A stretch of DNA of 64,000 nucleotides from Bdellovibrio sp. (GTDB lineage Bacteria; Myxococcota; SpSt-1050). Of this stretch, positions 1 through 64,000 are shown piece after piece. Below the pieces are notes generated by a model that did no database searches, had not been told where the DNA came from, and saw only the letters and a program-made list of their open reading frames with translations. The position numbers and the translations under genes are program-made. Each line of letters starts with the position of its first letter. Position 1 is the stretch's first letter. The stretch covers positions 11,676 to 75,675 of the forward strand of contig DYEF01000070.1 of the NCBI GenBank assembly GCA_020725805.1. The letters run 5' to 3'.

Positions 1-186
1 TAAAGTCAGCATATCCATTCGGGCTATCCGATACATCAATATTTTCATACAATCCCACACATTCGTTATTTTTACAGACAAGTGCCTTTGGACAATCCAT
101 ATCATTTTTGCAATACAGCGACGAGCTATGACTACAGGATAATAGTATAGTAACAACTGATATAGAGAAAAAGACATTTACTTTCA
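1..186 (-). CDS. lipoprotein of the Cys-rich/acidic-tether family, 3' end cut by window edge
   Basis: Minus-strand ATG at 184-186. Translation MKVNVFFSISVVTILLSCSHSS... has lipobox LLSC, Cys-rich CKNDMDCPKALVCKNNEC, then acidic ENIDVSDSP, like the 11839..12336 and 1353..3272 products. No clear RBS. Reading frame runs off position 1. Confidence 0.4.
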
Positions 187-340
187 TAGGGCATATTATA
201 AGAGATAGGGTTTTGTATGTCAAGATATCCCCTCTGTTTAAAAACACATCAAGATTTACGAACGAGTAAAAACCTAAAAAAATAGCACTTTATAAGGAAA
301 TCTCGGTCTATCGTTAAATTACAGAATGATAAAAACTGTT

Positions 341-1240
341 CTACAAATCTACTCCCAGAATGAAATAGATTGCATATATATCCTTCCCCTCCTCACCCTC
401 CTCTTTTTCTTCCACCTTATATCCGAATAGAGGAGTCAGTATGAGGTTCACCGGTGGTACAGGTTTATACAGTACCGAAGGACCAAATAATAATTTCTTT
501 TCAGAAAAATCAAATCTCTTTGACTGCTCATCCTCTCCAGTTATTTTTGTCTCCAATCCCACTGACAGATATCCATCTACTAATGAATATGCCAGCCCAC
601 CTGAAATTGCATACTCATTGATAGTCCTGCCACCAAATTCCCTCTCGAATACAAGATTGAGTCCCCAGAAGAGTCTCTCGGATATCTCATCACCCAGAAG
701 GAGTTTTAACTCCCCTTTCTGAGGCTTTGCAGACTGTCTTATCCATTCCAGATATACTGTCGGATTTCCGAATACCTTTCCCCAGTCGAAAAAGGCATAT
801 CTGAGTTCTATGCTCTGGGACAAAATCTCTATAGGTGCATTTGACCCATTCTGAATAGTCTTAAGGTAAAAATCGGACTGAAGCCTGTGACCGAGCCCGA
901 ACTCAATCTCATAAATACCGGTATATTTCGGGTCTGTATTCTCCTCAAGGTTCCCTTCCATCATGAGCCAGTACTCCAGTTCTACCTTGTTTTCAGGAAG
1001 TACATAGACCCTTGTAGTGGGAAATCTTCTCTTTGTTGTCCAGACAGGCTGATTATACGAACCGACTTTCTCAGAATCCTTCATCCTCTTCTGTTCAATT
1101 ATCTTGGTCTCGAAATCTTCTTTGAGTTCACCCTTTTTTTCGTCCTGCTTGAACTGAGGATTCACTGTTCTGTCATCCGCATACCCAATAGCAGAAAGAA
1201 CGAAGAATACAAATACAGTAAACAGAATCAATTTCTTCAT
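341..1240 (-). CDS. outer-membrane beta-barrel protein (hypothetical)
   Basis: ORF track 341..1348. Start placed at MKKLILFTVFVFFVLSAIGYA (signal peptide), preceded by AAGGAGG 6 nt upstream. Alternating hydrophobic beta-strand pattern with aromatic-rich C-terminal region. Confidence 0.65.
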   Translation of the reverse strand: MKKLILFTVFVFFVLSAIGYADDRTVNPQFKQDEKKGELKEDFETKIIEQKRMKDSEKVGSYNQPVWTTKRRFPTTRVYVLPENKVELEYWLMMEGNLEENTDPKYTGIYEIEFGLGHRLQSDFYLKTIQNGSNAPIEILSQSIELRYAFFDWGKVFGNPTVYLEWIRQSAKPQKGELKLLLGDEISERLFWGLNLVFEREFGGRTINEYAISGGLAYSLVDGYLSVGLETKITGEDEQSKRFDFSEKKLLFGPSVLYKPVPPVNLILTPLFGYKVEEKEEGEEGKDIYAIYFILGVDL

Positions 1241-1352
1241 CAAAAACCTCCTTAAGAACAATCTCAATCTAATGACGGCCAAAAAAAAATCAACTAAATT
1301 CGGAATCCACGAGTCCTTTTTAACCTCAGCATATCGATATACGTTCAAGCAG

Positions 1353-3272
1353 TTATTTGACTAATACTTTCTTGGAACCGATTCTTCTCACATTATTATC
1401 TGCATCAACGGCATATACCTCTAAAAGATGAGGGCACTTTGAGAGACTCGATACATTATAACTGCCGGAGAATCCGACCTTATTCGTATTGCATCCGCTG
1501 TATCCGGGCCAGACCTTACAGACATCCGGACGGTCATTGCCATAAGTAAGGGTAACCGTTATGCTCTTATCGATAACCGCATATACGGAAGTAACACCCT
1601 TATTATCCAGCGCCCAGCCACCGATTATCATATTACCTGTCACCTCTGCGTCATTTGCCGGGACATCAAGTGTTCCGAAAGGCCCGAGTTTTTTGTCGAG
1701 CGTTGTAAATTCTGCCCTGATTGTATTATAATTACCCAAAGAGAGATATGCCCTAGCACGCACTGTGCCGCTTGCCGGAATTCCGAAACTGAAGAGTGCC
1801 CTTACATTATTAAACGGAAGTGATCTGAGCTGCCAGCCCTGAAAATCCTGAACCTTATTCTCATAATAAATCCCAACCCCGTAATTGACCGCGTCATTCT
1901 GCATTGCAACCCATCCGCCGCTGCTCTTGAAATTCTTGTAATAAAAACCATCCCCGCCGGCAGGCTGGTCGATCGGTATAACGTTGTTATCAGAATCAAA
2001 GAGTTTATACAGGTCCTGCGTCCCGCCCTTTCCATTGGCAGTATACATCGTAGGCATTTCCTGATACGTCGGTCTGTGCTCGAGATTCGACAGATTAATT
2101 ACTGTATAATCCAGTTCGACTACGTGCTGCGTAATAAATCTCATTCTCTGAATCACCCGCACATCTGATTTCCGGTTCTTCTTGCTGGGGTCGTTGCAAC
2201 CTGAAGAGTCACAGTCAGTTCTGTCCCAGTCGGGATTCCAGAAGAGCGGGATAGTCGAGACTACAAGATATTCCTTATCCATCGCAACAGATTCAACACC
2301 CGAACCTATATTACACCTGTTACCTCCCTGAACCGGGTCCCAGCCCAAGAATGTAATGGAATTCGGACAGCCTGAAGGAACGGTCGCACAACTCGCATTG
2401 TAGGCGCAATTCTGCAAAATCCTGTCGGGGTCATAAAATGCAACCTGTACCTCTCTCCCAGTATCATTTGCATCTATTGTATTGGTCGTATTCATACCCA
2501 CCTTGCCGTCCGAGAGACCGAAGAATATCACCGAACCGCCCCACTCCCTTCTTACCCCGATCTTGGTATAATTTGTCACATTATACAGATAATCGTCGTT
2601 AAAGCCGTTTATCTTGGTAGTCTCATACTTTCCGGCAACAAGACTCTCCGAAGGGATAACCTGCTCAAGCTCTGTAAGCGTAACTTCCTGACACTGATTC
2701 TGGATACAGTCGTTATTGGCACATCCGTTTTCACAGGTCTTGTAAAATCCGTACTCCAGACACCCGTCTTTATTAAAATCTGCACATATCTCGAGGGTCA
2801 GAGAATCCTTACACCTCTTCTGGTCCTTCTGACATTCGCTAACGCATTGTGAAATATCGGTAATATCCTCTGATACTACATCCTGAATGATAGTATCTGA
2901 AATATCAGGTAAATTTACAACATCTGCTATATCGTCAGATATTATATCCCTGATATCGTCAGAAATCTGAAGATCGGTTATTGTATCCGGTATCGATATT
3001 ATATCTTTGCTATCTTCATAAATATCGGTACTGTCGCTTATCATTACATCCACAATATCATCGGAAATCACATCCTGAACAATTATTATATCCTCCGTAT
3101 CGGTGTATTCGGCAATATCCTCTATAGTAACTACATCCTCATAAACTGAGATATCCTTTCTTGTATCGGTAATCTGTTTGAGACTGTTTTCTGAATCCGA
3201 ACAGGAAATAATCAGCAGAAGCAAAAGCAGAAGACTACTTATTTGTACTGTCATATTCATCAAATATCTCAT
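1353..3272 (-). CDS. lipoprotein with acidic D-I/V-S repeat tether, Cys-rich module and unknown C-terminal beta-rich domain
   Basis: Signal peptide plus lipobox LLLIISCSD. About 110 aa of DI/DV/SD low-complexity repeats, then a module with 10+ Cys (CVSECQKDQKRCKD...CENGCANNDCIQNQC). GGAG 6 nt before the ATG at 3272. Confidence 0.7.
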   Translation of the reverse strand: MRYLMNMTVQISSLLLLLLLIISCSDSENSLKQITDTRKDISVYEDVVTIEDIAEYTDTEDIIIVQDVISDDIVDVMISDSTDIYEDSKDIISIPDTITDLQISDDIRDIISDDIADVVNLPDISDTIIQDVVSEDITDISQCVSECQKDQKRCKDSLTLEICADFNKDGCLEYGFYKTCENGCANNDCIQNQCQEVTLTELEQVIPSESLVAGKYETTKINGFNDDYLYNVTNYTKIGVRREWGGSVIFFGLSDGKVGMNTTNTIDANDTGREVQVAFYDPDRILQNCAYNASCATVPSGCPNSITFLGWDPVQGGNRCNIGSGVESVAMDKEYLVVSTIPLFWNPDWDRTDCDSSGCNDPSKKNRKSDVRVIQRMRFITQHVVELDYTVINLSNLEHRPTYQEMPTMYTANGKGGTQDLYKLFDSDNNVIPIDQPAGGDGFYYKNFKSSGGWVAMQNDAVNYGVGIYYENKVQDFQGWQLRSLPFNNVRALFSFGIPASGTVRARAYLSLGNYNTIRAEFTTLDKKLGPFGTLDVPANDAEVTGNMIIGGWALDNKGVTSVYAVIDKSITVTLTYGNDRPDVCKVWPGYSGCNTNKVGFSGSYNVSSLSKCPHLLEVYAVDADNNVRRIGSKKVLVK

Positions 3273-4383
3273 CTGTACTCCTCCATCTGATTTTCTGTTT
3301 TTTTACATAATAATCTACTTCCAAGAGCCATTTTTCGAAGAGAATCTTATCTGGTTCGGTTCCAAAACTCCATATAAAGATAATCACATTTACCTTGTTT
3401 TTATCAAACATAGTCAGTGAATTATCGATAATATCGAGAGACCTCTCTATATCAAAATTGTCAAAGGTACAATTGATAATATTCTTGCCCGGATTCTTAA
3501 ACTCTTCGTCGAGACAGGCAAGCCTTGAGAAAGAGGGCATCAGAACCATAAGTCCCTCAGGGTCGTCAATCCTCCAGTCTGAACCGAGCTTTCCCCTCCA
3601 CGGAAATAATCTCTTGTTAGTCTCGAACGGATACGCCTGCTGGCATTCGAAGGTGGCAAGGCAATTCTTCACAAAATCGGGTTGCTCTTCGAGAGGAAGG
3701 GATTTGAGACAGAAGGCTGTAATCGAAGTAATATACTTAAAACCCACATTAAATGAGGCAGCTACCCAGTCGAGCTGACTGCAGACACCTGATACAGAGA
3801 GCGGTTTTATGGACAATCTCTCCATTTCATCTTTTTTATCTCTTAAGTCCTGAACAAAGTCAGAAAAGGTCATACCGTATTTCGTCCCTGAATCCGCGTG
3901 TATATTTACGCTGTGCCCTCTTGAGATAAGCCTGTTCAGAAAATCACTTCCGTACTTAACCGAAGCACTTACAATCTCCTTTGCTTCAAAAGATATCTTT
4001 GCATTATACTTTTCAAAAAGCCCTGCTATCCCGTCAATCTTTGTTACATAAGTATCAAAAAGAGATTTATTATTGAGTATATCAGAGTTTTCGAGCTGCA
4101 CAATAAGGCTGATATTCAGCATATTTACAGGACCGCTGTCATAGACATCTTCTATATCAGACGATACAATATCATCTATGTACTCCGGAATACCTGCATC
4201 CTGTACATCCTGAATATCCTCTGCTTCAGCAATATCTGATATATCTTCGCTGTCATAAAGCATATTATCATCTGCAGATCTGACGTCCTTTGCAACCTTA
4301 ATATCTGATGCCGGATTATCACTTCCCGAGCAGGAGAGAAGAAATCCAGAAAACAGAAATGCAATCAGATATAATCTCATCAC
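3235..4383 (-). CDS. lipoprotein with acidic D-I repeat tether and unknown C-terminal domain
   Basis: Lipobox FLLSCSGS followed by SEDISDIAEAEDIQDVQDAG acidic repeat. Its 3' end overlaps the start of 1353..3272 by 38 nt, suggesting translational coupling. Confidence 0.7.
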   Translation of the reverse strand: MMRLYLIAFLFSGFLLSCSGSDNPASDIKVAKDVRSADDNMLYDSEDISDIAEAEDIQDVQDAGIPEYIDDIVSSDIEDVYDSGPVNMLNISLIVQLENSDILNNKSLFDTYVTKIDGIAGLFEKYNAKISFEAKEIVSASVKYGSDFLNRLISRGHSVNIHADSGTKYGMTFSDFVQDLRDKKDEMERLSIKPLSVSGVCSQLDWVAASFNVGFKYITSITAFCLKSLPLEEQPDFVKNCLATFECQQAYPFETNKRLFPWRGKLGSDWRIDDPEGLMVLMPSFSRLACLDEEFKNPGKNIINCTFDNFDIERSLDIIDNSLTMFDKNKVNVIIFIWSFGTEPDKILFEKWLLEVDYYVKKQKIRWRSTDEIFDEYDSTNK

Positions 4384-4500
4384 TATCCCCTTTGAACGAA
4401 CATATAATATTCTACATACTCTTTAATATCAAGACAAAATAAACGCTAATGGTAACATTCACATATATTAAAAGACTTTTAAAAGATATTCCATCAAAAC

Positions 4501-4632
4501 TTCAGCCACTTCCCTTCAGCTCTACATCGCTTCGGCACACTCAATTACTCAGCGATCTTGGAAGTACTACCGCCTTCAGATCTATAGCACTATTTGTCTG
4601 TGGACTGTCGACTGTGGACTGTGGACTTTACT
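4501..4632. repeat. dispersed intergenic repeat, copy A, ending in tandem GTGGACT heptamers
   Basis: A ~45-nt core ttcagcc..ccttcagctctacatcgcttcggcacac, then ttactcagcga, gccttcag, tctatagcactat and ctgtggactgtcgactgtggactgtggact. All blocks recur in the same order at 30971..31190. Confidence 0.6.
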
Positions 4633-4722
4633 TATAGTATCTGATTGCTTGAATTGTCAAAATAAAACTGATATTATATTGTTATGAAGTGAGTTTGTAA
4701 TAATTATCAGGAGGCAATCAGG

Positions 4723-5127
4723 ATGAAACGCAGAATATTATTTGTCGCGTTTATTACCGCAATTACTCTCTTCTCCTGTACCGCTACGGATTCAGGCACA
4801 ACAACCGATTCGTCGAACCTTAACGACAGGAATTCCTGCAACAACGACTTTAATGCTATTTCACAGGAAATAAATAAGGCAGCAGCTAAATATAATGACT
4901 GCCAGACGAATGAGGAGTGCAAAATTGCCTATATCGACATTAAATGTCTTTCGACCTGTCCGATGGCAATTAATACAGATAAAATGAAGTACTTCGAGGA
5001 AGAGCTCGAAAAGATCTCAGACAGCTATTGCATCGATGACTGCAAAGCATCTGCCAATTGCGAAATAAGAGAACCCGAATGCCAGAACAATAAATGCGTA
5101 ATGGTGATAAAGAATCCCGGCACATAA
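4723..5127 (+). CDS. small Cys-rich lipoprotein
   Basis: AGGAGG 8 nt upstream. Lipobox ITLFSCTA. 134 aa with 12 Cys in C-x3-C and C-x-C arrangements. Confidence 0.65.
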   Translation: MKRRILFVAFITAITLFSCTATDSGTTTDSSNLNDRNSCNNDFNAISQEINKAAAKYNDCQTNEECKIAYIDIKCLSTCPMAINTDKMKYFEEELEKISDSYCIDDCKASANCEIREPECQNNKCVMVIKNPGT

Positions 5128-5133
5128 CCGAAG

Positions 5134-7278
5134 TTACAGATTTTCATTTATACTTGTAGTCTTGTTCTCTTTTATCTCAACTTTAATCGTTTTCGATTTT
5201 TTCTGCTCCGGATCAAAGAGCGTAATTCTGTATATCCCCTCGTACAAATCCAAATCGGAAAGAGGGGTCTTGCCTAAAAGATTTCCTCCAAGTCTGACTT
5301 CCGCTGGAACATTTGTAGAAATATTTAACAATCCTTTACCAAATTTTACTTTATTTACTGTATTATCTTCGGGATTTACATTGATTTTTAATGGTTTTTC
5401 GAAGCCAAATTCGGAATTCTTCAACAATAAATTATAGGAACCTGCTATCAGCTCATATCTTACAAGCGGGGTTTCACCGATCTTCTTTCCATCCAGATAA
5501 ACCTCCGTCCAGGGGTCTGAATCAATACTGACAAACCCCTTTTTTGGCTCCACTGATTCAGTCTGAACCTTCTCTTCCTGTTTATTATCGGTCTTGTCTT
5601 CTGTCTTTCCTTTCTCCGGTTTCTTTTCTTCTGCCCTTTGTCTTTCCACCACTGCTACTTTCTGTTCCCTTTTCTTCCCTGTCTCTTCCTGTCTACTATT
5701 CTCCTGCGGTTCAGAAGCCGTCTTTTCTTCCGCCACAACTTTGACCAACGTTCCCTCATTCTTTATTTGTTCCTTTTCTTTATCAGTCTTATCTACAGCC
5801 TTCTTTTCCTCTTTCAAAGCAGTTGATACAGATATAACAGACTGAGTCTCTTCCTTTTTGCCCGTTATAAAAACAAAATATAAAATCCCTATCAGTATAA
5901 ATATGCCTATTAAAGTCCCTGCTATTAAGAAATTCTTCCTTTTACTTTTTGGTGTCTCTGTGACTTCTGATTTTGACGCTTCTATCGTCAGATTGTCATC
6001 TCTATCTGAATCTTCTTTACCAGCTACCTTATCCTCTCTGCTCTCATCTTCAACCTCTTTTCTTTGAGGTATTTCTATCTTTATCTCATCCATTACTTCG
6101 GAGAGTGGCTTTATGGCAGAAACAGATAATTTTTCTTCTGATACCTCAGACTTACTTATGTTTAAGTCATTCGCAGTTTCACCTCCATTTAGACCTTCAG
6201 GTGAAGGAGGAGGAAGCACCACAGTCTCGCTCTCACTTACGGGATGTTTTTTCTGGATTGTAATTACCGGAAGACTGTTGCTTGCGCTTTTATGTTCTTT
6301 TATCTCAACAATTTTCTGAAGTCTGGAAGAACTGAGTTTGTCTCTGACCGAGGATATCTCTTTGTCGGGGAATAATTTTTTTAAATAATCACTGAGGTCC
6401 GATATCCTGACATTTACCCTTCTTTTTATAATAAAATCCTCGATGGCATTTCCCATTTCCCGGGTACTCTGAAATCTCTTCTCCCTGTCCCTTTCAAGAG
6501 CCTTCATTACAATAGATTCAACCTCATCTGGGAGATTCTTAAAGTACTTCTTTGGAGACGGAATCTCTTCATTAAGTATGGCATTAATTGATGCAACCTC
6601 GGTATCTCTCTTAAAAAGCCTTCTATAGGTGAGCATTTCCCACAACACCACACCAAGGGAAAAGATATCCGACCGGGAATCAATCTCCATACCCCTTACC
6701 ATTTCGTAGGACATATAGGGAAATTTGCCCTTGAGTGTTCCTGACGTCGTGCTCGTTGAACGCCCCCTTGCGCGGGCAATTCCGAAATCGGTAATCTTCA
6801 CATTTCCGTTAAATGACAAAAGAATATTTTCCGGAGTAATATCCCTGTGAATAAGCCCGAGACTCTGTCCGTTCGGGTCTCTCAATGTATGCGCATAATG
6901 TAGTCCTTCACAGACCTGAGAGATAATTTTCAGAATCCAGCCAAGTCTCAGAAAACTCTTCTGCTCTCTTCCCCGCTTAAGAATGGAAGAGAGGTCGACA
7001 CCGTCCACATACTCCATTGCAATGAAATATGATTCACTTATAACTCCAAGGTCATATATCTGAACAATGTTCGGATGATTGAGTTGTGCCGCCATCCTTG
7101 CCTCATCAAGAAACATATTGACAAATTCCTTATCCGTAGAAAGATGAGGAAGAATTCTCTTGAGGACTATAAGTTTCTGGAATCCCTCAATCCCTGTCTG
7201 TCTGGCAAGAAATATCTCGGCCATACCACCTGTGGCAATTTTCGTTATAATTTCAAATTTCCCGAACTTCTCGCCCAT
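5134..7278 (-). CDS. Hanks-type Ser/Thr protein kinase with one TM helix and C-terminal PEGA-like domains
   Basis: Gly-loop ATGGMAEIF. VAIK-like LIVLKRI. HRDITPENILL catalytic loop and DFGIA. One TM helix (FLIAGTLIGIFILIGILYFVFI). PEGA-like segments PWTEVYLDGKKIGETPL and PAEVRLGGNLLGKTPL. Long Lys/Glu-rich linker. Confidence 0.9.
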   Translation of the reverse strand: MGEKFGKFEIITKIATGGMAEIFLARQTGIEGFQKLIVLKRILPHLSTDKEFVNMFLDEARMAAQLNHPNIVQIYDLGVISESYFIAMEYVDGVDLSSILKRGREQKSFLRLGWILKIISQVCEGLHYAHTLRDPNGQSLGLIHRDITPENILLSFNGNVKITDFGIARARGRSTSTTSGTLKGKFPYMSYEMVRGMEIDSRSDIFSLGVVLWEMLTYRRLFKRDTEVASINAILNEEIPSPKKYFKNLPDEVESIVMKALERDREKRFQSTREMGNAIEDFIIKRRVNVRISDLSDYLKKLFPDKEISSVRDKLSSSRLQKIVEIKEHKSASNSLPVITIQKKHPVSESETVVLPPPSPEGLNGGETANDLNISKSEVSEEKLSVSAIKPLSEVMDEIKIEIPQRKEVEDESREDKVAGKEDSDRDDNLTIEASKSEVTETPKSKRKNFLIAGTLIGIFILIGILYFVFITGKKEETQSVISVSTALKEEKKAVDKTDKEKEQIKNEGTLVKVVAEEKTASEPQENSRQEETGKKREQKVAVVERQRAEEKKPEKGKTEDKTDNKQEEKVQTESVEPKKGFVSIDSDPWTEVYLDGKKIGETPLVRYELIAGSYNLLLKNSEFGFEKPLKINVNPEDNTVNKVKFGKGLLNISTNVPAEVRLGGNLLGKTPLSDLDLYEGIYRITLFDPEQKKSKTIKVEIKENKTTSINENL

Positions 7279-7327
7279 AGAGTCCTCAGGAACAATTATA
7301 ACAGGGGTAGAAAATTAGTCAAAAATA

Positions 7328-8206
7328 TCATTTAGCTTCCTCGTAAGGGTCGAGAGGATTTTTGAAAGGGTCATATTCGGAGAGGTACATTGTATCAATC
7401 CACCTGAGAAGTTTTCTTACTGTACCCATATCATTGTCCTGAGATTTATGGAAACGGGTATATTTCGAGAGTAACTCCCTGCAGCTCTTCCCTCCCGCGC
7501 ACTCCTTATTCATATTCCACTCCTCTGTTACAGGCGAAGGGTCGGTTCCTCCTATGAGTCTGAAAACAGTATATTTGTTCAGTCCGAAATAGAGATGTTT
7601 CACCCTGTGCGGTTTTGTATCACCTATTTTTAATGATTCATCTGCGGCTGCCACAATCCCGGCGGCCGAAAAACGGGATGCAAGCTGATGCTCCGGATGA
7701 CCCGTAAAACCACGGTAAGGGTCGAATGTAATAACAATATCCGGTCTGAACTTTCTTATCGCTTCTGCAACAACTATCACAGGGTCTTTTTCCTCTTTCC
7801 ACTTCTTTGCAATAATATGCCGTGGCGGAAAACTCTCCATAGGAAGCGGTGCATTATAGAAATATTCGTGCTGTAATTCTGCATTATAGGCCTTTGCCAC
7901 CTTTTTGAGTTCTTCACCCCTGACTGTCTTCAGGTCGGGCTGACACCCGCCTTTTATGCAACACTCTCCGCCTTCACCATGTGTAAGCACAAGAAAATAG
8001 AGCGGGTTTTTATAATACAGACTCGAACGTAACAGTATAGCACCGGCCATTGACTCGTCATCCGGATGGGCCGCAATCCACATTACCCTTGCCCCGTTCT
8101 TGAGACGACTCTCTATATCCTCTCTGTTCCCGTCACTTTTTATTGTGGCACAGGAGAGAATAAGTAAAAACAGTAAAGATACTGTCACCGGAAAGATATT
8201 CGGCAT
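7328..8206 (-). CDS. PIG-L/LmbE-family N-acetylglucosaminyl deacetylase, apparently exported lipoprotein
   Basis: AHPDDE motif plus downstream HGEGG and HPEH. Start set at MPNIFPVTVSLLFLLILSCATIKS (lipobox LSC); ORF track starts 19 codons earlier. Confidence 0.75.
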   Translation of the reverse strand: MPNIFPVTVSLLFLLILSCATIKSDGNREDIESRLKNGARVMWIAAHPDDESMAGAILLRSSLYYKNPLYFLVLTHGEGGECCIKGGCQPDLKTVRGEELKKVAKAYNAELQHEYFYNAPLPMESFPPRHIIAKKWKEEKDPVIVVAEAIRKFRPDIVITFDPYRGFTGHPEHQLASRFSAAGIVAAADESLKIGDTKPHRVKHLYFGLNKYTVFRLIGGTDPSPVTEEWNMNKECAGGKSCRELLSKYTRFHKSQDNDMGTVRKLLRWIDTMYLSEYDPFKNPLDPYEEAK

Positions 8207-8266
8207 AACTACCTCAACTGAAAAAACCTGATATTTCAATACAACATTCTGATAAAATTTCAAGAT

Positions 8267-8752
8267 TCATTCATTTATAAGATACTTTTCGAACTCAGAG
8301 ACAAAATATCTCCTGCCCTTCCTAATCACCTCATGTCCTTCATCTTCGAGCAATTTCTTATGTGCTGCAACTCCGCCCGGATACTTAGGATTCAATTCAC
8401 CATTCGACCTGAGCGTCCTCCAGTAAGGGGTCAGTTTACCGGTCCTGCCCTCCGCTCTTTCTTCCTCGGAGGCCCTTGCAGAGATAACGACCGAAATTCC
8501 TGTGACAATCGGACAACAGATATCGGTTTTATGTCTTTTTGAAAGGCTCTCCCTGATAATATTTATTGTAATGAGTTTCTCTTTAGGATCCTTCTTCATT
8601 ATCCCGTCCACTTCCAGCGGAGAGGGGACCAGTAATCTGTCGTCTATTTTCGCCTTCCACCTCTTAGCAAGTCTGGTGCTGAGCTTTACTACCTTGGGAA
8701 GACCTCTGGTCTCATTGAGTTTTTCGGCAAAGGATTTTTCCCTGCATTTCAT
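8267..8752 (-). CDS. MGMT/Atl-family DNA-binding domain protein (alkyltransferase-like), tentative
   Basis: TPYWRTLRSNGELNPKYPGG resembles the PCHRVV...G.L.GY.GG core of the methylguanine-methyltransferase DNA-binding domain. No PCHR catalytic Cys evident. Confidence 0.4.
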   Translation of the reverse strand: MKCREKSFAEKLNETRGLPKVVKLSTRLAKRWKAKIDDRLLVPSPLEVDGIMKKDPKEKLITINIIRESLSKRHKTDICCPIVTGISVVISARASEEERAEGRTGKLTPYWRTLRSNGELNPKYPGGVAAHKKLLEDEGHEVIRKGRRYFVSEFEKYLINE

Positions 8753-8756
8753 AAAA

Positions 8757-11700
8757 TCACTTTAGTACCATAGTATTCTGTCCGTAATATACATATTCCG
8801 TACCAACTGTATCTCTCCTGATTTCTATTCTTATCTGACCAACACCAGTTGGTTTCGTATATGTAATAACCGGACAATTTAGTGCCGTATTGGTTGTAGT
8901 GGCTGTAAATGTACAATCACTACCAACCTGTGTACCATTTACAAGAAATCTGATTCTTCCCGCTATTGTACCCGCACTTGAACTGATAAATCCTAATGCA
9001 CGCAATGTATTTCCGGGTATCGAATCAAAATCCACTGCCCATTTATTCAATTCTACCCAACTTGTCTGGTTTGTACCATATAAGCCTTCAGGCACACCTG
9101 TCAGGATAACTGCCGCATGCCAGCTATCTACCATATCTGCATTGAGATTGGCAACCTGAGTCGTCGAACTAACAGTAAGAGGGGCTGTACCTGTGGCAAC
9201 AGCAGATATTAATTGACCACTCGCTCTGATATTACCTGACACATCAAGTTTCTGTACAGGCACGGTATTACCAATACCGACATTATTATCTTCGCCACTA
9301 ATAAAAATCTGAGTCCCTGAAGTATTGGATATCCCGAATGAGCCAAGACTTGTTGTTGCATAAATAGTCCAGTCTGAAGACCTTGTGCCATTAACCGGCC
9401 CAGTAAAATTATACTGTAATCTCAATGCCACGTTCCCTGCAGTACTGCCAGTACTATATAGATGCAGTTTTGACGATGGAGCTGATGTACCAATTCCCAC
9501 ACTCCCGGATGTCGTCGCGAGATATGTATTGCCCGATACAGTTAAGGTGTCCAGAGTTCCAACTCCTGTAATATTGGTATAACTACCTGCGGATAAATCA
9601 CTATTAGTAATTGTACCATCAGTAATCATAGAAGATGTAATACTATTTGCCTGGTTTTCATTTACAAATGTAGAATCACAGGTGTTACAGGAAGTAATCC
9701 CGAGGTCTGTATCGCACATAAAATATTCTACACCGGGCTGCTCCACATAATATTTTACAACCTGTCCGCTTGAGCAGCCTGACTTTGCAAGTTTTGAAAG
9801 AGTAATCGTACTGTTTGCTATATCAGAACCTGTAATTGTACCATCTGTTATCATTGCTGATGTGATACTATTAGCCTGATTCTCATTCACAAACCTCGAA
9901 TCGTATGCCGAACCATCCTGATAAGCTGAAGAGAGGGAGATTGTGCCGCTCGTAGTTATAGGACCGCCGGTGAGACCGGTACCGGTCTGTATGCTCGTTA
10001 CCGTGCCGCCAGAGTTGGCGTCATCCGAACATATCCAGGCTGTATTCGTTGCATTTCTCTTCATTATCTGATTTGCAGTGCAGGTATTTGCACCTATATC
10101 GGCAAAGAGTATCGTCCCGTCTGTTATCTCCGATGATTCTATTGAGTTGCCGAGCAGAGAAACATTCGATGATAATCTTGCATCCGATATCGTTCCGGAT
10201 GTGATATCCGCCCCGGAGTGTGTGTGTGATGATGAGGCAAATGAACTTGCGTGTTGCCCGTCGAGCATATCGGCATTCAGATTTGCTACCAGAGTAGTGG
10301 AGGCTATGCTGAAAGGCGCGGTCCCTGTTGATACCGTGGATACATAGCTCGGCGCACTCGGTGCTACTGAAAATGTCTTTGCACCGCCTATTGTCTGTGC
10401 AGTGCTGAGGTCTACAAAATTCTGGGTGCTTGAACCCGTACCGCCATTTGTTATCGGTATTACACCTGTCAGAGATATATTCGGTGTGGTCCCGCCACTG
10501 CTTGAAAGCGGGGCACTCGCTGTAACAGATGTAACGGTACCACCGGAATTGTTGTCATTGGCACAGACCCAGTTGCCTGCAATATCATTGTATTTAATGG
10601 TCTGACCGTTTGTACAACCCGACTGCGCAAGTTTGTTTATATTTACGGAGGAAACTGCAATATGCGAATCTCCGACCGACCCTCCTGCTATCATTGCAGA
10701 GGTTATGCTGCCGGGCTGATTTTCATTCACAAACCTCGAATCGTATGCCGAACCGTCCTGATACGCAGAAGTAAGAGATATGGTCCCGCTGCTTGTAATC
10801 GGGTCCGGAGTTACGGAGATACCGTTTCCTCCCGAGATATTTACCGAGCCGCCTCCGCCTGATACCTCATCAGCGGCACACTCCCATTTTCCGGTTGCAC
10901 CGGAGAACTTCAGAATCTGTCCGTTGACACAACCTGAGCTGTTCAGTTTATTCTTCGAAACGGCATTATCCGCAATCATAGACTCGGTTACAGATGACGG
11001 CTGCCCCTGCTGGATATAAAGATTGTCAAAGTATGTCTTATCAATAGAAATAGTACCAACTCCTATAATCGGATTAGGGTCAACAACTATGCCTATACCG
11101 GCACTGATAGAGACGGAACCACCTCCTCCGCCACATAAATCACACACAACAGTCCCGTCTTCATTGATTTTTGTAACACAGGTCCCGGGATTGCAAAATC
11201 CCGTTATTCTGTTCTGTTTGCCGGCGAATAACAGATAATCCTCTTTGGACAGATAGCCGTCAGTGCCATCACCAGCCTTCGGAATACCGATACTTCCGGT
11301 ATCTGTAATAGTCCCGCCCGTAAGTGGAGAAAGAGCAGTTATGCTCTTTACACCGGGAATGGAAGAACTGTCGCCGGACCATTTACCATTTTCGTCGATG
11401 ATCTTCTTCCCGCCTATAGTAATACTCGTAGGGTGAATATCGCCCACCACATCATAGGAAACGAAGGCAAACGGGACAGCCCCGATTCTCTGCCGCGGGG
11501 ACAAGGCCTCATTATTTATTCTTACCTCGAGAAAGAGACTGTTTTTATCTGAAAAGACTGAATATAGATTGGAATTTTTCCCTATCTCCAGAGCATAAAA
11601 CCCGTCCTTGACACTGACAGAGCCGATATCCTCTTCCAGAATAGCAGTACCACCGCTCTGTGTCTCATAAATTCCGAATGAGATATTGAGATTACCGTTT

Positions 11701-11819
11701 ACCGGATTTCCGTTCGTATCGGTGAGATATCCCTGATGGAGTATTACCCTCGGAATATCACCGGCATAAGATATTAGAGAGAAGATAAAGACTACAATGA
11801 AAACCATCTTCCTTAACAT
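8757..11819 (-). CDS. large secreted repeat protein, tail-fibre/adhesin-like
   Basis: Start MLRKMVFIVVFIFSLISYA with AAGGAGG upstream. Recurrent units C-x-NGQ-(I/V)-K-(F/Y)...W-x-C-A-x-D...GGGGSV and LSSAYQDGSAYDSRFVNENQ.NSITSAMI.DGTIT. Gly/Ser/Thr-rich. Confidence 0.8.
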   Translation of the reverse strand: MLRKMVFIVVFIFSLISYAGDIPRVILHQGYLTDTNGNPVNGNLNISFGIYETQSGGTAILEEDIGSVSVKDGFYALEIGKNSNLYSVFSDKNSLFLEVRINNEALSPRQRIGAVPFAFVSYDVVGDIHPTSITIGGKKIIDENGKWSGDSSSIPGVKSITALSPLTGGTITDTGSIGIPKAGDGTDGYLSKEDYLLFAGKQNRITGFCNPGTCVTKINEDGTVVCDLCGGGGGSVSISAGIGIVVDPNPIIGVGTISIDKTYFDNLYIQQGQPSSVTESMIADNAVSKNKLNSSGCVNGQILKFSGATGKWECAADEVSGGGGSVNISGGNGISVTPDPITSSGTISLTSAYQDGSAYDSRFVNENQPGSITSAMIAGGSVGDSHIAVSSVNINKLAQSGCTNGQTIKYNDIAGNWVCANDNNSGGTVTSVTASAPLSSSGGTTPNISLTGVIPITNGGTGSSTQNFVDLSTAQTIGGAKTFSVAPSAPSYVSTVSTGTAPFSIASTTLVANLNADMLDGQHASSFASSSHTHSGADITSGTISDARLSSNVSLLGNSIESSEITDGTILFADIGANTCTANQIMKRNATNTAWICSDDANSGGTVTSIQTGTGLTGGPITTSGTISLSSAYQDGSAYDSRFVNENQANSITSAMITDGTITGSDIANSTITLSKLAKSGCSSGQVVKYYVEQPGVEYFMCDTDLGITSCNTCDSTFVNENQANSITSSMITDGTITNSDLSAGSYTNITGVGTLDTLTVSGNTYLATTSGSVGIGTSAPSSKLHLYSTGSTAGNVALRLQYNFTGPVNGTRSSDWTIYATTSLGSFGISNTSGTQIFISGEDNNVGIGNTVPVQKLDVSGNIRASGQLISAVATGTAPLTVSSTTQVANLNADMVDSWHAAVILTGVPEGLYGTNQTSWVELNKWAVDFDSIPGNTLRALGFISSSAGTIAGRIRFLVNGTQVGSDCTFTATTTNTALNCPVITYTKPTGVGQIRIEIRRDTVGTEYVYYGQNTMVLK
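9600..10800. repeat. intragenic near-identical DNA repeats inside 8757..11819
   Basis: ctgattctcattcacaaacctcgaatcgtatgccgaaccatcctgata at ~9881-9927 matches ~10721-10767, exactly 840 bp apart. A diverged copy lies at ~9640-9680. Confidence 0.7.
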
Positions 11820-11838
11820 TATAAACCTCCTTAAAATA

Positions 11839-12336
11839 TTACTTTTTAAAAAGCACATTTCTGTGCAATATATACTGACTGTTTCTCATCTCCTCCGAGG
11901 CGGTAAAACCTGTCACAGATTCGAGGACATAATTGGGTGAAGTACAGATACCCGCACTCGAATCATACACAGATTCAATACGGAGAATATAATTTACCTG
12001 CACGTCTGTACCACCGTCAGTAATATCGGATATTTCCTCCACACCTCCGGTATCCTCAATATCCTGAATATCTTCCGCATCGGAAATATCCGCAATATCC
12101 TCTGTATCTGTTGCGGTATCCGTGACATCCTGCATAACATCTGTAACAGCATCAGTACCGGCATCCCTGACTAATTTTATGCACCCCTTTGTCTTATCGC
12201 AGACATAACCATCCTTGCAGTCCTTATCTGTCTCACACTGGAAGGTAAAATCCTTTATTCCGATATCTTCCGAACAGGAAAAGAGCACAAATATCATACC
12301 TGCCAAAAGTATATAAATCAGATTCTTTATTCTCAT
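11839..12336 (-). CDS. small lipoprotein with Cys-rich module and acidic D-I repeat
   Basis: Start MRIKNLIYILLAGMIFVLFSCSE (lipobox FSC) with GGAGG upstream. CETDKDCKDGYVCDKTKGC, then TEDIADISDAEDIQDIEDTGG. Confidence 0.7.
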   Translation of the reverse strand: MRIKNLIYILLAGMIFVLFSCSEDIGIKDFTFQCETDKDCKDGYVCDKTKGCIKLVRDAGTDAVTDVMQDVTDTATDTEDIADISDAEDIQDIEDTGGVEEISDITDGGTDVQVNYILRIESVYDSSAGICTSPNYVLESVTGFTASEEMRNSQYILHRNVLFKK

Positions 12337-12355
12337 CTGATTCCTCCTAATAAAA

Positions 12356-13198
12356 CTAAAATTCAAAAGAACTATTTACCACAAAACCATCACTGCCAAA
12401 AGAGAATGAAACTTTCTTGTCTTTTTTATCTTTTTTGATTTTATTCAAAACAAAATAACTGGTAATCCCTCCCGCTATCGCAAGTGAACCAACTGCAATC
12501 AATGTGTTGCCTATTATAACATTCGTATTGATATCATCCTGTTTCTGCTGTGCCTCTGCCTTTGTAATACCGATTATATTGCCCAGCTCATCTCTGGGGG
12601 CATCATTGAGTTTCTTTCTGTAATCCTCTGCATCGGAAGCGGCATTGAGCCTTACAACGATACCCGGTATAAAGAGCACGGCACCGGCAGCAAAGAGACT
12701 GACAGGGACGATATTCTCCTTAAAGAAATTCTCCTTCTTCTCCGGTTGGTCCGTCTTTGAAATGATAGTAACTCTCTCCTCCACATCAGTCTTGACGGGT
12801 TTTGCCTCGATTATCTTTGCTTTCGGGGTCTCATCCTTTTTCAATCCCTTTTTTACTTTAGCAAAAGGCTCTCTGAGTTTCGGGGATACAGAAGGAGAGA
12901 GGGTATAATCAGGGTCTATATCATAAATTTCCTTAATGACATTTTCTGCAAGTGCCTTCCTGTCCGAGAGTATATAGATAAATGCCTTATATTTATACAG
13001 TTCCAGCAGTTCCTCTTTTTTCATACTGAATTTGTATTGTTCGAGCTGATTTATCTCCTTGAGGCATTTTTCATAATCCATATTGTCATATAATTCCACG
13101 ACCTTCTTTATTTTTGCAGAATAATCCTCTGCAAACAAAAGGCCGAAGAAACACATAAATAACACTACAAAAAACAAGATTTTGATTGATCTTTTCAT
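12356..13198 (-). CDS. membrane protein: signal peptide, TPR-like helical region, C-terminal 2-TM hairpin
   Basis: Start MKRSIKILFFVVLF with GGAG upstream. C-terminal module SDAEDYRKKL...IIGNTLIAVGSLAIAGG resembles the C-termini of 39075..39995 and 42009..42695. Confidence 0.6.
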   Translation of the reverse strand: MKRSIKILFFVVLFMCFFGLLFAEDYSAKIKKVVELYDNMDYEKCLKEINQLEQYKFSMKKEELLELYKYKAFIYILSDRKALAENVIKEIYDIDPDYTLSPSVSPKLREPFAKVKKGLKKDETPKAKIIEAKPVKTDVEERVTIISKTDQPEKKENFFKENIVPVSLFAAGAVLFIPGIVVRLNAASDAEDYRKKLNDAPRDELGNIIGITKAEAQQKQDDINTNVIIGNTLIAVGSLAIAGGITSYFVLNKIKKDKKDKKVSFSFGSDGFVVNSSFEF

Positions 13199-13349
13199 AG
13201 ATTCTTTCTCCATCAGTTTGCCGGTTTCCATTATGCCATATAATACCTCTATGTCAATTGACTTTTAATTTACCCCGGGAATACCCCGAAATGCATCGTA
13301 AATCCAAAGACGAAGTACAGAAGCAAAACCTCCGGATGATTTTTTTTAT

Positions 13350-13377
13350 TTGCATTTGCACCCAAATAGTGGATAAT
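13350..13377 (+). promoter_or_regulatory. putative sigma70 promoter, TTGCAT-16-GATAAT
   Basis: -10 ends 8 nt before ATG 13386 with no RBS between, implying a leaderless or near-leaderless transcript. Confidence 0.4.
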
Positions 13378-13385
13378 CAGCATAC

Positions 13386-14618
13386 ATGATTGACTCAAAT
13401 TTCAGAATCAAAGAACTTTTAGAGATAAATCAGGAACTAACCCAGCTGAAGGACCTTGACCTTTTGCTCGACCATATTCTGAAAAAGGCAAGGATGTTTA
13501 CAAACGCAGATGCAGGCTCAATCTATATCGTAGAGAATGAAAAACTCAGATTCAAATCCAATCAGAATGATACGCTCAGCAGCAGACTCCCGAAGGGAAA
13601 GAAGCTCATCTTTTCGTCCTTCTCTATCCCCATAGACAACAGGTCGATATCCGGTTATGTCGCACTCTCCGGCGAGATACTCAACATACCGGATGTCTAT
13701 AAATTAAGCCCGAATGTCCCATATCACTTCGACAGCACCTACGACGAGATATCAGGATACAAGACCCATTCAATGCTCACAATCCCGCTAAAAAATCAGC
13801 AGGGAAATATCGTAGGGGTTCTACAGCTTATTAACGCACGGAATCAAAAACTGGAGATCATACCATTTTTAAGAGAAGATGAGCCACTTATTTTGTACTT
13901 TGCTAACGCAGCTGCAATTGCTATCGAAAGGGCAAAGCTAACCCGAAATATGATTATACGGATGATAAATATGGCCGGACTCAGAGACCCAAAAGAGACG
14001 GGTGCCCACGTTAACAGGGTTGGTTCATACGCCGTCGAGATATACGAAGTCTGGGCAAAGAAACAGGGAATCGATGAAAATCAGATATACCGCAATAAGG
14101 ATATTCTCAGACTCGCAGCCATGCTTCACGATGTAGGCAAGGTTGCCATACCGGATTCGATTCTGAAAAAGCCCGCGAGATTCACCCCGGAAGAATACGA
14201 TGTAATGAAGGGACACACATTCTACGGGGCAAGGCTCTTTTCAGAGAGACTCTCGGAGCTCGATGAGGCATCATATATCGTTTCACTCGAACATCACGAG
14301 AGATGGGACGGCAAGGGTTATCCGGGACACATAAACCCTGTGACATTAAAACCGGTAACGGGATATGAGACTCAGGACGGAAAGGCAAAGGGAAAAGCCG
14401 GCACAGAGATTCACCCGTTCGGGAGGGTCGTGGCAATCGCAGACGTCTATGATGCACTCTCCTCGAAGAGGGTCTATAAAGAGGCCTGGAGCGAAGACCG
14501 GGTACTCACTACAATAAGGGAAGAAGCAGGTAAACAATTCGATGCAGATATGGTCGAAGCCTTCTTCGAAGCACTTGATGTCATAAAAAATATCTCTGAA
14601 AAATATCCGGAAGAATAA
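13386..14618 (+). CDS. GAF-domain HD-GYP cyclic-di-GMP phosphodiesterase
   Basis: N-terminal GAF-like region. HD domain LAAMLHDVGKVAIPD and HHERWDGKGYPG signature. Confidence 0.9.
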   Translation: MIDSNFRIKELLEINQELTQLKDLDLLLDHILKKARMFTNADAGSIYIVENEKLRFKSNQNDTLSSRLPKGKKLIFSSFSIPIDNRSISGYVALSGEILNIPDVYKLSPNVPYHFDSTYDEISGYKTHSMLTIPLKNQQGNIVGVLQLINARNQKLEIIPFLREDEPLILYFANAAAIAIERAKLTRNMIIRMINMAGLRDPKETGAHVNRVGSYAVEIYEVWAKKQGIDENQIYRNKDILRLAAMLHDVGKVAIPDSILKKPARFTPEEYDVMKGHTFYGARLFSERLSELDEASYIVSLEHHERWDGKGYPGHINPVTLKPVTGYETQDGKAKGKAGTEIHPFGRVVAIADVYDALSSKRVYKEAWSEDRVLTTIREEAGKQFDADMVEAFFEALDVIKNISEKYPEE

Positions 14619-14721
14619 TCAAAACAAAAAAATTCAATAAAACTGATTTTGTTTATTGACACCTATGACGCATTGTGTTACTTTCTTATTCAGAAAAGAT
14701 TAACCCTTTAAGGAGGATATT

Positions 14722-15051
14722 ATGTCAGATTTAACTCCCGCAATGTTCTTTGAACAGATGAAGACAAAGGTTGCAGGCAATCCCGACTTGGTAGCAAAAC
14801 TCAATACAGTATATCAGTTCAAACTGAACGGACCAAACGGCGGCGAATGGTATGTTGACCTTACAAAGCCCGGAGGAGAGATCGCTCAGGGGACAAACCC
14901 GAATGCAAAGTGCACTATTACAATGAGTGATGCCGACTTTATTTCGCTCGTTCAGGGCAAACTCAACTCACAGATGGCATTTATGACCGGCAAGCTTAAG
15001 ATTCAGGGCGATATGGGACTTGCACTCAAACTTCAGAATCTGCTCAAATAA
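14722..15051 (+). CDS. SCP2 sterol-carrier-like domain protein
   Basis: AAGGAGG upstream. C-terminal MAFMTGKLKIQGDMGLALKLQ typical of the SCP-2 fold. Confidence 0.85.
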   Translation: MSDLTPAMFFEQMKTKVAGNPDLVAKLNTVYQFKLNGPNGGEWYVDLTKPGGEIAQGTNPNAKCTITMSDADFISLVQGKLNSQMAFMTGKLKIQGDMGLALKLQNLLK

Positions 15052-15077
15052 GAGAATTCTTTCCAACAAATAAGAAA

Positions 15078-15102
15078 GGGAGCGATGTCTCCCTTTTTTT
15101 TT
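15078..15102 (+). terminator. rho-independent terminator
   Basis: GGGAGcgatgtCTCCC hairpin followed by T9, immediately after 14722..15051. Confidence 0.75.
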
Positions 15103-15111
15103 ATCACAGAG

Positions 15112-16518
15112 ATGAAACACATTCCTGCAATCCTGATATTTTCCGTTATGCTGATTTTTCAGCTATCAGTCATAGGTGAAGCAGGACCGGGGGATTCGGA
15201 AGCATACTATTACAGCTGGTCAAGAAACCTGAATCTGTCATACTACGACCACCCTGCAGGTATTGCTTTCCTGATAAGACTTTCTACCTCTATATTCGGG
15301 CATAACACCTTTGGACTCAGGTTCTTCTCAACACTTTTGATAAATTTATCACTTCTGATACTTTATATAACTTCCTTTTTTATTGTCCAAAACGAAAAGA
15401 GAGCACTCTACAGTATGCTATTTCTGATAGCCACCCCCGCTTTCATTATAGGAGGTGTATCAGCTTCTCCCGAGCCTCCGCTGATATTCTTCTGCTCGCT
15501 CAGTCTGTTTTTCTTCTCAATCTATATCAGAAAAGCCGAATCAAAATATCTTTATGCGGCATTTGTCCTGACAGGGATTGCGTTTAATATAAAATATCCG
15601 GCAATCTTTCTGACAACAGCTTATTTCTATATCCTCATCAGACATTTCAGTCTGGACAAAAAGACATTTATCCGTCTTGCCGTTATAACTTTTATCCCGC
15701 TTCTACCGGTATTAATCTGGAACATTCTTCACAAGGGCGCCTCTTTCGAATACCATTTGCTCAGTCGGGTAAACCCGCTCTATATCCCCCTTAACACACT
15801 AAAGTTCATCGGCGGACAGATGCTCTATTTTAACCCAATACTGACTGTATTGCTCTCGATATTTCTTTTCAGAAAGATAAGGGAAAAAAGTAAAAATCTC
15901 CTTGTCGAGTTGTTTCTGGTATTACTGATATTATCCGCTGTCCCCATGCTTCTGATAAGAGATTCGGAACCGCACTGGTCATCTCTTGTATATCCGGTAG
16001 CCGCTTTACTCTTCTCGGAAGAACCAGACAGATATAAAAAGACATTCCATTCTGCATTAGGCCTCAATCTGATACTCTCAGGTCTTTTCATTTATCATAT
16101 TCTCTCTCCGGCATTTACGGAAGGTCTTCTCAAAAAACAGAATCCCAGATATGATATTACAAATGAACTCTTCGGATGGGAGAATGTGGCCGAAAATATC
16201 GATTACATTGTTGCAACGGAGAAGATTAACAAAAATGAAACCCTTTTGGTCTCAAATCATTATACAATGTGCGGCCAGCTGATGTTTGCAACAAAATCTC
16301 TATATAAGGTCGCCTGCAGAGGCAAAAGATGCAACCAGTTTAAGATAGATGACATAAAAGACGAGAGGAATATCAGATTATTTATTTTTGTCACAGATAA
16401 CAGATTTACTGAAATTCCGCGGTTTTACAGAGATGGTGCCATTGAGCAGAAAATAAAAATCTACCGGGGAGAACGGGTAGTCAGGGAGTTTCACCTCTTT
16501 GTCAAGAAGGTATTGTGA
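15112..16518 (+). CDS. GT39/GT83-like lipid-carrier-dependent glycosyltransferase (ArnT/PMT family)
   Basis: About 10 TM helices. First-loop GDSEAYYYSW acidic/aromatic motif typical of ArnT/PMT. Start moved to MKHIPAIL because ORF-track start 15085 lies inside the terminator hairpin. Confidence 0.7.
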   Translation: MKHIPAILIFSVMLIFQLSVIGEAGPGDSEAYYYSWSRNLNLSYYDHPAGIAFLIRLSTSIFGHNTFGLRFFSTLLINLSLLILYITSFFIVQNEKRALYSMLFLIATPAFIIGGVSASPEPPLIFFCSLSLFFFSIYIRKAESKYLYAAFVLTGIAFNIKYPAIFLTTAYFYILIRHFSLDKKTFIRLAVITFIPLLPVLIWNILHKGASFEYHLLSRVNPLYIPLNTLKFIGGQMLYFNPILTVLLSIFLFRKIREKSKNLLVELFLVLLILSAVPMLLIRDSEPHWSSLVYPVAALLFSEEPDRYKKTFHSALGLNLILSGLFIYHILSPAFTEGLLKKQNPRYDITNELFGWENVAENIDYIVATEKINKNETLLVSNHYTMCGQLMFATKSLYKVACRGKRCNQFKIDDIKDERNIRLFIFVTDNRFTEIPRFYRDGAIEQKIKIYRGERVVREFHLFVKKVL

Positions 16519-17321
16519 GAGCCGTATAGTTGCTGTATCAGACCAGTAGCCAGTGTATATAGTTTATAGACTTCCGGATAGCTGTTTTTTAAGTAATCAC
16601 TGTGCATCTTCAATATGCCCTTATCCCGCCTGACGGCAGGTCCCGTGATGGTATTCTCGATACCGAACTTTTTCAGATTAAAAAGAGTAGAGTTCAAAAG
16701 GGAGAAGATAAAATTTTCTGCATCCCTTTGAGGAAAGTCTGTCTTTCTCAGTAATTCATAGGCAATCCTGAGCAGAAGGGCCGTAAAATTACTTACAAAC
16801 ACGGCGGATATATGATAGGGAATCTTCTCTCTGTCATCAATATAGACAGGTCTTATTCCGGCCTTTTTCAGAACACCTTTTATCAATCTTACATCACACT
16901 GATTGCAGGAGAGTGTAAAACAAATCTTTTCAATATCCACATCTTTTCTCGTTTTATAAAATGAAAAATACGGGTGCAACGCACATACTATAAAACCTCT
17001 TTCTCTCAGTCTTTTAAGATTTTCATAACTGAGAGTTCCGGAAGTATGACAGACTATAACTTTTTTACTGACATTCTTATGTAATGCTATATAAATACTT
17101 TCTGCAACGGAACTTATCTGCGAATCCGGTACCGAAATAATAATCAGGTCATAATTCTCAGGCCTTTTCACAAACTGTTCAAAAGAACAACCCCTTATTT
17201 TACTACCTTTTCGTTTCAGTATATGAACAACTGCCCGCCTATGAAGAGCGTATCTTAAAGTACCACCAACTCTTCCGGCTCCATAAATGAATATTTTAAG
17301 TCTATCTCTTTTCAAAGACAA
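16491..17321 (-). CDS. Rossmann-fold NAD(P)-binding protein (DUF2520-like)
   Basis: IFIYGAGRVGG dinucleotide-binding motif. Overlaps the downstream Clp gene start by 20 nt. Confidence 0.55.
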   Translation of the reverse strand: MSLKRDRLKIFIYGAGRVGGTLRYALHRRAVVHILKRKGSKIRGCSFEQFVKRPENYDLIIISVPDSQISSVAESIYIALHKNVSKKVIVCHTSGTLSYENLKRLRERGFIVCALHPYFSFYKTRKDVDIEKICFTLSCNQCDVRLIKGVLKKAGIRPVYIDDREKIPYHISAVFVSNFTALLLRIAYELLRKTDFPQRDAENFIFSLLNSTLFNLKKFGIENTITGPAVRRDKGILKMHSDYLKNSYPEVYKLYTLATGLIQQLYGSHNTFLTKR

Positions 17322-19674
17322 TACCCGAAGTATCAGCCTTTACAAAAATGACCGAATTTCTTCCTATATCACCTTTCAGAATACATTCTGCAAGCGGTGC
17401 AATTATAAGGCGGTTTATCGCCTGTCTTAAGGGTCTTGCCCCCAGTTCACTGTTAAAACCGTCATTATTCAAAACATATTCAACTGAGGTCGAATCAAAA
17501 ACGACCTCTATACCCTTCTCGTTTCTGAGAGTCTCGGATGTATCTCTCAGTATCAGGGCTGCAATCTCTTTTATATCTTCCCTCGAAAGCGGATAAAAAA
17601 TACATTTTTCGTCAATCCTGTTTAAGAGTTCTATCGGGAAGAAATCACGGAGTGCATCGAATATCTCGTCATCGGATATCCGGGTATCATCCCTCTTTTC
17701 ACCGAAGCCTATTGTCTTTGCAATATTTTTTCTGTAAAAGAGCTCGGCACCGGCATTGGTTGTGATTACTATAATGGTATTTGTAAAATCAACCCTTCTC
17801 CCTCTTCCGTCTGACAGGATTCCGTCATCCAGAACCTGCAAAAACAGTTCCATTACATCCGGATGTGCCTTTTCGGCCTCATCAAGCAGGACTACCGAAT
17901 AAGGTCTCTTCCTGACGGCCTCAGTAAGAACTCCCCCCGATTCAAAACCGACATAGCCGGGAGGGGAGCCAATCAGTCTGGCAACAGAGTGAGACTCGGA
18001 ATATTCGCTCATATCAATCCTTATCATAGAGTCCCGGCTCTGAAAGAGAAAATCCGCAAGAACCTTTGCCATCTCAGTCTTGCCGACTCCGGTGGGTCCG
18101 AGGAAGAGGAATGAACCAATCGGCCTCCTCGATGAAATACCTGCATAATTTCTGCGCAAAACCTGTGCAATCTTTGAAATAACATCCTTATGCGAGATGA
18201 TTTTCGAAGACAGAATCTCTTCCATCTTCAAGAGCCGCTCTGTATCCGTAAGCAGTAGTTTTTCTACCGGAATACCTGTAAGTTTCGAAAGGACCTGTGC
18301 AATCTCGATCTCTGTAACAGTCTCCTTCCCTTCGCGCCTCGACTTGGAACCAGCGAGGTCAATGACAGAGATTGCCTTGTCAGGCAGATATTTATCAGTG
18401 ATATATTTGGAAGAGAGTCTTGCCGCCGCCTCAACAGCAGAATCGGTAAATGTCACCTTATGAAATGCGGAATACTGCGGGACTATACCCTTAAGAATCT
18501 TCACAGTCTCATCGACCGTCGGCTCCCTCACCAGAACAGTCTGGAATCTCCTCTTGAAGGCCGGGTCGCTGTCAAAGAATTTCTTGAATTCCTCATTGGT
18601 CGTTGCACCGATACAGGGGAAATCACCTCTTGCAAGTTCGGTTTTCAACGAATTGGCTGTATCCTCACTTATGTCCTGATTGCCGTTGCCGAGCAGCTGA
18701 TGAATCTCATCAAAGAAGAGAATTATCCTGCCGTTTGCCTTCTTTACCTCTTCCTTGATTCCGTTCAGTTTTTCTGTAAGTGCACCCCTCAGCTGAGTCC
18801 CTGCCATAATAGACGACATATTGAGTTCAATAATAATCTTCCCTTCGAGAGCGGGTACGAGATGCGGCTGATGAACTATTATATCGGCAAGCCCTTCAAC
18901 AATAGCGGTCTTCCCGACTCCGGGTTCCCCTACAAGAAGGGGATTGTTTGTCCTTCTCTTGCCAAGGATATCGATTATCTCCGAAAGTTCCCTCTCCCGA
19001 CCTATAACAGGGTCAATATTACCCTCGAGCGCATCAAGGGATATATTGCGGCCGAGCTTACAGAGAATAGGATACTCTTCCTTAGAGAGCTCAAAAGTAC
19101 CTGATGTCACGGCCTTACTGCCTGCTTCTGCCGTCTCGTTACCTGAACCGACAGGCTCTAAAGCTTCGGCACGGACTGCGGGATTTTTGGTCTGCTGATT
19201 ATTTGCGGCAGGAATATTTGGAATGTTAGGTATTTCGATATGTACAGTCCGGGTTTCATTCACGGGGCTCTTCATACCCGAACTCACAAACTGGGAGACA
19301 TACATTCTAAGTCCGTGAAAATCAGACTGAGTCTTCTCAAGAAGTTTATATGCGAGAGAGTCACGGATATTCAGGATAGCCCACAGAACGGAGAGTGTAT
19401 CCACTATGCTGTTCTTTGAATTCCTCGATGTCTGAACCGCCTTCTGTTTTATCTGTGAAATAATTTCCGGTTTTTCCTCCGGCTTCGACTGAATTACAGA
19501 CAATATTGTATCTTCACTGATTCTCCTGTTCAGGAGAATACTCCTCAGATTGTTTTCAAATGTATATGCGGCAAGAAGTATATGCGCAGAGGTAAGCTGC
19601 TGCCCGGTCTGATTGGCAATATCCTCTGCCTCTCTGAATAAATTTTCGACTGCGTCCGAAAAATTTGCAAACAT
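17302..19674 (-). CDS. Clp/Hsp100 AAA+ chaperone, ClpA/ClpC-type (two nucleotide-binding domains)
   Basis: Clp N-domain. Walker A GEPGVGKT (D1) and GPTGVGKT (D2). No long ClpB coiled-coil middle domain. NIPNIPNIP low-complexity insert between N-domain and D1. Confidence 0.85.
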
Positions 19675-19762
19675 AAATTTTGTTACCTACCCGGGTCGGT
19701 CTATTTTATGCCATAATTATTCGGTCTTTTCAATCAAATTCTCAAAAAAACAGAAGAAAATA

Positions 19763-21175
19763 TCAGATTCCGACCTTGTGAATTGCCATACCTCTGATAT
19801 CCCTCATTGCCTCTCCTACCGATTCCGAGATGGTCGGATGGGGCCATATCAGGTCGTGAATATTATCGAAGGTCATCTTCTCCTTGATGGCAAGAGTAAG
19901 AGCAGTTACCATCTCGGAGGCAGACTCGGATACAATCGTCCCTCCTATAATACGGCCGCTCTCCTTCTCGGATATAATCTTTACAAATCCCTCTGTTGCA
20001 TTCCTTGCCATAGCCATACCGTTGGAGGCCACAAAGAATCTGCCCACCTTCACATCAATCCCCTTTAACTTTGCCTTCTCTTCCGATATCCCGGCAGAGG
20101 CAACCTCAGGATGAGTATAGACAACGGCCGGAACGGCGCTGTAATCCGCTTTGTGGTTTTTCCCCAGAATATTATCAACCGCAATCTCACCATCGTAATG
20201 TGCCTTATGGGCAAGCATCATCCCACCTATTACATCTCCGGCAGCATAGATATTATCAATCTTCGTCTTCAGGTAATCGTCCACAACTATAAATCCCTTT
20301 TCGTTCACCAGCTCTCTCTTCAGTGAGTCGGACATATTAGTAACCGGCCTCCTGCCGGCAGCTATAAGTACCCTGTCTACTACGATATTTTTCTTGTTAC
20401 TCAAAAGAGCATTTACACCCTCACCGGACAGACTCAGATTCTCAATCCCGACATCTGTATAGACCTCTGCACCGAGTGATTTCAGTCTGTTCTGCACAAT
20501 ACGGGAGGCCATCATATCCTCTGTTGCAATGAGCCTCTTCAGAATCTCCACAAGGTAGACCTTCACACCAAATACAGACATTATCATCGCAAATTCAACA
20601 CCGATGACACCTCCGCCGATTATGAGAAGAGACCGAGGCAATTCCTGTAATGACAAAATATCGGTCGAATCCAGAATATATTTATGGTCAACCTCAACAC
20701 CTCTTATACCTGAAGGCTCGCTCCCCGTACATATCAGGAGATATCTGAAATCTACGAAAATCTTTTCATCAGAACTCTTAGGACTTATCAGAACCTTTTC
20801 CGGCGATTCAATAAATGCATCGCCTTCGTAATAATCTATCCTATTACCTTTTATAAGCTGCCTTATTCCTTCAACCTGCTTATTTACGATTGACTCTTTC
20901 CTCCGAAACAATTCTGAAAAGTCAATCTGCGGATTTATGTCGCTTTGTTTTATCCCGAACTCACCTGACTCTCTCATTTTCATCATAAGCTCTGCCGATG
21001 CACAATACGTCTTTGTAGGAATACATCCGCGGTTGAGACAGGTCCCGCCCGGTTTATCCTTCTCTGCAAGACCGACCTTAAGACCCTTTTTTGCCGCGTA
21101 GATCGCCGCCGCATACCCTGCCGGACCACCACCGACCACAAAAATGTCATATACCTTATCAGGACTCATAGTCAC
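19763..21175 (-). CDS. lpdA: dihydrolipoyl dehydrogenase
   Basis: FAD site VVGGGPAGY. Redox-active disulfide GGTCLNRGCIPTK. C-terminal HPTISE interface motif. 470 aa. Confidence 0.8.
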   Translation of the reverse strand: MTMSPDKVYDIFVVGGGPAGYAAAIYAAKKGLKVGLAEKDKPGGTCLNRGCIPTKTYCASAELMMKMRESGEFGIKQSDINPQIDFSELFRRKESIVNKQVEGIRQLIKGNRIDYYEGDAFIESPEKVLISPKSSDEKIFVDFRYLLICTGSEPSGIRGVEVDHKYILDSTDILSLQELPRSLLIIGGGVIGVEFAMIMSVFGVKVYLVEILKRLIATEDMMASRIVQNRLKSLGAEVYTDVGIENLSLSGEGVNALLSNKKNIVVDRVLIAAGRRPVTNMSDSLKRELVNEKGFIVVDDYLKTKIDNIYAAGDVIGGMMLAHKAHYDGEIAVDNILGKNHKADYSAVPAVVYTHPEVASAGISEEKAKLKGIDVKVGRFFVASNGMAMARNATEGFVKIISEKESGRIIGGTIVSESASEMVTALTLAIKEKMTFDNIHDLIWPHPTISESVGEAMRDIRGMAIHKVGI

Positions 21176-21279
21176 CTCCTGAATTTATAGAGGAAAATCT
21201 ATGCACATACCACAAATCCACAATTTGTATCTATTTCAATTATCATCTGCTGTCAAAGAAAAGAGGAATGATTGAAAAA

Positions 21280-21891
21280 TCAGAATCTGTAAAAGACAGA
21301 AGGACCGAATATCAGATAATAGTTCTCGAACCACTTATCCCACTTGTCATTGTAACGAATGTGCGTATAGAATCTGGAGTATTCCGCAGAGAGCCTCAGA
21401 CTCCAGTTTTCTGACAACTCAAACCGGTATCCGGCTCCAAACATATAACCTGAAAGAAAAAAATTTTTATCCTTATGGTCAGACTGACCGCTCATATAAC
21501 CTATCTGAGGTGCTGCCGTTAAATAAAATCCATATATCGGGCAGATATCAATTTCGAGGCTGAATATGCCTAAAGGACCCGTTTCAACAGGAGGCACATA
21601 ATATGAATAATCCAGACGAGACAGAGAAGGCGTCATCAGTCCCGTTGCCGACAGCATAACATAAATATACCTGTTGATTTCTGTACCAAGAAAAAGTCTG
21701 AGAGCCGCAGGAATTGACAATATTGCTTTTCCTTCGCTGGACCACGTCTTTACAAATGCATCTCCCCAGTAAATCCCCGTTCCGATAAAAAATCCGGGAG
21801 TATCCGGAGTCTTTTCCTGTTCTTCAGAGAAGAGATTTGCTGATATTGCAAAACAGAAGATTATCAGCAAAATGAAAAATCTGCTATTCAT
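21280..21891 (-). CDS. small outer-membrane beta-barrel protein
   Basis: Signal peptide. Alternating beta-strand pattern. C-terminal ...FYRF. Confidence 0.55.
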   Translation of the reverse strand: MNSRFFILLIIFCFAISANLFSEEQEKTPDTPGFFIGTGIYWGDAFVKTWSSEGKAILSIPAALRLFLGTEINRYIYVMLSATGLMTPSLSRLDYSYYVPPVETGPLGIFSLEIDICPIYGFYLTAAPQIGYMSGQSDHKDKNFFLSGYMFGAGYRFELSENWSLRLSAEYSRFYTHIRYNDKWDKWFENYYLIFGPSVFYRF

Positions 21892-21972
21892 TTCTATGCT
21901 CCCATAACTCTGACCAAAAACCTGCTAATATCTTACTGCAGAACAAAAATTATATCAATAACAGATTACAAT

Positions 21973-22482
21973 CTATACCTTTGGTATATCCGCATTGACC
22001 TTGACGGGGGACGGATGACTTGACTGACCCTTCGAAAGATTTATGGATTTATCTGTCTTGCAGTTACCTTCGAAAATCACACCCGATTCAATCATAAGAT
22101 TGCCTGTGACTATATTACCAACCACCTTTGCCGGTGCGTGAAGTTCACAGGACTTCTGAGCAATAATATTCCCCTTGATTTCACCGTAAACAGAGACCGA
22201 ACCAACCGATATCTCAGCCTGAATATGGGCACCCTCTCCTATAATCAGTGTATCCTCACTGAAAATCTCACCGATAAAATCACCCTCAATCCTTACAGTC
22301 CCCTCGAATGTGAGTTTTCCTTCAAACTTTGAACCTTTGCCGAGAATTGCATTAAGACTTGTAGGGTCCTTCATAATCTCTTCCTTTTTTCCAAGAGGCA
22401 TTTTATTCTCCTTTTTTATATTTTGGATATCTTCAAAATTATCATATTCAGTTTTTGAATCCTTCTTTGAAAATATCATCAT
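21973..22482 (-). CDS. bactofilin
   Basis: Repeating G-x-(I/V)-x-G beta-helix pattern (FEGTVRIEGDFIGEI...VYGEIKGNI...VVGNIVTGNL). Starts 4 nt after the parB stop. Confidence 0.75.
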   Translation of the reverse strand: MMIFSKKDSKTEYDNFEDIQNIKKENKMPLGKKEEIMKDPTSLNAILGKGSKFEGKLTFEGTVRIEGDFIGEIFSEDTLIIGEGAHIQAEISVGSVSVYGEIKGNIIAQKSCELHAPAKVVGNIVTGNLMIESGVIFEGNCKTDKSINLSKGQSSHPSPVKVNADIPKV

Positions 22483-22485
22483 CTC

Positions 22486-23319
22486 TCACCTCAAAAGCAA
22501 ATCAATCAGATTCTTTAATTCGTCTTCTGACGAAAAATACATCGTAACACTTCCGCTCTTGTTCTTTCTGATACCTATTGCGGTCTTTACCCTGTAATAT
22601 CTCTGAAGATTCTCTTCCAGATTTCTTACATAAGACGGTGCCGGGCCTGCAGGTTTCGACGCAGATTTAGCCTTTCTCTCTGCTTCTCTGACATTCAGAC
22701 TCTCCCTCAAAATACTCGAAAGCAGTTTCTGCATCTCTGCTTCGCTCTTTGCCATCAGAAGTGCCCTTGCGTGCCCTTCGGTTATCTCCCCGCTTCTGAG
22801 CTTTTCCTTTATGTTGTCGGGGAGTTTCAGAAGTCTTAGTACATTTGCGACCGCCGGCCTGCTTCTGCCGATCTTTTTTGATAATTCCTCCTGTGTGAGG
22901 CCGAACTTCTCCATCATATACTGATACGCCTCTGCCTCTTCCAGAGGATTGAGGTCCCTGCGGTGTATATTTTCGATTATCGCCGTCTCGAGGGCCTCTT
23001 TGTCACTCATACCTGTTATAATTACCGGGACTTCCTTTAGCCCCGCCTTCAGTGCAGCCCTGAATCTTCTCTCGCCGAATACAATTTCGAACCCGCTGCC
23101 GGCAGGTCTGACAAGTATAGGCTGCAGAACCCCTTTTTCCTTTATGGAGGCAGCGAGTTCATCGATAGAGGATTCATCAAAGAACTTACGCGGCTGATTC
23201 GAATTGGGTCTTATGAACTCAACCGGCTTATAGATTATTTCCTTTCTGTTAACAGCTTCCTGAGGTTTTGAACCCAACAGGGCATCAAGTCCTCTGCCAA
23301 GAGCCTTCTTCTGCTGCAT
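22486..23319 (-). CDS. parB: ParB/Spo0J chromosome-partitioning protein
   Basis: ParB box GERRFRAAL. HTH. N-terminal LGRGLDALL. No parA anywhere in the window. Confidence 0.9.
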   Translation of the reverse strand: MQQKKALGRGLDALLGSKPQEAVNRKEIIYKPVEFIRPNSNQPRKFFDESSIDELAASIKEKGVLQPILVRPAGSGFEIVFGERRFRAALKAGLKEVPVIITGMSDKEALETAIIENIHRRDLNPLEEAEAYQYMMEKFGLTQEELSKKIGRSRPAVANVLRLLKLPDNIKEKLRSGEITEGHARALLMAKSEAEMQKLLSSILRESLNVREAERKAKSASKPAGPAPSYVRNLEENLQRYYRVKTAIGIRKNKSGSVTMYFSSEDELKNLIDLLLR

Positions 23320-23328
23320 CTTTCCCCT

Positions 23329-23511
23329 TTATTCTTCTCTGTAAAAAACCGTTATGGTAAGGCAGTGAAATTCATTGTCGGAACTTTGTGTAACCACCTT
23401 GTCAACAACTTTTATTCTGGGATTCTCCCTGAGCCATTTTGTGATAGTCTCTCCGAGTTCCTCTCTCTCCTTTGCCTTTGTTGCAGTAAAAATCTTTACT
23501 CCGTTAAACAT
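23329..23511 (-). CDS. small hypothetical protein (60 aa)
   Basis: GAGGAGG 8 nt upstream of the ATG. Immediately upstream of parB on the same strand. Confidence 0.5.
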   Translation of the reverse strand: MFNGVKIFTATKAKEREELGETITKWLRENPRIKVVDKVVTQSSDNEFHCLTITVFYREE

Positions 23512-23618
23512 TTGTACAAGACCTCCTCAAACAGTTACTTACCGTACACACTGTACGTTTGCGATGGACTCTATATAATACTTTTTGCAAATTATGTAAA
23601 TACTAAAAAACACTGCCA

Positions 23619-24665
23619 TCAGACTGTCCCCACCGCATCCCTTGTGCTCTCCTTGATTTTGTACATTGCCGAATCCGCGAGGGCAATAAGTGTATTGCGG
23701 TCTCTGGCATCGTCCGGAATAGTCGCCACGCCATAACTCGCCTTTACCTGCAGTGCAAGACCCATATCATTTAAGAAGCTGTGCGAAAGAATCTGCTCCC
23801 TCAGAAGTTTTGCAAATTCAAATGCCTCTGCCTTCCCTGTGTCGGGCAGAATAATTACAAATTCATCTCCCCCGTATCTGATGGGTATATATTCGGGTTT
23901 CAGTATCTTCTTTATAAAGAAGCCGACCTCCCTCAATATTGCGCTCCCGCACATATGTCCGTAGGTATCATTTACCTTTTTAAAGTGGTCGAGGTCAAAG
24001 AAAATAAGAGAGAGAGCACTGCCTTTTCTGATAGTATTCTCCACCTCTCTGCTCAGATATTCATACATAAACCTGACATTATAAAGCGAGGTGTGGTCGT
24101 CTGTTATGACAAGTTCGTTGACCTTTCTGAAGTTATTGGCATTGTCTATGGCAATCGCTGTAAAATCAGCTATTATCCTCAGCAGCCTCATATCAAATTC
24201 CGTAAACCTGCCCTCCTCAATCTTGTTGACGAGTTCTATAACCCCCAGAACCTTTCCCTTGTTGATAAGCGGAACACAGACAATGGATTTGGTCTCGAAA
24301 TTGGCTTCGCTGTCGAACCTCGAACAGAATCTCTTATCTTCCTTTACATTCGAAATCAGTTCTGCCTTTCCGCTCTTTGCAACCCATCCTGCCACGCCCT
24401 CGTCGAGAGGGAGTTCCTTCCCTAAAAGTATTTCTGACGCCTCTCCTACTGCTATTTCGAACCTGAGCCGCTGTCTCTCCTCATCGAGGAGCAGAAGTGA
24501 CCAGTTCTTTGCCTTTAGGAACTGTCCTACCTTGACCATCAGGATCTTCAGAACTTCGGAGATATCTACACTGCTTGTCAGAGTCTTGCTGATATCATTT
24601 AACAGTTCGACCTCCGACCTTAACTGCTGAAGCTCCCTTTTCAGCTTTATCTCGTCGCCATTCAT
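23619..24665 (-). CDS. GAF-domain diguanylate cyclase (GGDEF)
   Basis: N-terminal coiled coil plus GAF. RYGGDEFVIIL active site. No obvious RxxD I-site. Confidence 0.9.
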   Translation of the reverse strand: MNGDEIKLKRELQQLRSEVELLNDISKTLTSSVDISEVLKILMVKVGQFLKAKNWSLLLLDEERQRLRFEIAVGEASEILLGKELPLDEGVAGWVAKSGKAELISNVKEDKRFCSRFDSEANFETKSIVCVPLINKGKVLGVIELVNKIEEGRFTEFDMRLLRIIADFTAIAIDNANNFRKVNELVITDDHTSLYNVRFMYEYLSREVENTIRKGSALSLIFFDLDHFKKVNDTYGHMCGSAILREVGFFIKKILKPEYIPIRYGGDEFVIILPDTGKAEAFEFAKLLREQILSHSFLNDMGLALQVKASYGVATIPDDARDRNTLIALADSAMYKIKESTRDAVGTV

Positions 24666-24669
24666 AATT

Positions 24670-25821
24670 TTACCTCAAAACAGAACAACCGCAACCCCCG
24701 TTATCATCCCCGCTTACGGATTCCGAATCCGGCTGTGAAGAATCAGTAGTTATACCGGCATCTTCAGAATCACCATTTCCGGCATCCGGAACAACAGCCT
24801 TTTCATAATAAAACGGAGCCGTCCAGATAACGATTTCATTATTGATTCCTATCCTGAGATAATACCATTTATTCGAATCAGAGAAACTGAGCGTAAATTT
24901 TAACGGTTCGTCCTTTTTGATATCATTAAATGTCTGAGATACCGTTCCGCCTGTTGTTATAACATCCACTGATGTAAAGATATCATTCCCGTCGGGGTCA
25001 GAAAGCAGCAGTTCACAGTTCACATTCTCTTTATTAAAGATAGTTTCACCCGCCCATTTTCCTTCACAGAGCCACTTAACTACCGCATTCTTATTACAGG
25101 TAGAATATGTTCTTCCATTTCTCAGACCTTCGATGAGATTATCCCTTGACAAAGACGGGAGCCACACAGCCGCTCTGCAGTCATTATGAGTCCCCCAGTC
25201 AGGGCTATGATTATCCTGATTATATACAGGAGAGAGGTGCCAGCCCTTATCCAGTGCCTGAATGTATGAAAGTTCCTGTCTGTCATCCTTATCAAAAGCA
25301 GACTTTACTTCAATAAGCGATATTATCTCATCTACATCTTTTCTGTATTCATACTGGTGATAATTGTACATCGGTAAATCCGTATTATAGTCAGGATGAT
25401 TAAACTGCATAAATGCCGGAGGATACCTCAGAAGCTCTGTATAGAATTTATTGATATGGTCATTGATGTAACAGTCAATCGAATAGAAGTGCTCGGTCAT
25501 AAACATATTGCTGTGATTATAAATCGGTGAACCCCATTCGAATCCCCAGAGCGTTTCATAGACTCCCTCAACCCTCTCTGAATCAGCAACTCTTATCATC
25601 TCCTTCAGTTCATCCTGTGTCAGCTGCTCCATATGGTCTGTCAGAGCGAAAAAATCCAGTTTTGCCACATCCCTTGCATAGGTATAAGCCTCAAGAGCTG
25701 TTCCTTTTCCGTCCGAATGGGAACAGTGTGCGTGGAGATTACCGAAGTAAACTCTGTATTCACCGGCATTTACTACAGAGAAAGATAAAAGAAACAGTAA
25801 AGATATAATAAATTTTTTCAA
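24670..25821 (-). CDS. secreted PHP-domain metal-dependent phosphoesterase
   Basis: NLHAHCSHSDG (HxH...SDG) PHP motif. Likely true start is TTG at 25821 (MKKFIISLLFLLSFSVVNA signal peptide, GGGAGGAG upstream). The ORF-track ATG at 25845 would add 8 residues. Confidence 0.65.
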   Translation of the reverse strand: MKKFIISLLFLLSFSVVNAGEYRVYFGNLHAHCSHSDGKGTALEAYTYARDVAKLDFFALTDHMEQLTQDELKEMIRVADSERVEGVYETLWGFEWGSPIYNHSNMFMTEHFYSIDCYINDHINKFYTELLRYPPAFMQFNHPDYNTDLPMYNYHQYEYRKDVDEIISLIEVKSAFDKDDRQELSYIQALDKGWHLSPVYNQDNHSPDWGTHNDCRAAVWLPSLSRDNLIEGLRNGRTYSTCNKNAVVKWLCEGKWAGETIFNKENVNCELLLSDPDGNDIFTSVDVITTGGTVSQTFNDIKKDEPLKFTLSFSDSNKWYYLRIGINNEIVIWTAPFYYEKAVVPDAGNGDSEDAGITTDSSQPDSESVSGDDNGGCGCSVLR

Positions 25822-25878
25822 AATCTCCTCCCTGTTGTAATCCAAAATATTCCATTTTTAATGATTTGTAAAGACTGA

Positions 25879-27378
25879 TTAAAGATTATCTATAGAAAAT
25901 TTAAATATCAGAAGATCTGTACCGGAAAAGTCAGTATAATCGTTTGCAAATGCACCTCCGGCAAAGAGATGTCCGTAGGCGATTAGCGATTTCAGTCTGA
26001 AATATCTGTTTCTGAACCATTCTCTCTCTACACCGAAGTCAAGTTCCAGTCCCAGAAGATTGGACGTAGAAAATGAGTTGAAGAAGTTTTTTTTATTATC
26101 AGACATATAGGAATAATACGGGTCTATCATATCTTCAGATGTTCCCGCAAGCAGCACAGAAGATATGAACTTAAAAAGCCCCGCAAACTGATACTCCAGA
26201 TTCAGTGAGGCAAATATTGTGTTTGAGATACTCCCGTTTGTCTCCGGGTCTGATATATATTCTGGTTCATCATAAAAAAGGAGATTCATCGAGCGCAGAG
26301 AAGATGCCGCAGAAGAAAAACCATATAACTCCGGAAATAGAATCATCCCTTCCTTGAATTCCGTATTGAATCTGAATGCCTTCTCCTTATTATCAAAAGG
26401 ATTATCATCCCCGCTCGCGAATCCTATATCAAGATATAATCTGTAATCACGGTCGGTAATACCGGTCCTGATCAGAAGCCCGTATGAAAAGATATCATAC
26501 TCTGACAAAAGACCACGGAATCTCTTTTCCCTCAGACCGGAAATAACCGCAGATTCAAAATAGAAAAATATGTTCGGTGAAGTAATATCGTTATACAGAT
26601 AGTGTTCTTTTTTTATGAAGACATCGTAAATATTCAGTATTGTATTCTCACCGAAAAGACTCTCGATGAACCGTCCTGAGTACAAAAATCCGACCTTAAA
26701 GCCGTCTTTTAAGTCCATTCCCGATTCCGAATCATAGACAAGGGACGCGGTCAGATGATAACCATTATCTCCGTATCTGATATCCATAAAATTATCCCTG
26801 ATAATTAATCCCGCCCCTATATTCAGTTCTATGCGGTCGGAAATATCGGGTCTTGTGAATGAACCAAGCGGCATAAACGAGAGAAATAGTCCGGCAGATG
26901 TATCACCCTGATAATTGTCGCCAATAAGAGACCTGCTTTCCCCGTTATTGATAATCATCCCTGTCCCCCACTGTGAGAGCTTCTGACCTGCCGCGATTCT
27001 GAAATTACGGTGAGAATATTTGAGATAAATCTCTCTTGTAAAAATTCTGTCGACCGCCCATCCGTATTTGTGATTCCTTGCAATTCTTGAATGATTAACC
27101 GCCTCCGGAGTCAGGTCCCCGTCAATGATACCTCCTGCTTCAAATTCGGTAGTAACACTTACATCACCGCAATACAGGTTTGACGCAAAGACAAGCCTCT
27201 GTTCTACATAAAAGTTCTGTCCCAGATATTCTAAAGGACCAACGGGGATATCACCCAGATTCCTTACAGACAGTCTGTATTCAAAGGGCATGGAATAATC
27301 GTAGTCATCTTCACTTATTGATGACAAATCCCCTCCTCCAAGGACAAGTATCAGGGCGGCACACAGTACAAGGCTCAT
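25879..27378 (-). CDS. outer-membrane beta-barrel protein (hypothetical)
   Basis: Signal peptide. Extensive alternating-strand pattern over 499 aa. Confidence 0.55.
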   Translation of the reverse strand: MSLVLCAALILVLGGGDLSSISEDDYDYSMPFEYRLSVRNLGDIPVGPLEYLGQNFYVEQRLVFASNLYCGDVSVTTEFEAGGIIDGDLTPEAVNHSRIARNHKYGWAVDRIFTREIYLKYSHRNFRIAAGQKLSQWGTGMIINNGESRSLIGDNYQGDTSAGLFLSFMPLGSFTRPDISDRIELNIGAGLIIRDNFMDIRYGDNGYHLTASLVYDSESGMDLKDGFKVGFLYSGRFIESLFGENTILNIYDVFIKKEHYLYNDITSPNIFFYFESAVISGLREKRFRGLLSEYDIFSYGLLIRTGITDRDYRLYLDIGFASGDDNPFDNKEKAFRFNTEFKEGMILFPELYGFSSAASSLRSMNLLFYDEPEYISDPETNGSISNTIFASLNLEYQFAGLFKFISSVLLAGTSEDMIDPYYSYMSDNKKNFFNSFSTSNLLGLELDFGVEREWFRNRYFRLKSLIAYGHLFAGGAFANDYTDFSGTDLLIFKFSIDNL

Positions 27379-27382
27379 AAAA

Positions 27383-29416
<2,034 letters not shown>

Positions 29417-30778
29417 TCAACGGATAAATGTTTCATAAATAAAATTGACAAAGACAAGCAGAATCAGAAGCGGGACAATATATCTGATGAGCAAACCGTA
29501 AATTCCCCTGAACCTGAATTTATTACCATCCGATTCGATCTCCAAGATTATTTTTTCTATGCCCCATTTATATCCGACAAATACCGCGATAAACAGAGAC
29601 CCGAGTATCAGAGAGACATTCCCGAATATAATATCCATAAGTGAAAGAAAATCCATGTTGACAACCGGAAGTTTCGATAAAAATCCGACCGCTCCGCAGG
29701 AGAGTGCCGAAAAGATTCCGAGTATAAAACTAACTCCTCCGAGCAGGTATGTAGCCTTCTTTCTCTCGAAGCCATATTCGTCAACCAGATATGATGTCCC
29801 GACTTCAAGAAGAGATATCGTTGAGGTAATGGCTGCTATTGTCAGCAGGATAAAAAGCAGTGTTCCGAAGAGGATTCCGCCCGGCATCTTCGAAATCACA
29901 ACCGGAAGTACCTTGAAAATCAGTGCCGGACCTTCGGCCGGAGAAAGCCCCTCAACGGAGAAGAGTGCCGGGAATATTACAAAACCGGCAATCAGGGCAA
30001 CCATTGTATCCGCCAATGCAATCCATACGGAACAACTGAATACATTATCCTTTTTGGAGAGATAGCTACCATAAGTCAGTATTGCACCCATTCCGAGACT
30101 CAGGGAGAAGAATGCCTGTCCGAGAGCGGCAACAATTACTTTGGCATCTATCTTTGAAAAATCGGGCTTCATATAAAATTCCACGCCCTTTATTGCATTC
30201 GGGAGCGTAAGTGAGCGGATTGCAAGTATAATGAGCAGAAAGAACAGAACAGGCATAAGTATTTTTGTATATCTCTCGATGCCGTTCTGAACACCTTTGG
30301 AGATAATATAGACGGTAAGTGCTATTATAACAAACAGAAGAACTACAGGGATAAACGGTGAAGCAGATACAGACTGAAAGACCTGAGAAATCATTTGTTC
30401 ATCAGCCATTGCGAATTTATTCGAAGTTGTGATGAATATATATCCGAAGACCCATCCTGCAATGACAGAATAATAGGAAAGAATAAAGATTCCGGTCAGA
30501 ACACCTAAAATACCGACAAGATACCATCTTGTATCCGGTGAAAGTGTCTTAAATGCACCGACCGGATTTCTGTTTGATGCCCTTCCGATTGCGATCTCGG
30601 TCATCAGAAGCGGTATGCCAAGTACAATTACCGCAATAAGATATACAAAAACAAATGCCGCACCACCGTGAGTCCCGGTATAATACGGGAATCTCCAGAC
30701 ATTTCCGAGCCCCACCGCAGAACCGACCGCCGCCATAATAAAACCAAACTTTGAACTCCAGTTGCCTCTCTCCTGCAT
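29417..30778 (-). CDS. sodium-dependent transporter, NSS/SNF family
   Basis: GLGNVWRFPY signature. About 11-12 TM helices. Confidence 0.9.
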   Translation of the reverse strand: MQERGNWSSKFGFIMAAVGSAVGLGNVWRFPYYTGTHGGAAFVFVYLIAVIVLGIPLLMTEIAIGRASNRNPVGAFKTLSPDTRWYLVGILGVLTGIFILSYYSVIAGWVFGYIFITTSNKFAMADEQMISQVFQSVSASPFIPVVLLFVIIALTVYIISKGVQNGIERYTKILMPVLFFLLIILAIRSLTLPNAIKGVEFYMKPDFSKIDAKVIVAALGQAFFSLSLGMGAILTYGSYLSKKDNVFSCSVWIALADTMVALIAGFVIFPALFSVEGLSPAEGPALIFKVLPVVISKMPGGILFGTLLFILLTIAAITSTISLLEVGTSYLVDEYGFERKKATYLLGGVSFILGIFSALSCGAVGFLSKLPVVNMDFLSLMDIIFGNVSLILGSLFIAVFVGYKWGIEKIILEIESDGNKFRFRGIYGLLIRYIVPLLILLVFVNFIYETFIR

Positions 30779-30970
30779 CAGACTCTCCTTACATTCAAAA
30801 ACGGTACAAACAGCAGATTTTAATAAATTAAAATCCTGCTACTATACCACTTTCAGATTCTCAGCCGCTTTGTAATACTTATTAATAAAAACAATGTCAA
30901 GTTATATCCAAATCCTTTCATACCCAAAAAATTTAATAAAAATCCTAAAAATCTCTCCCATCAAAAACTT

Positions 30971-31190
30971 TAGCCTTTTGCCTTCAGCTCTACATCGCTT
31001 CGGTACACTTCGTTACTCAGCGACCTTTAAAACACAAGGACGTTGAATAGCGAGCAAAGCGAGTATATCGAAACGCCTGATATAATCGTGGCTTCGATAT
31101 GCTTCGCTACTCATCCACCTTATTAGCACTATCGCCTTCAGCCTTCAGCTCTATAGCACTATCTATTCCGCGGACTATGGACTGTGGACT
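30971..31190. repeat. dispersed intergenic repeat, copy B (with ~90-nt insertion), ending in tandem GGACT heptamers
   Basis: ccttcagctctacatcgcttcggtacac...ttactcagcga...gccttcag...ctatagcactat...cggactatggactgtggact. Lies ~90 nt upstream of tRNA-Arg. Confidence 0.6.
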
Positions 31191-31282
31191 ATATTTCGTT
31201 TCAGCACCAATCCTTCTGTGAGCCGCGAATAAAAAATCATTGACAGAATCAAAAAAAAATCATATCAAACACTTCCCTGTCC

Positions 31283-31355
31283 GGGCCAGTAGCTCAACGG
31301 ATAGAGCAACGGCCTTCTAAGCCGTAGGTTGGGGGTTCGAGTCCCTCCTGGCTCG
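31283..31355 (+). tRNA. tRNA-Arg (anticodon TCT)
   Basis: Cloverleaf: acceptor GGGCCAG/CTGGCTC, D-arm GCTC..GAGC, anticodon loop CTTCTAA, T-arm GGGGG TTCGAGT CCCTC. 73 nt. Confidence 0.9.
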
Positions 31356-31360
31356 CTTTT

Positions 31361-31436
31361 GGTGAGTGTAGCTCAATTTGGTTAGAGCACCGGACTGTGG
31401 CTCCGGTTGTTGGGGGTTCAAGTCCCCTCACTCACC
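31361..31436 (+). tRNA. tRNA-His (anticodon GTG) with encoded G-1
   Basis: G-1 pairs with discriminator C73. Acceptor GTGAGTG/CACTCAC. Anticodon loop CTGTGGC. T-arm GGGGG TTCAAGT CCCCT. Confidence 0.9.
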
Positions 31437-31863
31437 CATCCTTTATCTCTTTAAGCACTTCCCTGAATACCCTCTTCTCCCCGAGTTTTGACAGATATCT
31501 TGCACCTTCCTGAAATCCCTCAAGCGCATTGAAATACCTGTCGAGCGGGTCTTTTGAAAAGGTTGGTATCAGAAAAATATGAGTATGAGGAATTCTCCTG
31601 CCCCGGGCATACTGCGTAATAAAGTCTGCCTTATATTTCTTCATCAGCCTGAGACTTACTCTTCTTGCGAGATTATACAGGTCCGAGGTCTCTTCTTCAC
31701 TCATCTCATACCAGAACTTTATGTGTCGTTTGGGAATCACAAGGCAGTGTCCCCTCTGCAGCGGATTGATATCCAGAATACATACAGAGAGTCTGCTCTC
31801 CTCTACAAGATAACAGGGCGATTTCCCGCTGACAATATCACAGAATACACATCTTTTCTTCAT
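31432..31863 (-). CDS. HIT-family nucleotide hydrolase/transferase
   Basis: Histidine triad HTHIFLIP. N-terminal CVFCDI. Stop codon overlaps the 3' end of tRNA-His on the opposite strand. Confidence 0.85.
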   Translation of the reverse strand: MKKRCVFCDIVSGKSPCYLVEESRLSVCILDINPLQRGHCLVIPKRHIKFWYEMSEEETSDLYNLARRVSLRLMKKYKADFITQYARGRRIPHTHIFLIPTFSKDPLDRYFNALEGFQEGARYLSKLGEKRVFREVLKEIKDG

Positions 31864-31984
31864 TTTTGCAATCTCCTCTCAATAACGGATAGGAATCTGA
31901 TAGCAAATCAGCAACTCAAAGAAAAGAAAAATATGGAAAATTTTTTCTTCTTGCAAGGGTCATATTTTCTGGTATCATATTTTT

Positions 31985-32977
31985 ATGAACATTCTGAGAA
32001 CGTCTGCAAGGTCTCGCTGGAATAAGGAGCCGGGCTTCTTCGAGGTCTGGTATCTGACATTCAATGATTCAAAAACCGGCGAAGGTTACTGGATAAGATT
32101 TACTCTCGTGGTTCCGAAAAACGTAATGGAATCACCTTTTCTCAATCTCTGGTTTACTGCCTTCAAGAGAGAAAAAATAATATCGGTTATTTCAGAGAAC
32201 TATAAAATTTCCGAGTGCGGTTTTTCGGACGAAAAGATTCAGATAAAGAATTCATACCTGTCATCAGATATCACAGAGGGCGAAGTATCCGACAAAGAAC
32301 ACAGGATAAAATGGCAGCTGAATATCGGTGAAGGACCGGAATTACTTCATCTGCCGTCACATATTTATCAGATACCTCTTCTTCATTCCTATCTCGCCTC
32401 CCCGAACATCTCCTTCGAGATAAAAGGGAAGGTCGAAATCGACGGCAATGAGACCGAAATCAGCGGGAAAGGGACGCAGAGCCACATCTGGGGCAGAGAG
32501 ATGCCGGAGAGATGGATATGGGCACATACCGACAACTTCGAAAATCACAAAGGTTTTTTTGAACTGATATCGGTAGAAAGCCGTTTCGGACCTTTGGGAC
32601 AGGTCTCATCATCAAGGATACTTCTGAGATTTGAAGAAGAGGAGTTCTCGTTTCTGACACTCAACAATATTAAATTCAAAGAATGCCCCGTATTTCCGGA
32701 ATATATATTCTTTGCTACGGGGAAAAAGTATAAAATAGAAGGCAAGATATATTCGGAGAAGAAAAATTTCATTCAGTATCACTACCCTATGCCCTCAAAC
32801 AAGGAAGTATTCTGTACCAACACGGAATGCGGTTCAGTTAACATAGTTGTCTATAAACGTGATTCCCTGTTCAAGCCATTTGTATATTACACGGTTCTGA
32901 AGAATACGGGTCTTACACACTTTGAATTCGGCAGTTCAAGAAAAATCGAAGAGATTCCGGTCTCGAATCCGCAATAA
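31985..32977 (+). CDS. hypothetical protein, possibly CrtC/AttH-like lipocalin-fold (hydroxyneurosporene-synthase family)
   Basis: N-terminal PGFFEVWYLTF...GEGYWIRFTL resembles the EWWY...G.Y.F motif block of that family. Weak. Confidence 0.45.
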   Translation: MNILRTSARSRWNKEPGFFEVWYLTFNDSKTGEGYWIRFTLVVPKNVMESPFLNLWFTAFKREKIISVISENYKISECGFSDEKIQIKNSYLSSDITEGEVSDKEHRIKWQLNIGEGPELLHLPSHIYQIPLLHSYLASPNISFEIKGKVEIDGNETEISGKGTQSHIWGREMPERWIWAHTDNFENHKGFFELISVESRFGPLGQVSSSRILLRFEEEEFSFLTLNNIKFKECPVFPEYIFFATGKKYKIEGKIYSEKKNFIQYHYPMPSNKEVFCTNTECGSVNIVVYKRDSLFKPFVYYTVLKNTGLTHFEFGSSRKIEEIPVSNPQ

Positions 32978-33056
32978 AATCACCAGACCTGCCATCCGCC
33001 ACCAACTGTAAACACATAATAAAAGTAAGTCTGTTTTGTAGAGACTGATAATTTAC

Positions 33057-34292
33057 CTAACGGACGTTCACCCAGTGGATTACTGTTATAAACTTCTTCT
33101 CATCAGAGCAATCGAGAATTTTATTAATATTGCTCCCGTCTCTTTCAGATATCATAAGGTCGGAACAATTATTTGCACGATCTTCGAGCGTATATGCAAT
33201 CATACTGCCATCGGGTGAAAAGACATATCTTCCTATTATCCTGTTTCCTCCGTCAATTACCGGGACGGCTCCGTTAAGGTCATAAGATGAAGACAGGAAT
33301 ATCTTGTTCTGCCCTTTCTTCTTGAAGAGTATTTCCTTGCCATCAGGTGAGAGGACGGGGCCATTCGCATCCTCGAGAAGAAGACTGATTTTCCCGTCTG
33401 ATATGTCAAGAGACATTATATCTATAGTTCTGTCGGCAACAATATTCCTGTTGAACAGGATTATTCCGTCATCTCTTACTGCGCCGTAATAATCATTGTA
33501 TTTCTGGTCAAGCGGGGTCAGATAGATTTCTTCATGGGAAAGCAGATTGTGTGTAAGTATTCTGTAAGGGTCGCTCAGGACATAATACTCCGGGTCTGGC
33601 CTGAAATTCGCCCGTCTGCACATCATAAGCAGTTCATCGGATATAAAATTATGACATTCATCGTTGACTGGACCGAATGATATCTGAACCGGCAGCAAAC
33701 TATCGCCAAGAAGCCAGGTATTCTGAATCGCATCATTGATAGTCAGGCCATAATGTTCTTCCTGATACGGGTCATTTGTGGAGAATACCAGAAGATTTCC
33801 TGTCTGACTCACCCCAAACGACCAGACTCTGTTGGCATACATCCTGACGGCCCTGTAAGTTCCGTCCGGGCTGATCATTTCAACAGAGTCCTTTTTGTTT
33901 CCTGTCGCCCAGTTGTTATAGAAAATAACAGAACCCTTCTGCGGAAGTTCTGCATTTTCAAATCCGATCTGTTCCGGCGTAAGCTCCTCTGAGCCATCTG
34001 TATCGGATAAGACATCAGATATATCCTGAATATTAAGAATATCTTCCATATCAAATGATGAATCAGTCAGTTCGGCTCCGCCATCGGGAAGACCGGCAGT
34101 ATCGGTATATCCGCTATCTGTATAAATCTCATCGGAATTAATATCAGAAACTACAACAGAATTATCTGCATAAAGAGCGTCGTCAGAAACGGATACGTCG
34201 TATCCGGCATCGGAATTATTGACGGTAGTACCGCTGCAGGCAAAAAGGAAAATCAGTAAAGATGAAATAAGGGACAGGTAAATCCTGAACAA
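33057..34292 (-). CDS. lipoprotein with acidic tether and TolB-like (PD40) beta-propeller
   Basis: Lipobox LFACSG. Acidic SD/DI-rich ~100 aa. Repeats with SPDG motifs (ISPDGTYRA, VFSPDGSMIAY, LSPDGKEI). Confidence 0.6.
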   Translation of the reverse strand: MFRIYLSLISSLLIFLFACSGTTVNNSDAGYDVSVSDDALYADNSVVVSDINSDEIYTDSGYTDTAGLPDGGAELTDSSFDMEDILNIQDISDVLSDTDGSEELTPEQIGFENAELPQKGSVIFYNNWATGNKKDSVEMISPDGTYRAVRMYANRVWSFGVSQTGNLLVFSTNDPYQEEHYGLTINDAIQNTWLLGDSLLPVQISFGPVNDECHNFISDELLMMCRRANFRPDPEYYVLSDPYRILTHNLLSHEEIYLTPLDQKYNDYYGAVRDDGIILFNRNIVADRTIDIMSLDISDGKISLLLEDANGPVLSPDGKEILFKKKGQNKIFLSSSYDLNGAVPVIDGGNRIIGRYVFSPDGSMIAYTLEDRANNCSDLMISERDGSNINKILDCSDEKKFITVIHWVNVR

Positions 34293-34302
34293 AATGACCT
34301 CC

Positions 34303-35298
34303 TCACTGTAATTTGATTTTTACTGTTGAGGCAAGAGATATCCCCTTTGACTCATAAGGGGGGAGTTCATTATAGTAAAGGAATAGATTCTCTCTGAAGA
34401 TGACTGCCGATGGACTCCTCCCGTAATGAAGTACAGGATTATAGACATATCTCTTGAAATTTATTCCGTCAAATGAACCTGCAAGTCCCAAATGGTATGC
34501 ACCTGTCTCTGCCGCACTCCCGCAGTAATACATTCTGTAAAGAGGGCGGTTATTGGCAGACTGAACAGTCAGGACTGATGCAGACATTACAGCATACTGG
34601 TCAAAGCTATCAGTATTGCCTGTCTGGGGGGAAAAGACAGGGGTCAGGCTCTCGGTTATCCACGAGAGGGGATTTTCGAGACTTGCCTTTGCAAGGAAAA
34701 TATAACTTCTCCCGTCCTCATCGGATGCTGTATAATACATCCACAGATAATCATCCCTGAATATCACAGAAGGTTCGGATATATTCACAAGTTTCAGATC
34801 CGAGTTTGGCACACCTATCAGTTCCTTATCAGACCTGAAGAAGGTCTGTGAATCACTCGAGGACGCTATCATTATGCGATGTTTATTCTCCTTCGTTACG
34901 GAGACAAAGAAGATATTTATCTTCTCACCGTCATAAATAGCAGAGGGTTCCTTTACAGACTTCTCCTGAAAGTTATCCGGGTCAGGCAGAATAACAGCAT
35001 TTTCACTCTTGAGCCAGACCAACCCGTCACCCGATTCCGCCCTTCCGATTGAATAGACACCGTCCTTGTTTACCGCTGTAAAATACATAATCAGTCTGTC
35101 TTTTACAACAAGAACCGACGGAGAAGATATTGCCTGATAATCGAAATCCGACTCTTTATCTCCCGATTTCAGTACCGGATTGTTTACATATGAATACAAA
35201 GGGCCTACAGTTATATCCTTAGGTGCAACCGGAAAGACTGATTCACCTTCACAACCAAAGAGAAAAAGCAAAATCAGAATACCAGAAAATTCTCTCAT
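34303..35298 (-). CDS. lipoprotein, five-bladed beta-propeller glycoside-hydrolase-like (GH43/GH32/GH130 superfamily)
   Basis: Lipobox LFGCEG. Repeated NPVL...MYFTA / MYYTA / RMYYCG blade motifs. Confidence 0.5.
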   Translation of the reverse strand: MREFSGILILLFLFGCEGESVFPVAPKDITVGPLYSYVNNPVLKSGDKESDFDYQAISSPSVLVVKDRLIMYFTAVNKDGVYSIGRAESGDGLVWLKSENAVILPDPDNFQEKSVKEPSAIYDGEKINIFFVSVTKENKHRIMIASSSDSQTFFRSDKELIGVPNSDLKLVNISEPSVIFRDDYLWMYYTASDEDGRSYIFLAKASLENPLSWITESLTPVFSPQTGNTDSFDQYAVMSASVLTVQSANNRPLYRMYYCGSAAETGAYHLGLAGSFDGINFKRYVYNPVLHYGRSPSAVIFRENLFLYYNELPPYESKGISLASTVKIKLQ

Positions 35299-35309
35299 AC
35301 ATACCTCTA

Positions 35310-36563
35310 TTACAAAGAAAATGAAATACCCAATCCGCCTTCAATAATATTCCCGCCGATAGAATAATCACCATAAGGGTCAAGCGGGTCTGCCTTGTTG
35401 AAACTCCGTCTGGTCAGATAGTGATACTGAAAATACATATTAAAATCCAGTCCGTTACTCAACAGACCCGAAGGGTCATTCAGATGAATACCGCTCCCTA
35501 TCGCAAATGTATGCCTGTCACTGTCCAGAATATTTGTATTGTAGATCTGGTCAGGGATAGAGGTCGGGAAATACTGATATCCGGCCCTCAGTTCTATTTT
35601 TTCATTGAAAATCCTGTATCCGCCACCAACCTTAACCCTCATTACGTCCTTTGCCGAAATCCTTTTAGCTTCGGTATTTTTTACTGACGGGAAGAGCACA
35701 CTTGGTTCAATATCAATAATTACATACTGCTCCGGCATATCCGAAAAGAACATATATCCTATATCCAGCAGCAATTTCAGATTTTTCACCGGGCGGGATA
35801 CAAACCCGAGAGTTATCTCAGCCGGAATAAAGAAACTCTGGCCATCTTCAATAACATTCATATTCAGAAGCTGCATATCAAAATTCGTATCAATCTTGAG
35901 ATTGAGCTTGTTTTCAAACCGATATGAAAGCGCAACCGAGAGAATCTCCGAGAAATCGTATGAACAACCTAAAATCGGTGTATATGTGAATTTCTGGTCC
36001 ATAATAAAATCACTCTGTGTCGTCTTCTGGTTGGCGAGGTCAATCGTAACCTTTGCCTTCCCGTAGGAATCTCCGAACACATCAAGAGCCGCACCGACAG
36101 CAAATTTTCCGAAAAACCTGTATGATAGTGCCGGTTTTATCGAGTATCTGCGAATATTTCTGTAATTTATAAATTGAGGATACTGAGGGTCCTGTGAGTA
36201 GAGATACATTATCGATGGCTGAGGAAATGTGAGGGCAAGTCCGAAATACAGGTCCTTAAGTTTTCCCGAAAAGGGGATAATGAATCCGCCCTCGAATATC
36301 GAATAATCTCCCTCTTCGAAGGAGTTGTTATTTATCCGAAGGTCCTTGTGGCCCAGAACGAATCCGAAACTGATTCTGCTCCTGTCCCCCGATGAAATAC
36401 GGGAGGGATTCAGAAATATCAGAGAAGGTTCGTCTTTATCTGCCGAACCTGCCCCGGCATACCCCTGTGAAACCACTCCTGTCCCCGTCAGAAAATCATG
36501 ACTTGCAAAGGCATTAAGCGAGAGGAGCAGAAAAACAGTTATAAACGTTATTCTCTTATTCAT
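35310..36563 (-). CDS. outer-membrane channel, FadL/OMPP1/TodX-like
   Basis: Signal peptide. N-terminal GYAGAGSA...LIFLNPS resembles the FadL N-terminal hatch and NPA motif. Terminal aromatic residue. Confidence 0.5.
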   Translation of the reverse strand: MNKRITFITVFLLLSLNAFASHDFLTGTGVVSQGYAGAGSADKDEPSLIFLNPSRISSGDRSRISFGFVLGHKDLRINNNSFEEGDYSIFEGGFIIPFSGKLKDLYFGLALTFPQPSIMYLYSQDPQYPQFINYRNIRRYSIKPALSYRFFGKFAVGAALDVFGDSYGKAKVTIDLANQKTTQSDFIMDQKFTYTPILGCSYDFSEILSVALSYRFENKLNLKIDTNFDMQLLNMNVIEDGQSFFIPAEITLGFVSRPVKNLKLLLDIGYMFFSDMPEQYVIIDIEPSVLFPSVKNTEAKRISAKDVMRVKVGGGYRIFNEKIELRAGYQYFPTSIPDQIYNTNILDSDRHTFAIGSGIHLNDPSGLLSNGLDFNMYFQYHYLTRRSFNKADPLDPYGDYSIGGNIIEGGLGISFSL

Positions 36564-38923
36564 AATGTCTCTTCTCCAAGGTCTATCTGTGGTAAAAAAT
36601 AATACAGGAAGAGAGTGATCTCATTTACGGCATCGTATCTGAAAAGAATCCTGAAAACATCTATTGTCTCCCTGACAATACCGTACTGGTGAACTGCATC
36701 GATCATATCTGCAATTATTGCAATCCCGTTCTTTTCATTGAACCTCTTTAGGAAATCCAGAAATATATAGTCAGGGTCGTATTTGTGCGAGTTTGCCAGG
36801 ACATTGAGGGCATCGTTGACCGCCCCGCAGGAGATGGCATATCCCATAAGATTCATAAGCTCTCCGTTGCTGTCGTACTCCGTAAAATATTTGGAGAGAA
36901 TGCGAAGCGAAGGCAATGCAAGTCTGTATAACTCCGTAACCTCCTTAATAAAATCCGGCCTGTAATGCACCGAAGTTGAATCAATATAATCAATGAATGT
37001 CGTCCTGTTCCGTGCCCTTGTGAAGGCCGCACCGAGAAGAGAAAAGAGTTTATAGGCCCTGTAGTCCGGCTTTGTTAAAATATTCTTGATTGCAGGAATT
37101 GCCGTTTCAATACTTTCGTCTATATCAGGTGTCAGCGAGTTATAATAATAATCGAGGACATTTTTTCTGATATCAATCTGAGGATTCAGTAAATCTGAAA
37201 GGGCAGCTACAATATTCTCCGCGGCAAACTTCTCCTTCTCGTCGAAATTATATTTAAGTTCGAGCAGGTCATTGATTATCCCGGTTATTTCGGCAATCAG
37301 AGACGAATTTTTGTCAGGGTAATTAAAGGCCGTATTCAGGATATCATAGAGAGGATTGAGCTCCTGTCCGTCTGTACCCCACATCATAGCAACGACATCA
37401 GCCATTTCCCTGACCCTCGGAACCTTATCGGGCATATTATTCAGGACATTCAAGAGCCCTACATACAAATTAAAGAAACCCGATTTCCCTATTGCATCGA
37501 GAGCTGCAAAACCTTCCACATCCACATCCCGGTTGAAACCCAGCTTCTCATACATCGGGATATCCCCGAGTTTATTGTGCAGAAGACAGTTTATATACGA
37601 GGTAAAACCAGCCGCCTGTTCGGGTGTCCTTTTTGCAAGTTCGAAATGATAGGCAACTGCGGTATTCCCGGGGAAAACCGGTATTTTGGGATATCCCTTA
37701 TACAGGTCCTCAAAGAGCGGGTCTCCTTCCTTCAGATGAGAAGCGCATATCGGACCGAGTATCTCTGCCCCGAGCTTCCTTGACTCCTCATCAAGCACAG
37801 TCTCCTTCTGATAGGTAGAGTGAACCATATGGACCATCTGCATAAAACAGGAGTAATTCTGAGCCCCTACGGGAGAGGACGGAACTCCGTCATCGCAATG
37901 CTTTTCAAAGAATACCGATAGCCTTGGTCCTATACTGTTTATCTCCTCTTTGCCGAGAGAACGCAGAAAATTAATTACCGCTATTCCGCCTTTGCCATCT
38001 TCACCAATGATTTTATATAATCTGTCCAGCAGATTAATCTGAGAAACATTCCCGTCCTTCTCTTTAATATTGATGCCCGAAATAGCAAAATTCTTTACAA
38101 TTTTTCTGAGCGCCTCTATATGACGCCTGTCGATTTTCCCTGCCACCTCTCCGACTTTGTTCAATATTCTCTTTGCCCTCTCCTCGTCCTCTCCTATCCT
38201 CTTAAGTTCTACACCCAAAAGGGCAATCAGATTCTTTACAGAATCGAGTCTTAAGAGATCAACCGTGTTGATGACCATCCCCTCTACTGCATCCTTTTCA
38301 AGGATATAGGTAAGCGCAATATTGAGCGGCACTGTTGCAGGTACCTTTTTTACAGAACCTTCGTGCTTTATATTGACCTTCTCTATAGTTGCACCTTCAA
38401 TAATCCCTATAGCCTCCTGAATATATCCCTCTTCGAGCAGGAAGGACACGGCATCATAAAAATCCGTCAGAAGAGGTGAATCATATGCAACCTTAATAAG
38501 AGGTATCAGCCCGTTGTGAACAGCCCCGTTCCGGTTGAGAATATGTAATGTATCCAGACTTCTTATTATGTCCGGATAATCCAGAAGTTTTGCAAGAGGA
38601 CCATCTGATTTCAGAAATTCCCTGAGAGACGGATCTATCAGCACTTCCCTCAGAATCTTTTTTAGATTCGAACCGCCTACACTCTTGATCGCGATATCGA
38701 GCGAATCTACCAGTTCCCTGAGCTGATTGGTCTTCATAAGAATACGCATTGCTTCGGCAAGACCGGTCATCTGAGATGAGTCGGAGAGAGCAATGAAATG
38801 TCCGAGCAGGCTCAGGTACTTCGGGTTCTGTGGTTTTTCGGTATATTCTTCGGGTTTATCACCGATTGCAGTGCAACTCAAAATCAGTGTCAGAAATAAT
38901 ATTCTGATGATGTTTTTTTTCAT
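36560..38923 (-). CDS. large alpha-helical lipoprotein (hypothetical, 787 aa)
   Basis: Lipobox LILSCTA. ATGA start/stop overlap with 35310..36563. Confidence 0.6.
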   Translation of the reverse strand: MKKNIIRILFLTLILSCTAIGDKPEEYTEKPQNPKYLSLLGHFIALSDSSQMTGLAEAMRILMKTNQLRELVDSLDIAIKSVGGSNLKKILREVLIDPSLREFLKSDGPLAKLLDYPDIIRSLDTLHILNRNGAVHNGLIPLIKVAYDSPLLTDFYDAVSFLLEEGYIQEAIGIIEGATIEKVNIKHEGSVKKVPATVPLNIALTYILEKDAVEGMVINTVDLLRLDSVKNLIALLGVELKRIGEDEERAKRILNKVGEVAGKIDRRHIEALRKIVKNFAISGINIKEKDGNVSQINLLDRLYKIIGEDGKGGIAVINFLRSLGKEEINSIGPRLSVFFEKHCDDGVPSSPVGAQNYSCFMQMVHMVHSTYQKETVLDEESRKLGAEILGPICASHLKEGDPLFEDLYKGYPKIPVFPGNTAVAYHFELAKRTPEQAAGFTSYINCLLHNKLGDIPMYEKLGFNRDVDVEGFAALDAIGKSGFFNLYVGLLNVLNNMPDKVPRVREMADVVAMMWGTDGQELNPLYDILNTAFNYPDKNSSLIAEITGIINDLLELKYNFDEKEKFAAENIVAALSDLLNPQIDIRKNVLDYYYNSLTPDIDESIETAIPAIKNILTKPDYRAYKLFSLLGAAFTRARNRTTFIDYIDSTSVHYRPDFIKEVTELYRLALPSLRILSKYFTEYDSNGELMNLMGYAISCGAVNDALNVLANSHKYDPDYIFLDFLKRFNEKNGIAIIADMIDAVHQYGIVRETIDVFRILFRYDAVNEITLFLYYFLPQIDLGEETL

Positions 38924-39074
38924 AAAGCCGGAAGTAATAATACATCAATCAGATAAGGTTTTCAATAACTAATACTTAAGAATTAAAGTGCAGGGTAAAT
39001 TTCGGGTCTGTCCGTATTTGTCTTGGGGCAGGTTCTTCAAAACCGCCTGTTATGCCAAAAACTTTTATGGTCTG

Positions 39075-39995
39075 CTAAAAAGTGGCTGAAATATATAAAC
39101 AGTTTCCATCAAAACCGGCAGAGACTTTATTGTTCTCCCTGCTGACCTCTTTGCCTCCCAGCAGCAGATAGAGAATTCCGCCTGTTATTAGTGCCCCGCC
39201 GGCGATATAGGATATCACCGCATTGCGGTTATTGTCTTCACGTTCCTGATTATATTTTTCGGCTGTATCCGCCGTGCTTTTCTTATACTTATCATCGGCG
39301 TCGATAGCAGATTTTGTGAAATATCCACCCACAGCCAGACCTACAACGCCGGTCCCCAGAAGGGAATATCCGACCCAGTTAATACCTTGGCCGGTCCTGA
39401 CTTCTGTCTCCTTTTTCACAGCTGGCTCCGGTGCAGCCGTCTTGGGAGTCTTTTCTGCCTTACTCACTTCGTCCTTCAAAACAGCAGGTTTGGTATTAAT
39501 ATCAAACAATTTCAATACTATACCTTTTGTCCCTTTGATGAGTTCATTTTCATCCTTCTTTATCAGCTCGGTTACTCTCTTTTCCACAACAGCCTTCATA
39601 ACATTTATCAGTTTGAGATTAACAAGATAATTGTCTCCCATCGTACCGATTGAACCAATAACATAATATTCAGCTCCCATTGCACCGGCTATCTGTGCCA
39701 TACAACTGGAATCCGTACAGTTCTTGAGCTGCTTATTGGTCTCCCAGAAGAGCATCTTGTCGAGATCGTTCTGGCCTATGACATTATACCTGTCGATATT
39801 GGCTATCTCTGTCAGAATAAACTCGGTCAGAAGATTTGCCGAACCCGGTTCAACTCCCTTTTCCGGTGATATATTGAAAACAATCAGAGTCGGTCTGTCC
39901 TCCTTTTTATCTTTCTCATTCTTTGCCGCACCTGTCTGGGCAAAGGCGTAAGATACGAGGAACATTAAAAGGATTACATATATCTTTCCTGTCAT
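39075..39995 (-). CDS. exported protein with LpoB/CsgG-like periplasmic fold and C-terminal 2-TM hairpin (hypothetical)
   Basis: Signal peptide. C-terminal IDADDKYKKS...ISYIAGGALITGG module shared with 12356..13198. Transcribed divergently from kinase gene 40165. Confidence 0.55.
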   Translation of the reverse strand: MTGKIYVILLMFLVSYAFAQTGAAKNEKDKKEDRPTLIVFNISPEKGVEPGSANLLTEFILTEIANIDRYNVIGQNDLDKMLFWETNKQLKNCTDSSCMAQIAGAMGAEYYVIGSIGTMGDNYLVNLKLINVMKAVVEKRVTELIKKDENELIKGTKGIVLKLFDINTKPAVLKDEVSKAEKTPKTAAPEPAVKKETEVRTGQGINWVGYSLLGTGVVGLAVGGYFTKSAIDADDKYKKSTADTAEKYNQEREDNNRNAVISYIAGGALITGGILYLLLGGKEVSRENNKVSAGFDGNCLYISATF

Positions 39996-40164
39996 TGATT
40001 CCTCCTGTCCGCTGTATTTTAAGTACTATTCTACACATAATAAGTCAAATATTTTATTGTTATGCCACAACTTAACCGACACCAAGGATATTTGGCGTAT
40101 TAAAGATTTGACTTTAAATAGTTAAACGAATAAGGTATGTCACAATTGTCATAGTGGTTGGATT

Positions 40165-42012
40165 ATGAATATTGACAGCAGATATCAGATTCTGGAAAAG
40201 GCCGGCTCCGGCGGTATGGCCGCGGTATACAGGGCACGGGATACCGTATTAAACAGGGATGTTGCGGTAAAAGTCCTCCATCCGCATCTGATTGAAAAAG
40301 AGGAGGTCAAAAAGAGATTTCTGAGGGAGGCACAGGCAATCGCCCGGCTCAGACACAAAAATATCATTGAAATATATGATTACAAATCAGACTCCTCAGA
40401 CTGCTATATAATCAGTGAATTTATTAAAGGTAAAAATCTCGGCACATTCCTGTCCGAATACGACATATCTTCACCGTTTATAGCCGCTATGATTATATCT
40501 GTCCTTGCAGATGCAATAGGACACGCACATAAAAACAATGTCATACACAGAGACCTGAAACCTGAAAATATCCTTATATCCGAAAACTATCAGTTAAAGA
40601 TTGCCGATTTCGGAATTGCACATATAGCGGACGCAGAAAGTCTTACAATAACAGGCTCTATTTCGGGCTCCCCTGCACATATGTCTCCCGAGCAAATCGA
40701 CGGAAAGGATGTGGATTTAAGAACCGATATATTCTCCCTCGGCACAATACTATATCTCATTTCCTGCGGAGAACTCCCTTTTAAGGGGAACTCTCCGGCC
40801 TCTATCTTCAAATCTATACTTATGGGGGAATATAAGGAGCCGAAGGAACTCAATCCTTTAATTGACAGCAGATTCTCTGCAATAATACAGAAATGCCTGA
40901 AGAAGAATCTGGCCGAACGTTACAGCAGCACAGAAGAGCTCAAAGCAGAGCTCAATGATTATCTGAAAGGATACGGAATTACCAATACAGAGCAGAATCT
41001 TCAGAAGTTTTTTCAGGAACCGATCGAATATCTCGATGAACTCAACAAAAAGATTGCCGGACACCTCAAGGAATATCTCTACAAGAACATACATAACACA
41101 GAAAGCAGAATTCAGATTCAGGATTACCTGAATATCCTTCTGTACCTTGCACCCGATGACGATGATGCAAAGGCCATATTTGAGAGATTCTCTTCCCTTG
41201 AAGATTCAGAGAGAAGGTCAAAAAGGATAAAATCAGTCCTTCTGGCAAGCGCAATATTCCTTCTTATGGCTTTTATTGTCTTCAACGCAGTCTCCTATTA
41301 TAAAAGGATACCTGACTCAAACACAAAGCCGGCGGAGAATACGGTTGCAGTTACACCTGATGACAAATATCCCGATGTCCATACAACCCCATCGGAGGAA
41401 GACAAGATAATATCAACCGGAAATGAATCAGAAAGAACAGAAGAAAAGTCAGAAGAGGAGATGGTACTGAAAAAACCAAAGCGGAAGATTGCCCGTCCAC
41501 AGTCAGCAAGGGAGAAAAGCCAGAGTAGTGATGAAAAGGAAGAAAGTACAATTCCCAGATTCGGGGAACTCAACCTGTTTGTAAAACCTTACGGCGATAT
41601 ATATATCAATAATCAACTTGCAGGCAGGGAAAAGGCAACCCTCAATATCAAACTTAAGAGCGGAAAGCACTTTATCAGGGTCAAAAACCCCTTCTTCTTC
41701 GATATAGAAAAGGAAATCAGCATAGAGCCGGATTCGAAGACCGACCTCAGACTGGTATTTGACAATATTAAACCTGCAAAATTATTTATTAACACTTCCC
41801 CAGAATGTGATATATATATTGACGGCAACCTTCTGGGACGGAGTGATATGTATACTAAGAGTGGTATTACTATTCCTATAAATACCAAGGACGGAAGACG
41901 TGAAATACTCCTTAAGGCGTCAAAGGCAGGATACAAAGACTATATCAGGAAGATAGAGCTGACCGCAGGTGAAGCCAGAACTTTAAAAATCAACCTTACC
42001 AAAGAAAAATGA
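40165..42012 (+). CDS. Hanks-type Ser/Thr protein kinase with TM helix and C-terminal PEGA-like domains
   Basis: GSGGMAAVY loop. VAVKVL. HRDLKPENILI. DFGIA. SPEQ. TM LLASAIFLLMAFIVFNAV. C-terminal LNLFVKPYGDIYINNQLAGRE and LFINTSPECDIYIDGNLLGRS. Confidence 0.9.
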   Translation: MNIDSRYQILEKAGSGGMAAVYRARDTVLNRDVAVKVLHPHLIEKEEVKKRFLREAQAIARLRHKNIIEIYDYKSDSSDCYIISEFIKGKNLGTFLSEYDISSPFIAAMIISVLADAIGHAHKNNVIHRDLKPENILISENYQLKIADFGIAHIADAESLTITGSISGSPAHMSPEQIDGKDVDLRTDIFSLGTILYLISCGELPFKGNSPASIFKSILMGEYKEPKELNPLIDSRFSAIIQKCLKKNLAERYSSTEELKAELNDYLKGYGITNTEQNLQKFFQEPIEYLDELNKKIAGHLKEYLYKNIHNTESRIQIQDYLNILLYLAPDDDDAKAIFERFSSLEDSERRSKRIKSVLLASAIFLLMAFIVFNAVSYYKRIPDSNTKPAENTVAVTPDDKYPDVHTTPSEEDKIISTGNESERTEEKSEEEMVLKKPKRKIARPQSAREKSQSSDEKEESTIPRFGELNLFVKPYGDIYINNQLAGREKATLNIKLKSGKHFIRVKNPFFFDIEKEISIEPDSKTDLRLVFDNIKPAKLFINTSPECDIYIDGNLLGRSDMYTKSGITIPINTKDGRREILLKASKAGYKDYIRKIELTAGEARTLKINLTKEK

Positions 42013-42695
42013 ATATCTATCAGGTTATTATTATTTTTTCACTTGCACTCAACCAGACCGACGACGACCTGTTTAAGAAGGGAATTTATCTGTTTGAGCA
42101 TCAGGATTTCAAACAGTCTGTTCAGGTATTCAGCAAAATAATAAACAACAATCTTGCAAAGGACGAAAACGAACTCGCCGAATGCTACAAATACACCGGA
42201 GCAGCCTATTTCTATCTGGAAGACTATAAAGCCGCAGAGGCCAGTTTCAGGCAACTGCTCTTTTTAAGACCGGAGACAAAACTGGACCCGTTTCTCTTCC
42301 CCCCTTCGATGGTCCTCTTTTTCGACAAAATAAAGAAAGATATGCCCAGACCTCCGAAAAAGGAGGCAGAGGTGACACAACGGAAGGGAAAATACAATAT
42401 TTATGTAAACCTGCTCCCCTTCGGACTGCCTCAGTACGCACAGGACCGGAAAGCCAAAGGGACAATATTGCTTGCAATGCAGGTCCTCTCACTTGGCACC
42501 AACATCTATTCCTACTGGCAGGTTCAGTCAATGATAGACAGATACGGTTATGTTAAGAATCAGGAGGATGCGGACAGGGCAAATCTCCTCAAGACCGTTC
42601 AGATAGCCTCTCTCATTGCATTCGGGACAATATACATCTATTCTGTTGCTGACGGAATGTATTATTCACTGAAAGATACAAAAGGAGGAAACTGA
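42009..42695 (+). CDS. TPR-like/2-TM membrane protein (paralog module of 12356..13198)
   Basis: ATGA overlap with kinase stop. KLDPFLFPPSMVLFFDKIKK parallels DIDPDYTLSPSVSPKLREPFAKVKK in 12356..13198. Two C-terminal TM helices. Confidence 0.6.
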   Translation: MNIYQVIIIFSLALNQTDDDLFKKGIYLFEHQDFKQSVQVFSKIINNNLAKDENELAECYKYTGAAYFYLEDYKAAEASFRQLLFLRPETKLDPFLFPPSMVLFFDKIKKDMPRPPKKEAEVTQRKGKYNIYVNLLPFGLPQYAQDRKAKGTILLAMQVLSLGTNIYSYWQVQSMIDRYGYVKNQEDADRANLLKTVQIASLIAFGTIYIYSVADGMYYSLKDTKGGN

Positions 42696-42697
42696 AA

Positions 42698-44461
42698 ATG
42701 CCGTTTATTGAGGTCAAAAACAGGATTACAGGGAATTTCAGGACATACGAAATTAAAAAGAGGATAACGTCAATCGGAAGTTCACAGGAATGTGATATTG
42801 TGCTGGAAGACAAGAAACTTCCAAAGCACTTTGCAAACATATTCTCTGACGGACATTCATATACCCTGCAGGTGGCATCAAGCGATCAGGAATTCCTTTA
42901 CGAAGGCAAACCGGCAAGACGAAAGAAACTGCAGGAAAACGTACCCGCAGAAATAGGGAATTTTATCATCTCCTTTGTCTATGAAAGGAGAAAGCAGGAA
43001 CCAAAAGAGAGCGGGGCAAAAAAGGATATTTACAAGATTCTCTTCGAGACCTCGACAAGACTGATGTCCGACTTCAGACTCGATACCTTCCTGAACAACC
43101 TTACAGACGCCCTGATAACACTTACAAAGGCCGATAAAGGTTTCATTATTATCTTCAGGGAGAATACACTTGATATAATGGTTGCACGTGGTCTGGATGG
43201 CAAGAATTTCACAAATCCCCGGGAACTCATTTCGGATTCAGTCATCGAGAAGGTAATCAGCACCAAAAAACCACTGATTATCAACGATGCCATGAACGAT
43301 ACAGAGTTCAAAATGAGCGTATCCGTAATAAATCTGAAACTCTGCTCTATAATATGCGTGCCGCTCATATATCAGGGCAATATTCTGGGACTTATCTATC
43401 TCGGGAATGACAATATCGCCAATCTCTTCGACCAGACCTCACTTGAGGTAATTACAATATTTGCATCACAGGTCACACTCCTTTTGAAATCAGCCCTTCA
43501 TATAGACAGACTTGAAAAAGACCTCGACATAAGAAATCTCAGCAACATTATTTATGCAAGTCCCTATATGACGGAGATTATGGAAAAGATGCGCAAGGTA
43601 GCGCAGACCGACGTAACTGTCCTCATCGAGGGTGAAACAGGTACCGGAAAGGAGATTCTCGCAAGGGAGATTCACAATAATTCTCCCCGCAAAAACGGTC
43701 CTTTTGTAGCAATTAACTGTGCGGCCATACCGAAAGACCTTCTGGAGAGTGAACTCTTCGGACATACCAAAGGTGCGTTCACCGGTGCCGTATCCACAAG
43801 AGAAGGGAAATTCCAGCTTGCATCAGGGGGGACACTCTTTCTGGATGAGATAGGAGATATGCCTGTCCATCTGCAGGCAAAACTTCTGCGCGCACTTCAG
43901 GATAAAATCGTAACCAAGGTAGGCTCGAACACACCCGAGGAGACAGATGTGAGAATCATCTGCGCAACGAATCAGAATCTTGATGAGCTCGTAAAAAACA
44001 AAAAATTCAGACAGGACTTATATTACCGCGTAAATGTCGTCAGATTCTATCTGCCTCCGCTGAGAGACCGCGGAGAAGATATAATGCTGATTGCAAAATA
44101 TTTTCTCCAGAAATTCAGAAAAGAGTACAATTCACCCGTCGAGGGATTTTCAATAAGTGCCGTAAAGGTTATCAACAATTATCCCTGGCCGGGTAATATC
44201 AGGGAGATGGAGAACAGAATAAAAAAGGCCGTAATCCTGTCAAAACACCCTCTCATAGAAAAGGAGGACCTTGAACTGACGGAGGAATCGGAGACACCCA
44301 TTCTGCCGCTCGCACAGGCAAGAGAGGAGTTTCAGCGGAGATATATCCTTCAGGCACTAAGGAAGAACGGCGGTAACAGGACAAAGACAGCAAAGGACCT
44401 CGGAGTAGACCCGAGGACGATTTTCAGATATCTTGAGGACATTGACGACGAGACGATATGA
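42698..44461 (+). CDS. sigma54-dependent enhancer-binding protein with N-terminal FHA and GAF domains
   Basis: FHA-like N-terminus (...[17 protein letters not shown]...). GAF. AAA+ with GETGTGKE Walker A and GAFTGA sigma54 contact loop. C-terminal Fis-type HTH. Confidence 0.9.
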
Positions 44462-45030
44462 CTAAATTGCCGCAAATCAGTGCAGTTAAAGGTCAAAAGA
44501 ATACCAACAGATTACCGGCTGTGTTAAGATTGGTATCTGCTATGGCTCTTCTATCCTTTACATCAACTTTCTGTGTAGATACACCGGAGATACGTCTTTT
44601 AGAGGTGAACAACAGACCACCGCTTATCAACAAATCCAAAATAAGCCCTGACAGCCCTGTAGTCAAGATCGACTCTCTCTGCAAAAAGGAATTCGGTTTC
44701 TCCGAGGTAACAGAGCTTGATACAGAGGATATGCTCTATGTCAGATGGTATGTTGACTATGAATATATCAAGAATTATCAGAAGGGTTCTGTAATACCGC
44801 CGCCCGACAAGAAGAATATTATCAGGGGCGGGGACAGTTTCATTCTGGACCTGAAGAATTCCATTCTGCCCTCCAAATCAAGAGGTTCGGTTCATACGGT
44901 GGAGGTCATTCTATCGGACAGACCCTTTTTGCTTGATTCGACAGAACCGCCCCCCTTCAAGGCTGTCGAGAAGGGTGGCAATTTTGACTATATTTCCTGG
45001 ACGGTGATTCAGATTGAAGACTGCTATTAG
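44458..45030 (+). CDS. hypothetical exported protein/lipoprotein
   Basis: ATGA overlap with the EBP stop. Hydrophobic N-terminus AMALLSFTSTFCVD. Confidence 0.5.
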   Translation: MTKLPQISAVKGQKNTNRLPAVLRLVSAMALLSFTSTFCVDTPEIRLLEVNNRPPLINKSKISPDSPVVKIDSLCKKEFGFSEVTELDTEDMLYVRWYVDYEYIKNYQKGSVIPPPDKKNIIRGGDSFILDLKNSILPSKSRGSVHTVEVILSDRPFLLDSTEPPPFKAVEKGGNFDYISWTVIQIEDCY

Positions 45031-46519
45031 ATATCTTTTTGCCATTTATCTGCTTCTGCTGACATCCTGCAGTGATACTGCAAGTATGAATACCCCTAAA
45101 AACAGCTGTTTCGTAATCGGCGGGTGTGACAGAGAATACTACAACCTCGACAGGGTTTTCATCAGACTCAATGTAAATATCGAAAAAAAATTTCAGATAT
45201 CCCGCCTGACCAGACACAACATAACAGACGGTAACAGCATCAGCATCACCCTGCCCCGTTTATACAGCATCTGCGGAAAGGTCATATACTCGGAATCTCC
45301 TGTCTATGCCACAATCAGATTCATACCGGAAAATTCAGAACTGCTTCTGCCTCCCGTCAACGCAGAGACGGATAAAAGCGGGAGTTTCTGTACAATGCTG
45401 CCGGAGGGTAATTATACAATCCTTATCTCACCGTATAAAAGTGATTCGATCCCGCAGCTGAAGACTACTGTCAAGGTAAATTCGGAGATACCGACACTGA
45501 CAATATTATACCCCTCACCCGAAAATGTAAGATATATCTACGGGAATGTAATACTCGATTCGAAGAGCGGAATCCCCGTCGAAGGAATAAATGTCCTTGC
45601 ATACAGGGAGTATGATAAAGGCATTACTCTTCAGTCGAATGTATCTGTAACGGACAGTGAGGGCAGATTTTCAATTATTGTTCCGACAAAAAGCGAGAGC
45701 TTTTCACTTATGCTCTATGGCTCGGAAAAAAACCCGGACTGGCCTGTTATCAAACTGCCCGACATTATCAGCGAAGAGATCGTACAGATAGGCACTATCA
45801 ATCTCGGCTTTGTACCCCCTCTCAGACATATCTCGGGGTCAGTTTCTGCTGAAAATAAAAACCGCATTATTGCTACAATGAACAGAAATGAATTTCTTTA
45901 TACAAAGACTTTTATTACTGATTCTGAAGGATATTTCGAAACCGACCTCAGAGAAGGAAGATACACATTTCTCATTATCCCGGAAGATATTCACAACAGT
46001 GAGTGGAGCATTACAAGCAGCACAGACATTACTGTACCTGACGCGGACATAAAGACAATCAGCATCGAAAGAAAAGTAGACCTTGAGGGGGTCATTCTTC
46101 CTTTGCAGAACAGATACACTCCGAAGATTAACATAAGACGTCTGGGTGGTTGCCTTCCCGAACAGAATGACAATATCAGTCTCGAATCATCGATATTGCC
46201 CGACAGCAACGGAAAATTCAAAGCACCTGTTCACTACGGGAAATACAGAATAGAAATCTCTTCCGATGACCCGCTCAGCGCCGGCCTGATATCCGAACCG
46301 ATGTGTATAGGAGAAAACACAAATCTGGGTCAGTTATTACTATCGGACTCCTGTGAACTTACAGTAAGACTGGAAAATCCGGACAATCTTTCTGTTTCAG
46401 CAATAAAGGCAGAAGTATTTATTTCGGATAAATCTGAAACAGATGTTGTAAAAATTTCGGAGAAGAGTACAGAGAGCCCTCTGATAAAACTGAAAGTACC
46501 GGGATACCTCTGCAGATAA
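45014..46519 (+). CDS. lipoprotein with repeated carboxypeptidase-regulatory-like (transthyretin-fold) domains
   Basis: Lipobox LLLTSCSD. Recurrent TDSEGRFSI / TDSEGYFET / DSNGKFKAPV motifs. Confidence 0.55.
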   Translation: MKTAIRYLFAIYLLLLTSCSDTASMNTPKNSCFVIGGCDREYYNLDRVFIRLNVNIEKKFQISRLTRHNITDGNSISITLPRLYSICGKVIYSESPVYATIRFIPENSELLLPPVNAETDKSGSFCTMLPEGNYTILISPYKSDSIPQLKTTVKVNSEIPTLTILYPSPENVRYIYGNVILDSKSGIPVEGINVLAYREYDKGITLQSNVSVTDSEGRFSIIVPTKSESFSLMLYGSEKNPDWPVIKLPDIISEEIVQIGTINLGFVPPLRHISGSVSAENKNRIIATMNRNEFLYTKTFITDSEGYFETDLREGRYTFLIIPEDIHNSEWSITSSTDITVPDADIKTISIERKVDLEGVILPLQNRYTPKINIRRLGGCLPEQNDNISLESSILPDSNGKFKAPVHYGKYRIEISSDDPLSAGLISEPMCIGENTNLGQLLLSDSCELTVRLENPDNLSVSAIKAEVFISDKSETDVVKISEKSTESPLIKLKVPGYLCR

Positions 46520-46522
46520 AAA

Positions 46523-47572
46523 TTATACAAAAAGCAGAATAATAAAGACTATTACAAGTAATGAAAATCCTATCGGCAGTCCGAGTTTTGCCCACTCCCG
46601 GGATTTGATTTTCAGTTTGCTTGCACAAATAATATTTGGGATATTTCCCGGGATGAGCATTACTCCCGACAGGAGAAGTCCGAGTAAGAGGTCCCTGACC
46701 TGCTCCTCCGACATCGCGGTACTTATCTCTGCGGCTGTAAGTGTTGCGTTATCGACCACGGCCGAAATCATATTTACCCAGTATAAAACCAGAGGAGAGA
46801 GTTTCAGGACATAATTATCGATTATTGGCTTAAATCCGTAACCAAGAAACACAAGGGCCATTACAAAGAGATATACCTTGAATGTCCTGAAGAAAATTTC
46901 TCTTACAGATTCTATCTTCTTCTCCTCGTCGGGAGATTCTGAAAGCGTATCCTCGGCATTGTGGCCTTTATAGAGCCCGGCGGCTATCCCGGAGAATAGA
47001 ACCAGCGGGATTATAAACGGACCGAGCAGTCTCAGAAGGTAGAAAAAATCCACCTGAGGCCAGGTCTTCAGTTTACTTATTGCGATTGTCGAGAGCGGTT
47101 CGCCTATCGGTGTCAGCGAAGCCCCGAGACCTATCGAGAGACAGGCAACAACGACATAAAACAGTTCGTGTTTGCGGTCCATTCTGAGGACATTGATAAT
47201 TTCCACGAGCACAAGCGATGCAATAATTGCGGTTATAATGCTCGAAATAAATCCCAGAATCACCACAACCAGAAACATAAAGAGACCAAACGGTATTCTC
47301 TTCAATGAGAAGAAAACGAGGTCTTTCAGATATTTGTGTGTATATTTGAATACGAATCCGGCAATAAGAACCGCCAGAGATATCTTTATCGGTTCGTGCA
47401 AACCTTCCATGATAATATCCAGATGGAGGCTCTTCGTAACAACCAGTGAAAGCACTCCCATCAGAAAAAGGAAAATCTCGAGATTCTCCTCAACCTTATG
47501 AAAGATAAAAGGAAGGAAAAGGACCATCAGCAAAATCACAGAGAGAGCTGCTATTACAAATGTACTGACCAT
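46523..47572 (-). CDS. polytopic membrane protein, DUF1646-like putative cation transporter
   Basis: About 10 TM helices. No recognisable catalytic motif. Confidence 0.5.
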   Translation of the reverse strand: MVSTFVIAALSVILLMVLFLPFIFHKVEENLEIFLFLMGVLSLVVTKSLHLDIIMEGLHEPIKISLAVLIAGFVFKYTHKYLKDLVFFSLKRIPFGLFMFLVVVILGFISSIITAIIASLVLVEIINVLRMDRKHELFYVVVACLSIGLGASLTPIGEPLSTIAISKLKTWPQVDFFYLLRLLGPFIIPLVLFSGIAAGLYKGHNAEDTLSESPDEEKKIESVREIFFRTFKVYLFVMALVFLGYGFKPIIDNYVLKLSPLVLYWVNMISAVVDNATLTAAEISTAMSEEQVRDLLLGLLLSGVMLIPGNIPNIICASKLKIKSREWAKLGLPIGFSLLVIVFIILLFV

Positions 47573-47585
47573 TTAATACCTCAAC

Positions 47586-48281
47586 TTATTCCTTGATGTT
47601 AAAATGAAATCTGCTGCCCACAATAATTGCAAACACAGTCGTGGAAGGTGTCTTTTCCATTTCGTGCGTAATATCCTTATCCCAGTCGTAATAGAATTTT
47701 GAGTACGAAGGGAAATAGAAACTGAGGTCCAGAAATAATGAAAACCAGTTTTTGATATACACATCAGTGCCAAGACCTGTCTCAAAAAAACCACCTGCTA
47801 TTGCCTTCGACTGCTTTTCGGGAAACCCCCACTCCTCAACATTCATACCTATCATTGAATATCCGCCGCCCAGAAAAACATACGGGTCAATAAAATAATC
47901 CTTCTTCCAGTGATTGAGAGGATGATATTTTGCAATCCCTGATACAAATCCTCCGCCTTTACGTTCCCCCTTCGAAGTAATATCCGACCCTGTAAAATTC
48001 AGTTTCAGTTCAACGGATGCGTAGTTCATTATATTATAACCCATATTGAAATCCAGAGCAAACATACCGCCAAGATCGGTCGAGACAATATCCGTTGTGG
48101 CCTCTTTCTGTGCATTGCCGCTGATTATCACAACAGGATAATTATTCTTGTATATTACTTCGGAGGGCATCTGTTCGCCGAAAAAGATATCGCTGCCGAG
48201 ACCAAGTGACACATAAAAACCCTCTTTGGCATAGACATTTACGGAGCATAAAATGAGAAAAAAGAAAACGGCTTTCTTCAT
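47586..48281 (-). CDS. small outer-membrane beta-barrel protein (OmpA/OmpW-like barrel)
   Basis: Signal peptide MKKAVFFFLILCSVNVYA. Ends ...RFHFNIKE with alternating pattern. Confidence 0.55.
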   Translation of the reverse strand: MKKAVFFFLILCSVNVYAKEGFYVSLGLGSDIFFGEQMPSEVIYKNNYPVVIISGNAQKEATTDIVSTDLGGMFALDFNMGYNIMNYASVELKLNFTGSDITSKGERKGGGFVSGIAKYHPLNHWKKDYFIDPYVFLGGGYSMIGMNVEEWGFPEKQSKAIAGGFFETGLGTDVYIKNWFSLFLDLSFYFPSYSKFYYDWDKDITHEMEKTPSTTVFAIIVGSRFHFNIKE

Positions 48282-48286
48282 ATACT

Positions 48287-49603
48287 TTACCTCGTAAAAA
48301 GTCTGACTAATCTGCTTTCAAGAAGGTTAAGATAATCAGACCTCCAGAAAGCAGGCTTGAGTGAATATAATACAGAATCCAGACTTCCTGCAAGCAAATA
48401 GATACCTGCCTTTTTTATAATGGAAGGTCTCTTAATCAGTTTCAGACCTCTTCTCAATGTCAATACCACATTCTCGGGATTAATAATAGGTTTGTTGTCA
48501 AATACATACCGTATGCTCACCGGATTGATAACAAGGTCAAAGAGAATCCCTGTATCATATCTGTCAGCCTCCTCAATTATTCTGCGAAAGAACGTCATCA
48601 GGGCATATCGCTGCGATATAACATTGTTGAATCTTCCCTGAAATGAATAAGGTGAGTCTGTTTTAAGGGACTCAATCAGCATCTCGGAAGCAGTAATGAT
48701 TGTCGATATACCGGATGCGCACATAGGATATATCATCGATGCCGAATCGCCGATACTGAAAACACCATCTTTAAATAGTCTGAGAAAAGGTCTTCTTACA
48801 GGAATTATTCCTCCTCCTCCGGCAACCGGCTTTACTGAAGTACCGAATTCCTTTTTTACAATCTCCGATATCCTCTTCGGTATATCCCTGTCATTTCCTC
48901 CGCACAATATTTCGACTGTTTCATTCCTGATATCCGGAAAGATGGCTGTCGTATTAAATCCTCCGTTCTCCGACAATCTCAGCACTGCCGAATCAGAGGC
49001 AAGTCTGTGCCTGTCGTAGAATCCTGAAATCGCACTACCCTTTACGTCAAATTTCAGTCTGTAGGCATAAATATAATCAGCATCTGACATCTCGTCACGG
49101 AAAAAATTCTTCCTCACCGGTGAACCGGCACCTGTGCAATCGATAACGTATCTCGACCTGAGACTCATTTTTCCACGGGGTGTCTTTATCTGTACAGAAA
49201 CCCCGCCGGCCTCCGGAAGAACCTCTCTCAGTTCGGAATTAAACCATATTTCTGCTCCTGACCCGATTGCTGCATCCCGGAGATTTTTTACCAGTTTTTT
49301 CATATCAACCGATCTGACAATCTTTTGTGTATCGAAATAAAATGCAGTATTTCCTGACTGATCCAGAACAGCCGTAATCTCCGGAGTAAAATTTTCAGGA
49401 ACATCTATATTATTGAGCAACCCGCTCTGAAGGGACCAGATAGGAATATCGTTCGTCCAGATTGTTCTGATATAATTCTGATTACCCTTTTCAAGACAGA
49501 ATACACTGAAACCGGATTTCGAAAGATTATATGCAAGGAGTGCACCCGAAACACCCGCTCCGGCGATTACAACATCATAGTCGGCTCCCGATATAGCTTT
49601 CAT
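48287..49603 (-). CDS. FAD-dependent oxidoreductase (geranylgeranyl-reductase/halogenase-like family)
   Basis: DVVIAGAGVSG dinucleotide motif. GD motif region ...SIGDSASMIYP. Confidence 0.65.
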   Translation of the reverse strand: MKAISGADYDVVIAGAGVSGALLAYNLSKSGFSVFCLEKGNQNYIRTIWTNDIPIWSLQSGLLNNIDVPENFTPEITAVLDQSGNTAFYFDTQKIVRSVDMKKLVKNLRDAAIGSGAEIWFNSELREVLPEAGGVSVQIKTPRGKMSLRSRYVIDCTGAGSPVRKNFFRDEMSDADYIYAYRLKFDVKGSAISGFYDRHRLASDSAVLRLSENGGFNTTAIFPDIRNETVEILCGGNDRDIPKRISEIVKKEFGTSVKPVAGGGGIIPVRRPFLRLFKDGVFSIGDSASMIYPMCASGISTIITASEMLIESLKTDSPYSFQGRFNNVISQRYALMTFFRRIIEEADRYDTGILFDLVINPVSIRYVFDNKPIINPENVVLTLRRGLKLIKRPSIIKKAGIYLLAGSLDSVLYSLKPAFWRSDYLNLLESRLVRLFTR

Positions 49604-49652
49604 AACATCTTTTACTAATCCATCAGTCCCGTGATTTCAACAATATTCAGAC

Positions 49653-49687
49653 AATAAAAAAGCCCGTACCTCAGACAAGATACGGGC
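49653..49687 (-). terminator. rho-independent terminator for 49712..51055
   Basis: GCCCGTA-N12-TACGGGC hairpin, followed on the minus strand by TTTTTTATT. Confidence 0.65.
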
Positions 49688-49711
49688 AATTTTCGGAATA
49701 TTTAATAATTC

Positions 49712-51055
49712 TTATTCTTTCTTTTCTTCTACCTTAGGTGCTTTGAGAATCAGAATGAGAACCGCAGAAATTATACAGAGTATACCGGATATTACAAATG
49801 CAGTTGTATAATTCCCGGCATCATAGGTCTTCTGAACAATCTCACCGCTCTTCTCAAGAGACTCATAAGGGACTTTCTGAACAACACTCATCAGCTTCGG
49901 GGCAAGCCATGGTCCGAAGAGACCACCTGCACCGTAAGCAGAGAACATCCAGCCATAGTTTGCACCGACATTTTTTGTTCCGAAGAAGTCTGCCGTAACC
50001 GCCGGATAAAGTGCGAGGAAACCACCGAAGCAGAATCCGATGGAGGCTACACCAAAGAGATATAAACCATAGGATGTAAAGAATTTAAGTAAAAGCATAA
50101 TGACGCCTGCGTATATGAACATAATCATCAATGTAGGTTTTCTTCCGATACTGTCGGATACCTTACCCCAGACAATCCTTCCCAATGCATTAAGAATAGC
50201 AACGATCATAACCGCAGAGGCACCTTTTGAGATAATATCGGCATAACTATCCTTGGGTACAGGGGAACCACTGAAAAGCTGAAGGAGTGAGAAAGACTGC
50301 CATACATTCGTTGCATTCATAATAATCATCAGTCCGGCTGTACAACCAGCAAAATAAGTAAGCCATAAGAGCCAGAATTGTGCTGTCTTGAGCATCTCCT
50401 GCCAGGTAAAATCTACTTTTTGAACAGCACCTGAGGCAGAGGCTGCCATAGCAGGTGGATTCCACCCTTCTGGTTTGTAACCGGCCGGAGGATTTATCAT
50501 AAATTGTGCACCGATTACTACTGCTATAAGAAAGATTATGCCCAGATATAAAAATGTCGTCATTATTCCCTGTGACGCGATCAGGCTCTTTGCAACCGGT
50601 GTAAAGACAAGTGCGCCCGCCCCAAAACCAGCCACCGCAAGGCCCGTGATAAGCCCTCTCATATCAGGAAACCACTTCACACAGGTAGCAATCGGGCAGA
50701 CATAAGCAGCACCTATCCCGATACCGCCAATTATAGAAAAGCCAAGCACAAAGAGAAACAGGTTATTGGCAAATGATGCAATAATAAGACCTATACCGAG
50801 AAGTATACCACCAAGAGTTGCTATTTTTCTTGGTCCAAGTTTATCCTGAATTCTACCAAAAACAATCATACTAAGTGCAAAAAATGCAAGCACGAGCTGT
50901 GAAGGAAGAGCAAGATCAGTAGCTGACCAGCTCGGAAACTTATCTTTTAATGCGGGTTTGAAAACAGAATATATATAGATTGCACCAAGCGAAATTTGAA
51001 TAAGTAAAGCACCTACAACGACCAACCATCTATTAAACTTCTTCTCTTCTGACAT
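49712..51055 (-). CDS. MFS transporter, oxalate/formate antiporter (OFA)-like
   Basis: 12 TM helices. Start MSEEKK with AGGAGGA 7 nt upstream. ORF-track start is 11 codons earlier. Confidence 0.8.
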   Translation of the reverse strand: MSEEKKFNRWLVVVGALLIQISLGAIYIYSVFKPALKDKFPSWSATDLALPSQLVLAFFALSMIVFGRIQDKLGPRKIATLGGILLGIGLIIASFANNLFLFVLGFSIIGGIGIGAAYVCPIATCVKWFPDMRGLITGLAVAGFGAGALVFTPVAKSLIASQGIMTTFLYLGIIFLIAVVIGAQFMINPPAGYKPEGWNPPAMAASASGAVQKVDFTWQEMLKTAQFWLLWLTYFAGCTAGLMIIMNATNVWQSFSLLQLFSGSPVPKDSYADIISKGASAVMIVAILNALGRIVWGKVSDSIGRKPTLMIMFIYAGVIMLLLKFFTSYGLYLFGVASIGFCFGGFLALYPAVTADFFGTKNVGANYGWMFSAYGAGGLFGPWLAPKLMSVVQKVPYESLEKSGEIVQKTYDAGNYTTAFVISGILCIISAVLILILKAPKVEEKKE

Positions 51056-51175
51056 AAAAAATCCTCCTCTGATAATTGAGTTAAGCAAAAACTATTTCAA
51101 AACTCTTACCAAACGGCTTTTGATATATCTAATTTTTTACAAATGTCCACAAATAATTATACTGCTATCAATAAA

Positions 51176-51742
51176 TTATCTGGTAATTCTGAAACTTGCA
51201 ATCAATGGGAATATATCCTTTGCCTCTATCTTCAACACTACCGTTGAGACTATCTTCCCACTCTCTCTATCAACAATCTCTCCGAGCATAGTACTAAATG
51301 ACTTTATTGGCTGGAAGATTGAAAGGTCGTTGTGGCCGTTGAAATAATATTCCTTCCCGTTTTTGTCGGAGAAGTAAAATTCATATACAAACTGCTTCTT
51401 CGAGATAAAGTCATACTCCACACTTCCTCTCAGTTCAGCATTCTCAACAAGGTCAGCAGCTGTAATAATACCGGTCACCTCCATCCTCAGAAATTCACCA
51501 CTGTCTCTCTTGATAAAACTCAGCATATTGCTGCTTACACAGTTGAGTGTTACGGTCACAGGTAAATCACCCCTGTCATCCTTACCGCTTATCATACGGT
51601 GTGTCCCGTTCATCGTCTTGCTGAATCTTATCCCCTTCGGAATATAATATTCGGCAATGGCCCTTACCTGCTCTCTGTTAAGCGATTTGATAAAATCCAC
51701 ATTGACAAAGTTCTTTAGATTCTTCAAAGTCTCCAGGTTCAT
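51176..51742 (-). CDS. hypothetical protein
   Basis: 188-aa ORF with no recognisable motif. Confidence 0.5.
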   Translation of the reverse strand: MNLETLKNLKNFVNVDFIKSLNREQVRAIAEYYIPKGIRFSKTMNGTHRMISGKDDRGDLPVTVTLNCVSSNMLSFIKRDSGEFLRMEVTGIITAADLVENAELRGSVEYDFISKKQFVYEFYFSDKNGKEYYFNGHNDLSIFQPIKSFSTMLGEIVDRESGKIVSTVVLKIEAKDIFPLIASFRITR

Positions 51743-52017
51743 TACAAAGCCTCCTTAATAAATTGATAATATCGCCTATCACAAATGACGCAATGTGTCA
51801 AGGTTTTTCCAGGAGAGACGTCTTTGCAGGTCGGCGGGGTATGGAACTTTACCTAAAATTTTTAATTCAAAAATGAATGATTGTAAACTAAAAAACTATT
51901 TACATTAATTCCGTTTTCTATTAGAAAGTTTATATTGTAAAACGTTCTCATCAGATAAATTTAGGTTTACAAAGACACCAATATACAATATAAGACCATT
52001 ATATTTTGGAGGAGATT

Positions 52018-55000
52018 ATGAAATATATTCTCTATACCTGCTTCTTCCTTTCCGGAATGGCTGGACTTATATATCAAGTTGTATGGTCGAAATATTTTAA
52101 TCTCTTTTTAGGTGCCACCTCTTATTCAACAGCAATCCTCCTCTCCACATTTATGGGTGGACTTGCCCTCGGCAATCATATATTTGGGAAATTTGTTGAC
52201 AGAACAAAAAATCCTCTGAGATTATATTCGTTTCTCGAGTTCGGGATAGGGATTGCATGCACTCTGTTTCCTCTTTATTTCGATGGGCTTTTTAATCTCT
52301 ATTTTGCCCTTGCTCAGGGTTCAATCCCAAATACTTTCGGGAATATAATTCTGAAAATACTATTTAGCGTTATCACGATTCTTCTGCCTACCACACTTAT
52401 GGGCGGGACACTCCCGGTAATGAGCAAATTTATCATAAAACAGATTAAGGATGTAGGGGCCAAGGTCGGACTCTTATATTTTCTAAATACTGTTGGGGCA
52501 ATTATAGGAACACTCATAGGTGGATATTTCATTATCCACACACTCGGACTTGATTTTTCAGTTCAATTATTCTCCTTTGTAAATTTAGCAATTGGGATTG
52601 TAACCTACTATCTGAGCAAGCGAGTAAGTGAAGATTTTACAATTTCTCAGGCAGACAGCACAACTGAAAAGGAGGAGGAGAATTCTGAAATCACCTATTC
52701 GGAATCACAGATAAAAATTGTTCTTATAATGATTGGATTGAGCGGATTTGTATCAATGTTGTATGAGGTAGTATGGACAAGGATGCTGGCACTAATAATC
52801 GGTTCGGCTGTTCAGTCATTTGCAATAATGCTCTTTACATTTATAACGGGGATTGCTGCCGGTTCCTTCGTAATCCATAGAGCGATGAACAGGCGAATCA
52901 ATCACCTGTTCTGGTTTGCAATAACCGAATTTATGATTGCCATAACAATTATTATTGTTCTGCCTTTATATATGCGGCTCCCGTACTACTTTAACATTAT
53001 AGGAGGAAGCATCCCCAAGACAGAAGGGATGTTTATCTTTTATGAAATTTCGAAGATAATTATATGTTTTATTGCGATGTTTTTGCCCACCTTCTTTATC
53101 GGAATGACGTTACCTCTCGCAAGTCATATAAATACAAAGAGCATAACAAAACTCGGAATCGGGATTGGTGATACATTTTCGGTAAATACACTTGGTAATC
53201 TTGTCGGCTCTCTGGTTGCAGGTTTTATTCTCCTCCCTCAAATAGGGATGGAGAACTCAATGAAGACTGGTATAATAATTAATCTTATCATAGCAGTGAT
53301 ACTGTTTTTCTCATCAGGTATTAAAAAGGTCATTAATATTGCGCCTATAATAATAACAGTACTGGTATCAGTATTTCTTTTAAACTACCAGTTTATCGAC
53401 AAAGAATATATTCAACGAGGAAATTTCAGGCTAAGAAACCGTTATGCCAAAACATTTGAAAATTTTCTGAAAGTTAAAGACCACGAAAAGTTGATATTTT
53501 ATAAAGAAGGGAAAGGCTCTCTTGTATCCGTTACGAAGTCACCAAAAGGGATACTGTCTCTAAGAATAAACGGAAAACCGGACGCAAGTACCGGCTTTGA
53601 TATGCCAACACAGATATGGTGTGGTCATATCGGCGTTCTTTTGCATCCTAAACCGGAGGATGTATTCCTCCTCGGGATGGGTAGTGGTGTTACAGGCGGC
53701 GTTCTCTCCACCCATAAAGAGATAAAAAACATAGAACTGCTTGAGATCTCAAAGGAGGTTATTGAGGCAGCCGAATTATTTAAGGAAGCAAACTATGACA
53801 TATTAAACAACAAGAAAGTTAAAATAATAAATGCCGATGGGAGAGAATATCTGAGACTGAATCCTCAGAAAAAATATGATATTATCATCTCGGAGCCATC
53901 AAACCCGTGGATGGCCGGAGTTGCCAATTTATTTACAGTACAATATTTTGAAGAAGTAAAATCTCACCTTAAAGAAGATGGCCTATTTGTTCAGTGGTTT
54001 CAGGCATATGAAACCAACGATAAGATTCTGAATATTATGTTTAATACCCTCGGCAGAGTCTTTGAATACGCCTATGTCTTTGCCCCTGCACAGCTCGATC
54101 TTTTAATAGTCGGCTCTGATAAACCTATCACATTTGACCAGAAGAGAATCATTGAAAAATTCAGCGACCCGCTTTTTCTCAATACAGTAAAAGACAAAAA
54201 TTCGCTCGGTATTCCCGATACTATTCCCAAGTTCGTCTCAATGAATCTTATCGGAGAAAACCGGTTCAGAACATATTACGGCAGAGGTGAAGATGACCTG
54301 ATAGTAAATGAAGATAAATTTCCTGTTATAGAATATGAAGCGCCAAAGGCCTTTTTTGTCGGAAGGACATCCAATGTAATCTTTTCGATAGCAGAGACCA
54401 ATGTCAGTTATGAGTACAGCAGATTACCATCAAAAACTCTTATTAAAGATATAATAAAAAGTATGGACACCAATCAGATTTTAGAATTTATAAAATCCTC
54501 CGAAATCAGGGGACAGAAGCAGGTTGCGAGGTCCGGATTCAGTTATATATTGGATAACAATCTGGATACAGAAAATATATTTGTCATCAACAACTACCCC
54601 GAACTTCTGGCATATCACACATTTCTCACAAACTTTCCACAAACTCCGGAAAACTACACTCAGGACAAATGCAATAACATATCAGGAATAATAAGAAAGT
54701 ATATCGAACTCACCACATCAATATTTTATCAGAGCCAGAATACAGCAATCCTGTCGCATATGAATAAGTGTCTCAATGCCGCTCAGGACAGAGATACCCT
54801 TAGTAATCTTCAGAGGGCATATTTTACCCTCGGAGATACTACAGGACTGGAAAATGCAACACAAAAAATGCTTTCATCAGGCCAGATTACAGAGAAGGAT
54901 AAGACAGGTGTTATCTCGTCACTGATAAAACATTATTATTACAAAGACAATTTTGCGAAAGCAAAGGAGTTGCTGAGCAGTATTAACACAGATGATTTGA

Positions 55001-55047
55001 AGGATGCCGAACTATTATCCATTGTCAAAGACCTGAAAAACAGATGA
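52018..55047 (+). CDS. fused membrane / spermidine-synthase-like (PABS) protein with C-terminal TPR-like region
   Basis: GGAGGAG upstream of MKYILY. N-terminal SGMAGLIYQVVWSKYF hallmark of membrane-fused spermidine synthase-like proteins. PABS core ...LGMGSGVTGG...IINADGREYL...YDIIISEPSNPW. Confidence 0.8.
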   Translation: MKYILYTCFFLSGMAGLIYQVVWSKYFNLFLGATSYSTAILLSTFMGGLALGNHIFGKFVDRTKNPLRLYSFLEFGIGIACTLFPLYFDGLFNLYFALAQGSIPNTFGNIILKILFSVITILLPTTLMGGTLPVMSKFIIKQIKDVGAKVGLLYFLNTVGAIIGTLIGGYFIIHTLGLDFSVQLFSFVNLAIGIVTYYLSKRVSEDFTISQADSTTEKEEENSEITYSESQIKIVLIMIGLSGFVSMLYEVVWTRMLALIIGSAVQSFAIMLFTFITGIAAGSFVIHRAMNRRINHLFWFAITEFMIAITIIIVLPLYMRLPYYFNIIGGSIPKTEGMFIFYEISKIIICFIAMFLPTFFIGMTLPLASHINTKSITKLGIGIGDTFSVNTLGNLVGSLVAGFILLPQIGMENSMKTGIIINLIIAVILFFSSGIKKVINIAPIIITVLVSVFLLNYQFIDKEYIQRGNFRLRNRYAKTFENFLKVKDHEKLIFYKEGKGSLVSVTKSPKGILSLRINGKPDASTGFDMPTQIWCGHIGVLLHPKPEDVFLLGMGSGVTGGVLSTHKEIKNIELLEISKEVIEAAELFKEANYDILNNKKVKIINADGREYLRLNPQKKYDIIISEPSNPWMAGVANLFTVQYFEEVKSHLKEDGLFVQWFQAYETNDKILNIMFNTLGRVFEYAYVFAPAQLDLLIVGSDKPITFDQKRIIEKFSDPLFLNTVKDKNSLGIPDTIPKFVSMNLIGENRFRTYYGRGEDDLIVNEDKFPVIEYEAPKAFFVGRTSNVIFSIAETNVSYEYSRLPSKTLIKDIIKSMDTNQILEFIKSSEIRGQKQVARSGFSYILDNNLDTENIFVINNYPELLAYHTFLTNFPQTPENYTQDKCNNISGIIRKYIELTTSIFYQSQNTAILSHMNKCLNAAQDRDTLSNLQRAYFTLGDTTGLENATQKMLSSGQITEKDKTGVISSLIKHYYYKDNFAKAKELLSSINTDDLKDAELLSIVKDLKNR

Positions 55048-55475
55048 TTTTAGCCAGTGCTTTTACTCATTTGATTCACCTAATCAGGAAATATTATTCT
55101 CCACTCCTGTTCCGTGGTATTACGGCCATTGGCCGTTTACGGTAAACAAATAACAAAACAGATAAGACCATTATGGATATACGAACTGCCATTTTTAATA
55201 ATAGCCTAATGAAACTGGCGCGTATTTTCGCAACGTCGTGTTATTTACTACTATGAACATTATTACAAAATTACCAATATTTAACCATTATTACATTTTT
55301 ATTGACTATTTTAATAAACCAAAACTTATGACCATCTCCTTCTGAATACAGAATATCGAGATTTGACTTACCACTACAGAACGTATGGAAGCCAATGTAT
55401 ACCCGGCACCCCTCGGGGCAGATTTGTTAATTTTTGAATTATTACAATAAGTTAATGATTATGCTTCAATTTTTA

Positions 55476-55504
55476 AAATAAAAAAAGCCCGGGTTTAACC
55501 GGGC
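55476..55504 (-). terminator. rho-independent terminator of the pilin gene
   Basis: GCCCGG-gtttaa-CCGGGC hairpin, followed on the minus strand by a T8 tract. Confidence 0.75.
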
Positions 55505-55525
55505 TTCTGATGGAAATTCCTCTAA

Positions 55526-56089
55526 TTAGTCGTTGTCCACATCATTGCACTGGTTCGGGTCAGCCGCTAAAGCACCTGCTGCTCCGTTTACACCAATGGT
55601 GATCTTCGCATTGATTATCTGGTTGGCCTGGTCGATATTCCACATATCCTCTTTGGGCTCGCCGTCAACATTGCCGTAAGCTGCATAGACAAAGTTGAAC
55701 TGTGTCGGAGCCTGGGCTGCGTATGCACAACCACCGCAGAGGTTTGCACCAGTGCAGAGAGCACCTGTTGCATCACAGGCAATTGTGTCACCGGCAAAAC
55801 CTGACACATATGCATATCTTCTGTTCTTTTCAGGAGCAAACCCCATCGGAATCTTACCAGCGCCAGTCAGGTTAAAGACCAATGTTGCGTATGTGTTGGT
55901 CTCGGCAAACTTTGATTTGGCTGCCGTGAATGCTGCCTTCAGGTTGGTCCTTGCCTCTGACTGCTTTGACCTTGCCTGGAACCTGATAAAGTTCGGGATT
56001 GCCACTGCGGCAAGAATACCGATGATCGCCACCACGATCATGAGCTCGATCAGGGTAAATCCCTTCTTGGTTCTGAGTAACCTTAGCAT
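55526..56089 (-). CDS. type IV pilin (prepilin N-terminal methylation domain)
   Basis: KKGFTLIELMIVVAIIGILAAVAIP class III signal. Cys pair near the C-terminus. GGAGG RBS. Confidence 0.85.
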   Translation of the reverse strand: MLRLLRTKKGFTLIELMIVVAIIGILAAVAIPNFIRFQARSKQSEARTNLKAAFTAAKSKFAETNTYATLVFNLTGAGKIPMGFAPEKNRRYAYVSGFAGDTIACDATGALCTGANLCGGCAYAAQAPTQFNFVYAAYGNVDGEPKEDMWNIDQANQIINAKITIGVNGAAGALAADPNQCNDVDND

Positions 56090-56249
56090 ACTTACCTCCT
56101 TTGCAAAGGTTAATAAAACGGTTTATAGCTATAAAAACCATATTTATATAGTCAACTTCCATACCAGAGATAACACATTGATATCACGCAATATTTCAAT
56201 CGGAAGTGTCAAATATAGTAATATTTGGTCCTTCTTGTGACACTTTTTG

Positions 56250-57092
56250 TCACTTCGATAGCACAATAATCTTTCCATCCTTTATTTCGTATCTCCCCTC
56301 AAACGGTTCTGCCGGTATTACAGGGATGATATTCTTTTCAACAAGCTCATCTATTCTTTCCGGATATCTGCCGTATTTATTATAAAATTCCTCGACCTTC
56401 CTTGTCAGAAACTTAAAATCCCTTCTCTGCAGAGCCATCCTGAATCTTGTAAAATATTTACCTCTTAAAACAGGGTCCTGTTCCTCCCTGTACATCCTTT
56501 CGAGAACAGGTATCATTGCATCAGTATCTTCCACGTCCAGCAAAATCTTCTCTGCCAGACTGACAAGCCAGTCCATCTCCGGTTCACCGGTTCTGACAGC
56601 AACCCGTCCGGCCAGGTCATAAAAAACTGAAGCCATACGGGGATTATTCAGAACATAATATTCAACATAGCCTAAAAGATACGGGATTCTCCAGGAGTCA
56701 GGGGTATTCTTTACACCTTTTATGAGTATCTTTTCAGAGAGGTCTCCGTTTGTATCCAGAAGCGATATTGTAACACCTCCGAATCTGTATGCGTATTCGA
56801 AGAGGGGCGAGATATCCGTAATCAGGTCCACAAGAGGGAAGAGATGTTTTAATCTTTCCGTTGAATAATTCTGATTATCCCCGAAATACTGAATAGCCTT
56901 GAGCCAGTAAAAATCCCCGAAAAGCTCGTAAAAACCCGCGCTCGCAGCCCTGACCAGTTCAAGCCTCGGCAATATAAAACCTTCCGAAGGAATCTCTGTT
57001 CTGACCTTAGGTAATAACACTTCACTCCTTATCCAGATGGCCAGACTCATAAACATTAGAACAAGGATTATCAGTAATATTCTTCTCTTCAT
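56250..57092 (-). CDS. membrane-anchored hypothetical protein
   Basis: N-terminal TM/signal anchor ILLIILVLMFMSLAIWI. No recognisable motifs. Confidence 0.5.
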   Translation of the reverse strand: MKRRILLIILVLMFMSLAIWIRSEVLLPKVRTEIPSEGFILPRLELVRAASAGFYELFGDFYWLKAIQYFGDNQNYSTERLKHLFPLVDLITDISPLFEYAYRFGGVTISLLDTNGDLSEKILIKGVKNTPDSWRIPYLLGYVEYYVLNNPRMASVFYDLAGRVAVRTGEPEMDWLVSLAEKILLDVEDTDAMIPVLERMYREEQDPVLRGKYFTRFRMALQRRDFKFLTRKVEEFYNKYGRYPERIDELVEKNIIPVIPAEPFEGRYEIKDGKIIVLSK

Positions 57093-57169
57093 AACTTATC
57101 TTCAAAAGCCCTTAAAACGGGGGAATTATACTATTTGTTTGATTTATGTCAATACAACTATTGCTATCA

Positions 57170-57343
57170 TCAGTTACCAGAATCAAAAAAACCGTTCTCT
57201 AAATCCTCTAAAAAACTGTCTATCACACCCAGCATTGCATGGAGTGCTATTTTCTTCTGACTCTCAGGCTCCCTTTCCAGCTCGCTTAAAACCAGACTTC
57301 TCTTCTGCATAAGATAATCTTCAACCTTCTTCTTTTCAATCAT
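57170..57343 (-). CDS. unannotated small ORF (57 aa) with strong RBS
   Basis: Not in the ORF track (<60 aa). AAGGAGG 7 nt upstream of the ATG. Translation MIEKKKVEDYLMQKRSLVLSELEREPESQKKIALHAMLGVIDSFLEDLENGFFDSGN. Sits between PilZ-REC and 56250..57092 on the same strand. Confidence 0.4.
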   Translation of the reverse strand: MIEKKKVEDYLMQKRSLVLSELEREPESQKKIALHAMLGVIDSFLEDLENGFFDSGN

Positions 57344-57382
57344 TATTATCCCTCCTTTGATAATGAATTGCAGATATATTCC

Positions 57383-58138
57383 TTATCCCTTATTTAGAAA
57401 ATCAATGAACAGAAGACGTTTAATATTGGCAATCAGGTCATTCACGGTTATCGGTTTATCGAGGTACATATCGGCACCTGCCGCCAGTGCCCTCTCTCTC
57501 CCCTCCTCTCCGCCGCCGGATATAACAAGAATAGGTTTCTCAACTCCCGAACTCCTGAGTCTCTTGATTACCTCATCTCCGGAAAACATAGGTATATAGA
57601 AATCCAGAATAAGGAGGTCGAATTCCTCCCTGAATATTATCTCTTCAACATCCTTTGCTTCGGTAACTTCGGATATCAGAATCATCTTATCCGAAGGCAG
57701 GTCGTATTTTGCAAGTCTCTGAATACCATAGCGGTACATCCCCAGAATATGCGGATTGTCCTCGGCAATTATTATCTTAAACGGCCTGCCAACCGGAGGG
57801 AGTCCTCCCCTCTCCTCCATAAGAGGGAGAATAAACTGTTCGAGTCTCTTTCTCACCTGCGGCGAAATATCGAATCTTATTCCAATACCTCCCCTGATAT
57901 TCTTCCTTGGCATAGGGGTTCTCTTCCATACCACAACACCATCCAGAACCAGCTTATCCACAATAGAAGGGAATGACAGTTCAATATTGATTTTCTCCGA
58001 AAGAGGAATATCGAGACCTGTCGAGATAAAACATCCCCCTATAGAGATATCCTCGATATACTCCGTGATCTTCCGGTCCTGATAGGTTATATCGGCCTTT
58101 AATATAAGATTATATCTTTTGCTGTCTCTTCTTTCCAT
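57383..58138 (-). CDS. PilZ-domain / response-regulator receiver hybrid
   Basis: N-terminal RRDSKRY...EDISIGG (PilZ RxxxR and D/NxSxxG c-di-GMP motifs). C-terminal REC-like IIIAEDNPHIL...DLLILDFYIPMFSGDEV...K. Confidence 0.75.
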   Translation of the reverse strand: MERRDSKRYNLILKADITYQDRKITEYIEDISIGGCFISTGLDIPLSEKINIELSFPSIVDKLVLDGVVVWKRTPMPRKNIRGGIGIRFDISPQVRKRLEQFILPLMEERGGLPPVGRPFKIIIAEDNPHILGMYRYGIQRLAKYDLPSDKMILISEVTEAKDVEEIIFREEFDLLILDFYIPMFSGDEVIKRLRSSGVEKPILVISGGGEEGRERALAAGADMYLDKPITVNDLIANIKRLLFIDFLNKG

Positions 58139-58280
58139 TATGTTTTAATAATAATCAAGAATATCTTGAGTTGCAAGCAAATTATTACCGCGTAGTAATC
58201 TTTTTATTCAAAATCAAAAATCTATGAGGTAAAATATTTAGTTGTTAGTTAGTCTTTTTAATGCAATACTGAATACCACT

Positions 58281-58898
58281 ATGGAGATTAAAGATTCAAG
58301 AGAGCACCTGTTCGAAAATCCCACGCCTCTTAACCTTTTGTTCATCAGGCGCAGGTCTTTCAGAAAATATCAGAAAGCAGAAGTAGAACCCGCAAAAATC
58401 AAAGAACTTGAACTGACCGCAGAATTATTCATATCAGCAAACGGTTTCAGACATTCCTGCATAAGGATTACAAAAGACATAAAGGAGTTTGAATCAGTTG
58501 TAAAAGCCGCCACAAAAGGTTTTTCAGGCAAAGTAAATCCCTGGCTGAATAAGACAAACGCCTCGAATATTATTTTAGCCATTGTAAATACAGAGAAGAC
58601 AGTCAACAACGCTGACAGGCTCAAAAGGATTGCCGAGACCGCAATGCTGATGGAGACAGTAATTCTCAGAGCCACAGAACTTGGCCTTGCCACCTGCTGG
58701 ATGGCCGGGATAAATTCAGGGGAGATAGAAAAGGAATACAGACTGAATCTGTCCGAAGAGATAATTGCCATTTCGACTCTCGGATACCCCCCTTTGAGTT
58801 CCGGTATAACAGATTATGACTTCTGGGCCAACAGACTCGTATCAGGCAGAAGAAAAGACCTCTCCCAACTGGTGTTTTATGAAGATATCAGAGAATAA
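58281..58898 (+). CDS. nitroreductase-family protein
   Basis: RRSFRKY FMN-binding motif. ORF track starts at TTG 58242; Met start at MEIKDS (58281) preferred. Confidence 0.7.
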   Translation: MEIKDSREHLFENPTPLNLLFIRRRSFRKYQKAEVEPAKIKELELTAELFISANGFRHSCIRITKDIKEFESVVKAATKGFSGKVNPWLNKTNASNIILAIVNTEKTVNNADRLKRIAETAMLMETVILRATELGLATCWMAGINSGEIEKEYRLNLSEEIIAISTLGYPPLSSGITDYDFWANRLVSGRRKDLSQLVFYEDIRE

Positions 58899-59364
58899 AC
58901 ACATACAATCTTCCGTGATAAACGAACTAATCAAAAAGACCGGCAATCTTTCAATCGATAAAGACGCAGACATATCTGATGAGGAAGTCCTTACTCTCAT
59001 TAAGGCTGCCCGGCTTGCACCGAGTGCCGACAATTCACAGATATGGAGGTTTTATGTAATAAAAGATAAGGACAAAATCTCAAAGACACTTACAGGTACA
59101 GGTCTGTCAGAGAAAAATTATAGAATAGTCATTATAGCCCTTGCAGCCCCGTTTATTATCAGACATGTCAGACGGGAACATCCGTTCTATGCAATAGATG
59201 TCCCGATTGCAATCACACATATTCTCCTTCAGGCTCAGGAACTTGGAATCAAGGCAGATATTCACTATGTCTTCGAAAGAAATGAGATTAATGACATACT
59301 TAAAATCCCTCTGAAATACAAACCAGTGGCAATAATCGGACTCAACAGATATGCAGATAAATAA
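58879..59364 (+). CDS. nitroreductase-family protein (second, overlapping copy)
   Basis: SADNSQIWRFYVI motif. Start placed at MKISENK, overlapping the upstream gene's last ~6 codons in another frame. The ORF-track ATG at 58816 would overlap by 83 nt. Confidence 0.65.
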   Translation: MKISENKHIQSSVINELIKKTGNLSIDKDADISDEEVLTLIKAARLAPSADNSQIWRFYVIKDKDKISKTLTGTGLSEKNYRIVIIALAAPFIIRHVRREHPFYAIDVPIAITHILLQAQELGIKADIHYVFERNEINDILKIPLKYKPVAIIGLNRYADK

Positions 59365-59992
59365 GTATGGCAAAATTCTTATAGGACTTACCGGCAACAT
59401 TGCATCAGGAAAATCTCTTGTACTGAAACTGTTCGACAACAGGCTCTTCGAGAAGATAGACTCCGATTCGATTGCACGCGGTCATCTTCTGAAACTCAGA
59501 CCTTCTGACCTTCCTGATAATATGCCCATAGAAGAGATTTTCAGCAAAAGGGGTAAAATCAATAAAGACAGGCTCTCATTTATTGCCTTTTCTGAAAGAG
59601 AGATTATGAGAGAGATCGAGAAGGTCATTCATCCCCGCACAATAAATGACATAGAAAAAATCCTGAAAAATCAAGAGAAGAGATTTGCGATCATTGAATC
59701 GGCTCTCCTATTCGAAAGCGGACTTGACGGATTTTTCGATAAAGTAATAACGGTCTTCGCACCATTCGAAACAAGGCTGAGAAGGCTTATGAAAAGAGCC
59801 GGAATAGACCGGACCGAAGCCCAAAAGAGAATAGACTTCCAGATGGATGAATACGAAAAGGTTTTAAGATCCGATTTTGTAATAGACAACTCAAAGGATA
59901 AAGACTGGCTCAAAAGACAGGTATCCAATATCGAGGAGCATCTGAGAAATCTCTACCGGCAGACAGAACATCAGAAGACACTAAGAAAATAG
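59351..59992 (+). CDS. coaE: dephospho-CoA kinase
   Basis: P-loop IGLTGNIASGKS at the N-terminus. About 200 aa. Overlaps the upstream stop by 14 nt. Confidence 0.85.
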   Translation: MQINKYGKILIGLTGNIASGKSLVLKLFDNRLFEKIDSDSIARGHLLKLRPSDLPDNMPIEEIFSKRGKINKDRLSFIAFSEREIMREIEKVIHPRTINDIEKILKNQEKRFAIIESALLFESGLDGFFDKVITVFAPFETRLRRLMKRAGIDRTEAQKRIDFQMDEYEKVLRSDFVIDNSKDKDWLKRQVSNIEEHLRNLYRQTEHQKTLRK

Positions 59993-60106
59993 CATATTCA
60001 GGCATAAAAACCGCTATAAAAATCACCGGATACCGGCAGAAATTATGGACAGGAGACTGCCGGAAGAATTTATACTGAATAAACCGCTATAATTTATTGA
60101 AAGACA

Positions 60107-60679
60107 TTATTTTTTAGTATCCGTCTTTACCTTTTTCTGGAGAATCTCCTTCAATCTGGAGACAAAATCTGCATAATCATATTTTGCAGGGATATCTTCC
60201 GGTTTCATATCTTCGAGCTTATTGTCGGCATTCACCTTTTTGAATATTATGCCCTTGTAGTCATTCTTCAGATATTCCTTCCCGTTCTCATCCTTATCGA
60301 CGGTATATTTCCCCTGAATCATCCCGGTTACGTGCCAGAAATCCTCGTTTTTCCTTAGAAAGAGGAAGACCTCCTCTCCCTTTCTGAATTCCGGCATACC
60401 CGGAACCTTCATATTTACATCCTCCACCCTTCCTCCGAATGTCCTGACCTTTATTACAGGAGGGACCTTGCCCTTTAATGTCTCCTTGACATCTATCATA
60501 GAATACGTGAAGATCTTCGTTCTTTCATCATTGTAGCGTGATTCCGTATCCTTAACCGTCCCGCGGACAATCGCCTCTGAACGTTCTGTAATATCACCAA
60601 GCTCCATATAGACAAATGTCGAACCGTAAAGATAAGATGAGGCGGCAAAAAGAACCAGAAAAGAGAGAAATCTGATCAT
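60107..60679 (-). CDS. hypothetical exported protein
   Basis: Signal peptide MIRFLSFLVLFAASSYLYG. GGAGG within upstream ORF-track codons argues for the second ATG as the start. Confidence 0.5.
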   Translation of the reverse strand: MIRFLSFLVLFAASSYLYGSTFVYMELGDITERSEAIVRGTVKDTESRYNDERTKIFTYSMIDVKETLKGKVPPVIKVRTFGGRVEDVNMKVPGMPEFRKGEEVFLFLRKNEDFWHVTGMIQGKYTVDKDENGKEYLKNDYKGIIFKKVNADNKLEDMKPEDIPAKYDYADFVSRLKEILQKKVKTDTKK

Positions 60680-61959
60680 TTCTTCCTCCATCTGCTCTTA
60701 AGCTTTATGTTCTTTGAATCCCTCAGTTCCGCAATGTTTTCTCTCAGCTTCTCTATGGCCCTTACGATATCATCCACATCCGATTTCGTCCCCATAAAAA
60801 GGCTTGCGTGCAGCCATACCGATTCGTGGTATGCCACATGTTCTGCTACAGGGCATACAAACTTAGTCGAGTTCAGTATATTTTTCCCGTAAATCCTCTT
60901 TATCATCGGATAATCATCGGCACTGACCCATACAAGAGGATTCTGATACAACGGAATATAAAAATCGCCTTCACAGGGGATACCTTCCGCGCTGAGTGCC
61001 GACACAAAGGCATCTCTCGTGACACCGTACCAGTCATCCTCGATGAACCTGAACAGATACTCATACATCGGCAGCTTCGTAATCTTCTTGTCTCTTTTGA
61101 GCAGCAGAATGCCCGGGAATCCCGATAGTTTCGATGAGAGATAATTTCCCATCTTCTCCCTGTGGTCCGTCTCCTTTTCAAGTCTCGTCATCTGACCCAG
61201 CAGAACTGCTGCCTGCAAATCTGAGATTCTGTAGTTCCAGCCGGTCATATTCCCCTTGAATGAATCATAGCCCTTCTCTTTTCTGCCGCAGTTTACAAGG
61301 GAGTGACATCTCTCGGCATATTCTTTGTCTGATGTAAGGATGATACCGCCCTCGCCTGCAGTCATAAGCTTGGAGGTCTGGAAACTGAAGGAACCGAAAT
61401 CCCCTATTGAACCAACACCTTTGTTTTTATAAAATCCGCCGTGAGCGTGGGCACAGTCTTCTATCACGACGAGTCTGTGTTTCCTTGCAATCTGCATAAT
61501 CCTGTCCATATCTGCAATGTTGGAGCCCAGATGAACAGGGATAATGGCCTTTGTACGTTTTGTAATCTTTTTTTCGATGTCTTCCGGGTCTATACAATAG
61601 GTTTCGGGGTCGATATCGGCAAATACCGGTATCGCATTTATGTAAACTGCCGCGAGAGCTGTTGCTGTCCATGTAAGTGCCGGAACAATCACCTCATCTC
61701 CTGCCGTAACACCCGCCGCCCTGAGAGCCACTTCGAGCGTTACAGTTCCGTTGGCAGCACATATCCCGTATTTTGCCTTGTGATAGGATGCAAACTTCTC
61801 CGCAAAAAGGCGTGCATATTTATTCGGAGCAGGAAATCCTCCCCAGTTATGACTCCTGAATGCATCGAGAAGATATCTCTCTTCACTTCTGTCATAGGGT
61901 GGCCACTTGGGAAATGGTCTCTTTCTGACAGGCTTTCCGCCATTGATAGCAAGCTTCAT
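60676..61959 (-). CDS. DegT/DnrJ/EryC1/StrS-family PLP-dependent sugar aminotransferase
   Basis: FSFQTSKLMTAGEGG PLP-lysine motif. VIEDCAHAHG. Confidence 0.9.
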   Translation of the reverse strand: MKLAINGGKPVRKRPFPKWPPYDRSEERYLLDAFRSHNWGGFPAPNKYARLFAEKFASYHKAKYGICAANGTVTLEVALRAAGVTAGDEVIVPALTWTATALAAVYINAIPVFADIDPETYCIDPEDIEKKITKRTKAIIPVHLGSNIADMDRIMQIARKHRLVVIEDCAHAHGGFYKNKGVGSIGDFGSFSFQTSKLMTAGEGGIILTSDKEYAERCHSLVNCGRKEKGYDSFKGNMTGWNYRISDLQAAVLLGQMTRLEKETDHREKMGNYLSSKLSGFPGILLLKRDKKITKLPMYEYLFRFIEDDWYGVTRDAFVSALSAEGIPCEGDFYIPLYQNPLVWVSADDYPMIKRIYGKNILNSTKFVCPVAEHVAYHESVWLHASLFMGTKSDVDDIVRAIEKLRENIAELRDSKNIKLKSRWRKK

Positions 61960-61969
61960 AAAAACCTCC

Positions 61970-63250
61970 TTATTTTAATCCTAAACTGAATCTTTTGTTT
62001 ATCATATTCACTACCTTTACTGCAACCTCTGCATCCATTACAAGCGGATTTGTCATAAGTGCAAGCAATGCCTTTTTATAACTCTTTTCTGTTGCTGCCT
62101 CAATCGTCAGTCTCTCATAACCTTTAACCATACGCATAAGCGAATAAAAATGGATGTTATCTATCGTGGTTTTGACCGGTAATGCACCCCGGGATGAAAT
62201 AACTGCGGGTATCTCGAGAACCTCCTCATTCTCAAAACCACCTACTGCACCTCTGTTTGGAACATTTACAACCTGTATATCGCCCCTGTTGTTTACTACC
62301 GAATCTATCACAGATGCCGCAACTCTCGAATAGTATGCTCCGCCTCTTTTGGAAAGGAGTGCCGGTTTGCTGTCTGTCCTTTTGTCCGAATATATTTTCA
62401 GCAGTTTCTTTTCGATCTTCAGGACCTCCTCTCCGCGCGTCAGTCCTGCCTTCCTCTGTTTCTCCAGCATCTTTCTGTTGAGGTAAAAATACCTCAGATA
62501 ATAACCCGGGAACGAACCGACTGCCGAAAGCATATCGGAAGGATAATCCATATCAGGGATGTTTTTCGGCGAGAAGTCCGAAACTGTCTTGCTGATGTTG
62601 TCGAGCTTTAATACCTTATTCCCGGTTTTAATTCCCCTTACCCATCCCAGATGATTGAGACCGATATAATCAAGTTCGATATGATCTGGAGAGACTTTCA
62701 GGTATGCGGCAATATCCATCTTCAGATTAATCGGAATATTGCACAGACCAATACATCTTATCCTGCTGAATCTGGTGATTGCCTCTGTGATAATCCCCGA
62801 GGGATTTGTAAAATTTATCAAAAAGGCATTCTTTGCGTATTTTTCATAGACCCGGCACTGCTCAAGCACCACGGGGATTGTACGCATAGCCTTCGAAAAA
62901 CCGCCGGCACCCGTCGTCTCCTGCCCGATTATCCCGAGCGATTTACCCATCTTTTCGTCAAAGATTCTTCCTCTCTGGAGCCCTACCCTTATCTGATTGA
63001 TAATAAAGTCCGCACCCGATACTGCATCTTTAAGAACCGAATGTCTTGTCAGCGGGATATTCTGTCCGGATGCTGCAATCATCCTCAATGAAAAGTTATA
63101 CAGGATATCAAGCCTTCTTGAGTCTGTATCGAAAAATGAAATCTCCCTGATATTCAGCACATTGTTTCTTTCAAGAAGCCCGTCAATCAGTTCAGGCGTA
63201 TAGGTCGAACCTGCCCCGATGACAGCAATCTTTATTCCTCTCATAATCAC
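61970..63250 (-). CDS. glycoside hydrolase family 4 (NAD+/Mn2+-dependent glucosidase)
   Basis: N-terminal KIAVIGAGSTYTPEL Rossmann motif of GH4. GLCNIP region. 426 aa. Confidence 0.9.
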   Translation of the reverse strand: MIMRGIKIAVIGAGSTYTPELIDGLLERNNVLNIREISFFDTDSRRLDILYNFSLRMIAASGQNIPLTRHSVLKDAVSGADFIINQIRVGLQRGRIFDEKMGKSLGIIGQETTGAGGFSKAMRTIPVVLEQCRVYEKYAKNAFLINFTNPSGIITEAITRFSRIRCIGLCNIPINLKMDIAAYLKVSPDHIELDYIGLNHLGWVRGIKTGNKVLKLDNISKTVSDFSPKNIPDMDYPSDMLSAVGSFPGYYLRYFYLNRKMLEKQRKAGLTRGEEVLKIEKKLLKIYSDKRTDSKPALLSKRGGAYYSRVAASVIDSVVNNRGDIQVVNVPNRGAVGGFENEEVLEIPAVISSRGALPVKTTIDNIHFYSLMRMVKGYERLTIEAATEKSYKKALLALMTNPLVMDAEVAVKVVNMINKRFSLGLK

Positions 63251-64000
63251 CTCGGGACAGACGGAACGGTAGAGAACGCATTCTGATTATCGCTTAATGC
63301 CTGCTTCTTCTCCTCCGAAAACATATATATCGAACCAAAGAGGTCGAGGTTCATAAATACCGAATTAGCCTGTTCGATATTCTTGCCTGCAAGGGAATGC
63401 TTGTATCCGAGAGAGAGCATAAGCGGAATCGGGAATTTGCCCTTCTCCATCAGCGGGAGTGTGGAGAATGTAAGTATAGTCGTGGAGACAAGCTCCTCTC
63501 TGTCCGTAAACTGCGAAAGTGCGTGGGTCTGGATATTTACGAGAGAGTAATCGGCCCCTTTTTCGTTGCAGTAAGGAATGTGGTACGTATCGTGTTCGAG
63601 TTTCGAAACAAGTTCACAGGCCATCGGCTGATAGGTCACCTCAAACTGGTCTCTCCATTTGTAATAGTAATAAAATTCTTGATTAAAAATAAACGTCTCT
63701 GTGATATTGAATCTAAACCCCAAATAGAAATCCATATTGTCCCCAATATCCCGTCTGAGCTCAATCAGACTATGTGAGCGATTGCCTATAGGCATAAAAT
63801 TTTCACCCTTATTTTTCGGATCATACTCTTCAGGTGTATTAGGGACATTTCTCGATACAGTTGGTACTCTGAATTTCTTTGTCTGAGGAAGCTGTGAGGT
63901 ATACCCTGTTGAAAAGTTGAGCCAGAGATTCATCCTTTTATATAGCAGAAAATCATTATTAAACCAGAATCCTATATCAAACTGCCCATCGCCAGCAGCC
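63247..64000 (-). CDS. hypothetical protein, 5' end beyond window
   Basis: Frame stays open upstream of the track's Met (63933) through position 64000. ATGA overlap with GH4 start. Confidence 0.45.
   Translation of the reverse strand, partial: AAGDGQFDIGFWFNNDFLLYKRMNLWLNFSTGYTSQLPQTKKFRVPTVSRNVPNTPEEYDPKNKGENFMPIGNRSHSLIELRRDIGDNMDFYLGFRFNITETFIFNQEFYYYYKWRDQFEVTYQPMACELVSKLEHDTYHIPYCNEKGADYSLVNIQTHALSQFTDREELVSTTILTFSTLPLMEKGKFPIPLMLSLGYKHSLAGKNIEQANSVFMNLDLFGSIYMFSEEKKQALSDNQNAFSTVPSVPR

Follow-up and report, generated by a model that had tools for sequence, protein, structure and literature searches.

The two repeat copies that we describe here lie in a 64,000-nucleotide stretch of DNA (the window), and they probably represent a lineage-specific, non-coding, mosaic interspersed repeat of the form A-(B)n-C that has multiplied as selfish or neutral DNA. 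Its host is an uncultured bacterium, represented by a single population or lineage, from a methanogenic bioreactor that degrades terephthalate, and in this host the repeat occupies about seven unrelated intergenic sites. The family appears to be previously undescribed, as a literature search confined to the comparison families found no published account of it. Small interspersed repeats are common in cultured bacteria and have almost never been catalogued for uncultured lineages.

Two copies in the window and their modular plan

Both copies are on the + strand, at 4496-4627 (copy A) and 30964-31190 (copy B), where the first-pass annotation had placed them, and they have three homologous blocks in common. 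The most conspicuous shared feature is a 23-mer core, CCTTCAGCTCTACATCGCTTCGG, which is identical at 4513-4535 and 30981-31003, again on the + strand. No further match to this core with up to three mismatches occurs in the window, and 100 dinucleotide-preserving shuffles searched at the same tolerance gave no matches, so that none is expected by chance. A repeat search of the window aligned a left block of 64 nt at 86% identity (4496-4559 with 30964-31027) and a right block of 27 nt at 89% identity (4567-4593 with 31136-31162). Module profiles match both copies strongly (Table 1). Each copy ends in tandem heptamers, as had been noted: Tandem Repeats Finder (TRF) detects a period of 7 in both, with 4.3 copies over 4598-4627 (score 53) and 3.0 copies over 31172-31192 (score 35). 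Elsewhere in the window no heptamer array rises above chance; the remaining matches carry 2-3 mismatches, and about three of these are expected.

The genomic setting is also as first described. The host gaps of copies A and B measure 339 and 504 nt, respectively, and both rank within the window's five longest; most of its gaps are shorter than 170 nt. A lipoprotein gene (4723-5127, lipobox LFSC) starts 95 nt downstream of copy A. The pair tRNA-Arg(TCT) and tRNA-His(GTG), located by ARAGORN and Rfam at 31283 and 31362, follows 92 nt downstream of copy B. Copy A also occurs in an independent JGI assembly, in which contig JGI12104J13512_1023555 equals the window at 1280 of 1280 nt; it is therefore not an assembly artefact. 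Two other gaps in the window, 55048-55525 (478 nt) and 58899-59350 (452 nt), are unusually long as well, and they contain neither an Rfam match nor a copy of the element. The first of them lies upstream of a type IV pilin gene (55526-56089, - strand).

An alignment of seven copies, those of metagenome loci introduced below (L-numbers) among them, shows together with the module profiles that the copies follow the mosaic plan A-(B)n-C. Module A, on the left, is 64-65 nt long and reads AAAACTTCATCCCTCTCG CCTTCAGCTCTACATCGCTTCGGTACACT CAATTACTCAGCGACCTT. Its central 29-mer is invariant apart from one Y position, and is unpaired rather than part of a stem. Module B is an imperfect hairpin of 89-94 nt with the stems AAGG/CCTT, TTGAGTAG/CTACTCAG and TATCGAA/TTCGATA, plus apical pairs, and there are 0-2 of these per element: none in copy A, one in copy B, L004, L005/6 and L007, at least one in L003 and two in L002. 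The insertion of about 90 nt that had been seen in the second copy is one such module. Two subtypes of B can be told apart, one in copy B and L003, the other in the remaining copies. Module C, on the right, consists of a linker, 1-3 CTTCAG repeats, CTATAGCACTAT and then 2-4 (N)TGGACT heptamers.

Table 1. Features of the two loci, with positions in the window (E-values are from nhmmer searches with module profiles)
Feature	Position	Strand	Description
Copy A, left fringe	4460..4495	+	AT-rich, ..TTAAAAGACTTTTAAAAGATATTCCATC; weakly conserved, boundary fuzzy; outside the profile matches
Copy A, module A	4496..4559	+	29-mer CCTTCAGCTCTACATCGCTTCGGYACACT and tail TTACTCAGCGATCTT; E = 1e-18
Copy A, proximal module C	4560..4599	+	GGAAGTACTACC GCCTTCAG ATCTATAGCACTAT TTGTCT; abuts module A directly, no B module (n = 0); E = 1.5e-17 over 4563-4627
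Copy A, four heptamers	4600..4627	+	GTGGACT GTCGACT GTGGACT GTGGACT; right end of the element
Copy B, left fringe	30925..30963	+	AT-rich, weakly conserved; homology of the window to relative L089 ends at about 30927
Copy B, module A	30964..31027	+	E = 1e-18
Copy B, one B module	31028..31121	+	94-nt imperfect hairpin; stems AAGG/CCTT, TTGAATAG/CTACTCAT, (A)TATCGAA/TTCGATAT; inverted repeats 31036-31053/31104-31121 and 31062-31072/31093-31103; E = 8e-19
Copy B, proximal module C	31122..31169	+	ATTAGCACTATC GCCTTCA GCCTTCAG CTCTATAGCACTAT CTATTC; two CTTCAG repeats (TRF, 31134-31149); E = 6.5e-15
Copy B, three heptamers	31170..31190	+	GCGGACT ATGGACT GTGGACT; right end of the element
Promoter of lipoprotein gene, sigma-70-like (predicted)	4649..4677	+	TTGAAT-17-TATTAT; outside the element, 21 nt past the last heptamer
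Promoter of divergent gene (3235-4383), sigma-70-like (predicted)	4404..4432	-	TTGATA-17-TATTAT; outside the element
Promoter of tRNA-Arg/His (predicted)	31240..31268	+	TTGACA-17-TATCAA with upstream A-tract; outside the element, 49 nt past the last heptamer; read from the sequence; fails the rule of the promoter scan, which requires T at position 6
Promoter-like sequence of divergent Na+ symporter gene	30872..30900	-	TTGACA-17-TATTAC; read from the sequence; outside the element

The modules are related to one another. Every B module has a tail, CTACTCAGCCACCTT, homologous to that of module A, TTACTCAGCGACCTT, and homology links the final 35 nt of A with the 3' arm of B (..GCTTCGGTACACTCAATTACTCAGCGACCTT versus ..GCTTCGATACGCTAAAGCTACTCAGCCACCTT). 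Every B is thus flanked by direct repeats of about 15-35 nt, and these provide a simple recombination or slippage route for changing n. We suggest that the number of B modules has changed through unequal recombination or slippage between these homologous tails, and that the number of short tandem repeats may have changed by slipped-strand mispairing. A further direct repeat, GCCTTCAGCTCTAYA, is common to A and C: the left module has GCCTTCAGCTCTACA, the right one GCCTTCAGMTCTATA. This accounts for the sub-repeat that the first-pass annotation had described as internal to the core: the repeat is real, and is better seen as a direct repeat that brackets the element.

A weak AT-rich fringe reaches about 35 nt leftward of module A, where an alignment of five copies shows a common pattern of weak similarity, TTTAATAAAnTTTTAnnAAAGnTCTCCCATC, upstream of AAAACTT. 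Short motifs on the right-hand side are common to some copies. The boundaries of the element are therefore fuzzy. At the left end, CATCAAAACTTCA was considered as a possible IHF-like core, but it matches the consensus WATCAANNNNTTR only in part.

Copies elsewhere and the host genome

The 23-mer core has no exact match in 185,579 GTDB species genomes (one genome per species). It does occur, exactly, on seven JGI metagenome contigs beyond the window (Ga0067045 and JGI12104J13512, IMG 3300001095), and the window copies are accordingly not the only two. IMG 3300001095 is the community of a terephthalate-degrading methanogenic bioreactor (PMC6052044; 10.1101/322537). A metatranscriptome of the reactor accompanies this metagenome (Nobu et al. 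2015, cited in 10.1101/322537). After removal of duplicates (L005 is the same as L006, and L001 and L003 represent a single locus in two versions, 92% identical) there are about seven distinct loci with unrelated flanks, both window loci included. This number reflects a search in which all of the extra copies were found by one exact 23-mer in one collection. The neighbouring genes are diverse: two lipoprotein genes, the Na+ symporter and tRNAs, an RHS toxin/immunity orphan array, an EamA transporter, a Mut7-C RNase and a PilZ protein. The description as a dispersed intergenic element is well borne out by this spread.

Four of the seven contigs terminate within the element, which is the expected behaviour of a repeat that breaks assembly and a practical reason for recognizing the family in metagenomes. 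The tetranucleotide composition of two long contigs correlates with that of the window at 0.98 (L007) and 0.94 (L002); for comparison, two 14-kb pieces of the window reach 0.98, and the nearest relatives 0.82-0.90. These copies therefore come from the same or a very closely related genome. The variable numbers of modules could serve for strain typing.

Other searches yielded no additional copies. Three degenerate patterns run against viral contigs gave nothing other than one chance match within a phage coding region (L094), and a concatenated six-frame peptide query gave no matches at E <= 10. Provisionally, a search of the GTDB genomes with LigA found no close representative of the host: the best of the matches listed is 55% identical, and the matches are spread over many phyla.

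The first-pass annotation had also considered a remnant of a duplicated gene fragment. We find it very hard to credit that the element belongs to no family and is a relic of this kind or of a local segmental duplication. The extra copies contradict this reading, as about seven loci have unrelated flanks, and there is no conserved reading frame. An opposite-strand RHS-core ORF in L001/L003 does draw its first codons (MGELY..) from the left fringe, and copy B has a similar MGEIF.. stub, both as such a relic might. That said, homology at the RHS locus ends at the fringe of the element, and modular variation in copy number would be unexpected for a gene relic.

Some of the metagenome loci have features of their own. 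L001 1-3846 and L003 2225-2992, on the - strand of the loci, contain an array of low GC content (30-32%) in which every RHS-core C-terminal toxin fragment (PF03527) precedes a small membrane-protein gene, probably one for immunity. The start codon of the first RHS fragment (MGELYEF..) is supplied by the left fringe of the element, and L001 and L003 both end inside the element. A (GATA)n microsatellite is found about 150 nt to the left of the element in L004 (101-130) and L005 (1163-1198). The left flanks of these two loci have about 215 nt in common at 80-87% identity, and their right flanks diverge after about 12 nt; the alternatives are that the loci are alleles with a rearrangement and that they represent a longer form of the repeat.

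Flanking promoters, coding potential and RNA structure

Both window copies are placed between divergent promoters, outside the conserved promoter cores. The symporter/tRNA locus can be compared with relatives, which are MAGs labelled Deltaproteobacteria or Myxococcota; in these the symporter is 78-83% identical and the symporter-LigA synteny is kept. The tRNA pair is also retained in L090, L091 and L092. Both promoter cores are retained in L090 and L092, the relatives whose intergenic sequence was read, and the -35 region of the symporter is conserved in L089, L090 and L092. The DNA between the promoters of L090 and L092 is unrelated to the element, and the module profiles found no match in 1.43 Mb of DNA from relatives and other phyla. 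Because the relatives keep the flanking promoters without the element, we conclude that it is a lineage-specific insertion outside the conserved promoter architecture.

The tRNA-Arg/His promoter itself deserves a brief description. In the window (31229-31268), in L090 (about 9660-9705) and in L092 (about 9265-9305) it consists of an A-tract, TTGACA, an A-rich stretch of 17 nt and TATCA. The sequence AATAAAAA(A)TCATTGACA-N17-TATCA is almost identical in L090 and L092, and the promoter hardly differs between species with protein identities of only about 80%. This conservation gives it the look of a stable-RNA promoter under strong constraint, with a putative UP-like element. In L092 (GCA_973349595.1) the spacer upstream of the tRNAs that stands in the place of the element (9440-9610) has hairpin-like motifs of its own, GTCACCCTGAATTTATTTCAGGGT and CCCTTTTTCAAAGGGGAAAG, and may be a different lineage-specific repeat.

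Does the element act on these promoters? The first-pass annotation had proposed, among other functions, a regulator-binding array. As a cis-regulatory or protein-binding module, the heptamers, the CTTCAG repeats or the 29-mer would recruit a regulator, a nucleoid protein or an insulator, and the number of repeats would tune the effect on adjacent promoters. The heptamer end does face the 5' end of the downstream gene in both window copies and in L002, and both window copies are flanked by divergent promoters. The geometry, however, is not kept. The distance from the last heptamer to the -35 hexamer is 21 nt in one case and 49 nt in the other, and in L004 and L007 the heptamers adjoin the 3' end of a convergent gene, which leaves the element without a fixed arrangement relative to genes. 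Its left end faces the 5' end of an opposite-strand gene at all three loci with a known left-hand gene, too few cases to carry weight. Relatives without the element have conserved the promoters of the tRNAs and the symporter, a 7-bp period does not keep step with the turns of the DNA helix, and the window has no other above-chance tandem heptamers. Set against this are the 29-mer, invariant across copies despite lying outside a stem, and the position of both window copies just upstream of promoters, which could indicate a selected function; in addition, BOX A and C modules have been reported to stimulate downstream genes (PMC3049150). On balance we regard a regulatory role as unlikely, and effects on neighbouring genes would rather be a by-product of the insertion of a selfish or neutral repeat.

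The element is non-coding, in agreement with the original assessment. No conserved reading frame runs through it: the frames of the modules differ among copies, stops occur in all frames across A-B-C, and the length of B is not divisible by 3. With frames that differ between copies, the remnant of a coding gene was rejected as a candidate. A 62-aa ORF has been called across copy A in the JGI contig, and a protein look-up gave only that metagenome contig; this ORF is spurious and illustrates how the repeat family creates false gene calls.

A small RNA was another of the functions first proposed; the family would then consist of small structured RNA genes, or of RNA leaders, read from the + strand and working through the B hairpins and the GGA-containing heptamer tail. 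The copies with B modules generally fold better than shuffled sequences (best-strand z = -2.1 to -3.7). On the + strand the values are z = -3.4 (30964-31195) and -3.7 (30981-31190) for copy B, -3.3 for L002 and -3.65 for L003, and G-U pairs are present in the B stems, all of which would suit an RNA. Copy A, which has no hairpin, folds like random sequence (z = -0.1 / +0.4), and the - strand folds better in L004, L005 and L007. Since the copies disagree, strand asymmetry of folding was rejected as a sign of RNA function. Aligning the B modules gave a consensus structure of 25 pairs with one compensatory change, G-C to A-U, among six modules, a sample too small to decide on selection. Rfam found just the two tRNAs plus noise, both at the gathering threshold across the whole window and at E <= 10 at the two loci. 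We found no conserved promoter upstream and no terminator downstream of the element, and neither a scan nor inspection revealed convincing promoter hexamers on either strand of the AT-rich left fringe. The criteria that define a bacterial small RNA gene (its own promoter, a terminator and a structure supported by covariation) therefore do not describe this element. Like a function in regulation or protein binding, one as a small RNA is possible, and we consider it decidedly improbable.

CsrA prefers to bind A(N)GGA. A CsrA sponge acting through the GGA-containing heptamers was rejected, as their GUGGA context is unlike this preference.

Comparison with known repeat families and mode of spread

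The organization of the element matches that of BOX, the boxA-(boxB)n-boxC repeat of Streptococcus pneumoniae and S. suis. Both are small, non-coding and interspersed, with fixed end modules around variable tandem internal modules, and in both the number of internal modules can change because each folds largely by itself. The length polymorphism of BOX has been attributed to slippage or unequal crossover, and for the number of boxB modules excision with reinsertion has been proposed besides these two (PMC3049150). Membership in BOX fails on sequence and on terminal inverted repeats. The boxA consensus primers BOXA1R and BOXA2R (PMC7291552) have no match in the window at up to three mismatches, and it is from these primers only that we judge the two to have no sequence similarity. 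BOX is said to carry terminal inverted repeats resembling those of ISSpn2, and its boxA pairs with boxC, whereas the bioreactor element has no inverted repeat between its ends in the four copies tested and these ends share a direct repeat. Its right end is an array of tandem heptamers, its internal module is about 90 nt long, and its host is an uncultured lineage labelled Deltaproteobacteria/Myxococcota rather than a streptococcus. Composite repeats of the form A-(B)n-C are thus not limited to streptococci.

REP, BIME and REPIN elements are likewise mosaic intergenic repeats, built of hairpin units in variable number and without terminal inverted repeats. They also lack target-site duplications, and none is visible around the bioreactor element. 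GTAG/CTAC in the arms of the B hairpin is reminiscent of the GTAG tag of REP (PMC3733652, PMC2817692, PMC3116915). A REP unit, however, is an imperfect palindrome of 20-40 nt with an unpaired 5' GTAG or CGTC tag. B is one hairpin of about 90 nt whose arms are not self-palindromic, and its GTAG lies within the stem, paired with CTAC. The long, non-palindromic A and C modules have no REP counterpart. REP also has a cognate RAYT, an IS200/IS605-like Y1 transposase flanked by the repeats, and none is found among the 52 ORFs of the window.

MITEs, Correia elements and ERIC sequences resemble the element in being small, non-coding, intergenic, partly hairpin-forming, multi-copy and restricted to a lineage. 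They differ at the ends, which here consist of direct repeats and a heptamer array. Terminal inverted repeats are absent between the ends in four of four copies tested; the only inverted repeats found lie inside the B module or connect the A tail with the B head. In the flanks of six copies, where boundaries are fuzzy and the available relatives are too diverged, we see no target-site duplication. The missing terminal inverted repeats count against the suggestion of a MITE-like element, and together with the lack of a visible duplication they suggest that the repeat would not have spread by the classical cut-and-paste MITE route. The best reading is that the element is a new family within the general class of small interspersed mosaic repeats, a class that is ordinary in bacteria.

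How, then, might such a family have multiplied within its lineage as selfish or neutral DNA? More likely routes would be mobilization in trans by an enzyme that recognizes the hairpin or the 29-mer, a mechanism put forward for REP/RAYT or IS200/IS605-derived elements, or else recombination and gene conversion. A mobilizing enzyme, if found, would point to an additional mobilization route for elements without terminal inverted repeats. One may go further and picture a BOX-type repeat that arose independently in a deep lineage labelled Deltaproteobacteria/Myxococcota and spread without terminal inverted repeats or target-site duplication, e.g. through a HUH/Y1-type enzyme acting in trans on the hairpin or the 29-mer, its arrays and B number modulating divergent promoters as variable-length spacers or binding arrays. 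We hold this fuller scenario to be rather improbable.

The ORFs of the window include no transposase or integrase. They are ordinary chromosomal genes, among them LigA, ParB, a bactofilin, a ClpB-like ATPase, PEGA-domain kinases, a sigma-54 activator and a pilin. The kinases are Ser/Thr protein kinases with C-terminal PEGA domains (5134-7278, - strand; 40165-42012, + strand). Together with the bactofilin, ParB, PilZ, type IV pilin and sigma-54 activator, they fit the Myxococcota or 'delta' label of the nearest MAGs.

The window also has repeats of a different kind, inside genes. Several ORFs without a Pfam match within 1353-4383 (- strand) and 11839-12366 (- strand) contain acidic, imperfect repeats with a 9-nt period, in which ATATCCTSNN on the + strand corresponds to (E/D)DI-type peptide repeats. 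Two of these Pfam-less ORFs, 1353-3272 and 3235-4383, have lipoprotein-type signal peptides. The repeat families D2-D4 and D6 connect 2852-3126, 4168-4248 and 12022-12108. A further ORF, 8757-11858 (- strand), encodes a repeat-domain protein of 1033 aa without a Pfam match, and its internal repeats at 9594-10802 are 84-147 nt long with 74-77% identity.

Follow-up and report, generated by a model that had tools for sequence, protein, structure and literature searches.

The window analyzed here, a continuous stretch of DNA of 64,000 nt, contains five adjacent genes that raise the question whether a membrane Ser/Thr kinase, a sigma-54 activator with a forkhead-associated (FHA) domain, and two lipoproteins form one signaling circuit. 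Such a circuit, independent of two-component logic, had been proposed in an earlier sequence-only reading. Its parts were assessed by profile and structure searches, comparison of related loci, and analysis of the intergenic DNA.

Gene content and organization of the locus

An ORF scan of the window recovered the five co-directional, tightly packed genes exactly where the sequence-only reading had placed them:

K, 40165–42012, plus strand: membrane Hanks-type Ser/Thr kinase, counterpart of Myxococcus xanthus Pkn4/PktD1 (Pfam, motifs, hydropathy, synteny)
T, 42009–42695, plus strand: membrane protein with a TPR-like domain (Pfam TPR_2, family alignment, hydropathy)
E, 42698–44461, plus strand: sigma-54 enhancer-binding protein (EBP) with FHA-fold, GAF, AAA+, and HTH_8 domains (Pfam, PDB profile, AlphaFold model)
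S, 44458–45030, plus strand: small exported protein, probably a lipoprotein, with one Ig-like beta-sandwich
C, 45014–46519, plus strand: lipoprotein with a TTG start and several carboxypeptidase-regulatory/transthyretin-like beta-sandwich repeats (Pfam)

K and T share an ATGA (4-nt overlap), as do E and S, and C overlaps S by 17 nt; overlaps of 4–17 nt, previously claimed for all junctions, do not extend to T and E, which are separated by a 2-nt gap with AGGAGG upstream. None of the five proteins contains a HisKA, HATPase_c, or Response_reg domain (Pfam). The gene upstream of K (39075–39995), which is divergent and encodes a protein with two transmembrane helices, is unrelated (Pfam, BLASTP): its proposed paralogy with T was rejected based on the BLASTP match (E = 0.067 over 30 aa). 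A genuine paralogue of the TPR-like domain of T is encoded at 12356–13231 on the minus strand (E = 1e-6).

To judge by its motifs, K looks like an active enzyme; by its domains it is a membrane Hanks kinase with PEGA domains outside the cytoplasm, as had been suggested. The kinase domain (Pkinase, 183.8 bits; aa 7–260, 40183–40944) has intact catalytic motifs (GSGGMAAV, VAVK, HRDLKPEN, DFG, and SPE), hydropathy analysis detected a single transmembrane helix (aa 358–376, 41236–41292), and PEGA (PF08308; 49.3 bits, cut-off 20.8) matched two stretches C-terminal to this helix, the better of which covers aa 478–534 (41596–41766). The kinase domain shares 44% identity with the pfk-adjacent kinase of a Myxococcaceae genome versus 31% with a kinase paralogue within the window. 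On the basis of these values and of its gene neighborhood, K is assigned to the Pkn4/PktD1 orthologous group (MXAN_4017). A phosphofructokinase HMM had no match anywhere in the 64-kb window.

T barely exceeds the TPR_2 cut-off (27.7 vs. 27 bits). Its N-terminus resembles a signal peptide, its C-terminus forms a hydrophobic hairpin according to hydropathy, and its TPR-like domain conserves the motif P(D/E)YxLDPF..PP; the family alignment also revealed the motif PFGxxQ(F/Y). A family HMM identified T between K and E in related loci (56 ORFs).

S and C are, from their sequence features, exported beta-sandwich proteins, but of the two lipoproteins expected only C is clearly one, with the signal peptide MKTAIRYLFAIYLLLLTS preceding the Cys of a canonical lipobox (LLTSC). 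The carboxypeptidase-regulatory-like repeats ascribed to one of them were confirmed in C (CarboxypepD_reg 46.3, CarbopepD_reg_2 33.7, and NOMO_5th 29.5 bits). S, which belongs to no Pfam family, has an invariant Cys39, Trp181, and C-terminal Cys189; the residue at position −1 to Cys39 is Phe in the window (TSTF before Cys) and variable among clade members, and is G, A, or S in most lineages. S is probably an exported lipoprotein.

The activator and its FHA fold

Judged by its domain content, E is a complete sigma-54 activator with an N-terminal FHA fold (aa 1–99, 42698–42994) and a GAF domain (aa 128–263, 43079–43486), followed by the AAA+ domain (aa 284–449, 43547–44044; GAFTGA at 43772–43789) and HTH_8 (aa 542–575, 44321–44422). 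Sigma54_activat matched with 246.7 bits, and AAA_lid_14, HTH_8, and GAF were also found. Walker A, the GAFTGA loop, and the HTH are all intact; within the family of FHA-GAF activators the HTH sequence is invariant and the GAF domain well conserved. No RpoN-box protein is encoded within the 64-kb window.

The N-terminus matched the FHA-like Pfam family Yop-YscD_cpl above its cut-off (38 bits), whereas FHA itself scored 19.4 bits, below its cut-off of 20.7. Nevertheless, the family profile retrieved GarA from the PDB (E = 1e-13), and the AlphaFold model of this domain (pLDDT 90) resembled OdhI, GarA, EmbR, and FhaA in Foldseek (TM 0.71–0.79), so that on the modeled structure E keeps the FHA beta-sandwich. 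The phosphopeptide-binding residues of FHA domains, which are the Arg of the GR motif, Ser and His of SxxH, and the Asn of NG, are replaced in E by Ser28, Pro42, Phe45, and Gln64, respectively (alignment to GarA, EmbR, and Dun1). None of the four is kept in any of 18 members of the window's clade, and family-wide retention amounts to 51% for Arg, 3% for Ser, 51% for His, and 11% for Asn (n = 194 family members). Retention of Arg shows no association with K-T, this residue being present in 16 of 39 loci that have these genes and in 9 of 15 that lack them. Hence, the FHA fold, the GAF domain, and the sigma-54 activator all exist as previously described, but the role of the FHA domain as phospho-threonine reader is not supported: a lack of conserved binding residues is what the sequence-only reading had itself named as refuting its circuit. 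Canonical phospho-threonine recognition by the fold is an unlikely input route, given these replacements.

Distribution and synteny in the Myxococcota

The FHA-GAF activator is encoded in the genomes of 369 species, and the best 80 of these 369 are all Myxococcota. In a synteny sample of 85 loci compiled with iterated HMMs, complemented by two further clade members, the order E-S-C was almost universal among genomes with the activator, and nearly all loci had C directly after S. K-T is located upstream of E-S-C in most lineages outside the Polyangiales and Sandaracinaceae, whose E-S-C genes have no adjoining K-T and no conserved upstream genes. The K-T-E adjacency is kept in deep lineages including the Bradymonadales, Kofleriaceae, and Myxococcaceae, and five loci contain K-T-E without S-C (L058, L061, L076, L083, and L085). 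Only the Myxococcaceae, the Archangiaceae, and Vulgatibacter have pfk as first gene before K, an arrangement published as pfk-pkn4 (MXAN_4016/4017). In Vulgatibacter and Anaeromyxobacter, as in the window's clade, the whole module is predicted to form a single fused transcription unit. Based on this recurrence across the Myxococcota, K-T-E-S-C is a functional unit, and by its gene order the window locus is a compact, fused version of a Myxococcota module (pfk)-pkn4(K)-T-EBP(E)-S-C, found from MXAN_4016 onwards in M. xanthus. To call the operon undescribed was an overstatement, as K is the counterpart of Pkn4/PktD1, and the literature already notes that synteny around pkn4 is conserved in myxobacteria (PMC2887360).

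Sigma-54 promoters and palindromes in related loci

Most relatives contain, exactly between E and S, a palindrome (TGACA-N4-TGTCA) approximately 67–101 nt upstream of a −24/−12 promoter with the consensus TGGCAnG-N4-TTGCT. With a threshold of at least 9 matches in 11 positions, the −24/−12 motif was found in 38 of 69 E-S spacers versus 2.8% of the control windows. Position 7, which lies outside the search pattern, is G in 76%, in agreement with the known sigma-54 consensus, and the conservation of the spacer in DNA alignments is element-like rather than codon-like. The palindrome occurs in 42 of 52 of these loci (3.8% of controls), and in 14 of 40 related loci it lies in front of K or pfk (1.9% of controls). 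As the loci are phylogenetically related, the enrichments of both the promoter motif and the palindrome reflect fewer independent events than the figures suggest. Palindrome-to-promoter spacings cluster at 67–70, 79–82, 89–92, and 99–101 nt, and the joint signature of palindrome and promoter occurs 37 times over all loci, 35 of these exactly between E and S. Because both elements directly follow the activator gene, S-C would be an E-regulated output in these relatives.

Some observations speak against this reading. The −24/−12 motif of the relatives lies very near to, or overlaps, possible start codons of S and signal-peptide coding sequence. In the Polyangia, the palindrome-promoter distances differ by multiples of three, which would also be compatible with coding sequence. 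Six Archangium-like loci have no palindrome, and their motif overlaps the sole plausible ATG.

Regulatory elements in the lineage of the window

The search for a sigma-54 promoter in front of the lipoprotein genes, which the sequence-only reading had suggested, yielded a different result for the window's own lineage. In the window and four other clade members, no −24/−12 promoter was found before S, before C, or anywhere else in the operon, and neither a −24/−12 promoter with an enhancer nor the joint signature occurs anywhere in the 64-kb window. The idea that the lipoproteins are a sigma-54 output thus fits most relatives, but not this lineage. Upstream of K, two elements were identified instead:

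Sigma-70-like promoter block, 40108–40136, plus strand: TTGACT, 17 nt, TAAGGT, read from the sequence
Palindrome variant TGTCACAATTGTCA, 40138–40151, plus strand: candidate operator for E, 9 of 10 matches to TGACA-N4-TGTCA

The promoter-like block has a −35 match of 5/6 but a weak −10 (3/6) and scores below the threshold of a consensus scanner; it is, however, one of only two blocks conserved among five clade members in the otherwise diverged spacer upstream of K. The palindrome variant covers the position at which transcription is expected to begin, lies 14 nt ahead of the ATG of K, and is the only palindrome match with at most one mismatch in the 64-kb window. It is conserved in the related loci L005, L006, L086, and L087. 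As a point against this candidate operator, the left half of the element in the window's clade deviates, with GTC-N6-GTC compared to the family core GAC-N6-GTC, whose A is present in 91% of the family sites; binding of E there is plausible at most.

Weighing of the alternatives

Taken literally, the circuit proposed earlier would have the PEGA kinase sense the envelope and autophosphorylate, the FHA domain of E read the phospho-threonine, and E activate sigma-54 promoters of this operon's own lipoprotein genes. The K-T-E adjacency with overlapping starts and stops, seen in the window as in many lineages, the FHA fold of E, and the sigma-54 promoter of S-C in relatives all agree with it; kinase/FHA-regulator gene pairs such as PknH-EmbR exist, and in M. 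xanthus, FHA-containing activators have reportedly been suggested to be targets of kinases. Yet the loss of all four binding residues in the clade, and of Ser and Asn in nearly the whole family, the lack of association between Arg retention and K-T, the missing −24/−12 motif in the operon of five clade members, and the 4-nt E/S overlap render this version improbable. K and E could also be co-located but unwired, with K being a Pkn4-type metabolic kinase that acts on phosphofructokinase or another enzyme, E responding to a small ligand of its GAF domain, the FHA fold serving as intramolecular or oligomerization module, and S-C representing the local regulon of E. The degenerate phospho-threonine site, the E-S-C loci of the Polyangiales and Sandaracinaceae, and the conserved GAF domain are consistent with this possibility, NorR being an established GAF-controlled activator. 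PexR is another (PMC12754779), and Pkn4 phosphorylates phosphofructokinase in M. xanthus according to two papers that cite this result (PMC6791715, PMC2887360). However, K-T-E are still translationally coupled although the window lacks pfk, their adjacency across deep lineages suggests that co-expression or interaction has been selected for, and the palindrome in front of K or pfk would place K under the same regulator as S-C; this explanation is possible but rather doubtful.

Alternatively, the lipoproteins might belong to the sensor instead of being outputs. Together with K (PEGA) and T (TPR-like), S (Ig-like) and C (transthyretin-like repeats) would then form an envelope-spanning complex that reports the state of the cell surface, and E would control the amount of this complex through feedback. 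Beta-sandwich or TPR modules outside the cytoplasm occur in all four proteins, PEGA and CarboxypepD_reg are both transthyretin-like folds, sensor components are often subject to feedback, be it positive or negative, and a single fused transcription unit is predicted for the clade, Vulgatibacter, and Anaeromyxobacter. In most lineages, however, S-C appear to be transcribed separately under control of E, a classic output arrangement, and some loci hold K-T-E without S-C, making a sensor complex of this kind a rather improbable solution.

The explanation that we prefer is a Myxococcota module with an E-driven sigma-54 output that was rewired in the window's lineage, and as a whole we judge its chances to be evenly balanced. 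In relatives, E would bind the palindrome, activate S-C from the sigma-54 promoter, and autoregulate its own operon via the same palindrome, a mode of action known from NtrC, PspF, and PexR of M. xanthus. The E-S spacer would have been lost in the window's lineage along with enhancer and promoter, leaving all five genes translationally coupled behind one sigma-70-like block with a palindrome variant, through which E most likely feeds back on the whole operon, probably negatively. Since its GAFTGA loop is intact, the sigma-54 targets of E in this lineage would be located elsewhere in the genome. That an envelope input passes via K and T to E is suggested by gene order alone. The remaining routes would be that E is phosphorylated directly, that its FHA fold docks independently of phosphorylation, or that its GAF domain binds a ligand. 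Against such wiring stand the documented Pkn4 substrate of M. xanthus, which is phosphofructokinase and not an activator, and the Polyangiales, which keep E-S-C without adjoining K-T. In its widest and more tentative form, which we consider conceivable but unlikely to hold in full, the rewiring model describes a phylum-wide, so far uncharacterized envelope-signaling regulon of the Myxococcota. K and T would control E through an FHA fold that does not read phospho-threonine, one palindrome (GAC-N6-GTC) would be both the enhancer for S-C and an operator on the operon of E, and the low-GC lineage of the window would represent a naturally rewired case, with deletion of the sigma-54 output and capture of S-C by the autoregulated sigma-70 operon.

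Comparison with known systems

The closest known counterpart is the pfk-pkn4 region of M. xanthus, with MXAN_4016 being pfkA and MXAN_4017 pktD1/pkn4. Phosphorylation of phosphofructokinase by Pkn4 (PMC6791715, PMC2887360) is the only function known to have been studied in M. xanthus, and no mention of MXAN_4018 or MXAN_4019 was found in the literature searched. Myxococcaceae loci with pfk before the kinase keep the order kinase-T-activator-S-C, as in the window, but the window lacks pfk, and its E and S genes are fused without an intervening sigma-54 promoter. Moreover, Pfam detects PEGA in K but finds none in the Myxococcaceae kinase.

FHA-domain enhancer-binding proteins of M. xanthus were reportedly described by Jelsbak, Givskov, and Kaiser in 2005, with the hypothesis that Ser/Thr kinases feed sigma-54 activators. 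These proteins share with E an N-terminal FHA fold fused to the sigma-54 AAA+ domain and HTH. In the E family, a GAF domain is present in addition, and the residues for binding phospho-threonine are missing from the FHA fold. In Mycobacterium tuberculosis, the kinase gene pknH adjoins the gene of the FHA-containing transcription regulator EmbR, resembling the window in that a membrane Hanks kinase is encoded beside an FHA-fold transcription factor. The EmbR structures 2fez and 2ff4 were matched by the FHA domain of E in PDB profile and structure searches, but the canonical Arg and Ser, which align with Ser28 and Pro42 of E, are retained in EmbR, and EmbR belongs to the SARP-type regulators rather than to the sigma-54 activators.

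NtrC and PspF of enterobacteria are dual-mode enhancer-binding proteins. E resembles such regulators in that the same palindromes would act as sigma-54 enhancer and as operator over a sigma-70-type promoter, both modes of E being deduced solely from sequence. PexR of M. xanthus (MXAN_1565) is one activator that acts on both promoter types, with a GAF regulatory input and ahpC and katB as targets (PMC12754779), but it differs from E in its targets and in having neither an FHA fold nor an adjoining kinase. An FHA fold without phospho-threonine-binding residues is also found in the cytoplasmic domains of the type III secretion proteins YscD, EscD, and PscD, and structural neighbors of the FHA fold of E include 4a0e, 4d9v, and 6uid. 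However, the family profile of E is closer to GarA, OdhI, and EmbR (E = 1e-13), and E is a transcription factor rather than a secretion ring protein.

Gene Layout and Domain Content of the Cluster

The sequence-only reading had proposed a five-gene operon on the plus strand. ORF calling confirmed five co-directional plus-strand ORFs at the proposed coordinates, listed here with the divergent neighboring gene and the letters used below:

39075-39995 (-): D, divergent gene
40165-42012 (+): K, membrane Hanks kinase with PEGA
42009-42695 (+): T, TPR-like membrane protein
42698-44461 (+): E, activator with FHA fold, GAF, and sigma-54 activation domains
44458-45030 (+): S, small Ig-like protein
45014-46519 (+): C, lipoprotein

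Start/stop overlaps, which had been assumed throughout, were found between K and T and between E and S (a shared ATGA at each junction) and between S and C (17 nt, with TTG as start codon of C), whereas T and E are separated by a 2-nt gap. E is preceded by AGGAGG. No strong plus-strand terminator was found inside the cluster, and the gene 3' of it is convergent.

Pfam searches assigned Pkinase (183.8 bits) and two stretches of PEGA (49.3 bits) to K, a marginal TPR_2 match (27.7 bits; cut-off 27) to T, Yop-YscD_cpl, GAF, Sigma54_activat (246.7 bits), AAA_lid_14, and HTH_8 to E, and CarboxypepD_reg-type repeats to C; the FHA model reached only 19.4 bits on E, below its cut-off of 20.7. S matched no Pfam family, and none of the five proteins received a specific NCBIfam name. 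K has the full set of catalytic motifs and a single transmembrane helix (aa 358-376), which places its PEGA part outside the cytoplasm.

The window is ordinary chromosomal DNA (GC about 42%) carrying ligA, a clpB-like gene, lpd, coaE, and two tRNAs. It also contains cyclic-nucleotide-type signaling genes (13386-14618(+), 23619-24665(-), and 57383-58138(-); GAF-HD, GAF-GGDEF, and PilZ-receiver), a type IV pilin gene (55526-56089(-)), and a gene at 52006-55047(+) for a 1013-aa protein that joins an MFS-like membrane domain to a spermidine/spermine synthase domain.

Distribution across the Myxococcota and Relation to the pfk-pkn4 Locus

The closest homologs of E (76-89% identity) are encoded by uncultured MAGs labeled "Deltaproteobacteria" or "Myxococcota," followed by a second tier (about 47-51%) in Vulgatibacter, Anaeromyxobacter, Archangium, Hyalangium, and Myxococcaceae. 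Scanning one genome per species yielded 369 relatives of the FHA-GAF part of E; the best 80 of these were all from Myxococcota, including Polyangiales, Sandaracinaceae, Kofleriaceae, Bradymonadales, Myxococcaceae, and Archangiaceae. ORFs were called in the related loci (designated L plus a number), and iterated HMM searches were run against them for phosphofructokinase and for all five cluster proteins individually. The order E-S-C was found in almost all loci where the extent of the contig allows. K-T lies directly 5' of E in most lineages and is missing there in many Polyangiales and Sandaracinaceae loci; the loci lacking K-T had no conserved upstream partner beyond close relatives. In L058, L061, L076, L083, and L085, K-T-E is not followed by S-C, and L061, L076, and L083 have a much larger ORF after E that weakly resembles the activator (about 220 bits).

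A phosphofructokinase gene 5' of K was found only in Myxococcaceae, Archangiaceae, and Vulgatibacter. This arrangement is the published pfk-pkn4 operon of M. xanthus, in which MXAN_4016 is pfkA (supplement of PMC6791715) and MXAN_4017 is pktD1, also named pkn4 (PMC3427377); among seven myxobacteria, the pkn4 region is the sole syntenic kinase region (PMC2887360). The kinase domain of K shares 44% identity with the Myxococcaceae kinase adjoining pfk and only 31% with the second PEGA kinase of the window, and no pfk was found within the window. Given this synteny and identity pattern, the cluster is the counterpart, in its lineage, of the M. xanthus MXAN_4017-4021 region. The literature searched contained no mention of MXAN_4018 or MXAN_4019. 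The second PEGA kinase, also a membrane Ser/Thr kinase (5134-7278(-); Pkinase 138.8 bits, PEGA 43.1 bits), has no adjacent activator.

The complete order K-T-E-S-C is kept in five members of the window clade (the window, L005, L006, L086, and L087) with E identities of 76-89%. Downstream of the cluster, 46523-49603(-) encodes a DUF1646 protein, a beta-barrel outer-membrane protein, and an FAD-dependent oxidoreductase. The same trio occupies the same position in L005; the oxidoreductase is missing from L087, which keeps the DUF1646 and barrel genes, and from L086, where DUF1646 is followed by an unannotated gene of similar size. This full or partial retention shows how closely related these MAGs are.

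The T, S, C, and D Proteins

T begins with a signal-peptide-like N-terminus. Next comes a TPR-like domain, marked by the conserved P(D/E)YxLDPF..PP....F, then a charged linker that is short in the window clade, the motif PFGxGQFxNG, and a hydrophobic hairpin. Outside the window clade, T carries a C-terminal extension ending in G-x-G-(L/A)-x-L-(S/G/D)-(F/Y) (L002, L003, L022, L035, L061, L074, and L078), which resembles the terminal aromatic signature of outer-membrane proteins and is missing from the window T. The TPR-like domain has a paralog in the N-terminal part of a 291-aa protein at 12356-13231(-) (BLASTP 1e-6; T-family HMM 1.6e-9). That gene is followed by genes for a 175-aa protein (11839-12366(-)) and a 1033-aa protein (8757-11858(-)), neither with a Pfam match; a weak C-family HMM match of the 175-aa protein was not confirmed by BLASTP, and it was rejected as a C-like protein.

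In S, the hydrophobic segment closes with an invariant Cys. The protein also has an NxPPxI motif, an invariant Trp, and a penultimate Cys. Its predicted model is an Ig-like sandwich (pLDDT 78) that matched only generic Ig-like neighbors and thus gave no indication of function. C is a lipoprotein built of transthyretin-like repeats.

D had been regarded as a paralog of T, an assignment that must be dropped since sequence comparison found the two unrelated. D combines a signal peptide and a weak LpoB-like domain with a hydrophobic hairpin at its C-terminus, and neither L005 nor L086 keeps it beside the cluster. The LpoB-like domain of D recurs in L008, from a groundwater MAG (2078-2743; E=1e-17), within a large Kelch-like protein that takes the place of the kinase 5' of T-E-S-C. 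In L086, a CsgG/DUF4810/GNA1162-like trio lies upstream of K.

A Conserved Palindrome and Candidate Sigma-54 Promoter between E and S in Relatives

The strongest new evidence for the interpretation of the cluster comes from its relatives and not from the window. A search running from 200 nt ahead of the E stop codon to the S start found a -24/-12 motif (TGGCAnG-N4-TTGCT) with at least 9/11 matches in 38/69 loci, compared to 2.8% of control windows of equal length drawn from the same set of loci. Column frequencies in percent were T88 G100 G100 C94 A61 n G76 n n n n T73 T100 G100 C100 T78; the G at position 7 was outside the search pattern, yet fits the established TGGCACG consensus. When aligned as DNA, 17 spacers showed element-like conservation of the palindromic cTGACA-N4-TGTCAcg, an A/T-rich dyad, the -24/-12 element, and, about 16 nt further on, an ATG followed by a short signal peptide. 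The palindrome, whose core is GAC-N6-GTC, was found with at least 8/10 matches in the 160 nt preceding the motif in 42/52 loci versus 3.8% of controls; since the loci share ancestry, neither these nor the motif counts represent independent events. The spacings between palindrome and motif cluster at 67-70, 79-82, 89-92, and 99-101 nt, with the caveat that the Polyangia spacing classes differ by multiples of 3. Searching all loci on both strands for the pair (palindrome at least 9/10, motif at least 8/11, 55-115 nt apart) gave 37 matches, 35 of them exactly between E and S. In 14/40 loci, versus 1.9% of controls, the palindrome alone was found in the 300 nt preceding the first gene, which is K or pfk. 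In Polyangia-type spacers (L009, L016, L021, L029, L036, and others) the A/T-rich dyad reads roughly GAAATC-N6-GATTTC and lies about midway between palindrome and -24/-12 element, the expected place of an IHF-type bending site.

As a further caveat, the motif always lies inside an open frame leading into S, in three phases (29, 17, and 5 loci). Constraint at the DNA level is favored by the motif's need for codons that are rare in 70% GC genomes (GCA, TTG, GCT, CTT), by an amino-acid reading that shifts with the phase while the DNA remains constant, and by stop codons between palindrome and S in lower-GC lineages. Sigma-54 promoters within coding sequence have been reported to be common in M. 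xanthus (PMC7910581). A conserved "L-T-x-M-S-R" upstream of S in Polyangia was considered as the S start and rejected, as the DNA alignment resolved it into the palindrome TGACAgcgATGTCA; lower-GC lineages have a stop codon between this region and S, and its translation in some lineages is possible. In six Archangium-like and Myxococcaceae loci (L066, L068, L069, L074, L077, and L084) the motif overlaps the ATG/GTG and first codons of S (M-A-G/R-x-L-L), this ATG being the only plausible one, and no palindrome was found upstream of the motif. In these genomes the motif is possibly a relic; alternatively, read-through transcripts may serve for the synthesis of S.

The HTH of E, containing (Y/H)LE, is invariant across the family, and GAFTGA is intact. 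On the simplest interpretation, E would bind the palindrome, activate S-C from the sigma-54 promoter, and autoregulate its own operon. The proposal that the lipoproteins are the output of E is thus upheld for the relatives, where the conserved enhancer and promoter would make S-C this output, but not for the window lineage.

Absence of the Promoter from the Window Lineage

In the five clade members with K-T-E-S-C, E and S overlap or nearly abut, and no -24/-12 motif was found; a fused E-S junction also occurs in Vulgatibacter and Anaeromyxobacter. Scanning the window with the sigma-54 consensus gave 6 matches of at least 9/11 compared to 4.0 in shuffled sequences, which is no excess. Between 38800 and 47800 no convincing sigma-54 promoter was detected even at 6/11 matches, and no pair of palindrome and -24/-12 motif was found in the window. 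A weak GG-N10-GC at 40078(-) was rejected as promoter of D, with 6/11 matches and no conservation in L005 or L006. The best sigma-54-like match of the window (TGGCAGATGCTTTGCA, 10/11, 5041-5056(-)) is probably due to chance: this sole apparently intergenic match at 5056(-) was discarded because it is antisense inside a small, unlisted plus-strand ORF (about 4724-5090) that begins with the lipoprotein signal MKRRILFVAFITAITLFSC. Nearby, imperfect 7-nt repeats at about 4594-4628 (minus strand AGTCCAC AGTCCAC AGTCGAC AGTCCAC AGAC) lie in the spacer upstream of 3235-4383(-).

Apart from one block, the clade's spacer 5' of K has diverged; this block is TTTG(A/T)CTTTAAAT, a few variable bases, and (A/G)GTATG(T/C)CAnAA(T/C)T(G/T)TCA. 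Its window version reads TTGACT-17 nt-TAAGGT, followed by TGTCACAATTGTCA at 40138-40151, the only match to the family palindrome with at most one mismatch in the 64 kb. As about 1.8 such matches are expected in the window by chance, the weight of this element rests on its position in the 169-nt spacer and on its conservation. It overlies the expected start site, where an operator would be placed. Its left half reads GTC instead of the family GAC (A in 91% of sites), so that, judged from the sequence, binding by E is plausible only. Regulation of both promoter types by one activator is known from M. xanthus PexR, which represses a sigma-A promoter and activates a sigma-54 promoter via related palindromes (PMC12754779). 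PexR was dismissed as the M. xanthus counterpart of E, being MXAN_1565 and lacking an FHA domain.

An FHA Fold without Phosphate-Binding Residues

A profile of the N-terminal 100 residues (21 family members) matched GarA, OdhI, EmbR, and FhaA with E-values of 1e-13 to 1e-10, and the AlphaFold model of the window domain (pLDDT 90) superposed on structures of these proteins with TM scores of 0.71-0.79. The predicted fold of the E N-terminus is therefore FHA; the model also superposes on YscD and PscD. HMMER alignments to Dun1, EmbR, and GarA placed Ser28 of the window E at the Arg of "GR," Pro42 and Phe45 at the Ser and His of "SxxH," and Gln64 at the Asn of "NG." Across 194 sequences aligned to the profile, the binding residues are retained in 51% (Arg), 3% (Ser), 51% (His), and 11% (Asn), and none of the 18 window-clade sequences retains any of them. 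Arg was retained in 16/39 loci with K-T versus 9/15 without, and its retention is not tied to the presence of the kinase.

The sequence-only reading had the FHA domain read phosphothreonine and had named loss of the binding triad beforehand as evidence to the contrary; this loss is what was found. Canonical phosphothreonine reading by E is unlikely in the window lineage and doubtful across the whole family, while the position of K next to E speaks for a functional link between kinase and activator. The label "FHA domain" alone thus does not equal "phosphothreonine reader," as this family keeps the fold and loses the binding residues. The sequence-only interpretation is partly right; with the promoter gone and these residues lost in the window lineage, the chain from sensing via phosphorylation and its reading to transcription is, as originally formulated, unsupported.

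Comparison with Known Systems

A link from Ser/Thr kinases to sigma-54 activators was proposed for myxobacteria two decades ago, and the concept of such kinases feeding FHA-containing sigma-54 activators is not new. Since the FHA fold is kept here without its binding residues, this link may work differently in the present family, or not at all. The main value of the cluster lies in sharp, testable predictions for the pkn4 region of M. xanthus, a genetically tractable organism: a defined activator binding site, a defined sigma-54 promoter before the MXAN_4020 counterpart, and an autoregulatory site upstream of the operon. The window cluster is no new kind of system: it is orthologous to a myxobacterial locus that is widespread and partly known. 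Should the comparative picture hold, pfk-pkn4 forms just the leading part of a conserved six-gene unit, whose so far unstudied rear part consists of an FHA-GAF sigma-54 activator and two lipoproteins.
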